From NCBI GenBank assembly GCA_964647905.1, contig CAZYJR010000008.1:47823-111822 (forward strand): a stretch of DNA of 64,000 bases, written 5' to 3'. The notes below the pieces were generated by a model. It was not told where the DNA came from. It did no database searches and saw nothing but the letters and a program-made list of their open reading frames with translations. The stretch is from an uncultured Desulfobacterales bacterium (GTDB taxonomy: Bacteria; Desulfobacterota; DSM-4660; Desulfatiglandales; HGW-15). Positions 1-64,000 of the stretch are shown piece by piece (positions within the stretch are counted from its first letter, which is position 1; the number at the start of each line of letters is the position of its first letter). The position numbers and the translations under genes were made by a program.

Positions 1-125
1 ATTGATTTTTTGGGTGCGAAGCATCCATAAGGAAAGGGAGGGGTGATTCGGCGGATCCTGCCCGGCCGTCACCGATACACACGCCGGGGTATAGGCTTGA
101 ATGATCCATTAAAAAGGGAGTCAAG

Positions 126-2708
126 ATGCAATACAATGACAAGAAACGCAAGGACGTCCTGGCTGATCTCCTGGCAAACACCACTCTGACGCGGCGCAGT
201 TTCGTGAAGGCGTCGGCGGCCACAGGAGGCGCCTTGGCCGCGGGCGGAAGGCTGATGCCGACGCTCAAAGCCCTTGCCAAGACGAATGAAACACCGGGCG
301 GGGCCGAAGGAGAGTGGCTGCCGGCCACCTGCCAGGGGTGTACGTCATGCTGCTCCCAGCAGGTCTATGTAATTCAAGGTCGTGCCGTCAAGGTGCGAGG
401 CAATCCGCATTCAAAGGTCAATGTAGGGGCCGGCTGTCCGCGGCCGCACCTTGCCATCCAGCAGGTCTATGACCCTGATCGCATCAGGACCCCCATGAAG
501 CGGACCAACCCCCGGAAAGGCCGCGATCAGGACCCTCAATTCGTGCCGATCACATGGGACGAGGCGCTCGACACCATCGCCGACAAGATCATTGAACTGC
601 GCGACAACCATGAGACCCACAAGTACATGCTCATGCGGGGGCGGTACACCTATATGCGCGATATCCTATATGATCGAATGACCAAGATCATCGGATCGCC
701 CAACAACATCTCCCACAGCGCCATCTGCGCAGAGGCGGAAAAGTTCGGGCCCTATTTTACCGAAGGTTTGTGGAACTACCGGCAGTATGACGTTGAAAAC
801 GCCCGCTACCTCCTGCTCTGGGGGGCCGATCCACTGTCCGCCAACCGCCAGGTCTCCTATTATTCGAGCGCCTGGGGCACGGTCCTCGACCGGGCCCAGG
901 TGACGGTGGTGGAACCCCGTCTATCGGCCACGGGCGCGAAAGCGGATGTCTGGCTTCCCATCAAACCGGGGAACGACGGCGCTCTTGCTGCCGCGATCGC
1001 TCATGTGATTCTCACAGAAGGGATCTGGTACCGGGATTTCGTGGGTGACTTCAGAGACGGAGAAAACCGGTTTCGACCCGGCCAGGATGTCCGCGAAGAC
1101 GACTTCGAGGAAAGATTCACCTACGGTCTCGTAAAGTGGTGGAACCTGGAGCTCAAGGATAAGACGCCGGAGTGGGCGGCATCCAAGACCGGCATCTCGG
1201 CCGAACAAATCCGCCGGGTGGCGCTTGACTACGGCAATGCAGCCCCCCATGCGATTTCCTGGGTCGGCGGCGGCCCGGTCATGCAGGTGCGCGGCTGTTA
1301 CGGCGGCATGCTCTGTCACGCCTTGAACGGCCTGGCCGGATCTGTGGACAACGCCGGCGGAACCCTGGCGCCCAACAAGGAATTTACATCACCTTTTCCG
1401 GGACCCGACGATTTCATGGATGAAATCGCCCAAAAAGGCATAAAACACGAAAAGATCGATCAGCGCGGCCGGCTGGAATTCCCCTCTCTCAAAGAGGGAA
1501 AACCCGGCGGCGGGGTGGTCACCAACAACGCGGCTGAGGGCATCCTCAACGAAGATCCCTATGAAATAAAAGTCGCGGTCGCCTACATGAACAATTTTTC
1601 CTTCTCCGCCGGACAACCCGAGCGATGGGAGCGGGCCCTGTCCAAGATCCCCTTCGTGGTCCACATGACCACCAATGCGTCGGAGTTTTCCTGGTTTTCG
1701 GACATTCTGCTGCCCAACACCCACCATCTCTTCGAAAAGTGGGGCTACGTCAAGGTACACGGCAACGGCTACCGGCACGTCACACTGATGCAGCCGATCA
1801 TCAAGCGTATCGGCGACTACAAGACGGATGAATCCGAATTCACCTGGCTGATTGCAGAAAAACTGGCCGAGCGGGGCTTCGACAACCTCTTGCGCCACTA
1901 CAAGACCTACCGGGATCCGGAGACCGGCAAAGAGCCGAGCAGTGATGATGAATTCGCGCTTTTTGCCCTGAAGATAGCCACCCGGAATCTGTGGGACCCC
2001 TCCAAGTACGAGGGCGGGGACAGATTCGGCGGATGGGCGGAATTCCGCAAGATCGGTGTCTGGAATTCGGATCCTTATCCGTTTCGCAAGCGCTGGGGAA
2101 AGATGAAGACAAAGACCGGCATGTTCGAATTCTACAGCGAAACCCTCAAAGAGGCCCTGAAGAACCATGCCGAAAAACACGATACGACCGTCGATCGTGT
2201 AATGGAGGTTTGCGATTACCAGGCCAGGGGAGAGCAGGCCTTCATCCCCCACTTTGAAGAACCGTGGACGTCCGGTGACCCGGGGGAGTATCCCCTCCTC
2301 TTTGTGGACCACAAATCGCGGCTCAATCGGGAAGGCCGCTCGGCCAACTGTCCCTGGTACTACGATTTCAAGGACGTGGATCCCGGAGACGAGAGCCGGG
2401 ACGATGTGGTCAAACTCAACCCATTGGACGGCAGGAAATTCGGCATCGCCAACGGTGACCGGGTTCGCCTGACCTCCCCCACCGGCCGCATCGAGTGCAC
2501 GGCAAAGTTATGGGAAGGGGTGCAGCCGGGAACGGCGGCCAAGTGTTACGGCCAGGGGCATTGGGCCTACGGCCGGTTGGCCGCGAAGGTATTCGGAAAA
2601 GCCCCCCGGGGCGGCAACAACAACGACCTGATACCCGCCGTATATGACCGCTTGAGCGGCAGCAGCGTGCGCCACGCCGGGACCCGCGTCAGGATCGAGA
2701 AGATCTAG
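126..2708 (+). CDS. Tat-exported molybdopterin oxidoreductase catalytic subunit, ArrA-like (Psr/Phs/Arr clade)
   Basis: 860-aa ORF with SD AAGGGAG upstream. Twin-arginine signal TRRSFVKASAATGGALAAG. FeS motif C-x2-C-x3-C-x27-C (CQGCTSCC...GAGC). RGRY at 171-174 (R173/Y174), HSAIC-x4-K (197-206) and Y218 match, at a constant +8 offset, the arsenate-pocket and Mo-Cys residues I recall for Shewanella ArrA. Confidence 0.85.
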   Translation: MQYNDKKRKDVLADLLANTTLTRRSFVKASAATGGALAAGGRLMPTLKALAKTNETPGGAEGEWLPATCQGCTSCCSQQVYVIQGRAVKVRGNPHSKVNVGAGCPRPHLAIQQVYDPDRIRTPMKRTNPRKGRDQDPQFVPITWDEALDTIADKIIELRDNHETHKYMLMRGRYTYMRDILYDRMTKIIGSPNNISHSAICAEAEKFGPYFTEGLWNYRQYDVENARYLLLWGADPLSANRQVSYYSSAWGTVLDRAQVTVVEPRLSATGAKADVWLPIKPGNDGALAAAIAHVILTEGIWYRDFVGDFRDGENRFRPGQDVREDDFEERFTYGLVKWWNLELKDKTPEWAASKTGISAEQIRRVALDYGNAAPHAISWVGGGPVMQVRGCYGGMLCHALNGLAGSVDNAGGTLAPNKEFTSPFPGPDDFMDEIAQKGIKHEKIDQRGRLEFPSLKEGKPGGGVVTNNAAEGILNEDPYEIKVAVAYMNNFSFSAGQPERWERALSKIPFVVHMTTNASEFSWFSDILLPNTHHLFEKWGYVKVHGNGYRHVTLMQPIIKRIGDYKTDESEFTWLIAEKLAERGFDNLLRHYKTYRDPETGKEPSSDDEFALFALKIATRNLWDPSKYEGGDRFGGWAEFRKIGVWNSDPYPFRKRWGKMKTKTGMFEFYSETLKEALKNHAEKHDTTVDRVMEVCDYQARGEQAFIPHFEEPWTSGDPGEYPLLFVDHKSRLNREGRSANCPWYYDFKDVDPGDESRDDVVKLNPLDGRKFGIANGDRVRLTSPTGRIECTAKLWEGVQPGTAAKCYGQGHWAYGRLAAKVFGKAPRGGNNNDLIPAVYDRLSGSSVRHAGTRVRIEKI

Positions 2709-2719
2709 GAGGATACACG

Positions 2720-3445
2720 ATGCCCAGATACGCCATGGTTATCGATCTGCAGAGTTGCGTCGGATGCGGTGCCTGCAGCCTTTCCTGCCGCAGCGAGAAC
2801 AATGTGCCGGACGGGATTTACTGGTCCAACAAGATCACTGAGACGGTCGGGACCTTTCCCAACGTCCGCTACCACTACATCCCAACGCTTTGCAACCACT
2901 GCGAAAACGCCCCCTGTGTCCGGGGCTGCCCCACCCGGGCCATGCACAAACTAGACAATGGGATTACCATGCACGATCCCAAAAAGTGCATTGGCTGCAA
3001 ATACTGCGAATTCAACTGCCCTTACGGGGTAATCTATTTCAACTGGCGCAAACCGCATCCCTTCTGGCGGCGGGAAAAAGCGTTGATCGAGGGAGGAACC
3101 TTCTCCCCGGCCGGAGTGGCCCGAAAGGCCGGCGGGGGGGTGATTCCCTACTACAACCCGGAGCGCGATGAAACCCTGGCCGGTATCAGACCCAAGGGCG
3201 TGGTGGAGAAATGTACATTCTGCGATCATCGCATCAAGAGAGGGCTGCTCCCGCGCTGCGTGGAAGCCTGCCCGGCCGATGCACGGATATTCGGCGACAT
3301 ATCGGATCCCGGCAGCGAGGTCAGCAAACTGCTCGGGAAATTCAGGCCGTTCCGGCTGCGCGAGCAGCTGGGCACCGATCCCCATGTTTTCTATATCCGC
3401 GATTTCAACCCCGCCCACTACCAGCCGACAAAGGGAGGTGTCTAA
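2720..3445 (+). CDS. 4Fe-4S ferredoxin-type beta subunit (PsrB/ArrB/DmsB-like)
   Basis: 241 aa with four Cys clusters (CVGCGACSLSC, CNHCENAPCVRGCP, CIGCKYCEFNCP, CTFCDHR...CVEACP). Lies directly after the alpha subunit. Confidence 0.9.
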   Translation: MPRYAMVIDLQSCVGCGACSLSCRSENNVPDGIYWSNKITETVGTFPNVRYHYIPTLCNHCENAPCVRGCPTRAMHKLDNGITMHDPKKCIGCKYCEFNCPYGVIYFNWRKPHPFWRREKALIEGGTFSPAGVARKAGGGVIPYYNPERDETLAGIRPKGVVEKCTFCDHRIKRGLLPRCVEACPADARIFGDISDPGSEVSKLLGKFRPFRLREQLGTDPHVFYIRDFNPAHYQPTKGGV

Positions 3446-4590
3446 TGAAGTCGTCCCAAGGAGCCTATATCACTTGGCTGGGCCTGCTCGGCGCCGCCAT
3501 TCTCGCCGGACTCTACGCCGCCTTCCGGTTGTTTACGGAAGGTCATTACCTGTTCAATGCCAACGATGTCCTGATGTGGTCCCTCCCCCTCGGCGTCTAT
3601 ATCTACCTCGCCCTGACCAGCACCGGCTTGACCCTGCTGGCATCGCTGCCCCTTGTTTTCGGGGTCGAGAAATTCGAACCATTGGCCAAACGTCTGGTCT
3701 TTTTGGCCATCGCCACCCTGGTCGGAGGGTTTGTGTCCATCGGGCTGGAGCTGGGCAATATTTTTCACATGTATTACATCCTGCTCTCCCCCAACCTGAG
3801 TTCCCCCATTTGGTGGATGGGGTTCATCTACAGCGTGGAGCTGGGGGTCTTGGCCATAAAGTTCTGGAGGCTCCACGTGGGAGACCGGCACAGCCCGCTG
3901 AGCAGGGTGTTGGGGCAGATCTCATTTGTCGCCGCCATCGTGGCTCCCCTGATGATCGGCTCCGTGTTCGGTCTTACGGAGTCGCGGGTTACCTATTTCG
4001 GCCCGGTGATGTCCATTTACTCCCTGATGATGGCCATCCTGAGCGGGACGGCAATGTGCCTTTTCTACAACCTCGTGCTCGACGCTCTTTCCGGCGACGG
4101 GCGGAGTGAGCCCGCTTCCGCGGTCCAGGATGATATTGCTCGGATTTTTGTTTGGACACTCGGTATAGTGATCATCTTCACTCTGGTCAAAGTCGCCATT
4201 GAATCCGCGACGGTCATTCCTGAGTTCCTGAACTACCGGAAATACGCTCAGATTTTCGGCGGAATCGGCAAGCTCAACACCGAGGTGATTGTAGGCTTGC
4301 TGGTGCCCTTTGTGCTGATGGCGGTTCCGTCCATCCGCCAGGCTCGTGTCACCCGAATTCTGGCCTCTGGCCTGGTTCTGGTGGGGACTCTCGCCATGCA
4401 CATGGAAATTCTCCTGGCAGGCCAGAGCCGCCCCATCGGTCCAAAGGCCGAGCAGTATCCCGAGTATGTGCACTATCATCCGAGCAGCTACGAGTGGCTG
4501 GTGATGCTGCTGGCCGTCTCAGTGGCCCTGCTGCTCTATACATTGGGTGAGCGCTACTTGAAGCTGGGGGCTGCGCCCGAGCACGGATGA
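3445..4590 (+). CDS. NrfD/PsrC-type polytopic membrane anchor subunit
   Basis: The ORF-track start 3211 overlaps the beta gene. The in-frame ATG at 3445 follows GGAGG and overlaps the beta stop. Sequence is hydrophobic with multiple TM segments (MKSSQGAYITWLGLLGAAILAGLY...). Confidence 0.8.
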   Translation: MKSSQGAYITWLGLLGAAILAGLYAAFRLFTEGHYLFNANDVLMWSLPLGVYIYLALTSTGLTLLASLPLVFGVEKFEPLAKRLVFLAIATLVGGFVSIGLELGNIFHMYYILLSPNLSSPIWWMGFIYSVELGVLAIKFWRLHVGDRHSPLSRVLGQISFVAAIVAPLMIGSVFGLTESRVTYFGPVMSIYSLMMAILSGTAMCLFYNLVLDALSGDGRSEPASAVQDDIARIFVWTLGIVIIFTLVKVAIESATVIPEFLNYRKYAQIFGGIGKLNTEVIVGLLVPFVLMAVPSIRQARVTRILASGLVLVGTLAMHMEILLAGQSRPIGPKAEQYPEYVHYHPSSYEWLVMLLAVSVALLLYTLGERYLKLGAAPEHG

Positions 4591-4615
4591 ACTTCGGGGA
4601 GGAGAATAATAATCG

Positions 4616-5296
4616 ATGAAAGCATCAAGAGAGCGGCTTCTTGACCAGGAAAACGCAAGAGCGGTGGTTTATCGACAATTGGCCGACGCCTTTCGCGTAC
4701 CGTCGGAGGCATTGTTCGAGGGACTGAAGGAAATGGCCGCTGCACTAGAGCTACTGGATTCCGAAGCCTGGGGAGACGCCGCGCGACTGGCGGCCGGCCG
4801 CTATGACGATCCGGATGATCGCCTCGAGATAAAGATCGACCATGCAGCGCTTTTCATGGGGCCCTTCCTGGCACCGGCTGCACCTTACGGATCGGTATAC
4901 CTTGAAGACCAACGCCGGCTGATGGGTGCTTCGACCGTGGATGCAAGGCGGCATTACCTCAGCTTGGGGTTGGATCTGTCACCGGACTTCAAGGAAGCGC
5001 CGGATCACATTTGCGCCGAGCTGGAGTTCATGCATGTGCTGGTCCATCGGGCGATTGGGGCCGTCGAGACCCTTGACCGGGAGTTGCTGGCGAAGAGCGT
5101 CCGTCAACAGAGCATCTTTCTTGTAAAGCACCTTGGGACATGGGCGCCGGCCTTTGCGCACCAGATCCTCCAGCACGCCCAAACCGGCTACTACCGGAAT
5201 TTGGCCGCAGTGCTCGAAACGTTTGTGGCCGAAGAGATGGAAGCCCTCCCTGATCTGAAGAATCTGCAGCCGGCGCCCCGCTCGGCAGCCGGCTGA
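4616..5296 (+). CDS. TorD/DmsD/NarJ-family redox-enzyme maturation chaperone
   Basis: 226 aa with SD GGAGGAG. Contains the family-typical PDHICAELEFMHVL segment and sits in the chaperone position of the operon. Confidence 0.8.
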   Translation: MKASRERLLDQENARAVVYRQLADAFRVPSEALFEGLKEMAAALELLDSEAWGDAARLAAGRYDDPDDRLEIKIDHAALFMGPFLAPAAPYGSVYLEDQRRLMGASTVDARRHYLSLGLDLSPDFKEAPDHICAELEFMHVLVHRAIGAVETLDRELLAKSVRQQSIFLVKHLGTWAPAFAHQILQHAQTGYYRNLAAVLETFVAEEMEALPDLKNLQPAPRSAAG

Positions 5297-5316
5297 CAGT
5301 CAACCGGAGGAAACCC

Positions 5317-6009
5317 GTGGGACCATTTGAAAGCCTGTTGAAGGAATCGGCAAGGGTCCATGGGCACCTGTGCCCGGGACAGGTTATCGGCGTCCGTATG
5401 GCCATGCTGGGCTGCCGCCTGATCGGTCTGAACCGACCCACCAGCCGGGACCAGATCAAGAAACTGATCGTTTACGTCGAAATGGACCGCTGTACGGCCG
5501 ACGCCGTGGCGTACGTCAGCGGGGTGAGGCTGGGACGGCGCAGTCTCAAATTCATGGATTACGGCATCATGGCGGCCACTTTTCTCAATATCGAATCGGG
5601 GCGGGCCTACCGCGTGCTTTCGACCGAGGAATCCCGCGATCTGGCGGACGTCTACGCTCCGGCGATCCAAGGCAAACGCGCCCGGCAGCTGGAGGCTTAT
5701 CGGCGCATGCCGGACAGCGTCTTGTTCCGGGTTCAGAAGGTAAACGTCCGTCTGAACGACTGCGACCTGCCGGGTCCGACCCGAAGCAAGGTGGCCTGCA
5801 GCCTATGCGGTCAGATCATTCGCGACGGGCGTGAGATCAGGTATAACGGAGAGCCTGTCTGTAAACCGTGTTCCGATGACTGCTACTTTTCCCATGCCAG
5901 GGAGGTCAACTGGCCGGAGATGAACTGGTCGCCGCTTGAAGAAGAAACCCGGCGCCGGGGCCCATCGATTGACTCAGGCCGCAACAGGAAGATCGCGGCG
6001 ATCCACTGA
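5317..6009 (+). CDS. FmdE/FwdE-family protein with C-terminal zinc ribbon
   Basis: GTG start 5 nt after GGAGGA. N-terminal HGHLCPGQVIGVRMA motif is typical of the FmdE domain. C-terminal CSLCGQ...CKPC pair. Confidence 0.75.
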   Translation: MGPFESLLKESARVHGHLCPGQVIGVRMAMLGCRLIGLNRPTSRDQIKKLIVYVEMDRCTADAVAYVSGVRLGRRSLKFMDYGIMAATFLNIESGRAYRVLSTEESRDLADVYAPAIQGKRARQLEAYRRMPDSVLFRVQKVNVRLNDCDLPGPTRSKVACSLCGQIIRDGREIRYNGEPVCKPCSDDCYFSHAREVNWPEMNWSPLEEETRRRGPSIDSGRNRKIAAIH

Positions 6010-6113
6010 GCTCCAACGCCCGGTGCAAACCAACAAAGGCTAAGAGCCCTTCCACCTCGCTTTCCGGATCAACAGCCCGTTTTGCATTTCGAGAGCGACA
6101 AGTACACAAACCG

Positions 6114-6142
6114 TTGACATGTCTCAATTAGCAGTATAGTAT
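6114..6142 (+). promoter_or_regulatory. sigma70-like promoter for the arsR-ABC operon
   Basis: TTGACA (6114-6119), 17-nt spacer, TAGTAT (6137-6142), about 30 nt before the ATG at 6173. TTGACATGTCTCAA is also a partial palindrome. Confidence 0.45.
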
Positions 6143-6172
6143 CTGCGCAACCACTTAAACTTTGGAGATGCC

Positions 6173-6496
6173 ATGACACAAGAGGACAAGGCGGCGCGTA
6201 TGTTCAAGGTGCTTTCCTCCGCCACCAGGCTGAGGATGACGGAGCTCTTGAAGGGCCGGGCCCTGTGCGTAAACGCGCTTGCCCGGGCCCTGGAGATCAC
6301 CCCCGCGGCTGTCTCCCAGCACCTCAGGGTACTGCGAGACGCGGACCTGGTCACAGGAGAAAAGAGGGGGAACTTTGTCCACTATACCATGAACCAAAAG
6401 ACCCTCCTCGAGTGGTACGAGACTGCGGCCGGATTCCTGGCAGTGCAGGAAAGGATCGTCCTTCCCACCATACAGGGCGGAGACGGGAAAGACTAA
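6173..6496 (+). CDS. ArsR/SmtB-family transcriptional regulator
   Basis: 107 aa with HTH LCVNALARALEITPAAVSQHLRVLRDADLV and wing GNFVHYTMN. Confidence 0.9.
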   Translation: MTQEDKAARMFKVLSSATRLRMTELLKGRALCVNALARALEITPAAVSQHLRVLRDADLVTGEKRGNFVHYTMNQKTLLEWYETAAGFLAVQERIVLPTIQGGDGKD

Positions 6497-6498
6497 GG

Positions 6499-7482
6499 AT
6501 GGAGAGGCCGGAATCGATCATTGAGGTGGGAGGGCTCAGCAAACGCTTCGACGGGGTCGCCGCGGTTGATTCGGTGGGCTTCGACGTACGCGGGGGAGAG
6601 CTCTTCGGCTTCCTGGGACCCAACGGCGCGGGCAAGACCACCACGATCAACATGCTGACCGGTCTGGCGCGACCAGACAAAGGGACCGTCACCATAGGAG
6701 GCATAGACTGCACCGACCGCCCCAGGGCAGCCCAGCATCTGATAGGGGTGGTCCCGGACGAGAGCAATCTCTATCCCGAGCTCACCGGATTCGACAATCT
6801 GTGCTTCTGCGCCGCTCTTTACGGAATGGCAAAGGCCGAGCGCAAGGCCAGGGCAAGAGAGCTCCTCTCCGCCTTCGACCTCGAGGAGGCCGCCGAACGG
6901 AGGTTCGGCGGGTTTTCCAAGGGGATGAAGAGGAGGCTGACCATCGCGGCCGGGATCATCCACAGGCCCGAGATACTGTTCCTGGACGAACCGACCACCG
7001 GGATCGACGTGGCCGGGGCGCGAAAGCTCCGCCGGCTTATTGCCGATCTCCACCGGTCCGGGACGACGATCTTCCTCACCACCCACTACATCGAGGAGGC
7101 CGAGAGGCTCTGCAGCCGTACTGCGTTCATCGTATCGGGACGGATCGTGAGGATCGACACCGTGGAGAATCTGCTCCAGCCCTTCCAGGAGAGGCCCGCG
7201 GTGCAGATCTCATGCTCCAACCCTCTGGACGGGCTGAAGCACCTGCTTCAGGAGTCTTTCCCGGATCTGGGGTTCTCCTTCCCGGGGCCCGGCTTGATCC
7301 GGGCGGAGTCCCATAGGCCGGTGCGGGCGGGCGAGCTGGTCAGATATCTGGAAGAGCAGGGCATAGAGGTATCCGAGGCCCGAAGGATGAGGCCGTCCTT
7401 GGAGGAGGTCTTCGTCAGAATCACCGGTCTGGAGGCGGAGGCCATGCGGAAAGAAAAGGAAAAGGCAGGAGGCGGACCATGA
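6499..7482 (+). CDS. ABC transporter ATP-binding protein
   Basis: In-frame ATG at 6499 (the track start 6265 overlaps arsR). Walker A GPNGAGKTT, signature FSKGMKRRL, Walker B ILFLDEPT. Confidence 0.9.
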   Translation: MERPESIIEVGGLSKRFDGVAAVDSVGFDVRGGELFGFLGPNGAGKTTTINMLTGLARPDKGTVTIGGIDCTDRPRAAQHLIGVVPDESNLYPELTGFDNLCFCAALYGMAKAERKARARELLSAFDLEEAAERRFGGFSKGMKRRLTIAAGIIHRPEILFLDEPTTGIDVAGARKLRRLIADLHRSGTTIFLTTHYIEEAERLCSRTAFIVSGRIVRIDTVENLLQPFQERPAVQISCSNPLDGLKHLLQESFPDLGFSFPGPGLIRAESHRPVRAGELVRYLEEQGIEVSEARRMRPSLEEVFVRITGLEAEAMRKEKEKAGGGP

Positions 7483-8216
7483 AGCTCTGGATCGCCTTTT
7501 GGAACATACTGACAAAGGACATGAGGACCTATTACCTCAAGCCGCCCAATATCAGCTGGGGCCTCATCTTCCCCCTGGCCTGGACCGGCATGTTCTTCAT
7601 CAAGTCAGGGAGCGAGCTGGGGAGCATACCTGCACTGCTCCCGGGGGTCGTGGCGATCTCCATCCTGTTCGGGACCACCTCCATGCTGGCCGTGACCGTG
7701 ACCTTCGAGAAGAAGAACCGATCCTTCGAGAGGCTCCTCCTGGCCCCCATCCCGCTGGAGCTGCTGATGCTGGCCAAGACAGGCGGGGCGATACTGTTCG
7801 GTACGGCCAACGCCTTTGTGCCGGTGGCAATGGCCGCGTTCTTCACGGATCTATCAGAAGTGGTATGGGTGGCGTTCATTCCTTCGGTTATCCTGATTGC
7901 TGCATCTTCAACTTTCTTGGGGCTTTTCATAGCAGTCGCCGTGAGCGAGGTCTTTGAGGCTCAGACCTTTTCCAACTTTTTCCGTTTTCCCATGATCTTC
8001 CTCTGCGGCCTTTTCTTTCCCATCGAAAGACTGCCCGTGTTCCTCAAGCCCCTCTCTTATATACTCCCTCTGACCTACGGGGCGGACGTGCTCCACGGAG
8101 CGGTCCACGGGGGGCACTCCATGCCCTTCACCCTGGACCTGGCCCTGCTCGTGGTGTTCTGCACCGCGCTCTTCGCCGTGAGCCTCCGCAACATCAAGAG
8201 GCGCTGGATCACCTAA
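7479..8216 (+). CDS. ABC-2 type transporter permease
   Basis: 245 aa, about 6 TM segments, 4-nt overlap with the ATPase gene. Confidence 0.85.
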   Translation: MKLWIAFWNILTKDMRTYYLKPPNISWGLIFPLAWTGMFFIKSGSELGSIPALLPGVVAISILFGTTSMLAVTVTFEKKNRSFERLLLAPIPLELLMLAKTGGAILFGTANAFVPVAMAAFFTDLSEVVWVAFIPSVILIAASSTFLGLFIAVAVSEVFEAQTFSNFFRFPMIFLCGLFFPIERLPVFLKPLSYILPLTYGADVLHGAVHGGHSMPFTLDLALLVVFCTALFAVSLRNIKRRWIT

Positions 8217-8289
8217 ATCAACCCCCGCCCGCGACCCTTGATAAACGCTGTAGCTCGGAGTAAAAAGACCTGGGGCTTGGCACAAGAGT

Positions 8290-9972
8290 ATGAAGGCGCT
8301 TCTTATTTATCCTTATTTCCTGGACCAGAGGCTCGACCAGGAAGACATTGACGTCATCCCCCAGGGCCTCTATTACGTGGCGGCGGTCCTCCGCTCGGCC
8401 GGAATGGAGGTGGGAGTGGCTGATCTCCACGGGTTTCGGGATAGGCCCGACGAGATCGGAAACATGATCGCGGCGGCCGATCCGGACCTGATCGGCGTTT
8501 CGGTCCTGCATGCCAACCGCTGGGGCGCAATCGACATAGCCGGGATAGCCAAAGCCGCCCGGCCCGAGACTCCGGTCGTATTCGGCGGGGTGGGGGCCAC
8601 GTTCCTCTGGGAGCTCCTCCTCGGCCGGTTTGCGGAGATCGACTACGTGGTCCTGGGCGAAGGGGAGTACACCTTCCTTGAGCTCGCCCGGACCCTGGAA
8701 GCCGGGGGCCCGGCGGGCGCAGCAAGCATATCAGGGCTGGCCTTTCGCCGGGGCGGACGTCCTATCAAGACCGGCCGGCGGGAGCCCATCCCCGATCTAG
8801 ACGCCCTGCCCCACCCGGCCCGGTTCTTTACGTACCGGCATCTGCTCCTCTCCCGCGGCTGCCCCGGGCGGTGCACCTTCTGCGGCTCCCCGGGGTTCTG
8901 GCCGGGGCCCGTGAGGTCCCACTCGGCCGGCTACTTCCTGGAAGAGCTGGAGATGCTCTCAGCGAGAGGGGTGGGGCACTTCTTCGTCTCGGACGACACC
9001 TTCACCCTGGATCCGTCCAAGGTGGTGGAGATCTGCCGGGGCATAATCGATCGGAGGCTCTGGATCACCTGGCAGGCCATATGCCGAGTGGACCAGGTGG
9101 ACAAGGAGCTCCTGTACTGGATGAGGAAGGCCGGCTGCATCCAGATAAGCTACGGGGTGGAGAGCGGGTCCCCAGCGATACGAAAGCGCCTGGGAAAACC
9201 CTTGCGGGAAGATGACATCCGCAGGGCCTTCTCCCTCACCACCAGGTTCGGGATCCTGCCGAGGGCCTATTTCATCTACGGTTCACCGGGCGAGACCCGG
9301 GAGACCATCCAGGCGACCCTGGATCTTATGACCGAGATAAGGCCCCTGGCAGCCATCTTCTATGTTCTGACCCTATTCCCGGGCACGGCCCTGGCGGACC
9401 GGTTCCTGCGGAGGACCGGGCGGTCAAAGGAGGTCTGGCTGGAACGATCGGAAGACATTCCCTATTGCGAGACCGATCCGCAGCTCACCAGGGAGCAGGT
9501 CCTGGAGTTCGGCCGCTTGTTGAGGGAGGGGTTTTACCGGATGCTGCCGCGGGCGGCTGACGCCGTAGAGCTCGAGGAGCGGGAGGATCTTCGCCCGTCC
9601 CATGCGGATTTCCTCTCCCGCCTCGGAATGACCTTCCACCGGGGGGACTACGCCCGGCTGGAGGCCGTGCCCGAAAAGGCGGCCCTGGCCCGGGGGCTCT
9701 ACTCCAGGGCCCTGGACTTCCACCCCGATCCCAGGGCCTTCCTGGGCCTGGCTATGCTGGATCAGCAGTCCGGCGAGGCGGCCTCGGCCGAGAAGACCCT
9801 CCGGAGGGGCCTGGAGCGATTCCCGGAAGACGCGCCCCTTGCGCTATGCCTGGGCGTCCTCCTGATGAACCAGGGGCGTTTCCAAGAGGCCTTGGATCTG
9901 CTGGGCCGCTTCCCGGACAACTCGGACATCCGCCCGTACCTGGACGAATGCCGGCGTATGCTCGGGAGATAA
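8290..9972 (+). CDS. B12-binding-domain radical SAM protein with C-terminal TPR-like repeats
   Basis: N-terminal cobalamin-binding-like fold (KALLIYPY...GLYYVAAVL). Radical SAM triad CPGRCTFC. C-terminal helical repeats (ALDFHPDPRAFLGLAML...). Confidence 0.8.
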   Translation: MKALLIYPYFLDQRLDQEDIDVIPQGLYYVAAVLRSAGMEVGVADLHGFRDRPDEIGNMIAAADPDLIGVSVLHANRWGAIDIAGIAKAARPETPVVFGGVGATFLWELLLGRFAEIDYVVLGEGEYTFLELARTLEAGGPAGAASISGLAFRRGGRPIKTGRREPIPDLDALPHPARFFTYRHLLLSRGCPGRCTFCGSPGFWPGPVRSHSAGYFLEELEMLSARGVGHFFVSDDTFTLDPSKVVEICRGIIDRRLWITWQAICRVDQVDKELLYWMRKAGCIQISYGVESGSPAIRKRLGKPLREDDIRRAFSLTTRFGILPRAYFIYGSPGETRETIQATLDLMTEIRPLAAIFYVLTLFPGTALADRFLRRTGRSKEVWLERSEDIPYCETDPQLTREQVLEFGRLLREGFYRMLPRAADAVELEEREDLRPSHADFLSRLGMTFHRGDYARLEAVPEKAALARGLYSRALDFHPDPRAFLGLAMLDQQSGEAASAEKTLRRGLERFPEDAPLALCLGVLLMNQGRFQEALDLLGRFPDNSDIRPYLDECRRMLGR

Positions 9973-10123
9973 AGGAGAGCTTGCTCATGCATGCGGGCCA
10001 GGAAAGAGTAGGCGGCGAGGTGCTGAAATCGCTTGAACATGGGCCGAGTCTGCCCCATTATGCGGTCTTCGCATCGGCGGCGTTCACTGCAGTCGCATCC
10101 GGTGCATTGAGGGGCTCTTACAC

Positions 10124-10825
10124 ATGCTGTTGGGCACGATCGTCAACACTCTGGCCATCATCGCAGGCGGACTCATAGGTCTCTTCTTCAGCCGTTTCAT
10201 CCCGGAGAGGCATTCCGGAACGGTAATTCAGGCGGTGGCCCTTGCCATCATCATGATGGGAATCAAGATGGCCTGGGGGACGGAAGACGTCATCCTGGTC
10301 ATCTGCAGCTTGGCCCTTGGAGGGGCCCTGGGTGCGGTGATCGGGGTCGAGGATCGGCTGGAGGGCCTGGGGAACAAGCTCCAACAGCGCTTCAGCGGAT
10401 CGGGGGAAGGAATATCCAAGGCCTTCGTGTTCACCAGCCTCCTCTACTGCGTTGGATCCCTGGCCATCGTAGGGTCTCTGGAGAGCGGACTCGAGGGGAA
10501 GCATGAAATACTCTTCGCCAAGTCCGTGTTGGACGGCCTGGGATCAGTCCTCTTCGCCGCGACCATGGGTGTAGGCGTCCTTTTCTCCTCGATTCCTGTC
10601 TTTCTCTACCAGGGTGGCATAGTCGTTACAGCGTCCTTCGGCAAACAGCTCCTGACCCCGGAGGTGATCGCTCAGATGTCCGCTGTGGGCGGGCTGCTCA
10701 TCATGGGCATGGGGCTCAACATGCTCGGTGCCACCAAGATCAAGGTGGGGGATATTCTTCCCGCCATATTCGTCCCCCTCCTGTACCACCTGTCCAGGGA
10801 TCTGATAACGCTTTTCTTTTCCTGA
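10124..10825 (+). CDS. DUF554-family integral membrane protein
   Basis: 233 aa. N-terminus MLLGTIVNTLAIIAGGLIGL and Gly-rich TM segments are typical of YdfK/YqgA-like DUF554. Confidence 0.7.
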   Translation: MLLGTIVNTLAIIAGGLIGLFFSRFIPERHSGTVIQAVALAIIMMGIKMAWGTEDVILVICSLALGGALGAVIGVEDRLEGLGNKLQQRFSGSGEGISKAFVFTSLLYCVGSLAIVGSLESGLEGKHEILFAKSVLDGLGSVLFAATMGVGVLFSSIPVFLYQGGIVVTASFGKQLLTPEVIAQMSAVGGLLIMGMGLNMLGATKIKVGDILPAIFVPLLYHLSRDLITLFFS

Positions 10826-10882
10826 TCTTTACCGTCCTCCGGACACCGGTCATACCCGTCTCTCCATCAAACTCCCCCGATC

Positions 10883-10896
10883 TTGACTTAGGTCAA
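10883..10896. promoter_or_regulatory. CRP/FNR-type palindrome TTGACTTAGGTCAA (copy 1 of 5)
   Basis: Exact 14-mer, intergenic, upstream of the xdhC remnant and fmdE paralog. Confidence 0.6.
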
Positions 10897-10900
10897 AGAC

Positions 10901-11098
10901 ATGGAGCGACGGCTCCTTAAGATGGAACCAGAGGACAGGACGATTCCTGCACAGGGGCCCGGGCGGGGAAGCGCTGCACCCATCGGCCTGGATATCGGTG
11001 CCGACACGCCCGGCGAGACGGCAGTGGCCATAGCGGCTGAATTGATCCAGGCACGCCGCAGACCCCTTTCTCCCGAAACGGAGAGGATAGGAGGGTGA
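10901..11098 (+). pseudogene. C-terminal remnant of an XdhC/CoxI-family Mo-cofactor insertion protein
   Basis: Only 65 codons. APIGLDIGADTPGETAVAIAAELIQ matches the conserved XdhC C-terminal block. The N-terminal roughly 200 aa are missing. Confidence 0.5.
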
Positions 11099-11100
11099 TC

Positions 11101-11748
11101 ATGGAAAGAACCGCCCGGCGCCTAGCCGGCGCCCCCCTGGCGGGGACAATCGGGGAATACACGTTCGCCCGGTTCAAGAAAAAGGTGGAGGCCTTTCACG
11201 GCGCGCCCGCCCCGGGGATTCTCATCGGAGGCTACATGGTGGTGCTGGCGAGATCCATGCTTCCGCCGGGGACGCTGTTCGAGGCGCTGGTCGAAACATC
11301 CAAGTGCCTGCCCGACGCGGTGCAGCTGCTGACCCCGTGCAGCACCGGGAATCGCCGCATGAAGGTCGTAGACCTCGGACGCTACGCCCTGACTCTCTAC
11401 GATAAGGTCAATGGAAAAGGCAGGCGCGTATCCATCGATCTTCAACTGCTGGCCGACTGGCCGGAGATTCGTGATTGGTTCATGAAGCTCAGGCCTAAAA
11501 GGGAGCAGGACACCGATCGATTGCTCATGGAGATCGAACAGGCCGGCGAAGCATTCCTGGCCTGCGAGCCCGTTCAGATCAAAGAACCGTGGCTTCAAAA
11601 AGAGTCTATAGGAGAGATCGGAATCTGCCCTATGTGCCGGGAGGCCTACCCCAAGAACCACGGACCTTGCTGCCGCGGCTGCAACGGCGGCGCCCCCTTT
11701 CGTCCCCTGGAATCCGGAGGCAAAGGGACCTTGTCAATCGCCTCATGA
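11101..11748 (+). CDS. FmdE/FwdE-family protein with C-terminal zinc ribbon (paralog of 5317-6009)
   Basis: ATG 5 nt after GGAGGG. FHGAPAPGILIGGYMV motif; C-terminal CPMCRE...CCRGC. Confidence 0.7.
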   Translation: MERTARRLAGAPLAGTIGEYTFARFKKKVEAFHGAPAPGILIGGYMVVLARSMLPPGTLFEALVETSKCLPDAVQLLTPCSTGNRRMKVVDLGRYALTLYDKVNGKGRRVSIDLQLLADWPEIRDWFMKLRPKREQDTDRLLMEIEQAGEAFLACEPVQIKEPWLQKESIGEIGICPMCREAYPKNHGPCCRGCNGGAPFRPLESGGKGTLSIAS

Positions 11749-11939
11749 CTCCCTTCCTTGCTCCATGGCCGAGCACTCGAGGGTCTTACTGGGAGCTTTT
11801 CAGGCCGATCGGACATGTCAGGCCTTTTATCAACCATTTCAGCCTGTTTTAGCATAGCAACAATCGCTGACCCCCCGTTGACGCAAATAGACCCGCTCGA
11901 GTTTTTTTTCGAGCCTATGTCTCTCGAAACCTCATTTCC

Positions 11940-11953
11940 TTGACTTAAGTCAA
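11940..11953. promoter_or_regulatory. CRP/FNR-type palindrome TTGACTTAAGTCAA (copy 2 of 5)
   Basis: Perfect 14-bp palindrome 76 nt upstream of the CBS-gene ATG. A TGnGCTAT -10-like element lies about 30 nt downstream of its centre (class II geometry). Confidence 0.6.
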
Positions 11954-12028
11954 AGCCCGGCCTCCTTGCTTGTGCTATGCGTGAGCCATCATCCGGCGTA
12001 TCCGGCGGATGCAAACAGGAGCAAAGCT

Positions 12029-12646
12029 ATGCCGGAGGACAGAGAGACATACAGTCAAGGCATTCCCCGGTCGATCGACCTCTCCGAGGAGGATGTCTAC
12101 GACGCCATGAAGGAGCTCTCGGGATACCTGGACATCACTCCGGGAGACTTCAGAGACGTTTACAGGCACGCATACCGCCACGCCGTGGAGCGGATCACCC
12201 GTACGATAAAGGCCCGCCACGTCATGACCAGAGAGGTGGTATTCGTCCACCCTGAGGCTACGGCTGGGGAGGTCGCCCTCTTGATGGCCCGCCACGGCAT
12301 CTCGGGACTCCCGGTGCTCGACCAGGCCGGCCGCGTAAAGGGGGTGATCTCGGAGAAGGACTTCCTCAGCCATATGGCGGCGGGGGCGAACCTGACATTT
12401 ATGGAGGTGGTGGCGGAGTGCTTGGAGGCCAAGCGATGCGCGGCCAGTCCGGTTCGGACCAAGACCGCCGCAGAGATCATGACCTCGCCTGCGATAACGG
12501 TGGGCGAGGATACCCCGATCATGGACATAGCCGACCTGCTGGTGGAGAGCAATATCAACAGGGTGCCGGTAGTGGATCAGGACGGCGGACTGAAGGGCAT
12601 CGTCTCCAGGGAGGACTTGGTCAAGTCGATTACGTTCCAGGGATAA
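12029..12646 (+). CDS. CBS-pair domain protein
   Basis: ATG 7 nt after AGGAG. Two CBS repeats (VMTREVVFV...GISGLPVLD; IMTSPAITV...NINRVPVVD). Confidence 0.8.
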   Translation: MPEDRETYSQGIPRSIDLSEEDVYDAMKELSGYLDITPGDFRDVYRHAYRHAVERITRTIKARHVMTREVVFVHPEATAGEVALLMARHGISGLPVLDQAGRVKGVISEKDFLSHMAAGANLTFMEVVAECLEAKRCAASPVRTKTAAEIMTSPAITVGEDTPIMDIADLLVESNINRVPVVDQDGGLKGIVSREDLVKSITFQG

Positions 12647-12650
12647 CAAA

Positions 12651-13187
12651 ATGGAATTCACAAGGAAAATGAAGGGGAGCACCAAGAGCCCGCCTCCGGT
12701 AAGGGCCAAGGAGATTCTCTGGTCCTGGATCGGGTCCTTCTTGGGAATTGCGGCGGTGGGGTATATAAATGACCCCCTTCTTTCACAAACCGACCTGGTG
12801 ATGATCATCGGATCCTTCGGAGCGTCCGCGGTCCTCATATACGGGGCGGTCAAGAGCCCCCTGGCCCAGCCCAGGAATCTCCTGGGCGGCCATGTCATCT
12901 CCGCGTTCATCGGCGTCATGAGCTATCAGATCTTTCAAGGCAATATCTGGCTTGCCGGCGCGTTTGCCGTGGCCACGGCCATTGCGGCCATGCACGCGAC
13001 CAAGACGCTTCACCCTCCGGGCGGTGCCAGCGCCCTTATAGCCGTAATCGGGGGCAGGGAGATCCAAGACCTGGGCTACCTGTATGTTGTCGTCCCGGTA
13101 GGGTTGGGGGCCGCTGTGATGCTGGTGGTGGCCCTGGTGGTCAACAACCTGCCGAAAGACAGGAGGTATCCTGAATTCTGGTGGTAA
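12651..13187 (+). CDS. HPP-family membrane protein
   Basis: 178 aa and hydrophobic. Contains the eponymous LHPPGGASALIAV motif. Confidence 0.8.
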   Translation: MEFTRKMKGSTKSPPPVRAKEILWSWIGSFLGIAAVGYINDPLLSQTDLVMIIGSFGASAVLIYGAVKSPLAQPRNLLGGHVISAFIGVMSYQIFQGNIWLAGAFAVATAIAAMHATKTLHPPGGASALIAVIGGREIQDLGYLYVVVPVGLGAAVMLVVALVVNNLPKDRRYPEFWW

Positions 13188-13206
13188 TCATGGAATAGGA
13201 GGAGCC

Positions 13207-15741
13207 ATGGAACTCAGAAGACGAACCCTCTTGAAGCTGGGAGTCGTGTCCTGGGCCGCGGCATCGCTCGATATGAAGTTCTTCAGCTACCTGGGCGAAG
13301 CCGCTATACCGAAGAACGAGGACAGGGTAGTTCGTTCAACCTGCTCCCCCAACTGCACCGGGGCCTGCGGTTTCAACGCCCATGTGACCGACGGCAGAAT
13401 AACCACCCTTATCCAAAGCGCCGACTATCCTGAAGAAGGGTACAACCCCAGGGGATGCCTCCGCGGGCTCTCCATGATGAACCTGATATACGGAAAAGAC
13501 CGGATCAAATACCCGCTCATCCGCACGGGGCCGCGGGGAAGCGGCCTTTTCCGCAAGGCGACCTGGGACGAGGCCCTCGACTACGCAGCCGAAAAACTCA
13601 AGGGCGTAATGGAAAAATACGGGCCCGAGGCCGTCGGTCTGACGGTCCAGGTGCCGGGGACGGGCTATGTACACAAGGGGGCCTTTGTGAGGCTGGCCGG
13701 GCTGGCCGAATGGTCCATCCACCACGGCTATGATCAAAACGGGGATCTGCCCATGTTCTGGCCCATGACCTTCGGGGTACAGACCGAGGAGCTGGAATCC
13801 CTGGAATGGCCAAACGCCCGCTACACAATGGTTTGGGGCTCCAATATAATTCAGACCCGCCTCCCGGACGCCCACAATCTAATAAAGGCCAAGGAGAACG
13901 GCAAACTCGTGGTAATGGACCCCGACTTCTGCTCCACAGCGGCAAAGGCGGATGAATGGGTGCCGGTGAAGCCTGATACCGATGCGGCCCTGGCCATGGG
14001 GATGGCCAAGGTGATGATCGACAGGCGGCTCTTCGATGGTGACCTTCTCCGAGATTTCACGGACATGCCCATCCTGGTCAGGAAAGACACGGGAAAACGC
14101 CTCCTGGGCCGGGACGTAAAGGAGCTGGCCGGCGCGGCGGCCCGCCGGGACATACCCGACTACCGGGATCTATTCGTTGTCAGGAAGGGGGAAGGCCTTG
14201 CCCTTCTGGATCCCGAGGACCTGAAACCCTCGGGAGCGGAGCTGGAATGGGAGGGGGTCGTGGAGCTCGCCGGAGGGGGCAAGGTGGAGGCGACGACGAT
14301 CTTCAATCTGCTCAAGGAGCGACTGGAGGGCTTCTCTGTGGAGAGGGTCTCGGGGATAACCGAGGTCCCGGCCGAGCAGATACAAAGGATAGCCGTGGAG
14401 GCGGCGGAGAACACACCGCTCCACGTGATTTACGGGGCCAGCAATTATCAATGGTACAACGGTGACCTGAAAGGCCGGGCCATCTCTCTGCTTCCGGTCC
14501 TTACCGGGAGCATCGGGAAGAGCGGCGGCGGGTTGTCCACGTATGCCGGGCAGTACAGGATCCGGTTCGACCTCGGGGACTGGTGGTTTCCCCCGGAGGG
14601 CAGGCTCAACTGGGTCCCTTACCTCTACTTCCTCCAGGGCGGGGGGAAACGCTATCCCGAAAACGGCATAAAGGCCATGGTCGGCGGGTGGGGAAACCCC
14701 TTCGACCAGCACAACATGGCCAACCGCCTGAAGGAACGCGCCTCCTCCGGGGACATCCAATTCATACTGACGTTCGATTTCTCCATGACCACCTCGTGCA
14801 TGTGGTCCGATGTGGTCCTCCCGGCCACCACCTGGTACGAGAACTATGAGCTGACCGCCACCATCCTCCACCCGTATCTGCAGCTCCAGCAGCCCGCGAT
14901 AAGGCCCCTTTTCCAGAGCCGCACCGGGCTGTGGGTCGCAAGGGAGCTGGCCAAGAGGCTCGATCCGGGGTTTGAGAAGTACTTCTTCCCGGAGCTGGAC
15001 GAGGAGCGCGCCTCCCTTCGGGTGATCGATCTGCTGCTCGAGACAGGCGGTCCGGAGACGGCCGGGATAACATCGGATATGCTCAGGAAGGGGCCGATCC
15101 GCCTTCATTCCACGGCCCCGGAGGACAGGCAGATCCCGTTCTACGAGCAGGTGAATAAGAGGGTCCCGTTCCCGCCAAGGAGCTATCCCCCGCCCCTGGA
15201 GGCGACGGCGAGGTTCGTGAGGAGCGGCAGGATCGAGTTTTACAAGGACGAGGACCTGTTCCTCGAGACCGATGAGCAGCTTCCCACCCACAAGGATACA
15301 TTCGAGGAGACGGAGTACAGAGTAAACCCTGACGCCCGCTGGAGGTACAAGCTTCGCTTTGTGACCAAGAACTCCCTCTACAGGGTGCATTCCACTCATT
15401 CCAACAACGTGTGGATGAACGAACTTCAGGGCAACAGGCCCAAGGTGTTTCTGAACCCTGAAGACGCCCGCGAGAGGGCCATAGAGAACGGAAATCTCGT
15501 GGAGGTCTACAACGACAGGGGCAGGACCCGGGCATACGTGGTGATTGATCCGGGATGCCGCAAGGGAACGATCATATTCGACCAAGGCTGGTGGGCCAAG
15601 TACCTGAAGAATGAGTCCTACAACTCCCTGACCATGCCTTGGATCAAACCCCATCACGAAATCTACTTCGTACCCGGGATCTGGTCCCCCACCACGGTGT
15701 GGAACGAATGCCTGGTGGACGCAAGGAGGGTCGAAGAATGA
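13207..15741 (+). CDS. Tat-exported type II DMSO-reductase-family (NarG/EbdA/SerA-like) molybdopterin catalytic subunit
   Basis: SD AGGAGG. Tat signal RRRTLLKLGVVSWAAA. FS0 motif C-x3-C-x3-C (CSPNCTGAC). YDQNGDLPMFWPMTFGVQTEE...WGSNIIQTRLPDAH aligns to E. coli NarG [20 protein letters not shown]...WGSNVPQTRTPDAH, including the Asp Mo ligand. Confidence 0.85.
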   Translation: MELRRRTLLKLGVVSWAAASLDMKFFSYLGEAAIPKNEDRVVRSTCSPNCTGACGFNAHVTDGRITTLIQSADYPEEGYNPRGCLRGLSMMNLIYGKDRIKYPLIRTGPRGSGLFRKATWDEALDYAAEKLKGVMEKYGPEAVGLTVQVPGTGYVHKGAFVRLAGLAEWSIHHGYDQNGDLPMFWPMTFGVQTEELESLEWPNARYTMVWGSNIIQTRLPDAHNLIKAKENGKLVVMDPDFCSTAAKADEWVPVKPDTDAALAMGMAKVMIDRRLFDGDLLRDFTDMPILVRKDTGKRLLGRDVKELAGAAARRDIPDYRDLFVVRKGEGLALLDPEDLKPSGAELEWEGVVELAGGGKVEATTIFNLLKERLEGFSVERVSGITEVPAEQIQRIAVEAAENTPLHVIYGASNYQWYNGDLKGRAISLLPVLTGSIGKSGGGLSTYAGQYRIRFDLGDWWFPPEGRLNWVPYLYFLQGGGKRYPENGIKAMVGGWGNPFDQHNMANRLKERASSGDIQFILTFDFSMTTSCMWSDVVLPATTWYENYELTATILHPYLQLQQPAIRPLFQSRTGLWVARELAKRLDPGFEKYFFPELDEERASLRVIDLLLETGGPETAGITSDMLRKGPIRLHSTAPEDRQIPFYEQVNKRVPFPPRSYPPPLEATARFVRSGRIEFYKDEDLFLETDEQLPTHKDTFEETEYRVNPDARWRYKLRFVTKNSLYRVHSTHSNNVWMNELQGNRPKVFLNPEDARERAIENGNLVEVYNDRGRTRAYVVIDPGCRKGTIIFDQGWWAKYLKNESYNSLTMPWIKPHHEIYFVPGIWSPTTVWNECLVDARRVEE

Positions 15742-16412
15742 GAAGAGGCATGGTCATCGATCTCGAGAGCTGTATAGGGTGCCGTTCATGCGCGGTTGCG
15801 TGCAAGGAGCACAATGCCCAGCCGCCCGGGAACTGGTGGAACAGGGTCATGTCCCCCGGGAGCCACCGCCATCTCACGCCGCCGGAAAAAGGACGGATGT
15901 ACTTTCTCCCTGTCCACTGCCAGCACTGCGAGAACGCCCCCTGTGAAAAGGTCTGCCCGGTGGACGCCACCTACCGCTCGGACCAGGGGGAGATCCTGGT
16001 GGACTTCGAGCGGTGCATCGGGTGCCGCTACTGCATGGCCGCCTGCCCTTACGGCGTCCGGCAGTTCAATTGGGAAGAGCCGAAAAAGGCCGTCCGCAAG
16101 TACGAGTATCAAAACGGCTACGTCTACGGACACCCCCGGGAATACCGCCTGAAAGGGCGGCTCGTCTATATGCCTTTCCGATTCAAAGGGGTGGTCGAAA
16201 AGTGCAACTGCTGTGTTCATTACAAGGATCAAGGGCTGGAGCCCGCCTGCGTGCGGGGGTGCCCAGGAAATGCGCGGCACGTGGGCGACCTGGACGATCC
16301 GGAAAGCGAGGTGTCCAGAATGATCCGGGATAAGAACGGTTTCAACCTCTTGCCGGAGAAGGGGACGAGACCCAATGTGTTCTATCTCCCCCCGAGAAGG
16401 AAGGAGGTCTAG
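15738..16412 (+). CDS. 4Fe-4S ferredoxin-type beta subunit (short, DmsB/PsrB-like)
   Basis: In-frame ATG at 15738 overlaps the alpha stop (ATGA). Four Cys clusters (CIGCRSCAVAC, CQHCENAPCEKVCP, CIGCRYCMAACP, CNCCVH...CVRGCP). Confidence 0.85.
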   Translation: MRRGMVIDLESCIGCRSCAVACKEHNAQPPGNWWNRVMSPGSHRHLTPPEKGRMYFLPVHCQHCENAPCEKVCPVDATYRSDQGEILVDFERCIGCRYCMAACPYGVRQFNWEEPKKAVRKYEYQNGYVYGHPREYRLKGRLVYMPFRFKGVVEKCNCCVHYKDQGLEPACVRGCPGNARHVGDLDDPESEVSRMIRDKNGFNLLPEKGTRPNVFYLPPRRKEV

Positions 16413-16415
16413 GGC

Positions 16416-17645
16416 ATGAGAAGCATCAAGAATTGGGCGATTCTGGCAAGCGGCCTCCTAATAGTGGTAGGGGCCATGGCCTGGATTTATCAATACAGAG
16501 AAGGACTGATGGTAACCAACATGAGGAACTCTTACTCATGGGGACTTTATGTCTCGGGGCTCGCCTTCTTTGTGGGCAACGCCGCCGGAGGGCTGGTGCT
16601 CACCTCACTGATTTACGTCTTCGGCCTGACTCACCTCAAGCCCTTTGCAAAGATAGGCGCTCTTACCGCCTTTGCCAATGTCACCGCGGCCATGCTCTCC
16701 ATACTCCCGGACATAGGACAACCGATCCGCCTCTACAATTTGCTGCTGCACCCTCAGCTCGCATCCCCCTTGATCTGGGACATCGTCATCCTGAATCTCT
16801 ACGCGGTGCTCTCCCTGCTCTACCTCTACCTCCTGATCCTCCCGGATCTCAAGGGGCGGCTCGGGAGGCTGGCCTTGAAAGTGGATGACCCTGCGGCGTT
16901 CTCCGAGAAATGGGTCAAGCGCCTGGCCCCGTTTTCTCTGGTGGCCGCGGTGGGAATCCACGTGATAACGGCCTGGATCTTCGCCACCCAGGGGGCCAGG
17001 GACTGGTGGAACTCGGCCGCGCTCGCCCCGGATTTCCTTGCGGCTGCCCTGGCCTCCGGGACCGCGGTGGTCCTGCTTGTTTCCCTGTTTGCTTACGGCG
17101 TCAAAGAAAAACATGCCCGCGCATATCGCACTATGGGTATTTTTATATCCGTTTCTTTGTTTATACATTTCTTCCTGATGTATAATGATTTTTTCATACA
17201 TGCCTGGTATGGCGCGTCTGAGGCCTTGTCCACCCTGTCCGTCACCCTGAAGGATTACGGAGCGGCCCACGCCTTTGAAACGGCCGCCCCGCTCTTGGCC
17301 GTTCTTCTATTTCTCTCCGCGAAGACCAGGCAGCGTGCGTGGGCCCTGGCCTCCGGCTGCCTGCTGGTGCTCTCGGGCGTCTTTGTCCATCGCTTCCTGC
17401 TGATGCCCGCCGCCTTCGACAGAATACCGCTCTCCTTTGAGCCGCTGGGGCTCCAGCACACTGACTGGGCGATGCCCATAGCCTCGGGGCGGTATGGCGA
17501 GGGGCTGGATGTCTTTGTCACCAAGTGGCATTACTTCCCGAGCGCAATAGAGTGGGCGGTGTTCCTCGGGGTCCTTGCCTACGTGAGCATCCTCCTCCTC
17601 ATCGCCGTCGACCGACTTCCGATTCTGAGCAGGGAGGGATCATGA
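16416..17645 (+). CDS. NrfD/PsrC-type membrane anchor subunit
   Basis: 409 aa, polytopic, SD AGGAGG. Same architecture as 3445-4590. Confidence 0.8.
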   Translation: MRSIKNWAILASGLLIVVGAMAWIYQYREGLMVTNMRNSYSWGLYVSGLAFFVGNAAGGLVLTSLIYVFGLTHLKPFAKIGALTAFANVTAAMLSILPDIGQPIRLYNLLLHPQLASPLIWDIVILNLYAVLSLLYLYLLILPDLKGRLGRLALKVDDPAAFSEKWVKRLAPFSLVAAVGIHVITAWIFATQGARDWWNSAALAPDFLAAALASGTAVVLLVSLFAYGVKEKHARAYRTMGIFISVSLFIHFFLMYNDFFIHAWYGASEALSTLSVTLKDYGAAHAFETAAPLLAVLLFLSAKTRQRAWALASGCLLVLSGVFVHRFLLMPAAFDRIPLSFEPLGLQHTDWAMPIASGRYGEGLDVFVTKWHYFPSAIEWAVFLGVLAYVSILLLIAVDRLPILSREGS

Positions 17646-18268
17646 TGGATCGAGCCGCTCTCAAAGAAGACCTCAAGGCCTTGTCCGCGCTTTTCAGCTA
17701 CCCGACTCGACCGCACTCCCTGGGGGACCTCAAGAGGGCGGGCCTCATGGAGGTGGGGAATGGCCGGCCGCCGGTGGGAACCACCGGGCTCCGAACCCTT
17801 CAAAACGCCTATGTGCGCCTGTTCATAAACGCCCTCCCGGAAATCCCCTGCCCGCCGTACGGCTCTTTCCACCTGGAAGGAACGCTAATGGGGGTCTCCA
17901 CCCTGCGCATCCGGGATCTCTACGCGGCATACGGCTTTCAGACCCGGGAGATGCCGGATCACATAGCGGTGGAGCTGGAATTCCTCCACCTTCTGACCCA
18001 CCTACTGCCCGTTGGGGACCTCGAGGTGAGGCAGGATCACGCATTCCTCTTGGAGCACCTCAGGCTGTGGTCCCCCGCCTTTTTCGAAGGTGTGGAGGTA
18101 AGTGACGAAAGCGGCTTCTACGCGGGAGTCTGCAGATTCGCCGGTTCCGTGCTCCAGGCCGATTTCATGGATGAAGCAGAGCTTCTGAGCATGCACTATC
18201 CTCCTGAGACCGGGACCGGCAGCTTGATTATGCACCGGGCCCCTTTATCGGGAACGGGCTCGAGATAG
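17642..18268 (+). CDS. TorD/NarJ-family chaperone
   Basis: ATG at 17642 overlaps the upstream stop (ATGA). PDHIAVELEFLHLL motif. The last roughly 30 codons run into a foreign antisense remnant, so the C-terminal end is uncertain. Confidence 0.7.
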   Translation: MMDRAALKEDLKALSALFSYPTRPHSLGDLKRAGLMEVGNGRPPVGTTGLRTLQNAYVRLFINALPEIPCPPYGSFHLEGTLMGVSTLRIRDLYAAYGFQTREMPDHIAVELEFLHLLTHLLPVGDLEVRQDHAFLLEHLRLWSPAFFEGVEVSDESGFYAGVCRFAGSVLQADFMDEAELLSMHYPPETGTGSLIMHRAPLSGTGSR

Positions 18269-18423
18269 ATCTCCCCCAAGCTCCTCCGGGCGGCCAACCG
18301 GGCTATAGGGAGACCGAACCCTGTTCCGTAGGGTTTGGAGGAATGAAAGGGGATGAAGGACTCAACCAGGATGCAGTCCCCCGAGAAGTCCTCCTGGAGA
18401 AAGGAGCTCGTCGGATGAGACAA
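18196..18423 (-). pseudogene. Orphan C-terminal fragment of a histidine-kinase ATPase domain
   Basis: KPYGTGFGLPIARLAARRSLGEIYLEPVPDKGARCIIKLP matches the G2 box and C-terminus of HATPase_c. No HisKA or sensor part lies upstream. It overlaps the torD 3' end and the hdrC 5' leader. Confidence 0.5.
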
Positions 18424-19044
18424 AGATCAGCGAAGAACACGCTCTCAGACAAGGGAGAGGTCAAAGGCTGTGTTGATTTGACCGACAAGGACGATTCTCT
18501 CCTGGACGAGGTCAACCGGCTGAGCGGAGAGAACATAGGGCTATGCCTTCATTGCCGGTGCTGCGCCAACGGCTGTCCTTATACCGAGGTGATGGACTAT
18601 CCGCCGCATGTAGTTTTTCGCCTGGTTCAGTTGGGGCTCAGAGAAGAGGCCCTGGCATGCTCGACCATTTGGATATGTGTGAGCTGCAACACCTGCTCCA
18701 TTCAGTGCCCTGTTGCCCTCGATATTCCGGCCGTAATGGACGGTCTGCGCTATGTGGCCTTGAGCGATGACGCCAGGCTCGGAGAGCCGGAAATTGTCAA
18801 ATTCCACAGAGAAGTAGTTCAATCCATCCGGCGTCACGGCAGAACCCACAAGCTGGAAATCATGCTGAACTACAAAATCAGGACCCGGAAATGGTTCGAG
18901 GACATGGACTTGGGATTGAAGATGCTGGCCAAGCGAAAGCTGGATCTTCGACCTTCCCGGATCAAGGGGATCGAAGGGGGCTCCTGGAGCAGGATCTTCG
19001 AAGGAAAAGGAGGGAACCATGGGATATGGAGAAGAGACAGTTGA
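18415..19044 (+). CDS. hdrC: Heterodisulfide reductase subunit C-like protein
   Basis: ATG 8 nt after GGAGAAAGGAG. Two ferredoxin motifs, CLHCRCCANGCP and CVSCNTCSIQCP, spaced as in HdrC. Confidence 0.75.
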   Translation: MRQRSAKNTLSDKGEVKGCVDLTDKDDSLLDEVNRLSGENIGLCLHCRCCANGCPYTEVMDYPPHVVFRLVQLGLREEALACSTIWICVSCNTCSIQCPVALDIPAVMDGLRYVALSDDARLGEPEIVKFHREVVQSIRRHGRTHKLEIMLNYKIRTRKWFEDMDLGLKMLAKRKLDLRPSRIKGIEGGSWSRIFEGKGGNHGIWRRDS

Positions 19045-19891
19045 GATGTCCTATTTCCCGGGATGCTCAATGGTGACTTCTGCGAAGGAGAGCAATCTTT
19101 CTCTTCTGCAGGTTATGAAAAACCTGGATATGAATCTAACCGAGCTGGACGACTGGAACTGCTGCGGGTCTTCCTCGGCCCACAGCACGGACCCCTCTCT
19201 GGCCTTGAGTCTTGCGGCCAGGAACCTGACCCTGGCCTCCGGCCGAGTACCCCTGATGGTCATGTGCCCTTCGTGCCTAATACGGCTCAAGACGGCCCGA
19301 GCCTATCTCAGCAAAGACCCGGAAGCCCGGGAGCGCCAAGAGGAGTTATGGGGAGGGGCCATTGACCCGGACCTCAAAATCATGCATTTCTTTGAGGTGA
19401 TGGATGCGGTTCCGCCCGAACGCCTCGCCGCATCACGAGTCAAGAAGCTGGACCGCCTGAGAATCGCCGCGTACTACGGATGCATGCTGGCAAGACCCCC
19501 GATACTTCGAAAGGAGCCCCGCTATTCGGGAATAATGGAGAGGATTCTTTCCAGGGTCGGCGCCTACTGTGTGCCGTGGAGGTATCACTCTCTTTGCTGC
19601 GGGACCTTTCTGGCGGCGGCCAGACCGGATATCGCCACACCGTTGGTCAACAAAATAACTGAAGACGCGGTCAAATGGGGCGGGGAGTGCATTGTCACCG
19701 CCTGTGCCATGTGCCAAATCAATCTGGAGATCCGCTGTACCCTGAAAAGCAGGATCCCGGTGTTCCATTTCTCGGAGATCCTCGCCCTCGCCATGAGCGA
19801 AGACGGAGATTCCGCGGCGGGATGGCTGAAGCGCCACCTGACGGACCCTAGGCCCCTGCTGGCCGAAAAGGGATTGATTGAAACCCATTGA
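19019..19891 (+). CDS. hdrB: Heterodisulfide reductase subunit B-like (CCG-domain) protein
   Basis: SD AAGGAGGG. YFPGCS...NCCGS and YYGC...LCCG CCG-type motifs. Confidence 0.75.
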   Translation: MGYGEETVEMSYFPGCSMVTSAKESNLSLLQVMKNLDMNLTELDDWNCCGSSSAHSTDPSLALSLAARNLTLASGRVPLMVMCPSCLIRLKTARAYLSKDPEARERQEELWGGAIDPDLKIMHFFEVMDAVPPERLAASRVKKLDRLRIAAYYGCMLARPPILRKEPRYSGIMERILSRVGAYCVPWRYHSLCCGTFLAAARPDIATPLVNKITEDAVKWGGECIVTACAMCQINLEIRCTLKSRIPVFHFSEILALAMSEDGDSAAGWLKRHLTDPRPLLAEKGLIETH

Positions 19892-19982
19892 TCCAAAGCC
19901 GTTTATGACTAAAATAGTAGGAGTTGGTTGCCTGGGAGATGAGTATGACAAGACGCGTCAATCGTGCGAGGAGGGGGAAGCA

Positions 19983-20525
19983 ATGTACACCAAGACAGTG
20001 ATGGATCACTTCAAGTCCCCCCGAAACGTAGGGGTCATTGAAGACCCCGACGGGGTCGGGGAGGTGGGCAATCCTCTCTGCGGGGATATGATGAGCATCT
20101 ACCTCAAGGTGAAGGAGGAGCGGATAGAGGACATTAAGTTCCAGACCTTTGGTTGCGGTGCGGCCATCGCGGTCTCCAGCATGTTGACCGAGATGGCCAA
20201 GGGTAAGACCCTGGAGGAAGCGAAAAAAATCTCCAATAAGGACGTTGCCGAGGCCCTGGAAGGGCTTCCCAAGAACAAGCTCCACTGCTCCAACCTGGGG
20301 GCGGACGCCCTGCACATGGCGATCAAAGATTATGAAGACCGCAAGGCGGGAAAGCCCAAACCCGAGGAGAAACGCAAGGAGGTACATGAGCACACCCATG
20401 GGGGCAAGTGCTACTGTCCTTATTGTAAGTCTGAGCTTTCTGAAGGGATCAGCTTTTGTGAATCATGCCAGCTCAATGTGCACCCTGAACATGAATCATC
20501 CCAAGACCTTGGAGGATCGTCATGA
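19983..20525 (+). CDS. nifU: NifU/IscU-type Fe-S scaffold with C-terminal zinc-ribbon tail
   Basis: MYTKTVMDHFKSPRNVG...NPLCGD...FGCGAAIA...LHCS scaffold Cys triad, with SD GAGGAGGGGG. Tail is CYCPYC...CESC. Confidence 0.85.
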   Translation: MYTKTVMDHFKSPRNVGVIEDPDGVGEVGNPLCGDMMSIYLKVKEERIEDIKFQTFGCGAAIAVSSMLTEMAKGKTLEEAKKISNKDVAEALEGLPKNKLHCSNLGADALHMAIKDYEDRKAGKPKPEEKRKEVHEHTHGGKCYCPYCKSELSEGISFCESCQLNVHPEHESSQDLGGSS

Positions 20526-21682
20526 AGGTGGTGAATCTGGATCATCTCTCGGCCAACCCACTGCTCCCCCCGGTGCAGGACGCCATGATCGAGGCCGTAA
20601 AGAAGAATTACGGCAATCCTTCAAGTCAGCATCGCCTCGGAGACAAGGCGGCCGAAGTCCTTGAATCAGCAAGGGAATCCGCGGCCTCGCTTATTGGATG
20701 CCGAACTCCAAAGGAGGTGGTCTTCACCTCGGGAGGGACGGAGTCCGTGAACCATGCCATCAAAGGGGCCGCCCTGGCCCTGCGCGAAAAGGGCCGTCAC
20801 ATAGTAAGCTCCAATATTGAGCATAATGCCGTGCTTCGAGCCCTGAGAAGACTCAAGCTAATGGATTACAAGGTCACCTCCCTGCCCGTGGACCCGGACG
20901 GGCGGGTGGATCCTCAAGACGTGGCCAAGGCCATCCGCGGGGACACCATCCTGGTGACGATCATGCACAGCAACAACGAGATCGGGACCCTTGAGCCAAT
21001 CAGGGAGATCGCACAGATTACGCGGGAGCGGAAGGTCTTGTTTCACACAGATGCCGTAGACTCTGTAGGAGTCCTTCCCGTTAATGTTCAGGAGCTTGGA
21101 GTGGACCTGCTGAGTTTCGCCTCAAATACGTTCTATGGCCCCGCTGGGGTGGGCGGACTCTATGTGAGAAGCGGCACTAAGCTGTGGCCCCTGCTGGACG
21201 GCGGGGTGCAGGAAAACAACAAGCGGGCTGGCGCTGAAAACCTCATCGGCATCGTAGGCATGGGGGTTGCGGCGGATCTCGCCCGCGAGGAAATGCCGCA
21301 TCGAATGGCGCATGTGAGAAGCTTGAGGGAAAAGCTGCTCCGAGAGCTACCCCGGTTCGTGGACGAATACCATATCAACGGGCATCCCGAGCATTGCCTG
21401 CCCCACCTTGTTTCGATCTCCATCAAGTACGTGGAAGGAGAGAGCATTGTCCTGCTGCTGGATGAGGAGGGATTCGCGGTTTCCACACGATCGGCCTGTG
21501 CCGCCGGGGCGCTTCAGGCATCCCATGTGCTTCTGTCCATAGGCAGGGACTTTGCCGATGCCCAAGGCACTCTTGTGATCTCTCTTGGGATGGAAAACAC
21601 CGCTGCCGACATCGACCGCTTCTTGCCGGCCCTTAGATCCGCGGTGGCCACCCTGCGGAAGATATCCCCCCTTTACAATTAG
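20522..21682 (+). CDS. nifS: Cysteine desulfurase (NifS/IscS class)
   Basis: 386 aa, class V aminotransferase pattern (FTSGGTESVN, SNIEHNAV, HTDAV, ...STRSACA active-site Cys). 4-nt overlap with nifU. Confidence 0.85.
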   Translation: MKVVNLDHLSANPLLPPVQDAMIEAVKKNYGNPSSQHRLGDKAAEVLESARESAASLIGCRTPKEVVFTSGGTESVNHAIKGAALALREKGRHIVSSNIEHNAVLRALRRLKLMDYKVTSLPVDPDGRVDPQDVAKAIRGDTILVTIMHSNNEIGTLEPIREIAQITRERKVLFHTDAVDSVGVLPVNVQELGVDLLSFASNTFYGPAGVGGLYVRSGTKLWPLLDGGVQENNKRAGAENLIGIVGMGVAADLAREEMPHRMAHVRSLREKLLRELPRFVDEYHINGHPEHCLPHLVSISIKYVEGESIVLLLDEEGFAVSTRSACAAGALQASHVLLSIGRDFADAQGTLVISLGMENTAADIDRFLPALRSAVATLRKISPLYN

Positions 21683-22011
21683 GGCTGAATCTCCCTGAGG
21701 GCGTCATCAAGAGCCTCTTGGTCCATTGCCCCTTGGTATGTCCGGAGCGGCTTCCCGTCCCTGAAAAATATCAGCGTGGGAATGCTCCGGACGGAGTAGC
21801 GTTCGGCCGTCTTTGGATTGTCGTCCACATCCAGTTTGAAGACCTTGATTTTCCCCGCATTGCGGGCGGCAAACGACTCCAGGACCGGGGCCATGGCATG
21901 GCACGGCCCGCACCACGGTGCCCAGAAGTCCACGAGGCAAAGGCCCAAGTGTCCAAGCACCTTCTCCTCGAACCCCTCGTCGTTGATGATCTGGACAAAA
22001 CCCTCGCTCAC
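21679..22011 (-). CDS. trxA: Thioredoxin
   Basis: WAPWCGPC active site. A GTG at 22011 preceded by AAGGGAGAGG gives a canonical ~110-aa protein; the track start 22125 adds a non-protein-like extension. Confidence 0.85.
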   Translation of the reverse strand: MSEGFVQIINDEGFEEKVLGHLGLCLVDFWAPWCGPCHAMAPVLESFAARNAGKIKVFKLDVDDNPKTAERYSVRSIPTLIFFRDGKPLRTYQGAMDQEALDDALREIQP

Positions 22012-22027
22012 GGCGGCCTCTCCCTTT

Positions 22028-22228
22028 TTAAGATTGATGGAGTTGCAAAAAGCCCACAACCACGTGGAACTCCACGATGCTCTTCTTTTCCGTCCCCGGT
22101 TCGAACAGCTCGCACAGGGCGGCATAGGCCTCGTAGCCCTCCATCAGCTCGCCGAGCACGTTTTCGTACTCGTGGAAAAAGGTCAGGTCCTGGAGAAACA
22201 GGACCCGGTCCCAGCTTGGTCCCACCAC
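22028..22228 (-). CDS. Small hypothetical protein (66 aa), possibly a gene remnant
   Basis: GTG start. Protein-like composition (WDRVLFLQDLTFFHEYENVLGELMEGYEAY...). Its stop is 16 nt before the trx start. I recognise no family, and protein-like sequence continues upstream without a start codon. Confidence 0.3.
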   Translation of the reverse strand: MVGPSWDRVLFLQDLTFFHEYENVLGELMEGYEAYAALCELFEPGTEKKSIVEFHVVVGFLQLHQS

Positions 22229-22554
22229 CCGGCCCGCATCCTGCCGTTCCCCCAGCGGGCCCGGGACATCGCGGGGCTCGCGGCTGAGAAACGCCTCCCG
22301 GTACCCGCCCCACCTCGTCGAGGAAAAGGCTCGGGGACCGGCACAGCTCCCGCACCGGGGGCTCTTCGCAGTTCAGGTGAACGGAAGGGGACGACTTCCG
22401 CGGTCTGCTCTCTTTTTCGTCCTTGCTATTTTCGCCGATCCTGCGAATAAAAGCCCAGTCAGCCTGCGCCGCAGTGGGCCGGGAGCGGCCGAGTCCAATC
22501 ACACATGATCGGAACGATACAGTGCCCAGAATATACACCTCCCCTTTTGTGCGC

Positions 22555-23679
22555 ATGTCGTGCGCCAACTTTTTTATCGTGATCAGCTTCGGCCATTTTT
22601 TCCTTTTCCCGCTGTTTATCAAAGACAGGGGAGGCTCCAAGGCGGACATCGGGGTGATCATGGCGGCGTTTCTGGTGGCCTCCATCCTCTGCCGGCCCTG
22701 GATAGCGGAGATGGTCGACCGCCTGGGCCGAAAGACGACCTACACACTGGGTTGCATCGTCATCACGGTCATGCCGCTGACCTATCTGTTTCTTCAGGGT
22801 CCCTTGGAGTCTTATTACCTCCCGCTTCTCGGCATCCGGGTGATTCACGGTGTGGGCCTGGCGCTGTGTTTCACTGCCGTCTTCACCTTCATCATCGATA
22901 TCGTCCCACATGAGCGTTTGAACGAAGGGGTCGGCGTTTTCGGAATCACGGGGTTGACCGCCATGGCCGTGGGTCCCGTGATCGCGGAAGCGATCCTGAC
23001 GCATTTCGGGTATACGGTTTACTTCATCAGCGCCGCCGCCTCAGGTGCCGCGGGGCTCGCCGTGCAGAGGCCGGTGACCGAACCCGTGAACGAAGCGTTC
23101 ACCCCGGTCCCAGCCGGGTTTTTCAGTATGCTTTTTCAGCCCCGCTTTCTGTGGGTTTCTCTCCTCGTATTCCTGTTCGGTTTCGGTCTTGCGGCTTCAA
23201 ACACGTTTGTCTCTCCGCTTGCAGAAGAGCGGCGGACTGCGCTCATCTCATTTTACTACATCTCCTACTCATTTGCAGCAGTCTGCACCCGCGTCTTCGG
23301 CGGCAAACTGGCCGATCGTTGGGGGGAGGCGAAGATCGTTCCGCCGGCGTTTCTGCTGACCTCATCGGGCTTCATTCTCCTCATGCCGGACGGCGGCGAC
23401 GTCCTTTTCATCCTTTCCGGATTGCTGTGCGGCAGCGGGCACGGCTTCCTGTTCCCCTCTCTCAATGCCCTGGCCGTGAGAGGAGAGCCGCCTTCGGTTC
23501 GGGGTAAGATCACGGGCATTTTTACCGGAGGGCTGGACTTCGGGGTGTTTTCAGGTTCGGTGATCCTCGGGGTGGTGGGGGAGGCATTCGGCTATGGACC
23601 GCTCTTCGGCCTTGCCGGTCTGTCGCTTCTCATGGCGGCGCCCATCACCTGGTGGGGGACATTGAAAAAGCGTGCGTAG
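22555..23679 (+). CDS. MFS transporter
   Basis: About 12 TM segments with the loop motif MVDRLGRK between TM2 and TM3. Start is uncertain (22423-22555); there is no clear SD. Confidence 0.75.
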   Translation: MSCANFFIVISFGHFFLFPLFIKDRGGSKADIGVIMAAFLVASILCRPWIAEMVDRLGRKTTYTLGCIVITVMPLTYLFLQGPLESYYLPLLGIRVIHGVGLALCFTAVFTFIIDIVPHERLNEGVGVFGITGLTAMAVGPVIAEAILTHFGYTVYFISAAASGAAGLAVQRPVTEPVNEAFTPVPAGFFSMLFQPRFLWVSLLVFLFGFGLAASNTFVSPLAEERRTALISFYYISYSFAAVCTRVFGGKLADRWGEAKIVPPAFLLTSSGFILLMPDGGDVLFILSGLLCGSGHGFLFPSLNALAVRGEPPSVRGKITGIFTGGLDFGVFSGSVILGVVGEAFGYGPLFGLAGLSLLMAAPITWWGTLKKRA

Positions 23680-23889
23680 CTCGATTTCGACCCGGATCCC
23701 GAGCGGCCCAAACCTCTTACATATATTGTCTTTAGGGGTGGAGACTGTCTTTCCCCTCCCGGCCGTAACCGGCACGCTCCACAAAGACCGTCTAGAGGGC
23801 TCTTTCCTGGAGCCTCACACGGGCCCGCTCCTCTCCCTCGCTGTCCCTTACCGGGCCCTCGGCCTCCCCTATATGCCCTCCGATCATGA

Positions 23890-23945
23890 TTGACAAACAC
23901 CCAACTTCTAGATACAGTTAATAAACCTTTTTGTTTATTAACTGT
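23890..23945 (+). promoter_or_regulatory. abiE promoter plus 13-bp inverted-repeat operator
   Basis: TTGACA (23890-95), 17-nt spacer, TACAGT (23913-18). Perfect inverted repeat ACAGTTAATAAAC-N6-GTTTATTAACTGT (23914-23945) ends 5 nt before the ATG. Confidence 0.5.
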
Positions 23946-23950
23946 ACCCG

Positions 23951-24544
23951 ATGAAACACAACGAGCTGCGAAGCATTCAGAAACTCTATTTCGGCTACGA
24001 GGAATTGGCCAGGGCCCTGAGCATCAGCGCGGCCTCGGCCCGGGTCGCGGCCAGCCGCTACGTCAAGCAAGGCCTGCTCGTGCGGGTGAAACGAAACGTG
24101 TACGTAAGGCGTGACGTCTGGGAATCCTCCGACCGGGAGCAGAGATTCTTGCTGGCCAACCTGGGGCAGGTGCCCTCTTATATCTCGCTGATGACGGCCC
24201 TGGACCACACCGATTTGACCACGCAGCTTCAACGGGAGGTCATCGAATCCGTCACCCTTAAGCGGACCCGTGAGATCCGGGTCGAAGAGACCCTTTTCAA
24301 ATACACCAAGATATCCGGCTCTCTCTATTCCGGCTTTGTCAAAGAAAAAGGGGGCTTCATTGCGCTCCCGGAAAAGGCCCTACTGGACGCCATGTACCTG
24401 ACGTCCCTGGGCCGCTATTCCCTGGACCTCTCCGCTATTGACCGCTCGAAGCTGGACCTGGAGCGGCTCAAGACCTTGAGCACTCCGTTTCCCTCGAGAA
24501 CGAAGCAGACCCTGGCGAAACATGGATACCTTTCAAAAGCATGA
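23951..24544 (+). CDS. AbiEi-family type IV antitoxin / transcriptional regulator
   Basis: 197 aa. N-terminal wHTH (ELARALSISAASARVAASRYVKQGLLVRVKRNVYV) and conserved LLANL...PSYISLMTAL block. Overlaps its AbiEii partner. Confidence 0.7.
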   Translation: MKHNELRSIQKLYFGYEELARALSISAASARVAASRYVKQGLLVRVKRNVYVRRDVWESSDREQRFLLANLGQVPSYISLMTALDHTDLTTQLQREVIESVTLKRTREIRVEETLFKYTKISGSLYSGFVKEKGGFIALPEKALLDAMYLTSLGRYSLDLSAIDRSKLDLERLKTLSTPFPSRTKQTLAKHGYLSKA

Positions 24545-25199
24545 GGCCTTTGAAATCGAGGTCCTCGACAAGATGCACCGAGCCAAGGGTTTGGAGCCGC
24601 TCGTCTTCGGCGGCGGGACCATGCTCAGGCTCTGTCACGAGCTGCCCCGGTACTCCGTGGATCTGGATTTCTGGGTGATCAAACCCTTAGACGAGGAGAC
24701 CTATCGCGACAGGCTTCAGCGTACGTTCGAAAAGGACTACGAGGTCACGGATGCGGAAATCAAGTACCACTCCATCCTCTTCGAGCTCAGGTCCAACAGG
24801 TACCCCAGACGCCTGAAAATCGAGATTCGCCGAACCCTTGAACACTGGGACTTGCAGGAGAAGATCGCCTTCTCCAAATACGCGACTCTGCAGGTCGCCC
24901 TGAAGGCGCACACCCTGGATCAGACTATGAAAAACAAGATTTCCTCCTTCCTGGACCGCAAGGAGATTCGGGACTGCTTTGACATGGAGTTCATGCTCCG
25001 GCGGGGTGTGGCGCTGCCACCCCTGGACGCCGCTGTCCTGCGCCGACTTCAGGCCGGAATCCAAGACTTGAGGGAGCGGGATTTCAAGGTGAAGCTGGGC
25101 TCCGTCCTGGAGAGCGGCATCCGTTCCTACTACATCTCTGAGGGCTTTTCCTTTCTGAAAGAGAAACTTCACGAAACCCTTGCCGCCTCAGAAAAGTGA
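24522..25199 (+). CDS. AbiEii/AbiGii-family nucleotidyltransferase toxin
   Basis: FGGGTMLRL...SVDLDFW (hGG...DxD NTase motif). 23-nt overlap with abiEi. Confidence 0.75.
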   Translation: MDTFQKHEAFEIEVLDKMHRAKGLEPLVFGGGTMLRLCHELPRYSVDLDFWVIKPLDEETYRDRLQRTFEKDYEVTDAEIKYHSILFELRSNRYPRRLKIEIRRTLEHWDLQEKIAFSKYATLQVALKAHTLDQTMKNKISSFLDRKEIRDCFDMEFMLRRGVALPPLDAAVLRRLQAGIQDLRERDFKVKLGSVLESGIRSYYISEGFSFLKEKLHETLAASEK

Positions 25200-25407
25200 C
25201 ACCCATAAATCTTTTCCTACAACAGCCGGTTGGCCAAGCAGGTCATGCTTAACTTGGATTTCGCTCTTTGAAGATGGCCATTTTTCTGTTTCATGTCGAA
25301 CTTGTGACTTCATTCAGTCGTGCTCCAGTCAGGGCAGGCTAGAGGCGGCTGCCCAACGGATTTAGACGTTGGCCACTTGGCTGAAATTGCTTGGGGATTG
25401 ATTGAAT

Positions 25408-25444
25408 AAGGCTGTTGAATCCCCCAAACGGATTCAACAGCCTT
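25408..25444. terminator. Bidirectional hairpin terminator between abiEii and hcp
   Basis: Perfect 15-bp stem AAGGCTGTTGAATCC / GGATTCAACAGCCTT with a 7-nt loop. It sits between convergent genes and has only a partial U-tract. Confidence 0.55.
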
Positions 25445-25470
25445 TCCTTGGTGATCATCACCCTGAAAGA

Positions 25471-27225
25471 TCAGGCGAGGATGGCCCGAAGGTCCTCATC
25501 CGGTGTGGAGATGGGCATGATGTTGTAGTTGTCCACCAGCACCTGGAGGACTTCAGGGGTGATGAAGGCCGGTAGGGACGGCCCGAGCCTCATATCCCTG
25601 ATGCCCAGGGACAGAAGGGTGAGCAGGATTGCCACGGCCTTCTGCTCGTACCAGGAGAGGACCAAGGACAGGGGGAGCTCGTTCACGCCGCAGTCGAAAG
25701 CCTCTGCCAGGGCCGTGGCGATCTGTATCGCCGAGTAGGCGTCGTTGCACTGACCCACGTCCAGGAGCCTGGGAAGCCCACCGATCTTGCCCAGCTTCTT
25801 GTCGAAGAACCTGAACTTCCCGCACGCCAAGGTCATCACCAGGCAGTCCTCGGGGATCTTTTCCACGAACTCATTGTAGTAGTTCCTGCTCGGTTTTGCC
25901 CCGTCGCAACCGGCCACCAGAAAGATATGCCTGATATCCCCTTTTTTGACGCCTTCGATCACCTTGTCAGCGACCCCCATGATCGTGTTCCGCGCAAAAC
26001 CGACCCAGACGGTCCCGCCGTCCACGTCATCCGGATAGCCGGGCAGGTCCAACGCCCTCTGGATCACCGGGGTGAAGTCCTTGTCCGCGATGTGGGGAAT
26101 ATCCGGCCAGCCCACCACACCCGTGGTGAAGATGTTGTCCTGATACGCCGGGCGCGGTCTTTGTATGCAGTTGGTGGTCATGAGGATGGCGCCCGGGAAT
26201 TGAGAAAACTCCCTCCCTTGATTCTGCCAGGCGGTGCCGAAGTGGCCGTAGAAGTGTGGATAGCGCTCTTTCAGCTTGGGATACCCATGACAGGGAAGCA
26301 TTTCGCCGTGGGTATAGACATAAATCCCCTTGCCGGCGCTTTGGGCGAGGATCTTATCCAGATCGAACAGGTCGTGCCCGGAGACCAGGACGGCCTTCCC
26401 CTTTTTTGCACCCAGGGGGACCTCTGTCGGCGTCGGGTGGCCGTAAGTCCCGGTGTTCCCCGCATCCAGCAATTCCATGGCCCGAAGATTGGTGCGGCCG
26501 CACTCGAGCACCAGCCCAAGCAGATCATTCGTTTTCAGGTCATTGTCCAGGGTGGCGGCCAGGCCCTTGTGAACCGCCTGATACACTTTGTCGTCCCTCT
26601 GGCCCAGTTCTCTGGCGTGGTAGGCATATCCGCATACCCCTTTGAGCCCGAAAAGAAGGGTGTGCCGGAGGGAGCGGATGTCGGGGGCCACGCCGGGATC
26701 GGACTTGAGACCGTAATCCTTGGCCTGTTCGATCATCCCCTCCCGAGTGGCCGCAGGTTGAAAGTCCGCCGCTGTTCCTGCAAGCATATCCTGCCGCAGC
26801 GAGGCAGGGATTTCCTTCTTTAGCCCCTCCCGGAGACGAACGGAGTCCTTGACCAAGGACTCGAGCCTCCCCGGGTCAAACTCCACGTTCGTCAGTGTGG
26901 CGAACATGGCCTTGCAGACGAACTGGTTCACGGCGTCGTCGTTTATCCCCGCTTTCTGAGCGGCCAAGGCGGAAAGGGACAAGCCTTTCAACGAATGCAC
27001 CAGCAGGTCCTGCAAGGCGGCCACATTGGGCTTCTTTCCGCACACACCTATTGTGGTGCACCCCCTGCCTCCCATTGTCTGCTCGCATTGATAGCAGAAC
27101 ATCTTTGTGTCCTGGGCGGCCCACAACTCCTTGGAGCCCAGCAAGGCGGGGCAAAAGGCTGAAGCCGCCACACCCATGGCACCTGTCTGAATGAATCTCC
27201 TTCTGGTTATCTCCTTTTTAAGCAT
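25471..27225 (-). CDS. hcp: Hybrid cluster protein (hydroxylamine/NO reductase) with N-terminal twin-arginine signal
   Basis: MFCYQCEQT...GVCGK N-terminal cluster motif and full-length Hcp body. The ATG at 27225 follows GGAGGG by 5 nt and adds MLKKEITRRRFIQTGAMGVAASAFCPALLG...LWA-AQ. Confidence 0.9.
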   Translation of the reverse strand: MLKKEITRRRFIQTGAMGVAASAFCPALLGSKELWAAQDTKMFCYQCEQTMGGRGCTTIGVCGKKPNVAALQDLLVHSLKGLSLSALAAQKAGINDDAVNQFVCKAMFATLTNVEFDPGRLESLVKDSVRLREGLKKEIPASLRQDMLAGTAADFQPAATREGMIEQAKDYGLKSDPGVAPDIRSLRHTLLFGLKGVCGYAYHARELGQRDDKVYQAVHKGLAATLDNDLKTNDLLGLVLECGRTNLRAMELLDAGNTGTYGHPTPTEVPLGAKKGKAVLVSGHDLFDLDKILAQSAGKGIYVYTHGEMLPCHGYPKLKERYPHFYGHFGTAWQNQGREFSQFPGAILMTTNCIQRPRPAYQDNIFTTGVVGWPDIPHIADKDFTPVIQRALDLPGYPDDVDGGTVWVGFARNTIMGVADKVIEGVKKGDIRHIFLVAGCDGAKPSRNYYNEFVEKIPEDCLVMTLACGKFRFFDKKLGKIGGLPRLLDVGQCNDAYSAIQIATALAEAFDCGVNELPLSLVLSWYEQKAVAILLTLLSLGIRDMRLGPSLPAFITPEVLQVLVDNYNIMPISTPDEDLRAILA

Positions 27226-27353
27226 TTCGTCCCTCCTTGGTGTTTAATTTACGGTTGCCGCCTCTCACAAAGGCGATGCCCAAAACGATGTTTCCAACAT
27301 GCACGGGCTTCCCCGGCCTTTGGTATAGGATAGAGAGACAAGAAATAAGCGCA

Positions 27354-27367
27354 TTGACTTAAGTCAA
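27354..27367. promoter_or_regulatory. CRP/FNR-type palindrome TTGACTTAAGTCAA (copy 3 of 5)
   Basis: Centre is about 135 nt upstream of the hcp ATG. Confidence 0.6.
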
Positions 27368-27568
27368 AGAGAGGCGACAAAAGAACGAACAGAGATGCTC
27401 GAGAAACGGTGAGGCCGTCTCGGGGGAGAAGAAGCGGAGGAACTTGGTCATGAACTTCCAGCAATTGATCTTGCTCCCGGTCATGGCCGACCCTCACGGG
27501 CTGTGTCTTGTCCTTGCAGGTAAGCAAGCCTGTGGAGGTTATGATGCCATGAAACGGGATCAAAGTCC

Positions 27569-27582
27569 TTGACTTAGGTCAA
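27569..27582. promoter_or_regulatory. CRP/FNR-type palindrome TTGACTTAGGTCAA (copy 4 of 5)
   Basis: Second copy in the hcp upstream region, about 350 nt from the ATG and just downstream of the metY stop. Confidence 0.5.
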
Positions 27583-27642
27583 CTATTCGCCCCGGGCACA
27601 AGACAACCCGCCTTCCGGTCCCTTAAACACGCCCGCCTGAGC

Positions 27643-28929
27643 TCAGGCGGCCGCCTCCAGGGCCTGGTCCACGTCCTCCAGGATGTCCCTCAAGTCCTCT
27701 ATGCCCACCGAGAGGCGCACCATGTCCGGCGTGATTCCCGCGGCCCTCTGGGCAGGCTCGGAGAGCTGTGAATGCGTGGTGCTGGCCGGGTGTATGGCGA
27801 GGGTCTTGGCGTCGCCCACGTTGGCCAAGTGGGAGATCAGTCGGAGCCTGTTGATGAAGCTCTCCCCTGCACTCCTGCCGCCGCGGATCCCAAAGACCAC
27901 CATGGCTCCGAATCCGCGTTGAAGCAGGCGGGCTGCCACAGGATTGGCCCTGTCCGAGGAGAGCCCGGGGTAGCGCACCCAGCTCACGCGAGGATGATTC
28001 TTGAGGTGCAGAGCGGCTTTTATGGCGTTCTCGCAGTGCCGCTGCATCCGTAGAGAAAGCGTTTCCAGCCCCTGGAGGAACATCCAGGCGTTGTCCGGAC
28101 TGATGCAGGCCCCCAGGTTCCGGAGCGGCACCAGTCGCATGCGCATGATGAAGGCCACGGGGTTCGATTCGCCCAGGTCTTGGGCGAATCGGATCCCGTG
28201 GTACGAGGAGTCCGGCTCGTTGAAAAGGCGGAACTTCTCGTCGGTCCAATCGAAGCGCCCTTTGTCCACCACGATCCCCCCTATGCCCGTACCATGCCCG
28301 CCGAGCCACTTGGTCAAGGAATGGACAACGATGTCCGCGCCGTGATCCAGGGGGCGGAGCAGGTAGGGTGTGGTGAATGTGGAATCAACGGCCAGGGGAA
28401 GATGGTGGCGGCGGGCGACTCGGGCCACTTCCGGGATATCCGTTACGTCCAGCACAGGGTTTCCTATGGTTTCTGCATAAAGAAGCCTTGTTTTGGAGTT
28501 CACGGCCCGGTCGAAGTTCTCAGGGTCCCCGGGGTCGACAAAGCGGACGGTTATGCCCAGCTCCGGCAGGATATCATTGAACATGGTGTAGGTCCCGCCA
28601 TAGAGGTTATTGGCCGAGACCACCTCATCCCCCCGGCCGCATACGTTGATAACCGTATAAAAAACCGCAGCGGTGCCGGAGGCGAGAGCCAATGCTCCCG
28701 CCCCTCCTTCGAGGGCGCTCATCCGCTGCTCCAAGACCTCCTGCGTGGGGTTCATTATCCTTGTGTAGATATTGCCCGGCTCCTTCAGGGCGAACAAGTT
28801 GGCTGCATGCTCGCTGTTCTTGAAGAGGTACGAGCTGGTGCGGTGTACCGGGACGCCTCTGGATCCGGTCTGATCCACAAGGGCCCCGGCGTGAAGGGCC
28901 AGGGTGTCGAATCGGTAATTCCCGCTCAT
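27643..28929 (-). CDS. metY: O-acetylhomoserine sulfhydrylase (PLP-dependent)
   Basis: MSGNYRFDTLALHAG start 9 nt after AGGAGG. SLTKWLGGHG contains the PLP Lys. Whole-length similarity to MetY/Cys-Met metabolism enzymes. Confidence 0.85.
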   Translation of the reverse strand: MSGNYRFDTLALHAGALVDQTGSRGVPVHRTSSYLFKNSEHAANLFALKEPGNIYTRIMNPTQEVLEQRMSALEGGAGALALASGTAAVFYTVINVCGRGDEVVSANNLYGGTYTMFNDILPELGITVRFVDPGDPENFDRAVNSKTRLLYAETIGNPVLDVTDIPEVARVARRHHLPLAVDSTFTTPYLLRPLDHGADIVVHSLTKWLGGHGTGIGGIVVDKGRFDWTDEKFRLFNEPDSSYHGIRFAQDLGESNPVAFIMRMRLVPLRNLGACISPDNAWMFLQGLETLSLRMQRHCENAIKAALHLKNHPRVSWVRYPGLSSDRANPVAARLLQRGFGAMVVFGIRGGRSAGESFINRLRLISHLANVGDAKTLAIHPASTTHSQLSEPAQRAAGITPDMVRLSVGIEDLRDILEDVDQALEAAA

Positions 28930-29069
28930 TTTTGAGGCTCCTCCTTTAAGAATTTTCACTTCTCAGATTCTACCACCTTGTGGTATGATGTATCAAGTCT
29001 TAAACCGAACCAAAGGATATCCGCCCCGGCGCGGTGACCCGGGACGTGGAGAGCACCGGAGAGAACCTG

Positions 29070-30260
29070 ATGAGCGAGTACATCGAGCACGACAATGAGG
29101 GTGTGTCCGTGGGGTTGGTGAAGACCGAGTACTTCACCCTTGGTTATCCTCCGAACGAGATGACCCCGGAGCGCGGAGGAAGACTGGGACCGGTAACCCT
29201 GGCCTACGAGACTTACGGGGAGCTGAGCCGGGAGCGAGACAATGCGGTGCTGGTCCTCCACGCGCTCTCCGGAGACGCCCACGCGGCGGGCTACCACGCC
29301 CCGGGAGATCTCAAGCCCGGCTGGTGGGACATAATGATAGGACCGGGCAAGGCGATAGACACGGACAGGTATTTTGTCATCTGCAGCAACATACTGGGCA
29401 GCTGCATGGGCTCGACAGGGCCCTCCTCAATCAACCCAAGGACCGGCCGGCCCTACGGCCTGGCCTTTCCCATGATCACCATAGGAGACATGGTCAGGGC
29501 CCAAAAGGCCCTTGTGGACGACCTTGGGATAGAGAGGCTCCTCTGCGTGATCGGGGGGTCGATCGGAGGGATGCAGGTCCTGGAGTGGTGCGTCCGATAC
29601 CCGGACAAGGTGCTCTCCGCCGTTCCCCTGGCCACCACCACAAGGCACTCGGCGCTCGCCATCGCATTCAACGAAGTGGCCAGGCAGGCCGTTATGGCGG
29701 ATCCCAACTGGGCGGGCGGGGATTACTACGGCGGGAAAAAACCGGAGCCGGGCCTTTCAGTGGCCAGGATGATAGGGCACATCACCTACCTCTCGGAGGA
29801 GGCCATGAGACGGAAGTTCGGGAGGCGCGGGCTGAAGCCCGAGGTAGAACTGCATCCGGGCTTTGCCCCCGACTTTCAGGTGGAAAGCTACCTGAGGCAC
29901 CAGGGAGGCAAGTTCGTCAAGCGCTTCGATGCAAACTCCTTTCTATACATAACCAAGGCGGCGGATCACTTCGACCTGGAGCAGCGGTACGGTGCGGGCT
30001 CGGCTGTCAAGGCCTTTTCCAAGGCAAAGGCGCGCTTCCTGGTGGTCTCCTTCACCTCAGACTGGCTCTATCCCACTTATCAGTCCAGGGCCATGGTCAG
30101 GGCCATGAAAAAGAACCACCTGGATGTGAGCTTCTGCGAGCTTGAATCGGACTGGGGCCACGACGCGTTCCTGCTGCCCAATCCCAAGCTGACCGACCTG
30201 ATCCGGGGATTTCTGGACCGGGGGTCAAAACAAGCCGGATGGAGGCTTCGTGCGGTTTGA
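29070..30260 (+). CDS. metX: Homoserine O-acetyltransferase
   Basis: ATG 6 nt after GGAGAG. GGSIGGMQ nucleophile elbow; LSGDAHAAG and the C-terminal ...SDWGHDAFL block are typical of MetX. Confidence 0.85.
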   Translation: MSEYIEHDNEGVSVGLVKTEYFTLGYPPNEMTPERGGRLGPVTLAYETYGELSRERDNAVLVLHALSGDAHAAGYHAPGDLKPGWWDIMIGPGKAIDTDRYFVICSNILGSCMGSTGPSSINPRTGRPYGLAFPMITIGDMVRAQKALVDDLGIERLLCVIGGSIGGMQVLEWCVRYPDKVLSAVPLATTTRHSALAIAFNEVARQAVMADPNWAGGDYYGGKKPEPGLSVARMIGHITYLSEEAMRRKFGRRGLKPEVELHPGFAPDFQVESYLRHQGGKFVKRFDANSFLYITKAADHFDLEQRYGAGSAVKAFSKAKARFLVVSFTSDWLYPTYQSRAMVRAMKKNHLDVSFCELESDWGHDAFLLPNPKLTDLIRGFLDRGSKQAGWRLRAV

Positions 30261-30843
30261 CCTCAGGATCATTGCCTCTTGGATAGAGCCCGGATCCACG
30301 GTCCTGGACCTGGGCTGCGGAGAGGGCGACCTCCTGGTCCTGCTCAGGGACCGGAAGGGGGTTCAGGGATTCGGCATCGAGCTGGTGGAGTCCAAGGTGG
30401 CCCGTTGCATAGCAAGGGGGCTCTCCGTAATCCAGGGCGACATGAACCTGGAGGTCATGGATTACGCGGATCGGTCTTTCGACTATGTAGTCCTGAGCCG
30501 GACCCTGCAGCAGGCATACAAACCGGACGATCTGATCCGGTCAATGCTGAGGATCGGCAAGAGAGGAGTGGTCAGCTTCCCCAACTTCGGCCACTGGCGC
30601 GTCAGATGGCAGCTCCTGACAACGGGCCGTGCGCCGGTCACCCGCCAACTCCCCTATCAGTGGTATGACACACCTAACATCCGGGTCCTCACCTTGAAAG
30701 ACTTCCGAAGATTTTCGAAGCAGGTGGGCTTCGAGATCTTTCGGGAGGTCCCGGTAGTCACCGACGAAGAAAGCGCCAGCGGAAAGACGGTGACGACCCT
30801 CCCCAATCTCCGGGCCACCTATGGTATCTTCCTGATCGGGTAG
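30250..30843 (+). CDS. metW: Methionine biosynthesis protein MetW
   Basis: GTG after GGAGG. MRFDLRIIASWIEPGSTVLDLGCGEGDLL is the canonical MetW N-terminus. Overlaps metX. Confidence 0.85.
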   Translation: MRFDLRIIASWIEPGSTVLDLGCGEGDLLVLLRDRKGVQGFGIELVESKVARCIARGLSVIQGDMNLEVMDYADRSFDYVVLSRTLQQAYKPDDLIRSMLRIGKRGVVSFPNFGHWRVRWQLLTTGRAPVTRQLPYQWYDTPNIRVLTLKDFRRFSKQVGFEIFREVPVVTDEESASGKTVTTLPNLRATYGIFLIG

Positions 30844-30896
30844 CCCCTTCGCATTCCTATCAGCCGTTTTGCTCATATGGAAAAACAATCTTCTGT

Positions 30897-30910
30897 TTGA
30901 CTTAGGTCAA
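30897..30910. promoter_or_regulatory. CRP/FNR-type palindrome TTGACTTAGGTCAA (copy 5 of 5)
   Basis: Lies 119 nt upstream of the 31029 ATG (small protein plus RND efflux operon). Confidence 0.55.
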
Positions 30911-31028
30911 TGAAGGTGGATCCGAATCATGGTATATTCATATGATTAAAATGCTTGAGCGCTAGCGGCGGCAAGACCGCCGCCCGAATCCCAATGCCCC
31001 CGCATTCGGGGGATAAAGGAGAAGAGAT

Positions 31029-31328
31029 ATGCGCAAAGGGATGCCCTATACCGGATTGAAACCAGCGCAGCCGCTCCCGCCCGTCCTGGCATCAGCCGAG
31101 AAGGCGTTGCAGACGGGTGACATGGGGCCGCTCTCCGGTCTTTTGGCCGATGAAATGCATCAAGAGCTGGAGAGGCTCTTTGTCAAGGCCCGCGAAGCCA
31201 AGAAGCACAAGGACGAGAATCTGGCGGCGGGCCGGGAATGGGCGGACGCCTATGTCAAGTACGTGATCTACGTACACGGCCTCTATAAGACCATCAAGGC
31301 CGGGCCGGCCCACGGCGCCGGTGAGTGA
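31029..31328 (+). CDS. Small hypothetical protein (99 aa)
   Basis: SD AAAGGAGAAGAG. PYTGLKPA...AGREWADAYVKYVIYVHGLY resembles, from memory, the C-terminal half of a DUF6448-like family. No signal peptide is present. Confidence 0.45.
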   Translation: MRKGMPYTGLKPAQPLPPVLASAEKALQTGDMGPLSGLLADEMHQELERLFVKAREAKKHKDENLAAGREWADAYVKYVIYVHGLYKTIKAGPAHGAGE

Positions 31329-31350
31329 CCGCCCCTGAGAGAGGGGCCCC

Positions 31351-32727
31351 ATGCGAGGACACATGAATCGATTGATCAAGCTGGTTTTGACCATCCTGCC
31401 GGTCGCAGCGGCAGCCGCCCTGACCGCCTACCTGGTCGCGAACCGCCCTGGCCCGGAGAAGAAACCAAGGGGCGAGGAGGTCAGGACGCTGAGGGTGATC
31501 AAGGCGCCCGCCCCGGATCTGGTTCCCAGGGCTACCGGCTACGGCGTGGCCGAGCCCGGGGAGGTGTGGGAGGCGGTGGCCGAGGTCAAGGGGACGGTTG
31601 CGGAAGTCCACCCGCGTCTAAGCTCGGGCGAGTTGATCCGGGGGGACAGTGTGCTGGTCCGATTGGATCCGGCCGAGTATGAGCTTGCAATCGCACGTCT
31701 GGAGGCCGCCCTTGAAGAGACACGAGCGAAGATAAAGGAGCTTTCCGGCGAGGCGGAGAACATTGAGCGGCTGCTTGCCGTCGAGAGGAGATCTCTGGAC
31801 CTGGCCCGGAAATCGTTCGACAGGAAGCGGACCCAGGCGCAGCGAGGCGTCATGTCCCAGGACGAGGCGGACCGAGAGGAAAGAGCGTTTCTCCAGCAGC
31901 AGCAGAAGGTACGGGAGCTTGAAAACACCCTCTCTTTGATCCCGTCGAGACGGAGGGCCTTGAACGCGGCCCTTGCCGTCCATGAGGCGGACCTTGAAAG
32001 GGCGAGGCTGGACCTTTCAAAGACAACCATAAGGGCCCCTTTTGACTGCCGGCTGGGAGAGGTCAAAATCGAACCCGGCCAATTCCTTCGTGCGGGACAG
32101 ACCCTTTTCAAGGCCCACGGGACCTCGGTCACTGAGGTGGAGGCGAGATTCAGGGCCGAGCAGATGCGCAATCTCCTGGGGGAGGAGAAGCGCAGGCGGT
32201 TTCAGACCGGGGTGGGCATAGAGACATTCGCCCGAATCTTCGAAGACATGAAGGTCCTGGTACGCCTGGAGAGCGGTGAGTGGTCGGCCGAGTGGGAGGC
32301 GCGTATCGACCGGGTCCGGGAGGAGACGGACCCGGGGACCAGAGACGTCAAGGTCATAGCGGCGGTCGACCGCCCTTACGAAAAGGCGGTCCCCGGCGAG
32401 CGCCCTCCCTTGACCGCAGGCATGTTCTGCGAGGTGGAGATCCGGGCGCCGGCGCGTCCGGGGAGCATCATATTGCCCAGGTCCTCAGTTCACACTGGCG
32501 GCGTCTTTGTCCTGGACCGGGAGCAGCGCCTGCGTAAGAGAGAGGTGGTTGTGGATTTCGCCCAGGGGGATTTCGTGGTGATCCTATCAGGCTTGGAAGG
32601 CGGCGAGACGGTGGTGGTATCCGACCCTTCTCCGGCGATCATCGGAATGAAGGTCTCGCCGGTCTTGGATGAGGACCTCCTGCAGCGGCTCCTGGCTCAA
32701 GGCAGGGGTGGAGAGGGAACCCCATGA
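31351..32727 (+). CDS. Efflux RND periplasmic adaptor (HlyD/MFP family)
   Basis: N-terminal TM anchor, long coiled-coil hairpin region, and beta-barrel C-terminus. 4-nt overlap with the pump gene. Confidence 0.85.
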   Translation: MRGHMNRLIKLVLTILPVAAAAALTAYLVANRPGPEKKPRGEEVRTLRVIKAPAPDLVPRATGYGVAEPGEVWEAVAEVKGTVAEVHPRLSSGELIRGDSVLVRLDPAEYELAIARLEAALEETRAKIKELSGEAENIERLLAVERRSLDLARKSFDRKRTQAQRGVMSQDEADREERAFLQQQQKVRELENTLSLIPSRRRALNAALAVHEADLERARLDLSKTTIRAPFDCRLGEVKIEPGQFLRAGQTLFKAHGTSVTEVEARFRAEQMRNLLGEEKRRRFQTGVGIETFARIFEDMKVLVRLESGEWSAEWEARIDRVREETDPGTRDVKVIAAVDRPYEKAVPGERPPLTAGMFCEVEIRAPARPGSIILPRSSVHTGGVFVLDREQRLRKREVVVDFAQGDFVVILSGLEGGETVVVSDPSPAIIGMKVSPVLDEDLLQRLLAQGRGGEGTP

Positions 32728-35700
32728 TCCGCCTTTTCACCGCGCATCCCACCGCCGCGAACCTGCTGATGATCTCATTCCTAGTGGCGGGTGTGCTCAG
32801 CACCCCGCACATCCTCCGGGAGACCCAGCCGGACTATGCCCCGAGCGAAGTCGAGATTCGCATCAGATACCCCGGGGCCACCGCCGGAGAGGTGGAGGAG
32901 GTGGTATGCAGGAGAGTGGAAGACGCCCTTGACGGGATCAGCTTCGTCGAAGAGGTGCGGTCCGACGCGCGGGAAGGGCTTGCCTCCATCGTGGTGGAGA
33001 TGAGCGACGCGGGCGAGATCCTGACCTTTCTGAACGATATACAGACCGAGGTGGACGCCATAGACGATTTCCCGGCGGAGGTGGAAGACCCGATAATTAC
33101 CGAGCTAGGCCGGACCGATCCGGTCATGTCTCTCTTGGTCTCCGGGCCCATGAGCCTGCCGGATCTCAAGGCCTACTCCGAAGACCTGAAGGACCGGATG
33201 CAGGAAGCCGGAATTCCGCTGATCGATATCACGGGGTTCTCGGAGCACCAGCTCCGGGTCTCCCTCTCCGGCGATGCGCTCAGGCGCCTGGGGCAGGGCG
33301 CGGCGCAGGTGGCCGAGCGCATCGCCGCCCAGAGCAATGACATGCCCCTGGGTACCATTGAAACCAGGGAGACCGAGATCCTTCTCAGGTTCGTGGACCA
33401 GCGCCGGACGCCCGAAGAGCTTGAAAACCTGGTCATACTGGCCGGTCCCGAGGGGGGCGAGGTCCGGCTCGGCGACATCTCCAGGGTGGAGGACCTCTTC
33501 GAGCCAGCTGAAGAAAAGGTCGTGGTCGGGGGGAGCAGGAGCGCTCTATTGAATGTCTGCAAGACCAAGGAGCAGGACTCCATACGGATCGCCGAGCAGG
33601 TCAAGGCCTTCATCCGGGACGAGCGCCTCCGCCGCCCCCGGGTGGAGCTCACCGTCACCCAGGACCAGACCGGCATCCTCGAGGACCGGCTGGAGATGCT
33701 GCTCAAGAACGGCGTACAGGGGCTTATACTGGTATTCGCCGTCTTGTGGCTCTTCTTCGGGGGCCGGATCTCATTCTGGGTGGCCCTGGGACTGCCGGTC
33801 TCCTTTCTGGGCGCGTTCATCCTGGTCCCGCACCTGGGGCTCAGCATCAATATGTTCACCATGGTGGGTATGCTGATGGCCCTGGGGCTGTTGATGGATG
33901 ACGCGATCGTAATCGCCGAGAACATCATGGCCCACAGACACAGGGGCAAGTCCCCGCTCCAGGCGGCGGTGGACGGCACCAGGGAGGTGGCACCGGGCGT
34001 TGTCTCGTCATTCATTACCACCGCCTGCATTCTGGGGCCGCTTGCCTTTGTGGGGGGTCAGATAGGAAAGGTCCTCCGGGTGGTCCCCATGATGCTCATC
34101 CTGGTCTTGGCGGTCAGCCTGATAGAGGCCTTTTTGATCCTCCCCGCCCACCTCAACCACGCCCTCCACGGCATAAAGGAAAACAAGGCAGGCCGTTTCA
34201 GGCGGGCCTTTGACGCCTCGTTCGCCTGGGTGCGCGACCGCCTCCTAGGAGGGGCCGTGGAGGTGCTCCTCAGGTGGCGATACCCTTTCCTGGGCCTTGT
34301 GACCTCCGTATTCATACTCTCGCTGGGCATGGTGGCATCCGGGAAGATCAAGTTCCAGGGGTTCCCGGAGCTCGAAGGCGACGTGGTCCTGGCGCGCCTG
34401 CTGCTCCCCCAGGGCACCCCGCTCTCCCGCACCGAGGGTGTGGTGAATCGCGTGCTGGAGGCCCTGGATCGCACCAATGAAGAGTTCAAGCCCAAACAGC
34501 CCGAAGGAGAGGATTTGGTTCGAAACGCCTATGTCCAGTACAACCTGAACACCGAGGCTTTGGAGAGCGGGCCCCATGTGGCCACCGTCACGGTGGATCT
34601 CCTTACCGCTGAAAGACGTACCGGCACCATAGAGGGATATCTGGCAACCTGGAGAAGGGAGATCGGCGATCCGCCGGACGTGCTCAGTCTCACCCTGGGC
34701 GAGCCCGGGTTCGGGCCCGGCGGACGGCCCATCGAGGTCCGGGTGAGGGGAAGGGATCTGGAGGAACTGAAAAGGGCGGCGGCCGATTTGAAGCAGTGGT
34801 TCGGGGGCTTCGAGGGGGTGATCAACCTGGCCGACGACCTCAGGCCGGGCAAGCCCGAGCTTCGCATGAAGATGCGTGAAGGGGCCTACGGGATGGGGAT
34901 CGATGCCGAGACAGTCTCCCGGCAGCTCAGGGCCTCGTTCCAGGGCGCGGTGGCCGATGAGATCCAGGTGGGCCCTGAATCCTACGAGATCGAGGTCCGT
35001 CTCGCCGGAAAAGATCGCGACAGCCTGGCCCGAATAGAAGACTTCGACCTCTTTCTTCCGGACGGGACCCGGGTCCCCCTGAGTTCGGTGGTCTCCTGGG
35101 AGGAGGCGAGAGGCTGGGCCAGGATCGCGCGGTTCAACGGAATGCGGGCGGTGACTCTGAGGGGCGACGTGGACACCCGGCTCATAAACACCAACGAATT
35201 GATGCGGCTCTTCAACGACACCTACCTGCCCGAGTTCAAAGAGACCTACCCCGAACTCGAGCTCTCCATCGCCGGATCCCTGGAGGAGACCAACACCACC
35301 CGCAAGTCCATGCTGAGAGCCATGATGATAGGGTTCATCGGGATCTTCATACTGCTGAGCTTCCAGTTCAGGACCTATACCGAGCCTTTCATAGTCATGT
35401 TGGCTATACCCTTTTCCCTGATCGGCGTGGTTTGGGGTCACGGCCTCATGGGCGTTCCCATCAGCATGCCCAGCCTGCTCGGCTTCATCGCTCTCGGCGG
35501 AGTGGTGGTCAACGACTCCATACTCCTGGTCATGTTCCTCAAGACCGCAAGGAGGGAAGGGCTCTCCCTCCACCAGGCCGCGGCCCGGGCCAGCCGGACG
35601 AGATTCCGGGCCGTGCTCCTGACCTCCTCCACCACCATCGCCGGCCTCCTGCCCCTCCTGTTCGAGAAGAGCCTGCAGGCCCAGATCCTGATCCCCCTGG

Positions 35701-35822
35701 TGATCAGCACCGCGTTCGGCCTGATGGCCAGCACCGTGCTGGTGCTCCTGGTGATCCCCTGCATGTACCGTATCCTGGGCGACTTGGCGCTGACTGAGGA
35801 GGTGGGCATTGCGGGGCGTTGA
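32724..35822 (+). CDS. Efflux RND permease (AcrB/CzcA superfamily)
   Basis: 1032 aa with 12-TM topology and two large periplasmic loops. No outer-membrane factor gene follows. Confidence 0.9.
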   Translation: MIRLFTAHPTAANLLMISFLVAGVLSTPHILRETQPDYAPSEVEIRIRYPGATAGEVEEVVCRRVEDALDGISFVEEVRSDAREGLASIVVEMSDAGEILTFLNDIQTEVDAIDDFPAEVEDPIITELGRTDPVMSLLVSGPMSLPDLKAYSEDLKDRMQEAGIPLIDITGFSEHQLRVSLSGDALRRLGQGAAQVAERIAAQSNDMPLGTIETRETEILLRFVDQRRTPEELENLVILAGPEGGEVRLGDISRVEDLFEPAEEKVVVGGSRSALLNVCKTKEQDSIRIAEQVKAFIRDERLRRPRVELTVTQDQTGILEDRLEMLLKNGVQGLILVFAVLWLFFGGRISFWVALGLPVSFLGAFILVPHLGLSINMFTMVGMLMALGLLMDDAIVIAENIMAHRHRGKSPLQAAVDGTREVAPGVVSSFITTACILGPLAFVGGQIGKVLRVVPMMLILVLAVSLIEAFLILPAHLNHALHGIKENKAGRFRRAFDASFAWVRDRLLGGAVEVLLRWRYPFLGLVTSVFILSLGMVASGKIKFQGFPELEGDVVLARLLLPQGTPLSRTEGVVNRVLEALDRTNEEFKPKQPEGEDLVRNAYVQYNLNTEALESGPHVATVTVDLLTAERRTGTIEGYLATWRREIGDPPDVLSLTLGEPGFGPGGRPIEVRVRGRDLEELKRAAADLKQWFGGFEGVINLADDLRPGKPELRMKMREGAYGMGIDAETVSRQLRASFQGAVADEIQVGPESYEIEVRLAGKDRDSLARIEDFDLFLPDGTRVPLSSVVSWEEARGWARIARFNGMRAVTLRGDVDTRLINTNELMRLFNDTYLPEFKETYPELELSIAGSLEETNTTRKSMLRAMMIGFIGIFILLSFQFRTYTEPFIVMLAIPFSLIGVVWGHGLMGVPISMPSLLGFIALGGVVVNDSILLVMFLKTARREGLSLHQAAARASRTRFRAVLLTSSTTIAGLLPLLFEKSLQAQILIPLVISTAFGLMASTVLVLLVIPCMYRILGDLALTEEVGIAGR

Positions 35823-36051
35823 AACCGTCTTTCAAACGCTGAAACTCCTTCAGGGTTTTGGCCCCGCTGGTGATTTCCAATTTGACCATACCGGTTGTCA
35901 AAACAACATAGTGTTTCAACAAGAAATCTATACGGTCTTTGATTTCGGGTATAAAATCCTTCCTCATGGTCTCCCTTTTGGTCCGGGCGCCGATCGCTTC
36001 TGCTGCGGCCGTCAACAAACCCTCATCGATCAACACCGTCGTTTTCCTCAT
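35823..36051 (-). pseudogene. Degenerate vapB-vapC fusion remnant
   Basis: MRKTTVLIDEGLLTAAAEAIGARTKRETM is a VapB/DUF2191 N-terminus. It is fused in frame to a mid-PIN segment (VLTTGMVKLEITSGAKTLKEFQRLK). The reading frame then runs into the RND gene end. The region is locally AT-rich. Confidence 0.4.
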
Positions 36052-36128
36052 ATATGCCTCCATTAACCATCCAATTGATATGGTTATACGATACATACAT
36101 ATTTCAGTGCGGCTCGTCAAGAAACTGC

Positions 36129-36359
36129 TCATGTAACATTCTTTATTCGAACGGCCTCCAGCGGGCAGGCCTCGATGCAGTCCCAGCAGGCCATGCACAT
36201 GTCCTGGAAGATTGCGGGCGATTCAAAGGCCCCGTCTATCTGCTTGGCCACTTTGTGAGTACAGGCCGATGCGGCCGCACAAAGCCCCTCCTCGGGGTTG
36301 CATTCCCCGGGGTTGCATATCTCATAATCTATCATGGCAAAGGTCTTCTTGGGCTGCAT
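36129..36359 (-). CDS. Small ferredoxin-like 4Fe-4S protein
   Basis: 76 aa. Motif CMACWDCIEACP plus an atypical N-terminal Cys set (CNPGEC...C...C). Last gene of the DsrE/Lpd operon. Confidence 0.6.
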   Translation of the reverse strand: MQPKKTFAMIDYEICNPGECNPEEGLCAAASACTHKVAKQIDGAFESPAIFQDMCMACWDCIEACPLEAVRIKNVT

Positions 36360-36373
36360 TCCCGCCTTCTCTT

Positions 36374-37810
36374 CTATCCGTGGAGCGATCGACCCGCAGC
36401 CTTCAAAGAGGCCTCGAACATTATCTCGGGCAAGGTGGGATGTGCGTGAATGGTCTCGGCCAGATCGCTGACAGTCGCCCCCATCCTTACGGCCAATGTC
36501 GCCTCGGCGATCAGGTCGGTCGCATGAGGACCGATGATATGTACGCCCAATACCCGGCTGGTACCAATTTCGGAGATGATTTTGGCCTGTCCCGCGATCT
36601 CTCCCATCACCTGAGGCTTGCCCAGGGCTCTGAAGAGCACGCTGCTCGATTGAACTTCACGGCCCTGATCCCCGGCCTGAGACTCGGTCAGACCGACTCC
36701 CGCAACCTCGGGAGAGGTGAAGACGGCGTTCGGCACGGCCTGGTAGTCCATAGTGCAATCTCCTCCGGCCGCGTTCTCGGCGGCAACCAGGCCCTCGGCG
36801 GTGGCCACATGGGCCAGCATGACCCTGGAAGGCCCCAGGACGTCTCCTATGGCATACACATCAGGATTGCTGGTCACCATACGGTGATCGGCCGAGACCC
36901 AGCCCTGGCCGTCGAGCTCCACGCCGAGGGAACCGAATCCCTCGATCCCGGAGGTGTTGGGAGTGCGCCCGATACAAACCAAGACCTTGTCCACCTGCTC
37001 AAAAAACGGTTTCTTGTCTTTTTCCGTAGGGTTTTCCAGGAAAGGGGACGGACCGATTTCCACGCTCAGCCGGCCGTCCCTTTCCTCGAGACCGGCTACG
37101 GTCCTATTGAGTATGAAATTGATTTTTCGTTTCTTCATTTCCCGCTGGAGGATCTTGGAGCAGTCCTCATCCAATGAGGGCAAGGGCAGCAGGCGGGAGA
37201 GGGCCTCCACGACGGTCACTTTGGATCCCAGTGCGGAGAGCATGCATGCGAACTCGCACCCGATCACCCCGCCTCCCACGATCAGAACGGACTCCGGCAC
37301 CTCCTCCAGGCCGAGGGCGTGATTGCTGGAGAGGACCCTCTCTCCGTCAAATTCCAGACCGGGTAGCTCAAAGATGCTGCTGCCCGTTGCCAGAATCAGC
37401 TTGTCCCAGGGCACCTGCTCCTCGTCCCCATTCCCGGTCCTGACCCCGAGCATGCCGCGCCCCTTTATGTAGCCGGTTCCTTGGATGTACCGGATGCGGT
37501 TCTGTTTCAACAACTTCAAGATGCCGCTTCTCTGGTCGCTGATGACCTTTCGCTTTCTCTCCATCAAGGCAGGCATGTCGGCACGGGCCGCGCCCTCCAA
37601 GGTGATGCCGAATGATTCGGCCTTTCTGATCTTATCTAATAACTCCGCCGTGGTGATCATCACCTTTGAGGGAATGCAGCCCCAGTTCAGGCAGGTGCCC
37701 CCGACGTCATCCCTCTCTATGACGGTCACCTCCGCGCCCATCCGGGCCGCTCCCACTGCGGCTGTGTATCCACCCGGGCCTGCACCGAGTACGGCAATCC
37801 TTGTCGCCAT
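36374..37810 (-). CDS. Dihydrolipoyl-dehydrogenase-like FAD/NAD(P)H pyridine nucleotide-disulfide oxidoreductase
   Basis: ATG at 37810 after GAGAGGAG. GAGPGGY dinucleotide fold, redox disulfide GGTCLNWGCIPSK, and C-terminal HAHPTLPE His-Glu dyad. Confidence 0.85.
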   Translation of the reverse strand: MATRIAVLGAGPGGYTAAVGAARMGAEVTVIERDDVGGTCLNWGCIPSKVMITTAELLDKIRKAESFGITLEGAARADMPALMERKRKVISDQRSGILKLLKQNRIRYIQGTGYIKGRGMLGVRTGNGDEEQVPWDKLILATGSSIFELPGLEFDGERVLSSNHALGLEEVPESVLIVGGGVIGCEFACMLSALGSKVTVVEALSRLLPLPSLDEDCSKILQREMKKRKINFILNRTVAGLEERDGRLSVEIGPSPFLENPTEKDKKPFFEQVDKVLVCIGRTPNTSGIEGFGSLGVELDGQGWVSADHRMVTSNPDVYAIGDVLGPSRVMLAHVATAEGLVAAENAAGGDCTMDYQAVPNAVFTSPEVAGVGLTESQAGDQGREVQSSSVLFRALGKPQVMGEIAGQAKIISEIGTSRVLGVHIIGPHATDLIAEATLAVRMGATVSDLAETIHAHPTLPEIMFEASLKAAGRSLHG

Positions 37811-37830
37811 GGGTCTCCTCTCCCGCTCCT

Positions 37831-38163
37831 TCAAAGAATTCCTATGACGCGATCACAGGAATCCATTAAATCAACCAGAGATTCATATGAACCCGTCAAA
37901 ACTTCCTGCCCGGCGGTGCCCACCTCGATGCCCCGCAGCCGGGCGTCGTCGCTCAGGACATGGACCTCCGCTTTCATATCCATCAGCTTACGGAGATCAA
38001 CGGGCCCTGGAGTCCTTGTCCCGAGAGAGCAAAAGCGGACGCCCTCTTGCAGCAGGAAAAGGCTTACGCTGTGACCTTTTGCAAGCATGTCCTCGGCGGT
38101 CTGGAGCGCACGCCCGGCATTGTCGGTCCCGGGCCCGCTCTTGAGAAGAAGGCCTATCTTCAT
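37831..38163 (-). CDS. DsrE/DsrF/DsrH-family protein (third of three)
   Basis: 110 aa. MKIGLLLKSGPG...SVSLFLLQEGV pattern typical of the DsrE-fold family. Confidence 0.65.
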   Translation of the reverse strand: MKIGLLLKSGPGTDNAGRALQTAEDMLAKGHSVSLFLLQEGVRFCSLGTRTPGPVDLRKLMDMKAEVHVLSDDARLRGIEVGTAGQEVLTGSYESLVDLMDSCDRVIGIL

Positions 38164-38178
38164 GATCCAGCTCCTTTA

Positions 38179-38559
38179 TCAGAATATGAGTTGGAGGCTC
38201 GTTGACGTCATCAGCTCTGATAACTTTTGGCGATCAATGATCTCCAACTCTTCAACCAGGTCATCTTCACCGAGGCCCCGTTTATCGAGCGACTCTTTCT
38301 CTACGTAGAACTCTGCGGGCGTCTCCTTCTTCTCGTATAGTCCCTTTGCAATGACCTCCTCCAAGGTTTCGCTCATTGACAGCCACGGTCGCTCGCCCGG
38401 GTCTTGATCCGCTTTGGCCAAGTAGACCCCGTCATCGATCAAGACGAAGACCGGCCGAAACCCCATGGCTATGGCGCCGTTTGTATGGCGAAGCCCCTCG
38501 GCCGCCTGAAACCCCCCGTAAGGCCCCCTGCGGACGACTATCAGAACATCCTGGGTCAT
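38179..38559 (-). CDS. DsrE/DsrF-family protein (Cys-less, DsrF/TusC-like position)
   Basis: 126 aa with SD AAAGGAGGAAG. VLIVVRRGPYGG...VFVLIDDGVY pattern and no cysteine. Confidence 0.65.
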   Translation of the reverse strand: MTQDVLIVVRRGPYGGFQAAEGLRHTNGAIAMGFRPVFVLIDDGVYLAKADQDPGERPWLSMSETLEEVIAKGLYEKKETPAEFYVEKESLDKRGLGEDDLVEELEIIDRQKLSELMTSTSLQLIF

Positions 38560-38574
38560 GACTTCCTCCTTTGC

Positions 38575-38928
38575 CTAAGGACCCACATTCAAGACTACGT
38601 CGGTCTCACTCAGGATTTGAAAAAGGCTCTTCAAGGTGCCGGGAGCGGCGCCCTCTATGAACTGCTCTTTTCGCAGACCGCGAAAACTAAAGCAGGTCCC
38701 TCAGAGATCCACCCGAACCCCCTGTTCAATCAGATCGGCGAAGCCCTTCTCGGCATTGGGCGCTCCCGACGCCCTCTGCCCCTTCAAGAACCCGTAAGTG
38801 CCGTCGCCCGAGCCCACCACGGTCAAGCCATGTCCCTTGCTCTTTGCGGCCTTCGCGATCCCCAGGACGGTATCCATGTCCTGGCCGCTGTAAGGCGACG
38901 AACTCAGCATCAAGGTGATATTTTTCAT
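38575..38928 (-). CDS. DsrE-like selenoprotein (in-frame UGA = Sec at codon 76)
   Basis: ATG at 38928 (MKNITLMLSSSPYSG...). TGA at 38703-38701, then 41 further in-frame codons (GTCFSFRGLRKEQFIEG...DVVLNVGP) to TAG at 38575. The UGA sits where DsrE/TusD carry the conserved active-site Cys (V-C-G-x-C). A SECIS-like hairpin follows. Confidence 0.7.
38662..38695 (-). other. SECIS-like hairpin downstream of the DsrE UGA
   Basis: RNA CUGCU-UUAG-UUUUCGC-GGUCU-GCGAAAA-G-AGCAG: 12 bp in total, starting 6 nt after the UGA. The apical GGUCUG is identical to the E. coli fdhF SECIS loop as I recall it. Confidence 0.6.
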
Positions 38929-38965
38929 TGATCTTCGCGCCTCCTTTTCTGATAGTCTTGGTGTC

Positions 38966-39418
38966 TCAGTCAGGATTCCTTTCTCTTTGGAGCTTGGATA
39001 TAAGAAATCTAGCGCCCCTGCGGGAGAGCCCGAGCCTCCCTGCAAGGGTCTCCTCATCCACGGGTCCCTCGGCCCTGAGGATCTCGAGCACCTCGGCCTC
39101 CAGCTCATCCAGCCAGTCCTCGAACAGGACAAGCAGCTCCGGATCCGCGATGGCCCGCAGCTGTTCGGACTGAGTCACCTTGTCCACCAGGCTGCGGCAC
39201 ATCTGCGTTGGGTCGACACCTTCGCCCATGCACTCGGCCAGTCACAGATACACCAGGCCGGACACCTTGTCCCCCTCGGATCCCCCGATCATATTCATGA
39301 GAAACCGTTCACGGGCCTCTTCATCCAGGTCCGCGAGAAGCCTTCCCAGGACTTCGGTGATCTTGGACAGGGCCTCTTCAGGATCCATTCCGGCGACGGC
39401 TTGTAGGAGTTCGTTCAT
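38966..39418 (-). CDS. Candidate selenoprotein with C-terminal winged-helix (AsnC/Lrp-type HTH) domain; in-frame UGA at codon 59
   Basis: ATG at 39418 (GGAG 4 nt upstream), 58 codons, TGA at 39244-39242, then the same frame continues into the 87-aa track ORF, whose own ATG lacks an SD. Context is ...SGLVYL-U-LAEC.... C-terminal EILRAEGPVDEETLAGRLGLSRRGARFLISKLQ. Confidence 0.5.
39204..39232 (-). other. SECIS-like hairpin downstream of the second UGA
   Basis: GGGCGA-AGGUG-UCG(A)CCC with a bulged A and outer pairs. The loop GGU falls at +22..+24 after the UGA, exactly as in the DsrE gene. Confidence 0.45.
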
Positions 39419-39442
39419 TTTACTCCACGCCCCTCCGTGGCA

Positions 39443-39778
39443 TCAAAAGGTTAAGGAGGCGTTCCTGGAGGCCAAGAGCTCGGCCGCCACACCGCTCAGC
39501 TCGCCTATCACATCCAGGATCCTGTGATCCGCCAGTTCGTAGTAGACAAACGGTCCCTTGCGCTCCACCCTCACCAGCAACGAGCGTTTGAGCTCCTTCA
39601 AGTGGTGCGATACCAACGGCTGCGACAACTCCAGCTCCTCCACGATGGCAGAGACCGATTTCTTCCCCCCGCTGAGGAGCAGCAGTATTCTCAAGCGGTT
39701 GCCGTCCGAGAGGCACTTGGCCAGAAAGGCCGCCAGCTGCAGGTGATCGTCATCCAAACCTGGCACACCCTTTTTCAA
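39443..39778 (-). CDS. ArsR/SmtB-family transcriptional regulator
   Basis: NRLRILLLLSGGKKSVSAIVEELELSQPLVSHHLKELKRSLLV...FVYYEL. The start (TTG at 39778 or a downstream GTG) is uncertain. Confidence 0.85.
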   Translation of the reverse strand: MKKGVPGLDDDHLQLAAFLAKCLSDGNRLRILLLLSGGKKSVSAIVEELELSQPLVSHHLKELKRSLLVRVERKGPFVYYELADHRILDVIGELSGVAAELLASRNASLTF

Positions 39779-39801
39779 TATATAAATGAATATTTATATA
39801 T
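39778..39801. promoter_or_regulatory. AT-rich 10-4-10 perfect inverted repeat (candidate ArsR operator)
   Basis: ATATATAAAT-GAAT-ATTTATATAT immediately upstream of arsR. 19 of 21 nt are shared with the element at 40581-40600. Confidence 0.5.
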
Positions 39802-40420
39802 CATGAGTCCCCTTGTCAACGACGATTTGATCCCCCCCTATCGGCTCTTGTGGCTGCTTCAGTCCCAGCAGACCATAATGATATGGAGGCAAATCAATGG
39901 TACCCCCTTCGATTGAAAACCCGGCCTGCTCGATCCATAGGCGGCATTCAGAAGGGCGCGGCCGGATTCCCATTGAAGGGCCGCGAGGGGTGGCGGGATC
40001 GTAGTTCCAGTGGATGACCGCCACCCGACCCCCGGGTCTGAGGATGCGCCGGGCCTCGCCCAGCAATGCGAGGGGGTCTTCGGCGTGCATGATGTTGAAA
40101 AGCATTGCCAGGTCCACCGAATCCGGCGGGAGCCCGGAGCCTTGGCCTACGAAGTCGCGCAAATGAGTCTTGACGTTCCCGCAACCCATCTCTCGAGCAC
40201 GGCGCCCGCATTCCTCTATCATGGCGGGTTCGATGTCCAGGCAATGGATAGTCCCGCTTATCCTCTTGGCGGCGGGAACCGCAAAGGTCCCATACCCGCA
40301 GCCGAAGTCCACGGCGTCCCGTACGGTCCGGTCCACCCTCAGAGCGGTGAATATCCGGTCCAGGTCAAAGAACGACTCCCATGCCTCCTCGTCCGGCATG
40401 TCGCTTTCCCGGGTCTTCAT
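39794..40420 (-). CDS. Class I SAM-dependent methyltransferase
   Basis: 208 aa. Motif I VDFGCGYGTF and post-I LDIEPAM; RILRPGGRVAV. Confidence 0.8.
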   Translation of the reverse strand: MKTRESDMPDEEAWESFFDLDRIFTALRVDRTVRDAVDFGCGYGTFAVPAAKRISGTIHCLDIEPAMIEECGRRAREMGCGNVKTHLRDFVGQGSGLPPDSVDLAMLFNIMHAEDPLALLGEARRILRPGGRVAVIHWNYDPATPRGPSMGIRPRPSECRLWIEQAGFSIEGGTIDLPPYHYGLLGLKQPQEPIGGDQIVVDKGTHDI

Positions 40421-40453
40421 TCCGGCTTCCTCCCGCTCCCCCGCCTCGAGCTG

Positions 40454-40540
40454 TCAAGCGGCCTCCGCCGGCAGGCTGAGCGCTCCTTTGCGGCATGCGG
40501 CAACGCACAGGTTGCACTTCAGGCAGTCCCCGTCTCGCAC
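40454..40540 (-). CDS. Candidate 28-aa mini-ferredoxin sORF
   Basis: GTG after GGGGGAGGAG. Encodes (M)RDGDCLKCNLCVAACRKGALSLPAEAA with a single C-x2-C-x2-C-x3-C motif. Lies 33 nt upstream of the methyltransferase and is below the ORF-track size cut-off. Confidence 0.3.
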   Translation of the reverse strand: MRDGDCLKCNLCVAACRKGALSLPAEAA

Positions 40541-40580
40541 GATTTCCACTCCTCCCCCTCACGGCCGAGATGCCAACACC

Positions 40581-40600
40581 AAATAAATGTATATTTATAT
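40581..40600. promoter_or_regulatory. Second copy of the AT-rich ArsR-type operator-like element
   Basis: AAATAAATGTATATTTATAT (core ATAAAT-GTAT-ATTTAT), lying between tauE and the sORF/methyltransferase. Confidence 0.45.
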
Positions 40601-40670
40601 GTTGTTGGAGCGTTTGTCAATCAAAATCTTCCAGCCAGCACGGCGGCTCTTCGACTGAGCCGCAGCGATC

Positions 40671-41462
40671 TCAAATGATCCCGGAGGCCAGGGCCATGGC
40701 GATCCCGAAGAGAAGCAGGCCGGTCAAGGTCTGGACTGCACGCATGGTGACTTTGTGAAGAAACCGCCGGCCTATGAGCACGCCGGCGAACGCGGCAAGG
40801 ATTCCCGCGGCGATCAAGGGCCATTGTTCAGGCCCGAGCGGATTCGCCGCCTCCGCCAGGAAGAATGCGGCCGCATAGGTCGCGATCCGCGCCGTGTCCA
40901 CCATGAAACCGATCATGGCGTTGGTTCCCACAAACGCCTCGGTGGAAACGGCCGTCTTTGCAAGAAAGGCGGAGCGAAGCGCCCCCTGGTGCCCTGAGAA
41001 CCCTCCGAAGAAGCCTGACAGGAGACCACCCAGGACCAAGTGCCGGGGTTCGAACTGGACCGCCCTCAGGCGCGGCAGGAGCTCGAACAACGCGAAGGCC
41101 AGCATGAGGGCACCCATGGCGAGCTTCACAGGGGTAATCACCGCCATCCTGGGGCCCAGTGAATACCTGGCTATCTCCCCCAGATGGGATACATACCCCA
41201 GCGCGGCGGCACCCGCGAAAGCCGCCCCTATGGCGGGAATCCCGAATCGAAGGACAAGCCCCCGGTCCATGTGCCTGCCGACGACGGCGATCTTGAAGGC
41301 GTTGTTCGCGCCGTGGACCACTGCAGTGGCCGCGACCGCCACCTCCACCGGAAAGAATAAGGCGAAAACAGGCATGAGAAGGGTCCCCAGCCCGAACCCT
41401 GAAAAGAGGGTCAACCCCGAGACCAAGAGCGCCGCACAGGGCACCACGATGAACTCCATCAT
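40671..41462 (-). CDS. TauE/SafE (DUF81) family anion exporter
   Basis: 263 aa, about 8 TM segments, Gly-rich internally duplicated pattern typical of TauE/SafE. Confidence 0.75.
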   Translation of the reverse strand: MMEFIVVPCAALLVSGLTLFSGFGLGTLLMPVFALFFPVEVAVAATAVVHGANNAFKIAVVGRHMDRGLVLRFGIPAIGAAFAGAAALGYVSHLGEIARYSLGPRMAVITPVKLAMGALMLAFALFELLPRLRAVQFEPRHLVLGGLLSGFFGGFSGHQGALRSAFLAKTAVSTEAFVGTNAMIGFMVDTARIATYAAAFFLAEAANPLGPEQWPLIAAGILAAFAGVLIGRRFLHKVTMRAVQTLTGLLLFGIAMALASGII

Positions 41463-41511
41463 TCGCTCCTATGCCCCCCGGGCATCCCGGAGGCTCGTAT
41501 TCCAGCATGCA

Positions 41512-41865
41512 TCATTCACCTTTGGGCCTTCCTTCGTCTTCACCGAGCACCACCTCGCGGTAGAGCTCCTCTACCCGGCTCTTCACGAACTCCAGCGCCT
41601 GCCGGCCGCCCGGGGTCAATGAGTACTCCTTCCTGGCCCGCGGACCCCGGCCCGGATCCTTCCTGCACTCCAGCCATCCGCGCCCCTCCAGCCTGGCCAA
41701 CAGGGGGTAAATCGTCCCCGGGCTGACCTCGTAGCCGTGTCTTCGAAGCTCCCGGATCATCCACTGCCCCACCACCGGGCCCCGGGCGGCGTGGTGAAGG
41801 ATGTGAACCTTCCAGAACCCGAGCAGGATCTCCCTTTGAAACGCCTTGGTCTCCGATGTGTCCAT
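41512..41865 (-). CDS. PadR-family transcriptional regulator
   Basis: HGYEVSPGTIYPLLARLEGRGWL is the PadR wHTH signature. Confidence 0.85.
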   Translation of the reverse strand: MDTSETKAFQREILLGFWKVHILHHAARGPVVGQWMIRELRRHGYEVSPGTIYPLLARLEGRGWLECRKDPGRGPRARKEYSLTPGGRQALEFVKSRVEELYREVVLGEDEGRPKGE

Positions 41866-41973
41866 GGGGTCCTCCTCAACACATAACGCTTAGCATAATC
41901 GATAACCGTAAAGAAGTCAGCCCTATTGGACCCTCCTGTGGACGACAGGCCTCTTGACTCTAAGTGTAAATTG

Positions 41974-41991
41974 ATGCATATTCGTATGCAT
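41974..41991. promoter_or_regulatory. 7-bp inverted repeat overlapping the vapB start (candidate autoregulatory operator)
   Basis: ATGCATA-TTCG-TATGCAT. A TTGACT -35-like box lies at 41954. Confidence 0.35.
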
Positions 41992-42187
41992 GCGTACAAC
42001 GTTAAACATTGATGATGAAACTCTTGAAAGGGCCATGCAGCTCACCGGCATTCGAGAGAAGACCGCGCTGGTCAGGCGGGGACTGGAAGCCCTGATCGCT
42101 CAAGAGAGCAGCAAACGCCTGGCCAAGCTGGGCGGCACCGAAGGCCGGCTTGAGCAGCCCCGAAGGCGGCGCCCACCGGGCTTCTAG
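41990..42187 (+). CDS. vapB: VapB-type (DUF2191) antitoxin
   Basis: MRTTLNIDDETLERAMQLTGIREKTALVRRGLEALI is the canonical family N-terminus. Confidence 0.8.
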   Translation: MRTTLNIDDETLERAMQLTGIREKTALVRRGLEALIAQESSKRLAKLGGTEGRLEQPRRRRPPGF

Positions 42188-42549
42188 TGATGGTGCTCGT
42201 GGACACCTCTATCTGGGTTGACCATTTTAGGCGTGGAAACCGCCGCCTCAAGGCCCTTCTCCTGGACGCCCAAGTCGCCTGTCATCCCTTCGTAATAGGA
42301 GAGCTCGCCTGCGGCAACCTGGAAAACCGAGCTGAAATCCTCGCCCTTCTCGTCTCACTTCCAGCGCCACCGATTCTGTCCCGGGAGGAGTTCCTTCATT
42401 TCATAGACCGGCATCGCCTTATGGGCCGGGGGATCGGGTTCGTGGATGTCCACCTCCTTGCCTCGGCCCGCATTTCGGGACTGCAGTTGTGGACCTCTGA
42501 TAAGAGGCTCTTATCCGCAGCCCGGGAACTAGGCCTGTCATATGGTTGA
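42187..42549 (+). CDS. vapC: VapC PIN-domain ribonuclease toxin
   Basis: LVDTSIWVDHFR...VIGELACG... PIN acidic residues. Its start overlaps the vapB stop. Confidence 0.85.
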   Translation: MMVLVDTSIWVDHFRRGNRRLKALLLDAQVACHPFVIGELACGNLENRAEILALLVSLPAPPILSREEFLHFIDRHRLMGRGIGFVDVHLLASARISGLQLWTSDKRLLSAARELGLSYG

Positions 42550-43055
42550 TGACAACACCGACGTACGCCGGGGGTGAGGGCGTTACGGACATGATTAAAA
42601 TAAGAAATTGCAAAGCACTGCCTGATTTTGATTTGGCCCTTCAAATCATCAGAGACTACATCCAATGGCTGGATATGGATCTTTGTTTTCAGGATATAGA
42701 CAATGAATTGTCGGGATTCAGCACCATCTACTCGCCACCCGGCGGGGCGTTTCTGATTGCATATCATGGAGATGCTCCGGCCGGCGGCGGGGGCGTGAGA
42801 AGGCTCGAGCCCGGGGTCTGCGAGATGAAGCGCCTGTTCGTGTATGAGCGGTTCAGGGGGTGGGGGGTGGGGAGGGCCTTATGCACCGCATTGATCAGGG
42901 AAGCGAAGGAATTGGGATATGATAAGATGCGGCTGGACACCCTGGGGCGCATGAAGACCGCGGCAAGGCTCTACGAAGGCCTGGGGTTCAAGGAAATCGA
43001 GCCCTACCGATTCAACCCGGATCCAGGGGTGAAATACATGGAGCTGGAGCTGTGA
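42549..43055 (+). CDS. GNAT-family N-acetyltransferase
   Basis: RLFVYERFRGWGVGRAL acetyl-CoA motif A. The start is uncertain (42549 or ATG 42591). Confidence 0.8.
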   Translation: MTTPTYAGGEGVTDMIKIRNCKALPDFDLALQIIRDYIQWLDMDLCFQDIDNELSGFSTIYSPPGGAFLIAYHGDAPAGGGGVRRLEPGVCEMKRLFVYERFRGWGVGRALCTALIREAKELGYDKMRLDTLGRMKTAARLYEGLGFKEIEPYRFNPDPGVKYMELEL

Positions 43056-43709
43056 TCACAGCCGAACCGCTTCCCCCAGTTCCAGCCCGGCTTCAAGGGC
43101 CCGGTCCAACACCTCGGGGCGCCCCCTTATCATGCCCCGGTCAAAGAGGCCGTAGACTTCGATTTCCCGGATGATATCATACCCCATTGATCGGAGCGGC
43201 AGGCGCATGGCCTCCAGGGTGACCCCGATGCTCTCCTTGGTCTCCTGTTCGCATATCGCGGCGATCACCGCCTTCCTTCCCTGCCCGGCCAACCGGCTGG
43301 ACCACGGCCGCGGCCGGGAGTCTCCGAAGTCATAGAAACAGTAGAGCCGGTCGATAAAGGCCTTCATCAAGGCCGTGACATTGTAGGTGTGTGTGGGGGA
43401 GACCAGCACCAGGCCGCGCGACCGGAGAACAAGGGGGTACAACAGGGTCATGCCGTCATTGAGCCCGGTGCATATCTTATCTTTTCTGCACTTCTCACAC
43501 CCTTTACACGATTGAAACCAATAGTCGCGCAAGTGCCGGTTGTCCGCTTCCACTCCTTGTCTCTTCAACCCCCCGGCTATGTGCTCCAGGAGGATGTCAG
43601 AGTTGCCTCCCCGCCTCGGGCTGCCGCCGAGGCCAAGGACCCGCCTATGTACTGAATAATCGGTATGGCGGGGGGCGCAATGTCCAAACTCCAACGAATT
43701 ATCCACCAT
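43056..43709 (-). CDS. Iron-sulfur flavoprotein / NADPH-dependent FMN reductase family
   Basis: SD AAGGAGG. GGSPRRGGNS FMN loop and Cys cluster CKGCEKCRKDKIC as in Isf-type flavoproteins. Confidence 0.7.
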   Translation of the reverse strand: MVDNSLEFGHCAPRHTDYSVHRRVLGLGGSPRRGGNSDILLEHIAGGLKRQGVEADNRHLRDYWFQSCKGCEKCRKDKICTGLNDGMTLLYPLVLRSRGLVLVSPTHTYNVTALMKAFIDRLYCFYDFGDSRPRPWSSRLAGQGRKAVIAAICEQETKESIGVTLEAMRLPLRSMGYDIIREIEVYGLFDRGMIRGRPEVLDRALEAGLELGEAVRL

Positions 43710-43739
43710 GCGGCCTCCTTATGGGCTGCTACGACCCGT

Positions 43740-46700
43740 TTATACGCCGTCCAGGGCCGCCCTGACCCTGGCGGCGAGCTCATTCATTGAAAAAGGCTTT
43801 TGCATGAACTGCGTTCCGCGGTCCATTACGCCCCTGTGGACTATCGCGTTGGCGGTGTAACCGGACATGAACAAGGTCCTCAGATCCGGGTGGAGCTCCT
43901 GAAGCCTCACGGCCAAATCCCGGCCGTGCATCCCGGGCATGACTACATCGGTGAGGAGCAGGTGGATCGGGCCGTCATGCTCCCGGGCGGCGGCCAGGGC
44001 CAGGTCCGGGCCTTGAGCCGACAGCACGCGGTACCCCAGCCGCTTGAGGATCTTTCCGGCCAGTTTCAGGATAGCGGCCTCGTCTTCCACCACCAGGATC
44101 GTTTCTCCTCCGCCCCGGGGAATCTCCTTCTCGACCTCCCCCTCGTCTTCCTTGACCACCGACTCTCCCGGGACGCGCGGGAGGTAAATCTTGATGGAGG
44201 TCCCCTTCGCAGGTTCGCTGTAGACGTTGATGAAGCCGCTGTTCTGCTTGACAATACCGTAGACCGTAGCGAGCCCCAGGCCGGTGCCCTTGCCCACATC
44301 CTTAGTGGTAAAGAACGGCTCGAAGATGTTCTCCATGGTCTCCCGGTCCATGCCGCTGCCGTCGTCGCTCACTGCGAGCATAACGAACTCGCCTGTTACA
44401 AAGGCCGGGTGCTCCGAGCAGTACTCCTCATCAAAGGCGACATCGGCCGTCTCGATGACGACCCGCCCGACGCCGCCGATGGCGTCCCTCGCATTGATGC
44501 ACAGATTGGCCAGGATCTGATCCACCTGGACGGGATCCATCTTGACCCGCCAAAGCCCCTTCCCGGGCAGCCATATCAAGTCGATGTCCTCGCCTATCAA
44601 GCGCCTGAGCATCTTGAGCATTCCCTCTATGGTCTCGTTCAGGTCGAGCACCCTGGGGCTGATGGTCTGCTTGCGGGCGAAGGCCAGGAGCTGCTTGGTG
44701 ATCTCCGCTGAGCGCCGCGCCGCCTTGAGGACCTCCTGGAGGTCGGCATGGAGCGGGTCACCCGGTTCCGCCTTTTCCAGGGCTAGCTCCGCATACCCTA
44801 TTATCACGCCCAGCATGTTGTTGTAGTCGTGGGCCACGCCCCCGGCGAGCCTCCCCACCGATTCCATCTTCTGGGCCTGAAAGAGCTGCCTCTCCAGGGC
44901 CTCCCTCTCTTGCTCGGAGCGCTCCTTCTCCTCGGCCATCTTAAGGGCCTTCAGGGCGAAGGCCAGATCGCCCGCCATCTCGGCGAAAAGGGCCTGCTCC
45001 TCGAGGTCGTGGCCGGGCCCGTACTCCAGCGATGCGGCAAGGTAGCCGAGCACGATGCCGCCATGGGCCAGGCGCACGCACAAGGAGTGTGTCTCAGCGC
45101 ATTCCTCGGCCATCGGGCATTGGTCGCAGACCGCTTGTCTGTGCTCGATCAACAAGGCGTCCTCCCTGGACCCGGCCCTGTCGCAGCAGGGAGGCAGCTC
45201 GTTCCGCTCAATCATGCTCGAGACCCGCTCCAGGGCCTCTCCCAATCCCGCTCCGGCCCATGAAACGGGCCGGTCGTCCCGGTCGACCAGTATGATCAAG
45301 GCGGAGGCATAGCCCCGGTTGTCCACCAGCAGCCTGCAGGCCTCGCTGATCAAGGTGTCCCGGTCCCTTTCCCGGCCGATCAGTTGATTCACATCCCTGA
45401 TCGCCCTCAGTACGTTGTTGAGGTGCTCGACCCGCTCCTCGGCCTCCTTTCGCTCGGTGATATCGAGCATGGCACAGACCAGGCCCTCCGGGCTTCCATC
45501 GCGACCGAAGAAGAGCGATTCGTGGAAGATGACCCTGCGTCGCCGCCCGCTGCTGTCCAGGATCTCGACCTCATAGACCTCAACATCGCCCTTTTCCAAA
45601 AGGCTCAAATCAGCGGTATGAAAGCGTTCTGCCATCTTCGCCGGCATGATATCAAGGGCGCTCCTGCCTATGATTTCCTCCTTGGCCAGGCCCACGAAAT
45701 CCGAGAACGCCCTGTTGCACCCCAAGTAGAGACCTTGCGTGTTCTTGTAGAAGACGGGCACCGCTATGGAATCTATGATGGTCTCGAGGAGATCCTCGCT
45801 CTGGCGCAGCTCCGAGGTGCGGCGTGCAACCTGCCTGTGCAATGACCAGGACCAAAAAAAGACTCCAAAGAGTATCAAAAGGAGCGGGATCACGATCATG
45901 GCCGAGTACCTGAGGGCGGTCAAGAGATCCAGGGGCTCTTCCTGGTAGACCCCCAGCCACTTCTTCCTTATGCGCCTGTACTCGCCGGTCTCCTCCAGGA
46001 CCTTCAAGCCTTCGCTGAACTGGGCCAGCAGCGGCCTCTGGTTATTGGGAACCGCATAGCAGTAGTCCAGTGAAAGGAGCGGGGTCTTGCCCGCGGTGAG
46101 ATTGGTCCACCCGTGCCGCTCGATCCAGTAAAGGGCCGTCATACGGGCCATCAGGGCGCAGTCGTGCCTTCCCTTGGATAGCTCCCGCAGGGCGTCCTCT
46201 TGGGAGTCCACAAGGGTGAGTCGGTCTCGGAGTCCGTTTTCCACGGCAAAGTCGTGCATGATATCGCCGTCTTGAACCACGATGCGCTTTCCGGCCAGAT
46301 CTTCGACGCCGCCCGGGGGCGGGCCGGAATCCCGGCGGACCACGCCCACATAATGGCTGACCATGTGGGGCGGGGAGAAGTCGAATACCAAATCCCTCTG
46401 CGGGGAGTAGAGCATTCCCTGGACCGCGTCGATCCGACCCCGCTCCAGCTCATCGCGCACCCTGGCCCACGGCCCCAGGCGGATCTCCACATCCAGCCCC
46501 AGCTCCCTGGCGATCGCCCGGGTAAGCTCAACGCTGTACCCCGCCGGGCGCCCGTTCTGATCCAGATACTCGTAGGGCGGGTAATTGTGATCCCCGCCTA
46601 TCACCAGCCGGCGATTGGACGGCAGCTCCAGGGCTGCAAACCACTTGGAATGAAGGTAACGATAGGTCCCGTCCGCAATGACCAAGGCGAGCCCCTCGTT

Positions 46701-47399
46701 CAAGAGCTCCAGCGTGTCCCTGTCCCCCTCCCTGACCGCGAAGCAGAAGTCCTGGCGGAACTCCGAAACGGGCCTGTTTACTATCCGCAGGTTTGTCAGC
46801 CCTATGTCCCTGATCAGGCGGAGAGCCACCAGGCGCTGGATGACCACCGCGTCATGGAGGCCCTGCGAGAGCTCGCGAAGGGCGTCCTCAAAGGTGGCGG
46901 TCGTGTGTATCCTTATCCCCCGATCCTCCCGGCGCAGGAACTCCTCGGTGTTGTCCCCTTTCATGACGGCCACCCGCCGCCCCTCCAGGTCCCTTATGTC
47001 GAGGATGCCCTTGGTTTCCTCCCTCACCACTATTGCGCCGTGAAGAGACATGTAGGGGAAGGTGAAGTCAAACAGTTCCTCCCGCTCGGGCGTGCGGCCC
47101 ACCAGGGGCAGGGCCTGGATCCCGCCTCTTTCCAGCCAACCCTTTACCTCGTCCCAAGGCCCCACCCGGAAGGTGACATCATGGCCCATTGCATGGAGCG
47201 CAGCGCGCATCAGCTCCACTGAGAAGCCGCCGGCAAGGCCGTCCTCGTCCACGATGCAAAAGGGCGGGTAATCGTACTCGCACCCGGAGATGACCGTGGG
47301 CCTGGTCAACGGGGCGGTCTCCGCGGCCTGTGCCGGGCCTTGAATCAGAAGCACCAATACCGAGGCGATGACCACGGACGGCGGCAGGCAGCGTTTCAT
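43740..47399 (-). CDS. Hybrid sensor histidine kinase (3x periplasmic solute-binding domains, TM, PAS, GAF, HisKA, HATPase, REC)
   Basis: The ATG at 47399 ([25 protein letters not shown] signal) overlaps the upstream stop. Three SBP_bac_3-like repeats. H-box [10 protein letters not shown]-boxes GTGLGLATV, and C-terminal ILVVEDE...TDVVMPGM receiver. Confidence 0.85.
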
Positions 47400-48796
47400 C
47401 AGAATGAATACCTCAAGCCCAAGTACCAGTTGGTGTTGTCCTTGAACCGGCCGAAGAACGTGTGATCCTCTTCTCCTGCAAACAGGTTTCCGCCGGTCTC
47501 CACGGTCCATTCGTCATTGACCTTGTAGGTGATCTTGGGCCTGAAGTAGGCGTCCTGATCGAAAGGCGAGTAAAAGGTGAAGAGGGAAAGAGTGAGGTCT
47601 TGATTCATGAGCAGCTTGGTGAGCCTGAGGGTCAGGAGGTGCCGGTTCTCGTCCCGGGCCCTGGACCCCGGCGGCAGGCGTCGCCTGTAGACCTCATAGT
47701 CCATCATATGCTCCAGGTAGTACTGCAACGACCCGGTGAACTCCTTGGCCAGCTCCCGCTCATAGCCTATCAGCAACCGGATTTCGCTGTTGTTGATAAA
47801 CGGGTCGAGACCGTCCCCGTTCTCCCGGGAGTCATAAAACCCCAACTCCAGGTTGCCGATCCCATGCCCCAGGGGGCCTTGAATGCTGGCCCCGTACACA
47901 TTGAGCCCGGGGAACAGGTAATCTCCGGATGCAGGATCCATGCCCGCGGGGCTCTTCCAATACCCGAAATAGCCGTAGAAGGCCAACTCGTAACCGGATA
48001 TGTTCCTATACGCCCTGAGAGCGATCTCATCGTGGTCGAACCAATGGTCCGGCTCCCTGGCGGCGATCCGGTGGTCTTCGCCCGCGATCCGCCCGAGTGA
48101 GGAGTTCCAATAGCTCAGCCTCTCCCCGTCTATGAAGCGGTCCGGGTCGAATCTGGGCGTATAGACCAGGTTGAGATTCAATGCATCGGTGAACCAGCCG
48201 ATGCGAACCGCGTTCCCTGGCGCCTTCAAGTACTCCACGTCCCTGCCGCTCAAGAACGACACCCAGTCCTTGGGAAAGAGATCATTGATGAAGATGAGGT
48301 CTCCCGTGCCCCAGGAGAGGACTTGGCGGCCCGCCCGCACGTCCACCGAGGGCAGGGGAGAAAAGGTGAAGCGGGCCCGCCGCCAGTCAACGGACGCCTC
48401 ATCGGTCACCCCGTCCAGGACCGCGTCGGCCGTTAGCTCCAAGGCCCCGGAGTCCCGGAACTTCTCCGTCTCGAGCTGCAGGCGTGCCTCCCCCAGGGTG
48501 GCGCTCTCGGATTGGGTGGGATCATCCCGGAGCCGCGGTCCGAACCTACCCTCCACATACCCGTGCAAGGGTATGTCGAGCAAGGCCTTTCCGCCGGGTT
48601 CCTCGGGTGTCGACTCCCGCCCGGAGCGCTCCGGTCCCTCCCCTGACAAGCCGGGAGGGAGTGCGGGCTCGGGTGAGGCTTCCTCCCCGAGACCGGCGGG
48701 CAGGGCCGGCTCATCTGCCTTCGCCTCTTGGGCGGCCCCGAGGAAAAGGGCGGCCGCTGCCAGCAGAACCGCCCGGATCGCTTTTCCCCTGCTCAT
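47399..48796 (-). CDS. Outer-membrane beta-barrel protein (partner of LolA-like/RND exporter)
   Basis: Signal peptide ...GAAQEAKA. Alternating beta-strand pattern and C-terminal ...GLRYSF aromatic terminus. ATGA overlap with the upstream gene. Confidence 0.6.
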   Translation of the reverse strand: MSRGKAIRAVLLAAAALFLGAAQEAKADEPALPAGLGEEASPEPALPPGLSGEGPERSGRESTPEEPGGKALLDIPLHGYVEGRFGPRLRDDPTQSESATLGEARLQLETEKFRDSGALELTADAVLDGVTDEASVDWRRARFTFSPLPSVDVRAGRQVLSWGTGDLIFINDLFPKDWVSFLSGRDVEYLKAPGNAVRIGWFTDALNLNLVYTPRFDPDRFIDGERLSYWNSSLGRIAGEDHRIAAREPDHWFDHDEIALRAYRNISGYELAFYGYFGYWKSPAGMDPASGDYLFPGLNVYGASIQGPLGHGIGNLELGFYDSRENGDGLDPFINNSEIRLLIGYERELAKEFTGSLQYYLEHMMDYEVYRRRLPPGSRARDENRHLLTLRLTKLLMNQDLTLSLFTFYSPFDQDAYFRPKITYKVNDEWTVETGGNLFAGEEDHTFFGRFKDNTNWYLGLRYSF

Positions 48797-49590
48797 CTCA
48801 GATATTCCCGCGGGGCCCGGCGGAGGTACCGCTCGGTGAAGATATCCTCCGGCAGGTCGTTATCGTATGCGACATCGCTGAACTCGAGGACAGTGTTCCC
48901 GCCGCCCTCGAGATCGCTCATCCGCTGCTTGGTGATGGTCTTTCGCCCCTGGATGTCCTTTACCTCCAGCACGGTCATCTCCCTGTACTTGTTGTCTCCT
49001 CTGTAATACTCCGCCTTCACCGGCAGGAATGTGGACTTGTGAACGTACACTATGTAGTAGTCGAACTCCACGTTATCCGGGTTCTTGGGCGTGTTTTTCA
49101 GGACGTAATAGTTCTCCGTGGTATCCGCCAATTCGTGCGAGTCCTCCTCGACACCCCGGCCTGATACGTCCTCGTAGAAGAAATGGGAGCCCACGAAGCT
49201 GGTCCGCTCGTCCGAAGCGGCGATGCGCTTGGTCACATCCAGGGCCGGCAGGTAGAGCCAGCGGTCGTCGTCGCGGCCCACGTGCTTCCACACCAGGAAC
49301 ACCGTGCCCCGCTCATCCGATGGCCGGTGAAAATACACATAGAAGCGCTGTTCCATGTCCCGGTCATCCATGTTCTTCCTGAGGATGGTAAGGGACTTGT
49401 TCCTGGTCCTGCCCTGGGCGTCGGTGATGGTCATCTCCACCCTGGCTTTGCCGTCCTCGCCCTGGTAGTAGGCCATGTGATTGGCCTCGGAGACGATCTC
49501 TTCCACGCTCGGTGCGGCGAGCGCGGGGATAACGCCCGGGGCCGACGCCACGAATACCACGATCAACCAGGCAAACACCTTCTTTCCCAT
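48793..49590 (-). CDS. Outer-membrane lipoprotein-sorting (LolA-like) protein
   Basis: Signal peptide. Family-typical YQGEDGKARVEMTI...RWLYLPAL...RIAASDERTSFVGSHFFYED. Confidence 0.7.
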   Translation of the reverse strand: MGKKVFAWLIVVFVASAPGVIPALAAPSVEEIVSEANHMAYYQGEDGKARVEMTITDAQGRTRNKSLTILRKNMDDRDMEQRFYVYFHRPSDERGTVFLVWKHVGRDDDRWLYLPALDVTKRIAASDERTSFVGSHFFYEDVSGRGVEEDSHELADTTENYYVLKNTPKNPDNVEFDYYIVYVHKSTFLPVKAEYYRGDNKYREMTVLEVKDIQGRKTITKQRMSDLEGGGNTVLEFSDVAYDNDLPEDIFTERYLRRAPREYLR

Positions 49591-49633
49591 AACCGACTCC
49601 TTTTTCCTTTCTCGTTCAAGCCGTGGATCAACC

Positions 49634-52522
49634 TCATGCGGAAGGGCTCTCCCTCCGCTCTTCGACCATGCACGACTCCCGTCTGGAGGTCAGGGCGCAG
49701 GAGAGGAACAGGACCAGGAGCACCGCCAGGCTGACCCATGTCCATTGAGTCCAGCTCAAGGTCAAGAATTGCTGCAGATTAACGATTATCAACGCCAATG
49801 CCGCCACCCCGGTGACCAGGCAGGTGCCGCAGTGGCAGATCAAGGAAAGCTTCCTGCTGCGGGGAAAGAGGAGCGGCTCCAGGTAGCGGATGAGAGAGGG
49901 CAGGATCACCAGGGTAGCGACACCCGAAACCAGCAGGATGGAGGCCATGAAGGTGCCGACCGTGATATAGGGCACCAATGGCGCCAGCAGCAGAGGTGTG
50001 AAACCCACCGCTATCACCACCACATTGCGGGCGATGGCCCTGGCCGGCTCCCCGAACACACCCGGGACCGTGGCCCTCCACCCCTCCCGGTCCCGGTACA
50101 TGGCCCTGGTCCGGACCAGGAAGTGTATGGCGAAATCCACAGCCAGGCCGATGGTAAGCGAGGAGAGGACCGCCACCGGCATGTCGTAGCTCTTGCCCGC
50201 CAGGCCTATGGCCCCGTAGATGACCGCCACGGTGACGGTCAAGGGGACCATGGAGAGGAGGCCCCACAGGGCTGAGCGGAAAAGCAGGATCATCATCAGG
50301 AGCACCACCAGGAAGCTCCCCAGAAAGGCCTGGAGCATGCCTCGCACCATCTTGGCCTGCCAGACCACGTTGATGTAGGTCAGGCCGAACCACCCCGCCT
50401 CGGCCTTCACAGGGGGCGGGTTTTCCTCCATGAAGGTCTCCATCGCCTTTACCACCCTTGTCATGTCCCTGTTGTCCCCGCTCTTCAACTGGACCCAGAG
50501 CGTGCTCTTGCGAAAGTCCGGGGTGACGAAGTGCCAGAGATCCTGGGGCCGGTGGCTGCTCTGGTAGGTGACCAGGGTCTGGGCGACCGCCCTGGAGGTC
50601 TCGGGGATCCTGAAGGCCTCCTCCCTCCCCTCGAAGAGCTCCCTGTGGACCGTCTTCACAATGTCGGCAAGGGAGTTGGATTTCCCCACTATTCCCGTTT
50701 CCAGAAGCCCCTCCTGAAGCCTCTCGATGTACCGCAGCATTTCAGGGTCCTTGAAGACATCGTCCCTTAGCTTTTCCCGGTCCAAGAAGAGCAGGAGCTC
50801 CTCCCACCCGTAGACCGAGTCGCCGGAGGCCTCCTCCATGCGCTCTCGGGCGTACTCCTCCAGGCCCGCCAAGAGCTCCTCCCTGTCCACCGCCCCGAAG
50901 GCCGGATCCTCGGCCTTGCCGGCGAGCAGGCCGGCAAGCTCCCCTGTGGTCTCTTCAAAGGCCTCCTCGGCGGCGAAGACCTCCAACCGCCCCCTGAAAT
51001 CCGCCGCATAACTCTCCGGGTCGAAAGGCCCGGCCTCGGGCGCCAGGCTCAGATAGGCCGTGTAGGTCCCTCCGAAATGGCTGTTCAAGACCCTGTCCGC
51101 AGCCCGTATGGGGTGGTCCTCCTTGAACCACTTGGTCGGGTTGTCGTTGATGACGATCCTGGAGATCCCGTAACCGGCCACCACTACAAGGACCACGGTC
51201 ACTCCCAGATAAACCTTGCCCCTGCGGTAGGTGTCTCCGCCCAAGGCCTTCAAGAAGCGGCCCATGATTCCCGGGCTTGGATGCTCTTCATCCGGCCGGA
51301 CCTTCAGCCCGAAGTCCGCCAGTCTCCGCTCGGGGATGAACATGATGTAGGCGGGGATCAGGGTGATGGTAAGGACCCAGGCGAAGAGGATCCCCAGGGC
51401 CACGAATATGCCGAAGACCTGAACCGGGGGAATGGGAGTCAGGGCCAGGGACGCGAACCCGGCGGCCGAGGTGCATGAAGTGTAGAGCATGGGCAGGAAA
51501 AGTGTGTCGATGGTCTCTCTAACGGTCTTCAAGCGGTCCCTTGCAGCCTGGTAACGATCAAAGAACTCGGAGAGGATGTGGATCGAGTCCAGGACCGCAA
51601 TCGGCATGATAAAGATAGGAATCATGGAGCTCATGATGTGGATGGTGTTCCCGGTGATCACCAGCAGGGACATGGTGAAGATCACCGAGGCCATGGCCAC
51701 CAGCATGGGGGCGACGATCAGGACCAGATTGCGGAAAAAGACCAGCATCAAGACAAAGACGACCAGCATGGCAAGGGGCGCCGAGATAGCCATCTGCTTG
51801 AACATCTCCACCCCGAAGACGTCGTTCGCCACAGGCAGCCCGGTGATGTGCCACTCCTCGTCCCCTCCCTCGAAGCCCTCGATCTTTTCCCTGAGCTTGG
51901 ACCAGACCTCATAGCTCAGGTCCTTGGACGTGATGGGCAGATATACGGCCAGGGCCCGTCCGTCCCCTGATACCAGCGTATCATTCAGGAAAGGGATCCG
52001 TTGCGCCTTGTCCCTGACCGCCAGGGCCTCCTGATCGTCCTTGGGCGGATTCGGCATGAGCCACTCGAACCGGACCGTTCCCATGCCGCCCTGCTCGATA
52101 TTGTCCACCGTGGAGGGTGCAATGATGTCCGCCCGGACCACCCCGGCCCGCGGGTCATCCAGGCCCAGGGCCCCGCCCTGCAGGGTCTGGGCGAACTCGG
52201 TCAATTCATACACCCGTCCGAGCGACTCCCGATTGAACACCCCCTGGGGATGCTCCTCATTGACCACGCCCACCACGATGATCTCGTTCAAGTCGAAAGT
52301 GGACTTCATCCGGTTGTGAAAGACCCGCACCGGTTCATCCGCGCTCAGCATGTTCTCGGGGTCGGTATCCACCCGGACCGGGTTGAGAAAGGGGAATCGC
52401 CCGGGGAAGACGCCGGGCAGGACGGCAAGGGCGCCCATTACGGCCACGAGAACGACTATGGTCCAGACCACGGTCCTGGGGCGATGAGTGGCCACATCGC
52501 TTGTGAAAAGAGCCAAGTTCAT
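49634..52522 (-). CDS. RND-superfamily exporter (MMPL/HpnN-like, two 6-TM bundles)
   Basis: 962 aa. Two sterol-sensing-like TM blocks separated by large soluble loops. SD AAGGA. Confidence 0.8.
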   Translation of the reverse strand: MNLALFTSDVATHRPRTVVWTIVVLVAVMGALAVLPGVFPGRFPFLNPVRVDTDPENMLSADEPVRVFHNRMKSTFDLNEIIVVGVVNEEHPQGVFNRESLGRVYELTEFAQTLQGGALGLDDPRAGVVRADIIAPSTVDNIEQGGMGTVRFEWLMPNPPKDDQEALAVRDKAQRIPFLNDTLVSGDGRALAVYLPITSKDLSYEVWSKLREKIEGFEGGDEEWHITGLPVANDVFGVEMFKQMAISAPLAMLVVFVLMLVFFRNLVLIVAPMLVAMASVIFTMSLLVITGNTIHIMSSMIPIFIMPIAVLDSIHILSEFFDRYQAARDRLKTVRETIDTLFLPMLYTSCTSAAGFASLALTPIPPVQVFGIFVALGILFAWVLTITLIPAYIMFIPERRLADFGLKVRPDEEHPSPGIMGRFLKALGGDTYRRGKVYLGVTVVLVVVAGYGISRIVINDNPTKWFKEDHPIRAADRVLNSHFGGTYTAYLSLAPEAGPFDPESYAADFRGRLEVFAAEEAFEETTGELAGLLAGKAEDPAFGAVDREELLAGLEEYARERMEEASGDSVYGWEELLLFLDREKLRDDVFKDPEMLRYIERLQEGLLETGIVGKSNSLADIVKTVHRELFEGREEAFRIPETSRAVAQTLVTYQSSHRPQDLWHFVTPDFRKSTLWVQLKSGDNRDMTRVVKAMETFMEENPPPVKAEAGWFGLTYINVVWQAKMVRGMLQAFLGSFLVVLLMMILLFRSALWGLLSMVPLTVTVAVIYGAIGLAGKSYDMPVAVLSSLTIGLAVDFAIHFLVRTRAMYRDREGWRATVPGVFGEPARAIARNVVVIAVGFTPLLLAPLVPYITVGTFMASILLVSGVATLVILPSLIRYLEPLLFPRSRKLSLICHCGTCLVTGVAALALIIVNLQQFLTLSWTQWTWVSLAVLLVLFLSCALTSRRESCMVEERRESPSA

Positions 52523-52706
52523 GTCCTTACTCCGGTTGAGCCCTTGATAGCCATATTAGGTAGTTTCCGTCCAGAAATGGCCCTTTCTCCCAATCTCGGC
52601 GTCGATCCGCGGGGTTGGTCGTGCGACGTACTCCAGTACGCCTCCTCCCAACCCCTTGATCTTCTTGACCTTGGAAGAAATTGCTCATTTCTGCCCTGGA
52701 AACTTG

Positions 52707-52741
52707 CTAGTGCCCATAAGGCATTTATGGATGGGCACTAG
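52707..52741. promoter_or_regulatory. 11-bp perfect inverted repeat in a divergent intergenic region
   Basis: CTAGTGCCCAT-N13-ATGGGCACTAG, with a nested CCATAA/TTATGG pair. It lies about 185 nt upstream of the RND exporter and 166 nt upstream of the MBL gene. Confidence 0.3.
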
Positions 52742-52906
52742 GTAGGTGTTGCCTTCCCAGCGGATATTAATCGAATGCCCTCATGTCGAAAAGGATAAAC
52801 TGCTGCCAGTATGCGGCCGGGAGACATGGCCGGGTTTTGCCGAGTATACTTGAAATGCGTCCGGTGATGTGCTTGAGTCTTTCGCGCGGACGGAAGGGAT
52901 ACGGTT

Positions 52907-53656
52907 TTGACTCGGATAACCATACTGGTGGACAACTTTGCGGCCCCCGGGCTCGCGGTCGAACACGGGCTCTCGCTCTGGATAGAGACCGGGGGGAGGC
53001 GCATCCTCTTCGACACCGGGCAGGGGGACGCACTGGAGCCGAATGCGCGCGCCCTGGGAGTCGACGCGGGAGATGCCGGGATCCTGGTATTGAGCCACGG
53101 GCACTACGACCACACCGGCGGCGTGGCCCGGGTCCTAAGGCAGGCCCCGAACATCACGGTCTACTGCCACCCGGGCGTCATGAGGCCCAGGTATGCCGTC
53201 CGGGAGGGCGGGCCCAAGGAGATCGGCATCCCGGCCCGATCAAGGGCTGCCCTGGAGGCCTTGCCGGCCGAGCGTTTTCATCAGGTTCTCCAGCCGGTGA
53301 GCCTCTTCCAGGGGGTCGGCCTAACCGACCCGGTGCCCCGTGAGACCGACTACGAGGATCCCGGCGGCCCCTTCTACCTCGATCCCCTGGGAGCGAAAGA
53401 GGACGTAATCGAGGACGACCTGGCGCTATGGATCCGAACCGGGAGCGGGGTGGTCGTCTGCGCGGGCTGCTCCCACGCCGGCCGCAGGCGTCTCGAGCAG
53501 ACCGTGGCGGCCCTTCGAGCCCTGGACCCTGAACTGGTGGTCCCCTGCCACTGCACCGGGGAAGACGCGGTTTGGGTGCTCAGGCGCGCCCTGGGCGAAA
53601 GGGTCGGACCCGGGGCGGCCGGCACCGCATTCACCTTCGAAAAGCCCTACAGTTGA
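52907..53656 (+). CDS. MBL-fold metallo-hydrolase (COG1237-like)
   Basis: TTG start. ITILVDN...EHGLSLWIE...ILFDTGQ...LSHGHYDHTGG. The segment after GCSHAG looks shorter than I expect for the family, possibly an internal deletion. Confidence 0.7.
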   Translation: MTRITILVDNFAAPGLAVEHGLSLWIETGGRRILFDTGQGDALEPNARALGVDAGDAGILVLSHGHYDHTGGVARVLRQAPNITVYCHPGVMRPRYAVREGGPKEIGIPARSRAALEALPAERFHQVLQPVSLFQGVGLTDPVPRETDYEDPGGPFYLDPLGAKEDVIEDDLALWIRTGSGVVVCAGCSHAGRRRLEQTVAALRALDPELVVPCHCTGEDAVWVLRRALGERVGPGAAGTAFTFEKPYS

Positions 53657-53694
53657 CAGTGGCAGCGGCCGCGGGAAACCTCAATGCGGCCGGG

Positions 53695-55767
53695 TCAGCC
53701 GGAGCCCCGGCCCAAGGGATTGATGTGGCACATGAAGGTGCGGCCCGGCGGAGTCGAAGTCACGGGATCGCGGGTGCGGTCGTCGGTCAGGTTGTTCAGG
53801 CTCCACATGGGGTCCGACTCGCCCCAGCCCCAGGCGATCCGGACGATCCCGGGGCGGACCCTGTCGGATATCCTCGCCCTCATCCTGACGCTTCCCCTGG
53901 GGGTGGAGACCTCCAGCAGCCGCCCCTCGGTGATACCCCTGTCCGAAGCGTCCTCCGGGTTGACATCCACCAGAGGCTCGGCCTCTCCCTTTACCAGGGA
54001 CGGGATGTTGCGGAACTGGGTGTGAGTAAAGCGGCTGCTCCTCTCGCCGCTGATCCCGATCACCGCGTCCCCGCCCATTGTCGGGGCGAAGCTGATCCGG
54101 CTCTCCACGCGGCCGTCCATGAAGGGTACGGGCTGATAGCCCGCCTTTTCCAGGCGCTCCGAGAAGAACTCCACCCGGCCCGACGGTGTGGCAAAACCCC
54201 CGTCCCGATATTTTTCGAACCGGAGAGGGGCCGCCCGCAGCCCTTCGGAGTTTTGCCTCAGCATGTCCACGGTGATCCCCGAGGGGGCGAGCTGATAATC
54301 GATTGCCTCCTCCGCCGTCTCCCAGGGGAACTCCTGCTCCAGGCCGAGACTCCTTGCCAGGTCGAACACGATCTTCCAGTCGGGCCTGCTCTCCCCCTGC
54401 CACTCGATCACCTGGTCCTGAAGGATGACCGGGCTGTTCCGTATGTAGGCCCGATTGAGCTGGGTCTTCTCGAAGCAGGTTGTGGCGGGCAGTATCACGT
54501 CCGCGTATCGGGCGGTTCGGTTCTTGAAAGGGTCTATCACCACCAGGAACTCCAGCTTATCCAAGGCCTCTCTCACCCTGTTCGAATCCGGCATGGTGAC
54601 CGCCGGGTTTCCGGACTGGACCACCAGCATCCTGACCGGGTAAGGCCTCTCTTCCAGGACGGCGTCCACCAGGCAGGACTGGGCGTGGAGCCCCCAGCTC
54701 GGGTTGAACTCGTTGAACAGGGGATAGTCCCGGGTGACCGGCTCCACCCCCGCGGGCCGCCTCTCCCTCAGTTGGATGTCCCGTACCGGCACGGGCTGGG
54801 GTATGAAATCCCCGCCCTCCTTGTCCAGGTTGCCGCTAAGGGCCCTGAGCATGGAGACCGCCCGGGTGGTCTGAAACACCTCAAGCTGCATGTCCAGGCC
54901 GTTGCCGTCGATGATGCAGGCCGACCCGGCCGAGGCGTACATCCTCGCCGCCTCCTTGACAGCGGCCGGGTCCAGCCGAAGATCCCGGGCCACGGACTCC
55001 GCAGGGAAGGCCGCGGCAGCGGCCCTCAATGCCTCGAACCCGACGCAGTGGTCCCGCACGAAGTCCCGGGCATAGAGCCCCGAGGCGATGATCTCGTTGA
55101 TCATGGCCATGGCCAGCGGCCCGTCCTGACCCGGCTTTATCTGCAGCCACACGTCGGCCCGCTCCGCCAGGGGGGTCCTTACAGGGTCGATCACGACCAG
55201 CCGCGCCCCGTGCTCCATTGCATGGTAGACCGCCTCCCAGGCCCCGGGGGCGGTGTTCCGGTCGTTCTTGCCCCAGACCACTATGCACCTGGACTCCTTG
55301 GGCCTGGGTAACGTCATGGCCCCGTAGGTGTAGACATGGGCCATTTCCCGGGCCACATGGCAGACCGAGCCGTTGCCTATGGTATTGGGCGAGCCGAATG
55401 CGTTCATCAGGCGGTTGGCATAGTCCCATTGTACGCCCCAGTCAGCCGCCATCCCCCGCAGCCAGGCCACTGACTCCGCCCCGTAAGTCTCCTTGAAATA
55501 GTGAAATTTCCCAGCTACCAGGCCCAGGGCCTCGTCCCACGAGGCCTCGATGAACTCGCCGCCGGAGCCCCGCTTTCTGATCAACGGCTTCAATACCCTG
55601 TCCGGCGAGTAGACCACTTCGGGTGCAAAGGCCAGCTTGGGACACCTGAGCCTCTTCACCGGGGGCAGGAAGGATTTCCTCTCCACACCCGCCAGTCTCT
55701 CTCCCTCGATTCGGGCCGTGACCGGGCAGCAGGCCGAGCACATGCGGCATACGGTATCTCTTATCAT
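53695..55767 (-). CDS. Cytoplasmic molybdopterin oxidoreductase (no signal peptide, Cys-His Mo-ligand motif)
   Basis: The ATG at 55767 (MIRDTVCRMCSACCPV...C FeS motif) forms an ATGA overlap with the upstream gene; the track start 56409 is an out-of-context extension. GNGSVCHVAR resembles the (U/C)H motif of Fdh-type enzymes. Confidence 0.8.
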   Translation of the reverse strand: MIRDTVCRMCSACCPVTARIEGERLAGVERKSFLPPVKRLRCPKLAFAPEVVYSPDRVLKPLIRKRGSGGEFIEASWDEALGLVAGKFHYFKETYGAESVAWLRGMAADWGVQWDYANRLMNAFGSPNTIGNGSVCHVAREMAHVYTYGAMTLPRPKESRCIVVWGKNDRNTAPGAWEAVYHAMEHGARLVVIDPVRTPLAERADVWLQIKPGQDGPLAMAMINEIIASGLYARDFVRDHCVGFEALRAAAAAFPAESVARDLRLDPAAVKEAARMYASAGSACIIDGNGLDMQLEVFQTTRAVSMLRALSGNLDKEGGDFIPQPVPVRDIQLRERRPAGVEPVTRDYPLFNEFNPSWGLHAQSCLVDAVLEERPYPVRMLVVQSGNPAVTMPDSNRVREALDKLEFLVVIDPFKNRTARYADVILPATTCFEKTQLNRAYIRNSPVILQDQVIEWQGESRPDWKIVFDLARSLGLEQEFPWETAEEAIDYQLAPSGITVDMLRQNSEGLRAAPLRFEKYRDGGFATPSGRVEFFSERLEKAGYQPVPFMDGRVESRISFAPTMGGDAVIGISGERSSRFTHTQFRNIPSLVKGEAEPLVDVNPEDASDRGITEGRLLEVSTPRGSVRMRARISDRVRPGIVRIAWGWGESDPMWSLNNLTDDRTRDPVTSTPPGRTFMCHINPLGRGSG

Positions 55768-56705
55768 CTCACCGCCTTTACAAATGAGCTTCGAATCAAC
55801 TCGAAGTGATTGCTGTGGGTCCTTATCTTCCACCATACGTGGCCCCGGCTCTCCACCTCCCACCTGGACGCCAGGGCCCTCTTTCTCCCTTCCAGGAGAT
55901 CGACCACATTGTCCCCGCCCCTCCCCTGGAACTCTCCGGAGAGCTTCCCTCCCAGCCAGTCCTCCTCCCGGGCCGCTTCGGTCGACCAGGAGAATGGGTC
56001 TGAGAACAGCAACTGGGCCCTCCCGCTCCTGGAGGCCACCCGATCCACCTCCTTCAAGTGAGTCAGGGGCTCGGGGACCTTGTCCATCACGTTCAGGGAA
56101 GACACCACGGAAAATGCGCCCGAGGAAAAAGGGATCGCCTGGGCGTCGGCCACCAGGAACTCGGTGTTCTCGGTCTTCCAGTCCTCGGGGAAGCGTATGG
56201 TCGCCGTCCTGGTAATATGACCCTCTTCGGTCAAGGCGAACTCCGCCTCCCTGTTCGCCATGAGCCGCCGGGACATGCGAACAAAGGAGGCCGCATTGTC
56301 TATACCCACCACGAAATCGCATTTCTTGGCCATCTCGAACGAAAACCGACCCACTGCGGAGCCTGTCTCCAGGCAGGCGCCCGAGGCGGGCCTGACCAGG
56401 TCGGCCCACCTTTGATAGGCGTCCGAGACCTCGGGGTCGCCGATCAGGTCACCGTAATGGCTCCACAAGTATGAGGAGACCAAAGGCTCAGTCTCGTAGC
56501 GGTTCCGGGCTCGGTCCCTTTCGGTCCTGTTGGGATCCAGATACGCGACGCCCTCCCTTATGGGATACTCCGAGGCGCACCCGCGGCACTCCAAGACTCC
56601 CTCGATTAGGTCCTCCCCGTCGGCCCGGGACCCGGCATCCCGCAACGGCTTCTCCTCGGGGAGACAGGCCGGGCAGATCAGCGTCTCCAGCAGGATCTTT
56701 TTCAT
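55764..56705 (-). CDS. Trm112-like zinc-ribbon + class I SAM methyltransferase fusion
   Basis: N-terminus LICPAC...LECRGC...YPIREGVAYL (Trm112p/DUF343-like), then methyltransferase motif I LETGSAVGRFS...VVGIDNA. Confidence 0.75.
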   Translation of the reverse strand: MKKILLETLICPACLPEEKPLRDAGSRADGEDLIEGVLECRGCASEYPIREGVAYLDPNRTERDRARNRYETEPLVSSYLWSHYGDLIGDPEVSDAYQRWADLVRPASGACLETGSAVGRFSFEMAKKCDFVVGIDNAASFVRMSRRLMANREAEFALTEEGHITRTATIRFPEDWKTENTEFLVADAQAIPFSSGAFSVVSSLNVMDKVPEPLTHLKEVDRVASRSGRAQLLFSDPFSWSTEAAREEDWLGGKLSGEFQGRGGDNVVDLLEGRKRALASRWEVESRGHVWWKIRTHSNHFELIRSSFVKAVR

Positions 56706-56924
56706 GGATCAACTCCTGTTCCAAGGGTTGTAAATTTAACACATCAGTAGGCGCATGGATAGGGGAAGAAGGCATTCCACGCTGGCATACAGCTTGCATT
56801 AATATTGAGACTAACAGCGGCACGATCCAAAGGCCGCCCCGAGGGAGCACCGAGGCCCCATGCCCGGGCCGCGGGGTTACAATAGGCATCAGAAGAATTG
56901 TAAGAACCCAAGGTCTTACGATTG

Positions 56925-58145
56925 ATGATCAAGATGAATTTGAACAAATGCAAGAAAAGCCTTAGTTTGAATACCAGGCTGCTTGTGGTGATAGGCGCGA
57001 TATTCGTTGCAGCGGGGGTCTTCACTATACTTTTCGTCAATTGGAGTATGAAACGCCATGCCTTGATGGAAGCAAGAGATAAGGCCAGAATAATCCTGGA
57101 TCACAACCTGTCCATTCATACCTATTTCACCCATCAGCTGAAGCCGCGCCTGTTCGAGACTATTGACGTCAAGGAAAGGCCGGGCTACTTCGACCCCATA
57201 TGGATGTCCTCGACCTATGCGATCCGGGAGATAGAGAAGTATTTCGAAGAACTCGCTACGGACCGCTACTATTACAAGGAATGCGCCGTAAACGCCAGGC
57301 ATCCGGACAATGAGGCCGATGAGTATGAGAAGAGCTTCATAGAGGAGCTGAACCGGGATCCGAGCCTCGAGGAGCGGACCGCCATACGGACTCTTGTGGA
57401 TCAGGATTTCTTCACGGTGCTCAGGAAGGGCGAGGTCATGGAGGAGTCCTGCCTGAGGTGCCACAGCACCCCCGAGCAGGCACCGGAAGGGCTTGTTGAG
57501 GCATACGGTCCGGACAGGAGCTTCGATCGCTCGGTGGACCAGGTGGTATCGGCGATCTCCATCAGGATCCCTCTGGAGGAGGCCTACGCCTCTGCAAACC
57601 GCTTCTCCCTCCAACTGGCCGGGTTTCTGGGGCTGGTCCTGGCCGGGCTCTTCGGCGCTGTGGTCTTCCTGAACAACCGCTGGGTCCTGGGGCCGCTGGA
57701 CAAGATTCGAACGAAGGCCCGTCTTATATCCTCAGACCCCGCCCATCTGGGCGAGGAGATCGATCCCCCTCCCGGGCGGGAGCTATCCGAGCTCGCCGCC
57801 GCCTTCAACCAGATGTCCCGCGGGCTTCAAGAGGACCGCGGCCGGCTGGAGGCCCGCGTGGCCGAGAGGACAGAGGAGCTGGAAGCCGCCAACCAAAGGC
57901 TCCGCACCGAGATCTCCGAGCGCAAGCGCACCATCGATGAGCTCCAAGAGACCCTCCGGGAGATAAAGCTCTTAAGGGGGATCCTGCCCATATGCTCCTA
58001 CTGCAAGAAGGTGAGGGACGACCAGGGCTACTGGAATCAACTGGAAAGATACATCACGGAGCACTCGGCGGCCGAGCTCTCCCACTGCATATGCCCGAAG
58101 TGCGCGGAGGAGCACTTCCCCGGCATGGACCTCTACGACGAGTGA
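56925..58145 (+). CDS. Membrane signalling protein: DUF3365-like heme-c sensor domain, HAMP, coiled coil, C-terminal Cys/His-rich domain
   Basis: TM1, then an extracytoplasmic domain with CLRCH heme-binding motif, then TM2. HAMP (ELAAAFNQMSRGL). Tail is LPICSYCKKVRDDQGYWNQLERYITEHSAAELSHCICPKC. Confidence 0.7.
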   Translation: MIKMNLNKCKKSLSLNTRLLVVIGAIFVAAGVFTILFVNWSMKRHALMEARDKARIILDHNLSIHTYFTHQLKPRLFETIDVKERPGYFDPIWMSSTYAIREIEKYFEELATDRYYYKECAVNARHPDNEADEYEKSFIEELNRDPSLEERTAIRTLVDQDFFTVLRKGEVMEESCLRCHSTPEQAPEGLVEAYGPDRSFDRSVDQVVSAISIRIPLEEAYASANRFSLQLAGFLGLVLAGLFGAVVFLNNRWVLGPLDKIRTKARLISSDPAHLGEEIDPPPGRELSELAAAFNQMSRGLQEDRGRLEARVAERTEELEAANQRLRTEISERKRTIDELQETLREIKLLRGILPICSYCKKVRDDQGYWNQLERYITEHSAAELSHCICPKCAEEHFPGMDLYDE

Positions 58146-58978
58146 GCTCCGGTCAACGCGGCCCTCTTTTCCTCCTCGGCCCGGATCACAGAGCCCACCA
58201 GGTTCAGCATGCCCGCATCGCCCAGGGTGAGGCACCAGACGGCCCAGGCCTCCCTGAGCCCCAGGCCGGCCATGATCTCCCGCCTGGAAAGGCCCTTGGC
58301 CCAAAGGCCGGCCACTTTCCCGTAGAGATCCTCCAGAAAGGCCAGCTTGGAGGCCAGGTGTCTCTTCCCCCCGCCGGGCCGCGGCCTGTGGCCGCACCAC
58401 AAGGACTCGAAGTCGAGCTCCAGGACCATCCTGATAGAGCTAATTTGTCGGTCAATCCGCTCGTCCGCCCGGAAGAACTTTATGCGGTCTCCAAGGTACA
58501 GATCACCGGAGAATAGCCAGCCCCGCTCGGGCACCCAGTAGGCCGTGTGGTCCGAGCTGTGCCCCGGGGTGTGGACAGGGACTATGCGCAGCCGGCCCGT
58601 GTCCAGCCCGCCGGTAAGAGGGCGGGCCTCGAAGGGCGTGCAGCGCCCCCAGATCAGGTGCTGGTAGGCCCGTATGCTGAAGCCGCTTTGCACCGCTTCG
58701 ACTGTTTCCGGGTGCGCATAGACCGGCAGGTTGAATCTCCGGCTCAGTGCGGCGCCGTTCCCGCTGTGGTCCTCGTGGTGATGGGTCAGGAGCACCTGGT
58801 CCGGCGGCGAGTCCTCCACCCATGAGCTTACCCCGCGCTGCATGTGCCTGAGCCCGGTATCCACCAGCACCCCTTCGAAACGGTAGCAGAACGCGGTCAT
58901 AATGGGACGACCCACAGGCGACCAGCCCGCCTCGAGGGCCTCCACAGGGCCGAAATCATGGACTCTCCGAACCTTCAT
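58133..58978 (-). CDS. MBL-fold metallo-hydrolase
   Basis: LLTHHHEDHSGNG metal motif; 281 aa. Confidence 0.8.
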   Translation of the reverse strand: MKVRRVHDFGPVEALEAGWSPVGRPIMTAFCYRFEGVLVDTGLRHMQRGVSSWVEDSPPDQVLLTHHHEDHSGNGAALSRRFNLPVYAHPETVEAVQSGFSIRAYQHLIWGRCTPFEARPLTGGLDTGRLRIVPVHTPGHSSDHTAYWVPERGWLFSGDLYLGDRIKFFRADERIDRQISSIRMVLELDFESLWCGHRPRPGGGKRHLASKLAFLEDLYGKVAGLWAKGLSRREIMAGLGLREAWAVWCLTLGDAGMLNLVGSVIRAEEEKRAALTGAHSS

Positions 58979-59151
58979 GAGGTGTTAATCTAGCAGAGCC
59001 GTCGCTCGCCATCAAGAAAGCCTCGGCTCGAGGCTCATTGAAGGAAATCCCGCCCCGGAACCGCTGGAATACAGGATTCACCCCATTGCTAGGGGATCTC
59101 ATTTACGGAATGGTGTGATATCGTAAGCTTTCTTGAAACGGAGAAACCCAT

Positions 59152-60999
59152 ATGAATCCTGAAAGCCCGGGACCGAACCGGTTCGGCCGTGCGGTGACCT
59201 GGAGAAACATACTGGCCGTTGTCCTGATCTGGATGATCCTGGCCTATTTCATGAGGGGGTACGGTACTCCGGAGGTCCTGGATACCCCCTACAGCGAGTT
59301 CAAGGACCGGCTGCGGGCCGGGGAGGTGGCCGCGGTCACGGTAAAAGGGGACAAGATCCGGGGGCGCTTCAAGGACAAGGTTTCTGACGACGGGAAGGAT
59401 TTCGAGCGCTTCGAGACCGTTATGCCCTCCTTTGACGACCCTGAGCTCATGCGCCTCCTGGAGGAAAAGGGGGTGACCATGGAGGCCGAGCCCTCGGAGC
59501 CTTCCTGGCTTGTCACCGCCGCTGCAGGGCTCCTGCCCTGGCTCTTGATAATCGGCCTCATCATATGGTCCAGCCGCAAGTTCCAGCAGCAGGCCGGGGG
59601 CAAGGGGCTCTTCGGGTTCGGCAAGTCCAAGGCCAAGCTCTACGACAGGTCCCTGGTAGAGATGAGCTATGAAGACGTGGCCGGACTACCCAACGCCAAG
59701 AAGGAGCTCCAGGAGGTGGTGGGGTTCCTCAAGGACCCGGAGCGCTACAGGGCGCTGGGCGGGAAGCTGCCCAAGGGCGTCCTCCTGGTGGGCCCCCCGG
59801 GTACCGGCAAGACCCTGATGGCAAAGGCGACGGCCGGGGAGGCGGACGTACCCTTCTTCAGCATCACCGGCTCCGAATTCATCGAGATGTTCGTGGGAGT
59901 GGGCGCCTCCCGGGTGAGGGACATGTTCGGCCAGGCCAAGAAGGAGGCCCCCGCCATCATCTTCATCGACGAGCTGGACTCCATAGGCCGGGTCAGGGGA
60001 ACGGGCTTGGGCGGAGGCCACGACGAGCGCGAGCAGACCCTCAACCAGATCCTCTCGGAGATGGACGGCTTCACCCCGCAGGAGTCAGTGGTGGTCCTGG
60101 CCGCCACCAACCGCCCGGACGTCCTGGACCCCGCCCTGGTCCGCCCCGGAAGGTTCGACCGCCAGGTCACCCTGGAGCTCCCCCAAAAGAAGGCCCGCCA
60201 AGAGATCCTGGGCGTCCACACGGGCAAGGTCCCCTTGGACCCCGAAGTCGACCTGGAGGAGATAGCGGCAAGGACCGTGGGGTTTTCCGGGGCGGACCTG
60301 GAGAACCTGGTAAACGAGGCTGCACTGGCCGCCGCCCGCAAGGGCAGGAAAGAGGTCGGGCCCGAGGAGTTCGACGAGGCCAGGGACAAGATCATCCTGG
60401 GGCTCGAGCGGGACGATGTGGTCAAGAACGAGGAAAAGGAGAGGATCGCCTTTCACGAGGCCGGCCACGCCATCACCGCCCGGTACGTGCCCCAGGCGGA
60501 CCCCCTGGAGAAGGTGAGCATCATTCCCCGGGGCATGGCCCTGGGAGCCACCGAGCAGATCCCGGAGGAAGACAGGCGCAATCTCGACGCCGGCTACCTG
60601 AAGAGCAGGCTGGCTGTCATGCTCGGAGGCAGGGCCGCCGAAAAGATCGTCTTCGGTGAGGTGAGCTCGGGGGCGGCCGATGACCTCAAGAACTCCACCC
60701 AGCTCGCCCGGCGCATGATCTGCCAGTGGGGCATGAGCGAGAAGCTGGGCCCCACCGCCTTCACCCGTGGAGAGCCCCACCCGTTCCTGGGCCGGGAGAT
60801 GGCCGGGCAGCCGGACCACAGCGAGCACACGGCGCGCCTCATAGATGAGGAGATCCAGAAGCTCACCACCGACATGGAGTCAAAGGCCTTGGAGATCCTC
60901 CGGGACCACCGAGACGAGCTGGACACCCTGGCCCGCGCCCTCCTGGAAAGAGAAACCCTCACAGGCCGGGAGATCGACGACCTCCTCGGAACCGGTTGA
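59152..60999 (+). CDS. ftsH: ATP-dependent zinc metalloprotease FtsH
   Basis: Two N-terminal TM segments. AAA+ Walker A GPPGTGKT, Walker B IIFIDELD, SRH. Zn motif HEAGHA. Confidence 0.95.
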   Translation: MNPESPGPNRFGRAVTWRNILAVVLIWMILAYFMRGYGTPEVLDTPYSEFKDRLRAGEVAAVTVKGDKIRGRFKDKVSDDGKDFERFETVMPSFDDPELMRLLEEKGVTMEAEPSEPSWLVTAAAGLLPWLLIIGLIIWSSRKFQQQAGGKGLFGFGKSKAKLYDRSLVEMSYEDVAGLPNAKKELQEVVGFLKDPERYRALGGKLPKGVLLVGPPGTGKTLMAKATAGEADVPFFSITGSEFIEMFVGVGASRVRDMFGQAKKEAPAIIFIDELDSIGRVRGTGLGGGHDEREQTLNQILSEMDGFTPQESVVVLAATNRPDVLDPALVRPGRFDRQVTLELPQKKARQEILGVHTGKVPLDPEVDLEEIAARTVGFSGADLENLVNEAALAAARKGRKEVGPEEFDEARDKIILGLERDDVVKNEEKERIAFHEAGHAITARYVPQADPLEKVSIIPRGMALGATEQIPEEDRRNLDAGYLKSRLAVMLGGRAAEKIVFGEVSSGAADDLKNSTQLARRMICQWGMSEKLGPTAFTRGEPHPFLGREMAGQPDHSEHTARLIDEEIQKLTTDMESKALEILRDHRDELDTLARALLERETLTGREIDDLLGTG

Positions 61000-61194
61000 C
61001 ACTTAGGGATCCGCTCTCTAAAAGGATCCATAAAGAGACCAAAAGGGAGGTTCTGGCTTCCTCCGGATTTGCCTTTCCTTCATATCGAACCTCTTGCAGC
61101 GCCGGATATGGTCGAGGTATAGGGCGGAGCCCCCGAGTGTTTTCACGATAAGAGGGTTCGCCGGGGAGGCTTATTGAGGACCGCGGGTATTCCG

Positions 61195-64000
61195 ATGGAA
61201 TTCGCCGAATTCATCGACCATTGCCTGTGCCTGGACATAGAGACCGGTCCCGAAGGGGAGATCATCGGGCTGGGCGCGATCCGCGGCGACCAAACCTTTT
61301 CCCGAAGAGGAGGCGCCGGCCGGCAAGCCTCCCTCGATACATTGGACAGGATGGCCCGCGGCGCACAGTTCCTGCTGGGCCATAATCTGGTCGGTCACGA
61401 CCTCCCGGTTCTAGAGGCGGCGGCCCCGCGCTCCCCGCTCATCAAGATGCCCGCGGTGGACACCCTTTATCTCTCGCCAATCGCCTTCCCGGAAAACCCG
61501 TATCACCGGCTGGTCAAGGACTACAAGCTGGTGCGGGACACGATGAACGACCCCCTGGCGGACGCACGCATCGCTTTGTCGCTCTTCAAGGACCAGTGGG
61601 AGACCTTTACGGCCATAGGCAAGACCGAAAGCGCCCTGTTGTCGTTCTTCCTCTTCGCATTCTCGGGCGATCCCGCATTCAAAGGCATCGAGCTGGCCCT
61701 CGAGGCCATGGGCGCGGCAAAAGCGGGCGTGGATGATGCATTTGACATTTTCGAGCGATGCACCCGCAGCCGGGTTTGTGGGGAGGCCCTGAAACGGGCG
61801 GTCCCCTCACGCCTGAAGGATCCCTCCCGGCGGGTCTGCCTGGCGTACGCCCTGGCCTGGCTCCGGGTGGCCGGCGGCAACTCCGTCCTCCCGCCCTGGG
61901 TGGGACATCGCTTTCCGGACGTGGCTTTGATCCTCAGAGACCTGCGTGACATTCCATGCGGCGGGCCGGACTGCGGCTATTGCAGAGAGGCCCACGACCC
62001 CGGCAGGATGCTGCAACGCTTTTTCGGGTTTTCCGCGTTCCGGCCGGAACCGGCTGATGCAGAGGGCCGAAGCCTTCAGGAGGCCATTGTCACGAGGGCC
62101 ATGGGGGAGAAGCCCTTGTTCGCGGTTCTGCCCACAGGGGCGGGTAAGAGCCTTTGCTACCAGGTACCGGCCCTGGCCCGCTACCTGCGCCGGTCCGTCC
62201 TGACCATTGTGATCTCCCCGTTGCAGGCCTTGATGAAAGACCAGGTGGACAACCTGCGGAACAAGACGGGAGCCCCCAACGCGGCGGCCCTGAACGGCCT
62301 CCTCACCGCCCCGGAGCGGGGCGAGGTCCTGCGGGGCGTTCGAATGGGCGATGTCGGCATCCTATATGTCTCCCCGGAACAACTGCGCAACCGCTCGTTT
62401 CGCAGCGCCGTCCGGCACCGTGAAATCGCCTGCTGGGTCTTTGACGAAGCCCACTGCCTCTCCAAGTGGGGGCACGACTTTCGGCCCGACTATCTATATG
62501 CGGCCCGTTTCATCAGAGAGTTCTCGACGGCGCACCAGGGCTTTCTCCCTCCGATCCACTGCTTCAGTGCAACTGCCAAGGAAGATGTCAAGGCGGAAAT
62601 CCTGGACCATTTCCGAACACAACTGGGCGTCGAGCTGGAGGTCCACAGCGGCGGAATCGAACGGGACAACCTGCGGTTCGAGGTGCAGACCGCGGCCTCC
62701 GCCCAGAAGCACCCCCGCCTCCATGAACTGCTATCGGAACGCTTGCCTCCGGACCGCCCCGGGTGCTGCATCGTCTACTGTGCAACCAGAAAGGGGGCCG
62801 AGGCAGCGGCCGGGTACCTCCTGAACCTGGGCTGGCCGGTGCAGGCCTTTCACGCCGGGGTAGACGCCTCCCTGAAAAGAGAGATCCAGGATGATTTCCT
62901 GGAAGGACGCACCCGCGTGATTTGCGCCACCAACGCCTTCGGCATGGGCATCGACAAGGAGGATGTGCGCCTGGTGGTCCACTTGGACATCCCCGGCTCC
63001 TTGGAGAACTACATACAGGAGGCGGGGCGGGCGGGACGCGACCGCCTCGAGGCCGAGTGCGTCTTGTTCTATGACGAAGAGGATATAGAGACCCAGTTCA
63101 GGCTCTCGGCCCTGTCCAGGCTGGACCGCCATGAAATCGCCCGGATCCTTCGGGTCCTTCGCAAGGCGAGGAGGAACAGGGAAGGGAACGTGGTTCTCAC
63201 CACGGGGGAGCTGATGCGGGACGAGGCCATGGAGGAGGCGATCGACCCTGAGGACAGGAACGCCCCCACCAAGGTGGTGACCGCGATCTCCTGGCTGGAG
63301 CGAGCAGGGTTCCTGGAGCGGAACGAAAACCGCACCCAGGTGTTTCAGGGCCGCCCCCTGGTGAGAAGCATCCAAGAGGCCCGCGGCAGGATCGAAAAGC
63401 TGGGGCTCTCCGCCGACCGCAAGGCCCAATGGCTGGCGATACTTGAGGCCCTGATCAACGCCGATCCGGATGAAGGTTTCAGCGCGGACGCGCTGGCGGA
63501 GCTGAGCGCCTTCCGGCGCAGCCCGCAAAGCCACGCCCCGGCCGGCGAAGACGAGACAGACAGCCGGCGCGTGCTCCGCACCCTCCACGAAATGGCCGAA
63601 GCGGGCCTGATAAGAAAGACCCTCGTTATGTCCGCCTTTGTGCGCTACAAGGTGGCCGGCCACTCAGGCGTGCTCCTCGATCAGATATGCCTGCTGGAAT
63701 CCGCCATGCTCGACGCCCTGCGCGAGGAGGCCCCGGACGCTGAAAGGGGGGAGATCCAGATCCTGTCCCTTCGCCGGCTCAACCAGCGCCTCATCGATCA
63801 GGGCCTCGAGCGAAGCAATCCGGAGATCCTCAGGAACCTCCTCTTGAGCCTGGCCCAGGACGGCCGGGGGCCGTCCGGGAGCCGCGGCGGCATCACCTTC
63901 AGGTACGCCGGGCGGGACAGATACAGGGTCAAACTCCAAAGGGACTGGAGCTCCCTCCAAGCCGCGGCCGAACTCCGCCGGGCCTCGGCCAGGGCCGTCT
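61195..64000 (+). CDS. DEDD 3'-5' exonuclease + RecQ-family helicase fusion (partial, runs off window end)
   Basis: Open frame from ATG 61195 (or TTG 61174 after GGGGAGG) to 64000 with no stop; it is not in the ORF track. Exonuclease motifs CLDIETG, LLGHNLVGHDL, NDPLADA. Helicase motifs PTGAGKSLCYQ, DEAHCLSKWGHDFRPDY, ATNAFGMGIDK, QEAGRAGRD. Confidence 0.8.
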   Translation, partial: MEFAEFIDHCLCLDIETGPEGEIIGLGAIRGDQTFSRRGGAGRQASLDTLDRMARGAQFLLGHNLVGHDLPVLEAAAPRSPLIKMPAVDTLYLSPIAFPENPYHRLVKDYKLVRDTMNDPLADARIALSLFKDQWETFTAIGKTESALLSFFLFAFSGDPAFKGIELALEAMGAAKAGVDDAFDIFERCTRSRVCGEALKRAVPSRLKDPSRRVCLAYALAWLRVAGGNSVLPPWVGHRFPDVALILRDLRDIPCGGPDCGYCREAHDPGRMLQRFFGFSAFRPEPADAEGRSLQEAIVTRAMGEKPLFAVLPTGAGKSLCYQVPALARYLRRSVLTIVISPLQALMKDQVDNLRNKTGAPNAAALNGLLTAPERGEVLRGVRMGDVGILYVSPEQLRNRSFRSAVRHREIACWVFDEAHCLSKWGHDFRPDYLYAARFIREFSTAHQGFLPPIHCFSATAKEDVKAEILDHFRTQLGVELEVHSGGIERDNLRFEVQTAASAQKHPRLHELLSERLPPDRPGCCIVYCATRKGAEAAAGYLLNLGWPVQAFHAGVDASLKREIQDDFLEGRTRVICATNAFGMGIDKEDVRLVVHLDIPGSLENYIQEAGRAGRDRLEAECVLFYDEEDIETQFRLSALSRLDRHEIARILRVLRKARRNREGNVVLTTGELMRDEAMEEAIDPEDRNAPTKVVTAISWLERAGFLERNENRTQVFQGRPLVRSIQEARGRIEKLGLSADRKAQWLAILEALINADPDEGFSADALAELSAFRRSPQSHAPAGEDETDSRRVLRTLHEMAEAGLIRKTLVMSAFVRYKVAGHSGVLLDQICLLESAMLDALREEAPDAERGEIQILSLRRLNQRLIDQGLERSNPEILRNLLLSLAQDGRGPSGSRGGITFRYAGRDRYRVKLQRDWSSLQAAAELRRASARAV

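What the first reader, a model, noticed from the sequence alone, without database searches (positions are those of the whole stretch)
25471..27225. Hybrid cluster protein carrying a strong twin-arginine export signal
The canonical Hcp N-terminus (MFCYQCEQT...) begins at residue 42. The ORF starts 41 codons earlier at an ATG with an optimal GGAGGG SD. That extension encodes MLKKEITRRRFIQTGAMGVAASAFCPALLGSKELWA-AQ, which has a T-R-R-x-F-h motif, a hydrophobic core and an AxA-like cleavage site. Hcp is, to my knowledge, treated as a cytoplasmic NO/hydroxylamine reductase. A Tat-exported version would move this chemistry to the periplasm, next to two Tat-exported Mo enzymes encoded here.
Basis: partly seen in the sequence, partly recalled or inferred. 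Interest (0 to 1): 0.55.

Follow-up and report, generated by a model that had tools for sequence, protein, structure and literature searches.

The report
Hybrid cluster protein with Tat signal
This is an intact nitric-oxide/hydroxylamine-reducing iron-sulfur enzyme (Hcp) that, unlike every studied Hcp, carries a conserved export signal, so it is probably sent fully folded to the periplasm in a small clade of uncultured sulfate-reducer-type bacteria.

Summary
ORF 25471-27225 (minus strand, 584 aa) is a complete class I hybrid cluster protein (Hcp). It is preceded by 41 residues that form a textbook twin-arginine (Tat) signal.

The extension is not a start-codon artefact:
- 39 of 39 members of one Hcp clan carry a homologous 41-47 aa signal. 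Four more species representatives in GTDB genomes carry it too.
- The nearest 542-aa Hcps have in-frame stops just upstream of MFCYQCE.
- The strong Shine-Dalgarno sits at the extended ATG, and the one before the ancestral Met has decayed.
- The conserved HcpR/FNR-type box TTGACnnnnGTCAA lies upstream of the extended start.
- Substitutions in the signal fall mostly on third codon positions.
- The mature domain of the clan has shifted by about +15 net charges.

Most likely it is a Tat-exported, signal-peptidase-cleaved periplasmic NO/hydroxylamine reductase under nitrosative-stress control. The gene is monocistronic and no conserved redox partner is encoded nearby, so the periplasmic electron donor is unknown.

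I found no paper describing a Tat or periplasmic Hcp. Databases simply call these proteins "hydroxylamine reductase". Verdict: a real feature and a new variant of a known enzyme, of moderate interest. Export itself is untested.

The parts
25471..27225 (-). Full Tat-Hcp precursor ORF (584 aa plus stop)
   Evidence: An identical protein (P0001) occurs on 4 public contigs.
27231..27238 (-). Shine-Dalgarno AAGGAGGG, 5 nt before the ATG at 27225
   Evidence: Duplex energy with the anti-SD is -11.9 kcal/mol, against -4.0 before the internal Met.
27118..27225 (-). Predicted Tat signal peptide, residues 1-36. It has an n-region (MLKKEI), the twin-arginine motif TRRRFIQ, an h-region (TGAMGVAASAFCPALLG), and a c-region (SKELWA) with a basic residue and an L-W-A cleavage-type site.
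   Evidence: The AlphaFold model has pLDDT below 50 for residues 1-46, with a lone helix at 8-24.
27187..27207 (-). Twin-arginine motif T7-R8-R9-R10-F11-I12-Q13. The family consensus is [ST]-R-R-x-F-I-K. R8 and R9 are invariant and K13 is present in more than 90% of members.
27103..27117 (-). Short linker (AQDTK) between the predicted cleavage site and the ancestral Met42
   Evidence: The linker is 5-9 residues across the family, with a mode of 8.
25471..27102 (-). Hcp catalytic body (residues 42-584), class I. Cubane Cys are C44, C47, C56 and C62. Hybrid-cluster ligands are H284, E308, C353, C440, C468, C493 and E527 (plus K529).
   Evidence: alignment to E. coli Hcp (7de4), with all listed residues invariant in alignment A1.
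27354..27367 (.). Proximal FNR/HcpR-type palindrome TTGACTTAAGTCAA, centred about 135 nt upstream of the ATG
   Evidence: The motif matches the published delta-proteobacterial HcpR consensus (PMC1274295).
27569..27582 (.). Distal FNR/HcpR-type palindrome TTGACTTAGGTCAA, centred about 350 nt upstream of the ATG

Best explanation
The gene encodes a class I hybrid cluster protein made as a precursor with a cleavable twin-arginine signal peptide.

Proposed mechanism (inferred):
1. The [4Fe-4S] cubane and the [4Fe-2S-2O] hybrid cluster are inserted in the cytoplasm.
2. The folded holo-enzyme is exported by the Tat translocase.
3. Signal peptidase I cuts after the conserved A/V/S-x-A/G site (here L-W-A | A). 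This leaves a mature protein that begins only about 5 residues before the canonical MFCYQCEQT.
4. In the periplasm the enzyme performs normal Hcp chemistry: NO to N2O, and/or hydroxylamine to ammonium. It would intercept reactive nitrogen species before they cross the membrane.
5. Electrons come from a periplasmic carrier that is not encoded next to the gene, most plausibly the multihaem cytochrome c pool or a quinol-linked Fe-S module typical of Desulfobacterota.
6. Expression is driven from an HcpR/FNR-type activator site, as for cytoplasmic hcp genes, so it belongs to the nitrosative-stress response.

Shown here: the sequence anatomy, the conservation of the signal, the position of the start codon, SD and regulator box, intact catalytic residues, and the charge shift of the mature domain.

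Inferred: export, cleavage, substrate, electron donor and regulator identity.
For: Enzyme identity
- Full-length Hcp with all cluster ligands.
- Class I Cys spacing C-x2-C-x8-C-x5-C, read directly from the sequence.

The signal
- The motif TRRRFIQ fits the Tat consensus.
- TIGR01409 hits the extension at 20.6 bits (cutoff 16.7) and 21 of 27 family N-termini. PF10518 hits 15 of 27.
- All 39 unique family N-termini have an [AVSTLGI]-x-[AG] site 5-9 residues before the Met, with a mode of 8.
- The signals align almost without gaps, with M1, R8, R9 and P26 invariant.

Distribution
- In an NJ tree of 120 core sequences the signal-bearing proteins form one clan, separate from the remaining 81 proteins, which start at or within a few residues of MFCYQCE.
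- The only two apparent exceptions carry the extension in their DNA. One had been called at the internal Met and the other is cut by a contig end.
- In cytoplasmic-type loci, in-frame stops lie mostly within about 40 codons upstream of MFCYQCE (a few upstream frames stay open longer), and no upstream frame encodes a Tat-like extension.

The true start
- SD strength at the extended ATG averages -9.8 kcal/mol (n=12). That equals the -9.9 at the start of cytoplasmic-type genes (n=70).
- The internal Met averages -4.2, against a background of -2.6.
- The TTGAY-N4-RTCAA box occurs upstream of 12 of 12 Tat-type and 45 of 71 cytoplasmic-type hcp genes. Its density is 1.9 per kb there versus 0.022 per kb elsewhere.
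- In Tat-type genes the box sits 80-200 nt upstream of the extended ATG. It is the only invariant element of the upstream regions.
- The motif equals the published HcpR consensus (PMC1274295 and PMC545781).

Selection and adaptation
- In three homologue pairs the signal-coding DNA is 67-68% identical, with differences concentrated at third codon positions (24, 22 and 20). The 129 nt upstream are at random-level identity of about 30%.
- Mature-domain pI is 7.98 and net charge +4.0 in the Tat clan, versus 5.69 and -11.6 in its cytoplasmic sisters (Mann-Whitney p=7e-16). The shift is spread over the whole protein.

Host capacity
- The host encodes other RR-signal Mo enzymes and TorD-type chaperones.
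Against: - There is no experimental evidence of export or cleavage for any member.
- Dedicated predictors (SignalP 6, TatP) were not available.
- Pfam TAT_signal is below its gathering score for this protein (15.2-19.6 vs 22.7). TIGR01409 falls to 15.5 (cutoff 16.7) when the whole protein is scanned.
- No periplasmic electron donor is encoded beside hcp in the window or in seven homologous loci, and the contexts all differ.
- This particular protein shows only a mild charge shift (pI 6.2, net -4.3).
- Met42 is invariant in the clan although it should no longer be needed as an initiator.
- No HcpR/CRP-family gene was found among the window ORFs scanned.
- The charge and tree statistics are not corrected for shared ancestry.
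Confidence: 0.72

Rival explanations
1. The Tat signal is used for translocation but is not cleaved. It would then act as an N-terminal membrane anchor, as in the Rieske protein, giving a membrane-tethered Hcp that faces the periplasm and could take electrons from a membrane quinol-oxidising module.
For: - The uncharged stretch after the RR motif is 15-26 residues long, enough to span a membrane.
- There is a weak hit to the Rieske Tat-anchor model UCR_Fe-S_N, at E=0.0034 on the extension alone.
- A membrane-proximal position would explain why no soluble partner gene is conserved.
Against: - A small-x-small site is conserved in 39 of 39 signals at a fixed distance before the mature N-terminus.
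- The h-region is rich in Gly, Ala, Ser and Thr, with a mean Kyte-Doolittle value of about 1.2. That is typical of cleaved Tat signals rather than of anchors.
- UCR_Fe-S_N hits only 1 of 27 members.
Confidence: 0.12
2. Dual localisation. Translation starts both at Met1 (exported form) and at the retained ancestral Met42 (cytoplasmic form), so one gene supplies both compartments.
For: - Met42 is invariant in all 31 aligned Tat-type proteins.
- SD-like pairing before the internal Met is slightly above the background of other internal ATGs (-4.2 vs -2.6, p=0.02). It reaches -8 to -9 kcal/mol in two loci.
Against: - The mean internal SD is far weaker than at true starts (-4.2 vs -9.8 and -9.9).
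- The small excess can be explained by the purine-rich Lys/Glu/Gly codons of the linker.
- In this window the pairing is only -4.0.
- The charge shift of the mature domain argues for adaptation to a single new compartment.
Confidence: 0.08
3. The extension is an annotation artefact or a non-functional relic. The real protein would start at Met42 and be an ordinary cytoplasmic Hcp.
For: - At least one public annotation of a clan member starts at the internal Met (P0055).
- Every solved Hcp structure starts at MFC.
Against: - The signal is conserved in 39 of 39 clan members, with an invariant RR and a cleavage-type site.
- Substitutions show a third-position bias.
- The SD and the regulator box are positioned for the upstream ATG.
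- Cytoplasmic-type genes have stops immediately upstream, so an open upstream frame is not the default state.
Confidence: 0.03
4. The protein is exported, but its role is not NO detoxification. It could be a respiratory or assimilatory periplasmic hydroxylamine reductase working downstream of a periplasmic nitrite- or hydroxylamine-producing haem enzyme. It could also be a carrier that co-exports a signal-less partner by hitch-hiking.
For: - Hcp reduces hydroxylamine in vitro. Models with periplasmic hydroxylamine production followed by Hcp exist for Nautilia (PMC2628731).
- The physiological substrate of Hcp is debated (PMC10949509).
Against: - No nrf, hao or partner gene is linked to hcp in any locus examined.
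- The regulatory box is the one associated with the nitrosative-stress hcp regulon. In one homologous locus it also precedes a hemerythrin-polyferredoxin pair.
Confidence: 0.05

Closest known systems
[quoted passage not shown]
   Same: - Same fold and domain order, aligned end to end from residue 39-42 on (E 1e-142 to 1e-155).
- Same N-terminal C-x2-C-x8-C-x5-C cubane motif.
- Hybrid-cluster ligands intact, checked residue by residue against the E. coli Hcp alignment and invariant across the clan.
- The closest sequence relatives, at 68-71% identity, are 542-aa cytoplasmic-type Hcps of Desulfobacterota MAGs.
   Different: - All of these start at MFC with no presequence and are treated as cytoplasmic.
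- This protein and its clan add a 41-47 aa Tat signal.
- The clan carries about 15 more positive net charges on the mature domain.
Escherichia coli Hcp-Hcr (class II; PDB 7de4)
   Same: Best-scoring solved structure (543 bits). Same catalytic residues. Also induced under nitrosative stress.
   Different: - Class II N-terminal Cys spacing with a protrusion that docks the NADH-dependent reductase Hcr.
- Cytoplasmic, and encoded in an hcp-hcr operon.
- Here there is no hcr or other partner gene, and the Cys spacing is class I (PMC10502027).
Tat-exported Fe-S and Mo enzymes of anaerobes (NapA, DMSO-reductase-family enzymes, periplasmic hydrogenases and formate dehydrogenases)
   Same: - The logic is the same: cofactors are inserted in the cytoplasm and the folded protein is exported through Tat with an S/T-R-R-x-F-L-K signal.
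- Two such enzymes are encoded in this window.
- 11 of 27 Hcp signals also match the 'formate dehydrogenase region TAT target' model.
   Different: - The cargo is an Hcp, which I found in no paper as a Tat substrate.
- No dedicated TorD/NapD-type chaperone or partner subunit accompanies the gene.
HcpR regulon of delta-proteobacteria (FNR-like site wyTTGACnnnnGTCAArw)
   Same: Two perfect TTGACnnnnGTCAA sites lie upstream of hcp. The site is conserved in 12 of 12 Tat-type and 45 of 71 cytoplasmic-type loci.
   Different: The regulator gene itself was not found in the window. Binding by HcpR, rather than by another FNR-family protein, is inferred.

Membership tests
Hybrid cluster protein / hydroxylamine reductase (Hcp; PF03063, TIGR01703, NF003658) | Full-length match to the family models above their curated cut-offs | tested here: met
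   NF003658 785.9 bits (cutoff 367), TIGR01703 734.7 bits (cutoff 360.8), PF03063 538 bits (cutoff 27). The matches cover residues 42-583 and model positions 1 to the end.
Hybrid cluster protein / hydroxylamine reductase (Hcp; PF03063, TIGR01703, NF003658) | Ligands of the hybrid [4Fe-2S-2O] cluster (His, Glu, 4 Cys, Glu) | tested here: met
   H284, E308, C353, C440, C468, C493 and E527 align with H249, E273, C317, C405, C433, C458 and E492 of E. coli Hcp. All are invariant in the 31-sequence alignment. The E. coli ligand numbering is from my own knowledge.
Hybrid cluster protein / hydroxylamine reductase (Hcp; PF03063, TIGR01703, NF003658) | N-terminal four-Cys motif for the cubane cluster, with class I spacing C-x2-C-x8-C-x5-C | tested here: met
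   C44, C47, C56 and C62, read from the sequence. The gaps relative to class II E. coli Hcp are visible. The class definitions are in PMC10502027.
Hybrid cluster protein / hydroxylamine reductase (Hcp; PF03063, TIGR01703, NF003658) | NO reductase / hydroxylamine reductase activity | not testable with these tools
   Needs purified enzyme.
Twin-arginine (Tat) signal peptide | S/T-R-R-x-F-L-K-type motif after a short polar n-region | tested here: met
   T-R-R-R-F-I-Q at residues 7-13. The family consensus is [ST]RRxFIK, with invariant RR.
Twin-arginine (Tat) signal peptide | Moderately hydrophobic h-region followed by a c-region with a small-x-small peptidase site | tested here: met
   The h-region is 15-19 residues in most members (median 18), with a mean Kyte-Doolittle value of 1.23. 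A basic residue lies before the site in 24 of 44 signals. An [AVSTLGI]-x-[AG] site is present in 39 of 39. Not a lipobox, because position -1 of the Cys is F, M or L.
Twin-arginine (Tat) signal peptide | Score above the curated cut-off of a Tat-signal model | tested here: inconclusive
   TIGR01409 scores 20.6 bits on the extension alone and 18.2 bits on residues 1-81 (cutoff 16.7), but 15.5 bits on the full protein. PF10518 scores 15.2-19.6 bits, below its 22.7 cutoff. Across the family, 21 of 27 (TIGR01409) and 15 of 27 (PF10518) match at E<=0.01.
Twin-arginine (Tat) signal peptide | Tat-dependent export and cleavage | not testable with these tools
   Requires reporter fusions, fractionation or N-terminal sequencing.
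HcpR (CRP/FNR-family) regulon | FNR-like palindrome TTGACnnnnGTCAA upstream of hcp | tested here: met
   Sites at 27354-27367 and 27569-27582. The window holds 5 sites against 0.12 expected. The site is conserved across loci. The consensus is from PMC1274295.
HcpR (CRP/FNR-family) regulon | Presence of an hcpR gene and NO-dependent activation | tested here: inconclusive
   No cNMP-binding/HTH_Crp protein was found among the window ORFs scanned. The rest of the genome is not available.

The most novel reading that the evidence does not exclude
A monophyletic, previously undescribed clade of class I Hcp in Desulfobacterota is a genuinely periplasmic NO/hydroxylamine reductase. It would be exported with both Fe-S clusters by Tat and fed by the periplasmic cytochrome or quinol-linked electron pool. 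Nitrosative-stress defence would then begin outside the cytoplasmic membrane. The clade would also offer a tractable way to identify the long-unknown electron donor of class I Hcps.
Probability: 0.5. Interest if true: 0.62.

Novelty: new variant of a known kind. Interest (0 to 1): 0.52.

Why it matters
Hcp is one of the most widespread anaerobic nitrosative-stress enzymes. In every studied case it is cytoplasmic: models of NO and hydroxylamine handling place it inside the cell (for example PMC10949509 and PMC2628731).

A periplasmic version would change where NO or hydroxylamine is consumed in these sulfate-reducer-type bacteria. It would add a second extracytoplasmic N-oxide reductase alongside NrfA-type enzymes. 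It would also add a new class of cargo to the list of Tat substrates.

The redox partner of class I Hcps is still unknown (PMC10502027). A form confined to the periplasm narrows the candidate donors.

There is also a practical point. Gene callers sometimes truncate these genes to the internal Met, and databases label them plainly as 'hydroxylamine reductase'. Metagenomic N-cycle inventories therefore miss the difference in compartment.

Tried and rejected
1. Conserved partner gene. Gene contexts of the window copy and seven homologues share no neighbour. Cytochrome c fragments or polyferredoxins appear in single loci only. Operon-encoded donor rejected.
2. A second large protein search with an alignment of the N-termini (A2) returned only short fragments of 153 aa or less. 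About 16 were further Tat-Hcp fragments. It gave no cultured organism and no better count.
3. Cluster look-up for organism names gave only 'Desulfobacteraceae / Deltaproteobacteria bacterium' MAG labels.
4. Lipoprotein reading of the conserved Cys-Pro in the h-region: rejected. Residues -3 to -1 do not fit a lipobox, and several members lack the Cys.
5. Clade-specific catalytic changes. Only two near-fixed differences separate the Tat clan from its sisters (L236 and G425), and neither is a ligand.
6. Rfam scan of the 420-nt upstream spacer: nothing credible. The sigma-70 promoter scan found none.
7. Search for an hcpR gene in the window: none among the candidate ORFs.
8. Seven full-text literature searches, plus reading of the candidate papers, found no description of a Tat-signal or periplasmic Hcp. 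Hagen's 2022 review is not held in the library, so a mention there cannot be excluded.
Full report
OBSERVATION

The ORF 25471-27225 is on the minus strand and encodes 584 aa. The ATG at 27225 is preceded by AAGGAGGG five nucleotides upstream. An in-frame TAA lies seven codons upstream, so this is the only possible start ahead of the RR motif.

Residues 42-583 match hydroxylamine reductase/Hcp models end to end: NF003658 786 bits, TIGR01703 735 bits, PF03063 538 bits.

The first 41 residues are MLKKEITRRRFIQTGAMGVAASAFCPALLGSKELWAAQDTK. They contain a T-R-R-R-F-I-Q motif, an uncharged Gly/Ala/Ser-rich stretch, a Lys in the c-region, and an L-W-A/A site.

Scanned alone, the extension scores 20.6 bits on TIGR01409 (cutoff 16.7) and 19.6 on Pfam TAT_signal (cutoff 22.7). 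Within the full protein the scores are diluted to about 15 bits.

The finding did not give the strand.

IS THE EXTENSION REAL?

A search of the 90%-clustered protein collection returned thousands of Hcps. Among the best 120, 37 have a 41-47 aa N-terminal extension with [ST]RRxF/LIK, an h-region and a small-x-small site directly before MFCYQCEQT. The other 83 start at or within a few residues of MFCYQCEQT.

An NJ tree of the core domains places all extension-bearing proteins on one side of a single split. The only exceptions were P0055 and P0072. Their DNA shows that both encode the extension:
- P0055 had been called at the internal Met. Upstream in frame it reads MKDEITRRSFIKAGAVTVAATALCPSILGSTNAFGLTPEQGNK.
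- P0072 is cut by the contig end.

So 39 of 39 clan members carry the signal.

A scan of GTDB species-representative genomes added four more, all Desulfobacula, Desulfobacterium or Desulfobacteraceae MAGs: L023, L026, L028 and L032. In the cytoplasmic-type loci an in-frame stop usually lies within about 40 codons upstream of MFCYQCE. A few upstream frames stay open longer, but none encodes a Tat-like extension.

The signals themselves align nearly without gaps. M1, R8, R9 and P26 are invariant and K13 is present in more than 90%. This indicates a single origin.

All 39 unique N-termini have an [AVSTLGI]-x-[AG] tripeptide 5-9 residues before the Met. The mode is 8, and AFG/AFA dominate.

TIGR01409 matches 21 of 27 aligned N-termini, PF10518 matches 15 of 27, and the formate-dehydrogenase-region Tat-target model matches 11 of 27.

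WHERE DOES TRANSLATION START?

Across 12 Tat-type loci with DNA, anti-SD pairing was compared at four kinds of site:

| Site | Mean pairing energy (kcal/mol) |
|---|---|
| Extended ATG of Tat-type genes (n=12) | -9.8 |
| MFC start of cytoplasmic-type genes (n=70) | -9.9 |
| Retained internal Met of Tat-type genes | -4.2 |
| Other internal ATGs (background) | -2.6 |

The ribosome-binding site has therefore moved to the new start.

In three homologue pairs the signal-coding DNA is 67-68% identical, with differences concentrated at third codon positions. The 129 nt upstream show random-level identity of about 30%. This indicates selection on the translated product.

The AlphaFold model (pTM 0.81) gives a confident Hcp body. 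Residues 1-46 are low-confidence and detached, with a single helix at 8-24.

REGULATION

Two perfect TTGACnnnnGTCAA palindromes lie upstream of the gene, at 27354-27367 and 27569-27582.

The degenerate box TTGAY-N4-RTCAA occurs within 400 nt upstream of 12 of 12 Tat-type and 45 of 71 cytoplasmic-type hcp genes. Its density is 1.9 per kb there against 0.022 per kb elsewhere in the same loci. It is the only invariant block in aligned upstream regions.

In Tat-type genes the box lies mostly 80-200 nt upstream of the extended ATG. That is the same distance it keeps from the MFC start in cytoplasmic-type genes. The promoter region therefore precedes the signal peptide.

The motif is the published FNR-like HcpR site of non-Desulfovibrio delta-proteobacteria (PMC1274295; PMC545781).

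The window contains five such boxes against 0.12 expected. The other three lie upstream of:
- an FmdE-like gene;
- the CBS gene that heads the second Tat-Mo-enzyme cluster;
- a DUF6448 gene followed by an RND pump operon.

In homologous locus L007 a box precedes a hemerythrin-polyferredoxin pair. No CRP/FNR-family gene was found in the window.

THE ENZYME

Every hybrid-cluster ligand is present: H284, E308, C353, C440, C468, C493 and E527. All are invariant in the clan. The N-terminal Cys spacing is class I.

The best solved relatives all align from query residue 39-42 onward, and none has a presequence. They are E. coli 7de4, M. thermolithotrophicus 8cnr, D. desulfuricans 1gn9 and D. vulgaris 1e2u.

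The mature domains of the Tat clan differ from their cytoplasmic sisters in bulk electrostatics:

| Group | Mean pI | Mean net charge |
|---|---|---|
| Tat clan | 7.98 | +4.0 |
| Cytoplasmic sisters | 5.69 | -11.6 |
| This window's protein | 6.2 | -4.3 |

The difference gives Mann-Whitney p=7e-16. It arises from many conserved acidic surface positions becoming neutral or basic all along the chain. This fits adaptation to a different compartment or partner. The test is not corrected for phylogeny.

CONTEXT

The gene is monocistronic. It lies between metY (27643-28959, same strand, 420 nt upstream) and a convergent AbiEi/AbiEii pair.

Seven homologous loci have entirely different neighbours. No redox partner is encoded in cis.

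One is 126-2708, ArrA-like, at 1271 bits (below the 1600 cutoff). The other is 13207-15741, DMSO-reductase type II-like. Each has an Fe-S subunit, an NrfD-type membrane subunit and a TorD-type chaperone. They lie 10-25 kb away from hcp. They show that the organism uses Tat for redox enzymes.

INTERPRETATION

The best-supported reading is a Tat-exported, signal-peptidase-processed periplasmic Hcp, expressed from an HcpR-type nitrosative-stress promoter (confidence about 0.7). It would reduce NO and/or hydroxylamine outside the cytoplasmic membrane, using an unidentified periplasmic donor.

Rivals:
- An uncleaved signal anchor (about 0.12). The conserved cleavage-type site argues against it.
- Dual initiation at Met1 and Met42 (about 0.08). 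Met42 is invariant, but its SD has decayed.
- An annotation artefact (about 0.03).
- A non-detoxifying role (about 0.05).

NOVELTY

Seven full-text searches and inspection of the candidate papers found no description of a Tat-signal or periplasmic Hcp. One paper explicitly uses the absence of Tat signals to place Hcp in the cytoplasm (PMC10949509). Another states that the partners of class I Hcps are unknown (PMC10502027).

Automated pipelines already attach PF10518 to a few of these proteins, so the architecture is visible in databases but uninterpreted. Hagen's 2022 review could not be read.

I classify this as a new variant of a known kind, of moderate interest. Export has yet to be demonstrated.

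Noticed in passing
window 10883-10896, 11940-11953, 30897-30910 (plus the two hcp sites): The FNR/HcpR-type box TTGAYnnnnRTCAA occurs five times in 64 kb, against 0.12 expected. Besides hcp, it precedes an FmdE-like gene (11095-11748). It also precedes the CBS gene (11966) that heads the DMSO-reductase-type-II-like Tat enzyme cluster (13207-18268). The third site lies upstream of a DUF6448 gene (31029-31328) followed by an RND efflux pump (31351-35822). This suggests a local regulon that links hcp to a periplasmic Mo enzyme.
   Followed up: partly
window 27226-27642: The 420-nt spacer between metY and hcp holds the two boxes. Between them lie a terminator-like hairpin (27401-27386, minus strand) and a 41-aa ORF (27484-27359, minus strand; MTGSKINCWKFMTKFLRFFSPETASPFLEHLCSFFCRLSLT) whose stop codon falls inside the proximal box. 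The distal box might drive a separate short transcript. Rfam found nothing there.
   Followed up: partly
L011 5872-7632 (NCBI MAG GCA_002840535.1, protein P0055): The public annotation of this clan member starts at the internal Met (543 aa), although a complete Tat signal with its own AAGGAGGGG Shine-Dalgarno lies in frame upstream. Tat-Hcps are therefore under-counted in protein databases.
   Followed up: yes
window 126-5296: ArrA/ArrB-like Mo enzyme cluster with an RR signal (TRRSFVKASAATGG), an NrfD-type membrane subunit and a NarJ/TorD-type chaperone. It scores 1271 bits on the ArrA model but stays below that model's 1600-bit cutoff, so the substrate is uncertain.
   Followed up: partly
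window 23951-25199: AbiEi antitoxin / AbiEii nucleotidyltransferase toxin pair, with overlapping genes, lying convergent with and immediately downstream of hcp.
   Followed up: no
L007 10545-12238: In a homologous Tat-hcp locus, another FNR/HcpR-type box precedes a hemerythrin-domain gene overlapping a Fer4_5 polyferredoxin gene. These are typical nitrosative-stress or repair genes and possible electron-transfer candidates.
   Followed up: no
window 53695-56409 (minus strand): A third molybdopterin oxidoreductase ORF (904 aa from a GTG). Its first roughly 200 residues look non-coding or Arg/Gly-rich and it has no Fe4S4 domain hit. The real start is probably further downstream.
   Followed up: no

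What the first reader, a model, noticed from the sequence alone, without database searches (positions are those of the whole stretch)
36129..41865. Candidate selenium-dependent sulfur/chalcogen relay-reductase cluster under ArsR/PadR control
All genes are on the minus strand and tightly spaced. In order they are PadR, a TauE/SafE anion exporter, an AT-rich operator-like element, a 28-aa single-cluster ferredoxin sORF, a SAM methyltransferase, a second copy of the operator, ArsR, the Sec-wHTH protein, DsrE(Sec), a Cys-less DsrF-like protein, a third DsrE-family protein, an Lpd-like CxxxxC flavoprotein disulfide reductase and a small ferredoxin. DsrE-fold proteins carry persulfide sulfur. Lpd/CoADR-type flavoproteins reduce disulfides and persulfides with NAD(P)H. 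TauE exports sulfite-like anions. Small SAM methyltransferases (TehB-like) methylate Se/Te/As species. I do not know this combination, with Sec at the relay site, as a described system. One hypothesis is an NAD(P)H-driven persulfide, polysulfide or selenide handling or detoxification module. Function is inference only.
Basis: inference. Interest (0 to 1): 0.8.

Follow-up and report, generated by a model that had tools for sequence, protein, structure and literature searches.

The report
Tso-regulated selenocysteine DsrEFH-like relay operon
This gene cluster from a sulfate-reducer-type bacterium pairs a recently named selenoprotein regulator cassette (TsoR/TsoA) with a three-protein sulfur-carrier complex whose active site is selenocysteine, a complex that databases annotate only in truncated form, followed by a lipoamide dehydrogenase, so it is a new variant of a known system and probably handles reactive sulfur or selenium.

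Summary
Both in-frame TGA codons are genuine selenocysteine codons. The "ArsR + Sec-wHTH" pair is TsoR + TsoA of the already named "three selenoprotein operon" (Tso), and both pass NCBIfam cut-offs. The canonical partners TsoB and TsoC are absent. In their place is DsrE(Sec)-DsrF-like-DsrH-like, with a U-G-T-C centre.

This trio occurs in the same order in all 37 distinct loci recovered, always with TGA. All 139 database homologues of DsrE(Sec) stop at residue 75, and no NCBIfam model names it.

Lpd follows the trio directly in 11 of 28 loci, and TsoA precedes it in 10 of 33. The 76-aa ferredoxin is confined to the nearest relatives. PadR-TauE and the ferredoxin sORF-methyltransferase are separate modules.

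A palindromic promoter-operator occurs twice in the window and upstream of TsoR in 36 other loci.

In relatives, Lpd and the trio sit among GcvH, LipA, LipB, NifS, GcvH-related protein and TsoY.

Best reading: a TsoR/TsoA-controlled, NADH/Lpd(-lipoyl)-driven, selenocysteine-based carrier/reductase for sulfane sulfur or selenium. The function is inferred. It is a new variant of a known kind.

The parts
41512..41865 (-). PadR-family regulator. It is a separate module paired with TauE.
   Evidence: PF03551 at 63.8 bits, and Rv3488-family at 89.7 bits, below its cut-off. A PadR-TauE pair with overlapping or adjacent genes is also seen in L037 and L116.
40671..41462 (-). TauE/SafE-family anion exporter.
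   Evidence: PF01925 at 75.7 bits. A 75%-identical copy sits 7 kb upstream of TsoR in L010. TauE lies directly next to TsoR-TsoA in L090, L110 and L116.
40573..40620 (-). Tso-type promoter-operator, copy 2. It consists of TTGACA, a 14-nt spacer, then a long palindrome with the core ATAAAT-N4-ATTTAT. It lies in front of the Fer4 sORF and the methyltransferase.
   Evidence: The core is at 40583-40598. There are 2 matches in the window against 0.01 expected. The architecture matches copy 1 and the sites upstream of TsoR in 36 other loci.
40454..40549 (-). It is unverified.
   Evidence: PF00037 at 21.2 bits against a cut-off of 21.1. No counterpart was found in any other locus. Its TGA stop is in frame with the methyltransferase, but no methyltransferase homologue has a Fer4 N-terminus.
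39794..40420 (-). Class I SAM methyltransferase with a TPRGPP motif. Its substrate is unknown.
   Evidence: Methyltransf_25 at 57.8 bits. All specific NCBIfam models score far below their cut-offs. There are 7798 homologues in the representative library. It is not conserved next to the trio, but other SAM methyltransferases recur in 8-9 Tso or trio loci.
39777..39819 (-). Tso-type promoter-operator, copy 1. It overlaps the 3' end of the methyltransferase gene and lies in front of tsoR.
   Evidence: The core is at 39782-39797. The same TTGACA-N14-ATATAAAY-N4-RTTTATAT arrangement lies within 500 bp upstream of TsoR in 36 loci. There are 42 exact matches in 0.98 Mb of loci.
39443..39778 (-). TsoR, an ArsR/SmtB-type repressor. 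The likely start is TTG 39757.
   Evidence: NF045707 at 156.3 bits against a cut-off of 115. It precedes TsoA in essentially all 80 TsoA-anchored loci. It has no invariant Cys.
38966..39418 (-). TsoA, the LULAxC-motif selenoprotein. Sec is encoded at 39242-39244. The N-terminal helical domain carries U59, C63 and C74, and the C-terminus is a winged helix-turn-helix.
   Evidence: NF045695 at 212.9 bits against 170. U, C and C are invariant in 82/82 sequences. The stem-loop at about 39195-39240 is conserved at the nucleotide level. The C-terminal ~50 residues of the model superpose on DeoR, Lrp and Zalpha wHTH domains, though the model is weak at pLDDT 64.
38575..38928 (-). DsrE(Sec), a 117-aa YchN-like DsrE-fold protein. 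Sec76 is encoded at 38701-38703 within an L-U-G-T-C motif. The SECIS hairpin is at 38669-38685.
   Evidence: PF02635 at 61.5 bits. The site is TGA in every homologous locus, and U76 and C79 are the only invariant Sec/Cys positions. The hairpin shows compensatory changes. The best solved relative is YchN 1jx7, where Sec aligns with the first Cys of its C-K-T-C. All 139 database homologues are truncated at residue 75.
38179..38559 (-). DsrF/TusC-like subunit with no Cys.
   Evidence: PF02635 at 46.3 bits. TIGR03010 scores 43.5 bits, below its cut-off of 94. The family profile matches DsrF 2hy5_B at E 4.5e-9. There are 283 close homologues.
37831..38163 (-). DsrH/TusB-like third subunit. This assignment is weak.
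   Evidence: PF02635 at 31.1 bits. PF04077 (19.7 bits) and TIGR03011 (20.6 bits) are both below cut-off. DsrH 2hy5_C matches at E 0.11. Its Cys residues are not invariant: C45 in 25/31 and C103 in 20/31.
36374..37810 (-). Dihydrolipoyl dehydrogenase (Lpd), with the redox-active CLNWGC motif and the C-terminal HAHPTLPE motif.
   Evidence: TIGR01350 at 484.7 bits against 408.8. The best solved relatives are all Lpd, led by 6uzi at E 3e-93, with MerA scoring lower. It lies 20 bp after the DsrH-like gene. It is directly downstream of the trio in 11 of 28 loci, plus 2 more on cut contigs.
36129..36359 (-). 76-aa ferredoxin with two Cys clusters, of the RLI N-terminal type.
   Evidence: NCBIfam RLI N-terminal region at E 7e-7. 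It is present only in the window organism (L005) and its nearest relative (L006/L036). It occupies the position that GcvH or GcvH-related protein holds in other loci.

Best explanation
The locus is a variant Tso operon.

Regulation. TsoR is an ArsR-type repressor that sits on a long palindrome overlapping the -10 region. Together with the selenoprotein TsoA, it controls two transcription units. TsoA has a U-x3-C-x10-C domain plus a wHTH, and I infer that it is the chalcogen-sensing partner, because TsoR has no conserved Cys. The first unit is the Fer4 sORF plus methyltransferase. The second is tsoR-tsoA-dsrE(U)-dsrF-dsrH-lpd-fd.

Cargo. The cargo here is not the canonical TsoB/TsoC. It is a DsrEFH/TusBCD-like complex whose only redox centre is Sec76-x-x-Cys79 on the YchN-like DsrE subunit.

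Proposed mechanism (inferred):
1. The selenolate attacks sulfane sulfur (persulfide or polysulfide) or a selenium species and carries it as Se-S(n) or Se-Se.
2. Cys79 resolves the adduct, releasing sulfide or selenide and leaving a selenenylsulfide.
3. That selenenylsulfide is re-reduced with NADH by Lpd. This may happen directly, or through a lipoyl carrier (GcvH or GcvH-related protein) that is encoded at this position in relatives.
4. Exporters (TauE here, TsoY elsewhere) and SAM methyltransferases are accessory disposal routes.

What is shown and what is inferred. Shown: gene identities, both Sec sites, conservation of the trio, the operator, and the mosaic of accessory genes. Inferred: complex formation, the substrate, electron flow from Lpd, and the sensing role of TsoA.
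For: - TsoR and TsoA pass their NCBIfam equivalog cut-offs.
- The Sec sites and SECIS elements are validated.
- The trio is invariant in order and content in 37 distinct loci, with 15-bp spacers.
- U76 and C79 are the only invariant Sec/Cys residues in the three proteins.
- The operator occurs twice in the window against 0.01 expected. It lies upstream of TsoR in 36 loci. It also lies in front of the trio where tsoR is not upstream (L038, L025), in front of TsoY-trio (L034), and in front of an SQR-like flavoprotein (L010).
- In 80 TsoA-anchored loci, TsoR-TsoA is constant while the downstream cargo varies. TsoB(-TsoC) follows in 44, the DsrE(U)FH trio is adjacent in 6 (downstream in 5, upstream in L061), and TauE is adjacent in 3.
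- Lpd lies 20-110 bp after the trio in 11/28 loci.
- Lpd is followed by GcvH+LipA (L007, L008) or by NF045810 GcvH-related protein (L010, L011, L079/82). The latter also sits between TsoA and TsoB in L059.
- A NifS-like cysteine desulfurase and LipB lie directly upstream of the trio in L007/L008.
- The design parallels known persulfide-stress operons. One is S. aureus tauE-cstR-cstA-cstB-sqr (PMC5480029). The other is the set of ArsR-regulated sHdr-LbpA clusters, which always carry DsrE/TusA transferases (PMC11094781).
Against: - There are no experimental data for any component.
- About half of the trio loci have neither Lpd nor TsoR/TsoA nearby, and no operator within 900 bp. The trio therefore does not need an adjacent reductase.
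- Lpd scores as an ordinary housekeeping Lpd, and in some relatives it lies among ordinary glycine-cleavage and lipoate genes.
- The window itself encodes no lipoyl carrier.
- The TsoA model is of low confidence, at pLDDT 64.
- Nothing here discriminates sulfur, selenium, tellurium or arsenic as the substrate.
- I could not read Haft & Tolstoy 2025, so part of this may already be stated there.
Confidence: 0.45

Rival explanations
1. Selenium rather than sulfur is the substrate. The trio and Lpd reduce and carry selenium from selenite or selenotrisulfides, or tellurium. The product is then delivered as selenide, methylated by the SAM methyltransferases, or exported by TauE or the TehA-like TsoY.
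For: - The U-G-T-C motif matches the CGxC motif of the DsrE-like domain of the selenium-metabolism protein YedF. There is a weak TIGR03527 hit at exactly this stretch, and the motif is described in PMC5322559.
- TsoY belongs to the SLAC1/TehA family.
- SAM methyltransferases recur in these loci.
- NifS-like enzymes can act as selenocysteine lyases. The SclA model gives a partial score.
- Review PMC13188914 links the Haft selenoprotein neighbourhoods to metal and metalloid resistance.
- From my own knowledge, Lpd enzymes show tellurite and selenite reductase activity in vitro.
Against: - No selD, selA, selB, yedE or yedF lies in the window or in the loci examined.
- An SQR-like gene sits behind a TsoR operator, TsoB has a rhodanese domain, and TauE is a sulfite-exporter family. 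All three point at least as strongly to sulfur.
- The YedF hit is far below its cut-off, at 15 bits against 110.
Confidence: 0.2
2. The trio belongs functionally to lipoate and glycine-cleavage metabolism. Lpd is simply the housekeeping L-protein. DsrE(U)FH relays sulfur from the NifS-like desulfurase to lipoyl synthase, or it repairs or protects the dithiol of lipoyl-GcvH. The Tso link is regulatory only.
For: - L007 reads NifS-LipB-trio-Lpd-GcvH-LipA.
- L008 reads NifS-trio-Lpd-GcvH-LipA.
- L001 and L038 have the trio beside gcvT-H-PA-PB-lipB-lipA.
- Lpd passes the Lpd equivalog model.
Against: - Most trio loci, including this window, have no lipoate or gcv genes nearby.
- A U-x-x-C redox pair is not what single-Cys persulfide carriers use.
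- Recruitment to TsoR/TsoA operons together with TsoY, a J-domain protein and methyltransferases looks like a stress response.
Confidence: 0.2
3. This is a metalloid (arsenite or antimonite) response. TsoA binds As(III) through Sec/Cys/Cys, in the manner of ArsD next to ArsR. The trio, the methyltransferase and the exporters then handle thio-arsenic species.
For: - TsoR is named an ArsR/SmtB metalloregulator.
- The three invariant soft ligands in TsoA resemble three-coordinate As(III) sites, from my own knowledge.
- An ArrA-like respiratory arsenate reductase lies at 126-2708 in the same window, scoring 1271 bits.
- The methyltransferases give weak ArsM-family hits.
Against: - ArrA is 35 kb away.
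- No arsB, acr3, arsC or arsM genes lie in or beside the cluster.
- The ArsM scores are far below their cut-offs.
- No ars genes recur in the 120 loci surveyed.
Confidence: 0.1
4. The trio is a TusBCD orthologue serving 2-thiouridine or selenouridine tRNA modification.
For: The three DsrE-fold genes lie in E-F-H order, like tusD-C-B. There are weak TusC and TusB model hits.
Against: - All three proteins score far below the TusD, TusC and TusB equivalog cut-offs.
- No tusA, tusE, dsrC, mnmA or selU recurs in the neighbourhoods.
- The DsrE subunit is YchN-like with a two-residue redox motif.
Confidence: 0.03

Closest known systems
Tso ('three selenoprotein operon') system. Source: Haft & Tolstoy 2025, mSystems 10:e0141724, as listed in review PMC13188914. 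NCBIfam models: NF045707 TsoR, NF045695 TsoA, NF045694 TsoB, NF045708 TsoC, NF047643 TsoY, NF045809 TsoX.
   Same: TsoR and TsoA are present, adjacent and above cut-off. The promoter-operator is the same as in canonical loci such as L040 and L087. The accessory proteins TsoY, GcvH-related protein and the J-domain protein occur in sister loci that carry the trio.
   Different: TsoB (the rhodanese/DsbD fusion with UxxxxU) and TsoC (NEPxGxxU) are absent from the window. Their place is taken by DsrE(U)-DsrF-DsrH-Lpd. Only two selenoproteins are encoded here. The DsrE(U) trio has no NCBIfam model.
DsrEFH (Allochromatium vinosum, PDB 2hy5) and TusBCD (E. coli, PDB 2d1p) sulfur-relay heterohexamers.
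   Same: Three small DsrE-fold paralogues are encoded in E-F-H order with very short spacers. The middle subunit profile matches DsrF at E 4.5e-9. The reactive residue is on the first subunit.
   Different: - All three score below the equivalog cut-offs.
- The first subunit is closer to YchN than to DsrE or TusD.
- The reactive site is Sec in a U-x-x-C pair rather than a single Cys.
- The DsrH-type Cys is not conserved.
- No DsrC/TusE or TusA partner is nearby.
- The hosts are sulfate-reducer-type Desulfobacterales rather than sulfur oxidisers.
'DsrE-like protein' selenoprotein family (PF02635, UxxC). Source: Zhang/Gladyshev surveys, PMC1794560 and PMC1088965. Listed in PMC13188914 with the example WP_014524487.1.
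   Same: Same Pfam family, same UxxC motif and the same bacterial group, the Deltaproteobacteria.
   Different: In what I could read, that family is listed only as a single protein. I found no account of an obligatory DsrF-like/DsrH-like trio, or of a link to Lpd, lipoate genes or TsoR. I could not test whether the listed example is an orthologue.
[quoted passage not shown]
   Same: YchN is the best solved-structure match, at E 5e-7 over the full length. Sec76 and Cys79 align with YchN's C-K-T-C. YedF carries CGxC.
   Different: From my own knowledge, YchN is a homohexamer of unknown function. It has Cys rather than Sec, and no F or H partners.
Persulfide and reactive-sulfur-stress operons. 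Examples: S. aureus tauE-cstR-cstA-cstB-sqr (PMC5480029) and ArsR-type BigR/SqrR/sHdrR regulons (PMC12423496, PMC10451225).
   Same: The parts list matches. There is a repressor, a sulfurtransferase that includes a DsrE/TusD-type module, a flavoprotein and a TauE exporter. An SQR-like gene sits behind a TsoR operator in L010. CstA takes persulfide from a cysteine desulfurase, which parallels the NifS gene next to the trio in L007/L008.
   Different: - There is no persulfide dioxygenase, as expected for strict anaerobes.
- The reductive partner is Lpd.
- TsoR lacks the two sensing Cys of CstR, BigR and sHdrR.
- Sec-containing TsoA is an extra component with no counterpart.
sHdr-LbpA sulfur-oxidation clusters with DsrE3/TusA transferases and dedicated lipoate assembly (PMC11094781).
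   Same: DsrE-family sulfur carriers are encoded together with a GcvH-like lipoyl protein, lipoate-attachment and lipoate-synthesis genes, and an ArsR-type repressor.
   Different: - No sHdr genes lie in the cluster.
- Lipoate synthesis uses LipA and LipB rather than sLpl(AB) and LipS1/2.
- Lpd is present.
- The window itself has no lipoyl protein.

Membership tests
Tso system (NCBIfam / Haft & Tolstoy 2025) | TsoR, an ArsR/SmtB-type regulator (NF045707) | tested here: met
   156.3 bits against a cut-off of 115.
Tso system (NCBIfam / Haft & Tolstoy 2025) | TsoA selenoprotein with the LULAxC motif (NF045695) | tested here: met
   212.9 bits against a cut-off of 170. The motif reads L-U-L-A-E-C, with TGA at 39242-39244.
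Tso system (NCBIfam / Haft & Tolstoy 2025) | TsoB, a rhodanese/DsbD-like selenoprotein with UxxxxU | tested here: not met
   No such motif or gene in the 64-kb window. TsoB is present after TsoA in 44 of 80 other TsoA loci.
Tso system (NCBIfam / Haft & Tolstoy 2025) | TsoC selenoprotein with NEPxGxxU | tested here: not met
   No motif match in the window.
Tso system (NCBIfam / Haft & Tolstoy 2025) | Shared promoter-operator upstream of tsoR. I derived this feature here; it is not a published criterion. | tested here: met
   The same TTGACA-N14-palindrome occurs in the window (2 copies) and upstream of TsoR in 36 loci.
DsrEFH / TusBCD sulfur relay | Three DsrE-fold subunits encoded in E-F-H order | tested here: met
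   PF02635 hits all three proteins. The order is conserved in 37/37 loci.
DsrEFH / TusBCD sulfur relay | Scores above the equivalog models TIGR03012, TIGR03010 and TIGR03011 | tested here: not met
   13.1, 43.5 and 20.6 bits against cut-offs of 89, 94 and 49.
DsrEFH / TusBCD sulfur relay | Single reactive Cys (Cys78) on DsrE/TusD | tested here: inconclusive
   Sec76 aligns with the first Cys of YchN's CxxC. Direct alignment to DsrE 2hy5_A covered only residues 5-36. Equivalence to Cys78 is therefore inferred.
DsrEFH / TusBCD sulfur relay | Partner proteins TusA and DsrC/TusE | tested here: not met
   No recurrent neighbour family other than TsoR, TsoA and Lpd appeared in clustering of the ORFs of the window and the first 35 loci. 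None appeared in the Pfam-annotated contexts either. Genes located elsewhere in the genome cannot be excluded.
DsrEFH / TusBCD sulfur relay | Alpha2-beta2-gamma2 heterohexamer | not testable with these tools
This needs co-purification or a structure.
DsrE-like selenoprotein (PF02635, UxxC) | DsrE Pfam domain with an in-frame UGA in a UxxC motif, a SECIS element, and conservation downstream of the UGA | tested here: met
   PF02635 at 61.5 bits. The motif is U-G-T-C, with TGA in all loci. The hairpin shows compensatory pairs.
DsrE-like selenoprotein (PF02635, UxxC) | Existence of Cys-containing homologues (a Sec/Cys pair) | tested here: not met
   All 139 detectable homologues stop at the TGA, and no full-length Cys form was found. 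Only the distant YchN has Cys at this position.
Dihydrolipoyl dehydrogenase (E3 / L-protein) | TIGR01350 above cut-off, a CxxxxC redox disulfide and a C-terminal His-Glu dyad | tested here: met
   484.7 bits against 408.8. The motifs are CLNWGC and HAHPTLPE. The top 37 solved relatives are all Lpd.
Dihydrolipoyl dehydrogenase (E3 / L-protein) | A lipoyl-protein partner (GcvH or E2) | tested here: inconclusive
   None in the window. GcvH or GcvH-related protein lies next to the orthologous Lpd in L007, L008, L010, L011 and L079/82.
Persulfide-sensing ArsR-type repressors (BigR, SqrR, sHdrR) | Two conserved sensing cysteines | tested here: not met
   No invariant Cys in 82 TsoR sequences. The BigR model scores 38.5 bits against 155.

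The most novel reading that the evidence does not exclude
DsrE(Sec)-DsrF-DsrH is a previously unrecognised selenoprotein complex of Desulfobacterales. Together with Lpd and a lipoyl carrier (GcvH or GcvH-related protein), it forms a new NADH-driven, lipoate-linked persulfide/perselenide reductase or chalcogen-delivery system. Its expression is governed by TsoA acting as a selenocysteine-containing DNA-binding sensor alongside TsoR. As far as I know, this would be the first selenoprotein transcription factor or co-regulator.
Probability: 0.25. Interest if true: 0.8.

Novelty: new variant of a known kind. Interest (0 to 1): 0.6.

Why it matters
Four reasons this matters if true.

1. A whole selenoprotein family is systematically truncated in public databases. 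All 139 of 139 entries end at residue 75, so its reactive half is invisible to annotation and to metabolic reconstruction of sulfate-reducing sediments.

2. DsrEFH-type genes are commonly used as markers of oxidative sulfur metabolism. A Sec-containing DsrEFH-like trio in sulfate-reducer-type genomes would blur that marker. It would also point to an unstudied cytoplasmic sulfur or selenium handling route in anaerobes, which cannot use persulfide dioxygenases.

3. The recurrent tie to Lpd, GcvH, LipA, LipB and NifS parallels the still unexplained role of lipoyl proteins in sHdr sulfur oxidation. It offers a much simpler system of three small proteins plus Lpd in which to test lipoate-sulfur chemistry.

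4. The operator defined here makes the TsoR regulon computable. It also makes the idea that TsoA is a Sec-based sensor directly testable.

Tried and rejected
- **Ferredoxin sORF as the N-terminus of a Sec-containing methyltransferase.** The sORF's TGA stop is in frame with the methyltransferase ATG. I rejected the fusion. The hairpin after the TGA is not SECIS-like. The methyltransferase has its own ribosome-binding site. None of the homologues with N-terminal extensions has a Fer4 motif. The fused sequence itself could not be submitted.
- **TsoB, TsoC and TsoX in the window.** I searched for their motifs with TGA read-through and found none.
- **Rfam scan of 34-44 kb.** Only chance-level hits.
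- **tRNA-Sec.** No tRNA genes in the window.
- **Terminator and promoter consensus scan.** Nothing above the shuffled background, and no internal terminator.
- **AlphaFold2 model of TsoA.** Low confidence (pLDDT 64). The Foldseek search only confirmed a generic C-terminal wHTH. The N-terminal Sec domain has no informative match.
- **TsoR operator upstream of trios that lack tsoR.** It is present in L038, L025 and L034, but absent within 900 bp in most such loci. The trio is therefore not always in the TsoR regulon.
- **Other recurrent neighbours of the trio.** All-against-all clustering of the ORFs of the window and the first 35 loci found only TsoR, TsoA and Lpd, plus antisense artefacts.
- **Full-length TsoA proteins carrying W at the Sec site.** These are code-4 translation artefacts from JGI, not Sec-to-Trp variants.
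- **Haft & Tolstoy 2025.** I could not obtain it by PMC id, DOI or PubMed id. What it says about DsrE or Lpd neighbours is unknown to me.
- **Organism name.** The cluster look-up gave no name for the source organism.

Full report
**1. What is in the sequence**

Between 36129 and 41865, eleven ORFs lie head to tail on the minus strand. Spacers are 14-49 bp. The exception is a 121-bp gap after TauE, which holds a promoter.

Pfam and NCBIfam identify them as follows:
- PadR (41865-41512).
- A TauE/SafE exporter (41462-40671).
- A 31-codon ORF with one CxxCxxCxxxC motif (40549-40454). Its Fer4 score of 21.2 bits sits right at the cut-off.
- A class I SAM methyltransferase (40420-39794).
- An ArsR/SmtB regulator (39778-39443).
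- A 150-codon gene interrupted by TGA (39418-38966).
- A 117-codon DsrE-fold gene interrupted by TGA (38928-38575).
- A Cys-free DsrF/TusC-like gene (38559-38179).
- A third DsrE-fold gene with weak DsrH/TusB similarity (38163-37831).
- A dihydrolipoyl dehydrogenase (37810-36374). It scores 485 bits on TIGR01350 against a cut-off of 409.
- A 76-residue two-cluster ferredoxin (36359-36129).

**2. Both TGA codons encode selenocysteine**

For the DsrE gene, every homologous locus I recovered has TGA at codon 76. That was 35 of 35 at first and 37 distinct loci in the final count. The protein stays conserved for 41 residues past it, as UGTCFSFRGLRKEQFIEGA.PGTLKSLF.

A hairpin UUCCGC-GGUCU-GCGGAA begins 18 nt after the UGA and is present in all 34 distinct sequences. 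Two of its pairs change on both sides while keeping the pairing. The codons inside it are frozen at synonymous positions.

For the other gene, U59, C63 and C74 are invariant in 82 of 82 sequences. The 35 nt after the UGA are almost invariant at the nucleotide level and form a stem-loop.

Some "full-length" database versions carry Trp at the Sec site. These are genetic-code-4 translation artefacts.

**3. Part of this is already named**

NCBIfam recognises the regulator as TsoR (NF045707, 156 bits against 115). It recognises the Sec-wHTH protein as the "LULAXC motif selenoprotein TsoA" (NF045695, 213 bits against 170).

A 2026 review lists the Tso ("three selenoprotein operon") proteins and credits Haft & Tolstoy 2025:
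- TsoA.
- TsoB, a rhodanese/DsbD fusion with UxxxxU.
- TsoC, with NEPxGxxU.
- TsoX.
- TsoY.

I could not obtain that paper. "DsrE-like protein, UxxC" has been a listed selenoprotein family since the 2005-06 surveys.

The window contains no TsoB, TsoC or TsoX motif. Canonical TsoR-TsoA-TsoB-TsoC operons are seen in L039 and L040.

**4. Neighbourhood test anchored on the DsrF-like protein**

This protein has 283 close homologues. A scan of one genome per species returned 30 loci, all from Desulfobacterales-type MAGs.

After de-duplication there are 37 distinct loci. DsrE(U)-DsrF-DsrH is present in the same order in every one. The other genes are less constant:
- Lpd follows within 300 bp in 11 of the 28 loci that have enough downstream sequence, plus 2 more on cut contigs.
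- TsoA lies directly upstream in 10 of 33 loci, and directly downstream in 2.
- The 76-aa ferredoxin is found only in the window organism and its closest relative.
- The window's methyltransferase and its sORF are not found next to any other trio.
- PadR-TauE is found once, 7 kb away.

About half of the trio loci have none of these partners and sit in unrelated contexts. The conserved unit is therefore the three-gene trio.

**5. Neighbourhood test anchored on TsoA**

I examined 80 metagenome loci. TsoR precedes TsoA in essentially all of them. What lies next to TsoA varies:
- TsoB, usually with TsoC, follows in 44.
- The DsrE(U)FH trio is adjacent in 6, downstream in 5 and upstream in L061.
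- TauE or PadR-TauE is adjacent in 3.
- A small J-domain protein is adjacent to TsoA in about a dozen. In all, 15 loci across both surveys carry this protein.

TsoR-TsoA is thus a constant cassette with exchangeable cargo. The window is the DsrE(U)FH-Lpd variant.

**6. The operator**

The AT-rich element has the core ATAAAT-N4-ATTTAT. It is embedded in a 30-36 bp palindrome, 14 nt downstream of a TTGACA box. It occurs twice in the window against 0.01 expected by chance. One copy lies in front of tsoR and the other in front of the sORF-methyltransferase.

The degenerate form ATAAAY-N4-RTTTAT has 42 exact matches in 0.98 Mb of fetched loci. Of these, 36 lie within 500 bp upstream of tsoR, always with the same TTGACA spacing. 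It also precedes:
- the trio where tsoR is not upstream (L038, L025);
- a TehA-like gene followed by the trio (L034);
- an SQR-like flavoprotein gene (L010).

Most stand-alone trios have no such site within 900 bp.

TsoR has no invariant cysteine. TsoA has an invariant Sec/Cys/Cys set. Its C-terminal ~50 residues superpose on DeoR/Lrp-type winged helices, although the model is weak at pLDDT 64 and the Foldseek E-values exceed 0.1. I infer that TsoA is the sensing partner of TsoR. This is not shown.

**7. Nature of the trio**

DsrE(U) is most similar to E. coli YchN (1jx7, E 5e-7). Sec76 and Cys79 align with YchN's C-K-T-C. [quoted passage not shown]

The middle protein's family profile matches DsrF at E 4.5e-9. 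The third protein matches DsrH only weakly.

All three fall far below the TusD, TusC and TusB equivalog cut-offs. The only invariant redox residues in the three proteins are U76 and C79. This is a two-residue selenol/thiol centre. It differs from the single persulfide-carrying Cys of DsrE and TusD.

All 139 detectable database homologues of DsrE(U) end at residue 75. No NCBIfam model names the protein. It is therefore currently annotated as a truncated "DsrE family protein".

**8. Lpd and the lipoate connection**

The flavoprotein is an ordinary-looking Lpd. Its top 37 solved relatives are all Lpd, with MerA scoring lower. The window has no GcvH, E2, LipA or LipB.

Relatives show a repeated link to lipoate genes:
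- L007 reads [TsoR-TsoA]-NifS-like desulfurase-LipB-trio-Lpd-GcvH-LipA.
- L008 reads NifS-trio-Lpd-GcvH-LipA.
- L001 and L038 have the trio beside gcvT-H-PA-PB-lipB-lipA.
- The 169-aa NCBIfam "GcvH-related protein" (NF045810) follows Lpd in L010, L011 and L079/82. It also sits between TsoA and TsoB in L059.

GcvH or the GcvH-related protein lies within 6.5 kb of the trio in 7 of 25 loci.

Lpd may well be, or double as, the L-protein. But the association runs the other way round. Lipoyl-carrier genes come to the trio in at least three different arrangements. That suggests electrons pass from NADH through Lpd and a lipoyl protein to the Sec centre.

In L010, Lpd is followed by selenoprotein TsoY, a SLAC1/TehA-family transporter scoring 467 bits against 250. 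SAM methyltransferases of another family recur in 8-9 Tso or trio loci.

**9. Most likely mechanism**

Identities, Sec sites, conservation and the operator are shown. Chemistry and regulation are inferred.

TsoR and TsoA repress two promoters until a reactive chalcogen species modifies TsoA. The DsrE(U)FH complex then picks up sulfane sulfur or selenium on Sec76. Cys79 resolves the adduct, and Lpd regenerates the centre with NADH, directly or via a lipoyl protein. Exporters and methyltransferases dispose of the products.

The parts list resembles two known designs:
- The S. aureus cst operon, tauE-cstR-cstA-cstB-sqr, whose CstA sulfurtransferase also strips persulfide from a cysteine desulfurase (PMC5480029).
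- The ArsR-regulated sHdr-LbpA clusters, which always carry DsrE/TusA transferases and lipoate genes (PMC11094781).

The O2-dependent dioxygenase of the cst design would be replaced here by a reductive route. I give this reading a confidence of 0.45.

The rivals are:
- a selenium or tellurium substrate (0.2);
- a role in lipoate or glycine-cleavage maintenance (0.2);
- a metalloid response (0.1);
- tRNA thiolation (0.03).

**10. Verdict**

The locus is not a wholly unknown system. It is a variant of the Tso operon built around a known selenoprotein family. Three things appear to be undescribed in the literature I could search and uncurated in NCBIfam:
- the obligatory Sec-DsrE/DsrF/DsrH trio;
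- its systematic truncation in databases;
- its recurrent coupling to Lpd and lipoate genes.

I rate it a new variant of a known kind, with interest 0.6.

Noticed in passing
window 126-4590 (+): An ArrA-like molybdopterin oxidoreductase at 126-2708 scores 1271 bits on NF041714 over its full length, below the 1600 cut-off. It is followed by a small ORF, probably an Fe-S subunit, at 2720-3445 and an NrfD-type membrane subunit at 3211-4590. This looks like a respiratory arsenate-reductase-like complex, 35 kb from the Tso cluster.
   Followed up: partly
window 13207-17645 (+) and 53695-56409 (-): Two further molybdopterin oxidoreductases. One is of the DMSO-reductase type II family and has an NrfD subunit at 16416-17645. 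The other is FdhA/PhsA-like. The window is unusually rich in chalcogen or oxyanion-reductase-type enzymes.
   Followed up: partly
window 18343-21682 (+): HdrC-like (18343-19044) and HdrB/CCG-domain (19019-19891) ORFs are followed by a NifS-like cysteine desulfurase (20522-21682). That desulfurase is 40% identical to the one next to the trio in L007. Any relation to the cluster was not tested.
   Followed up: no
window 40453-40455 (TGA) and 40420: The TGA stop of the 31-aa Fer4 sORF is in frame with the methyltransferase start 33 nt downstream. No homologue supports a Sec-linked fusion. The sORF is the first ORF behind a TsoR-type promoter and is Cys-rich.
   Followed up: yes
L037 11483-12451; L034 721-1680: A SLAC1/TehA-family transporter is selenoprotein TsoY (NF047643, 467 bits). 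The called ORF ends at model position 321 of 366, presumably at its Sec codon. It lies directly after Lpd in L010/L037. In L034 it lies between a TsoR operator and the trio.
   Followed up: partly
L037 13719-14228; L011 12456-12965; L079 10490-10999; L059 7840-8334: A 169-aa "GcvH-related protein" (NF045810) does not align the canonical lipoyl-lysine. It carries a conserved C-terminal GICKAV tail. It follows the trio-linked Lpd in several loci and sits between TsoA and TsoB in a canonical Tso operon. Whether it is lipoylated is unknown.
   Followed up: partly
L039 10270-10587; L084 7442-7759; L123 6633-6947; L021 4691-5134: A ~105-aa J-domain (DnaJ-like) protein with a conserved HPDKC motif is found in 15 loci. 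It follows TsoA in about a dozen of them. In the others it lies next to the trio or after Lpd.
   Followed up: partly
L037 1509-2881: A TsoR-type promoter-operator precedes a 425-aa flavoprotein related to type III sulfide:quinone reductase (123 bits, below cut-off). That gene is followed by MMPL, LolA-like and DUF1302 genes. The same MMPL/LolA-like/unknown trio lies at 47399-52522 in the window, but there it has no operator.
   Followed up: partly
Public databases: Every database entry for DsrE(U) is a 75-aa fragment. TsoA is mostly stored as separate 58-aa and ~87-aa fragments, or with Trp at the Sec site after code-4 translation of short JGI contigs.
   Followed up: yes
L040 15835-17497: A hybrid-cluster protein (Prismane) gene is called as two ORFs of 92 and 471 aa. 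The cause may be a Sec codon or a frameshift. An Lpd-like flavoprotein only 33% identical to the window Lpd lies next to it.
   Followed up: no
window 41966-41985 and 41990-43055: A perfect 7-bp inverted repeat, ATGCATA-CGAA-TATGCAT, lies upstream of padR and is a possible PadR operator. Between padR and the next minus-strand genes sit a small antitoxin-like ORF, a PIN/VapC-like ORF (42187-42549) and a GNAT-like ORF (42546-43055). These three were read from the translations only.
   Followed up: no
window 25471-30843: This stretch holds hybrid-cluster protein/hydroxylamine reductase (25471-27225, minus strand), O-acetylhomoserine sulfhydrylase (27643-28959, minus strand) and MetX-like plus MetW (29034-30843, plus strand). 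These are sulfide-assimilating methionine-synthesis genes, placed between the Mo-enzyme clusters and the RND pump.
   Followed up: no
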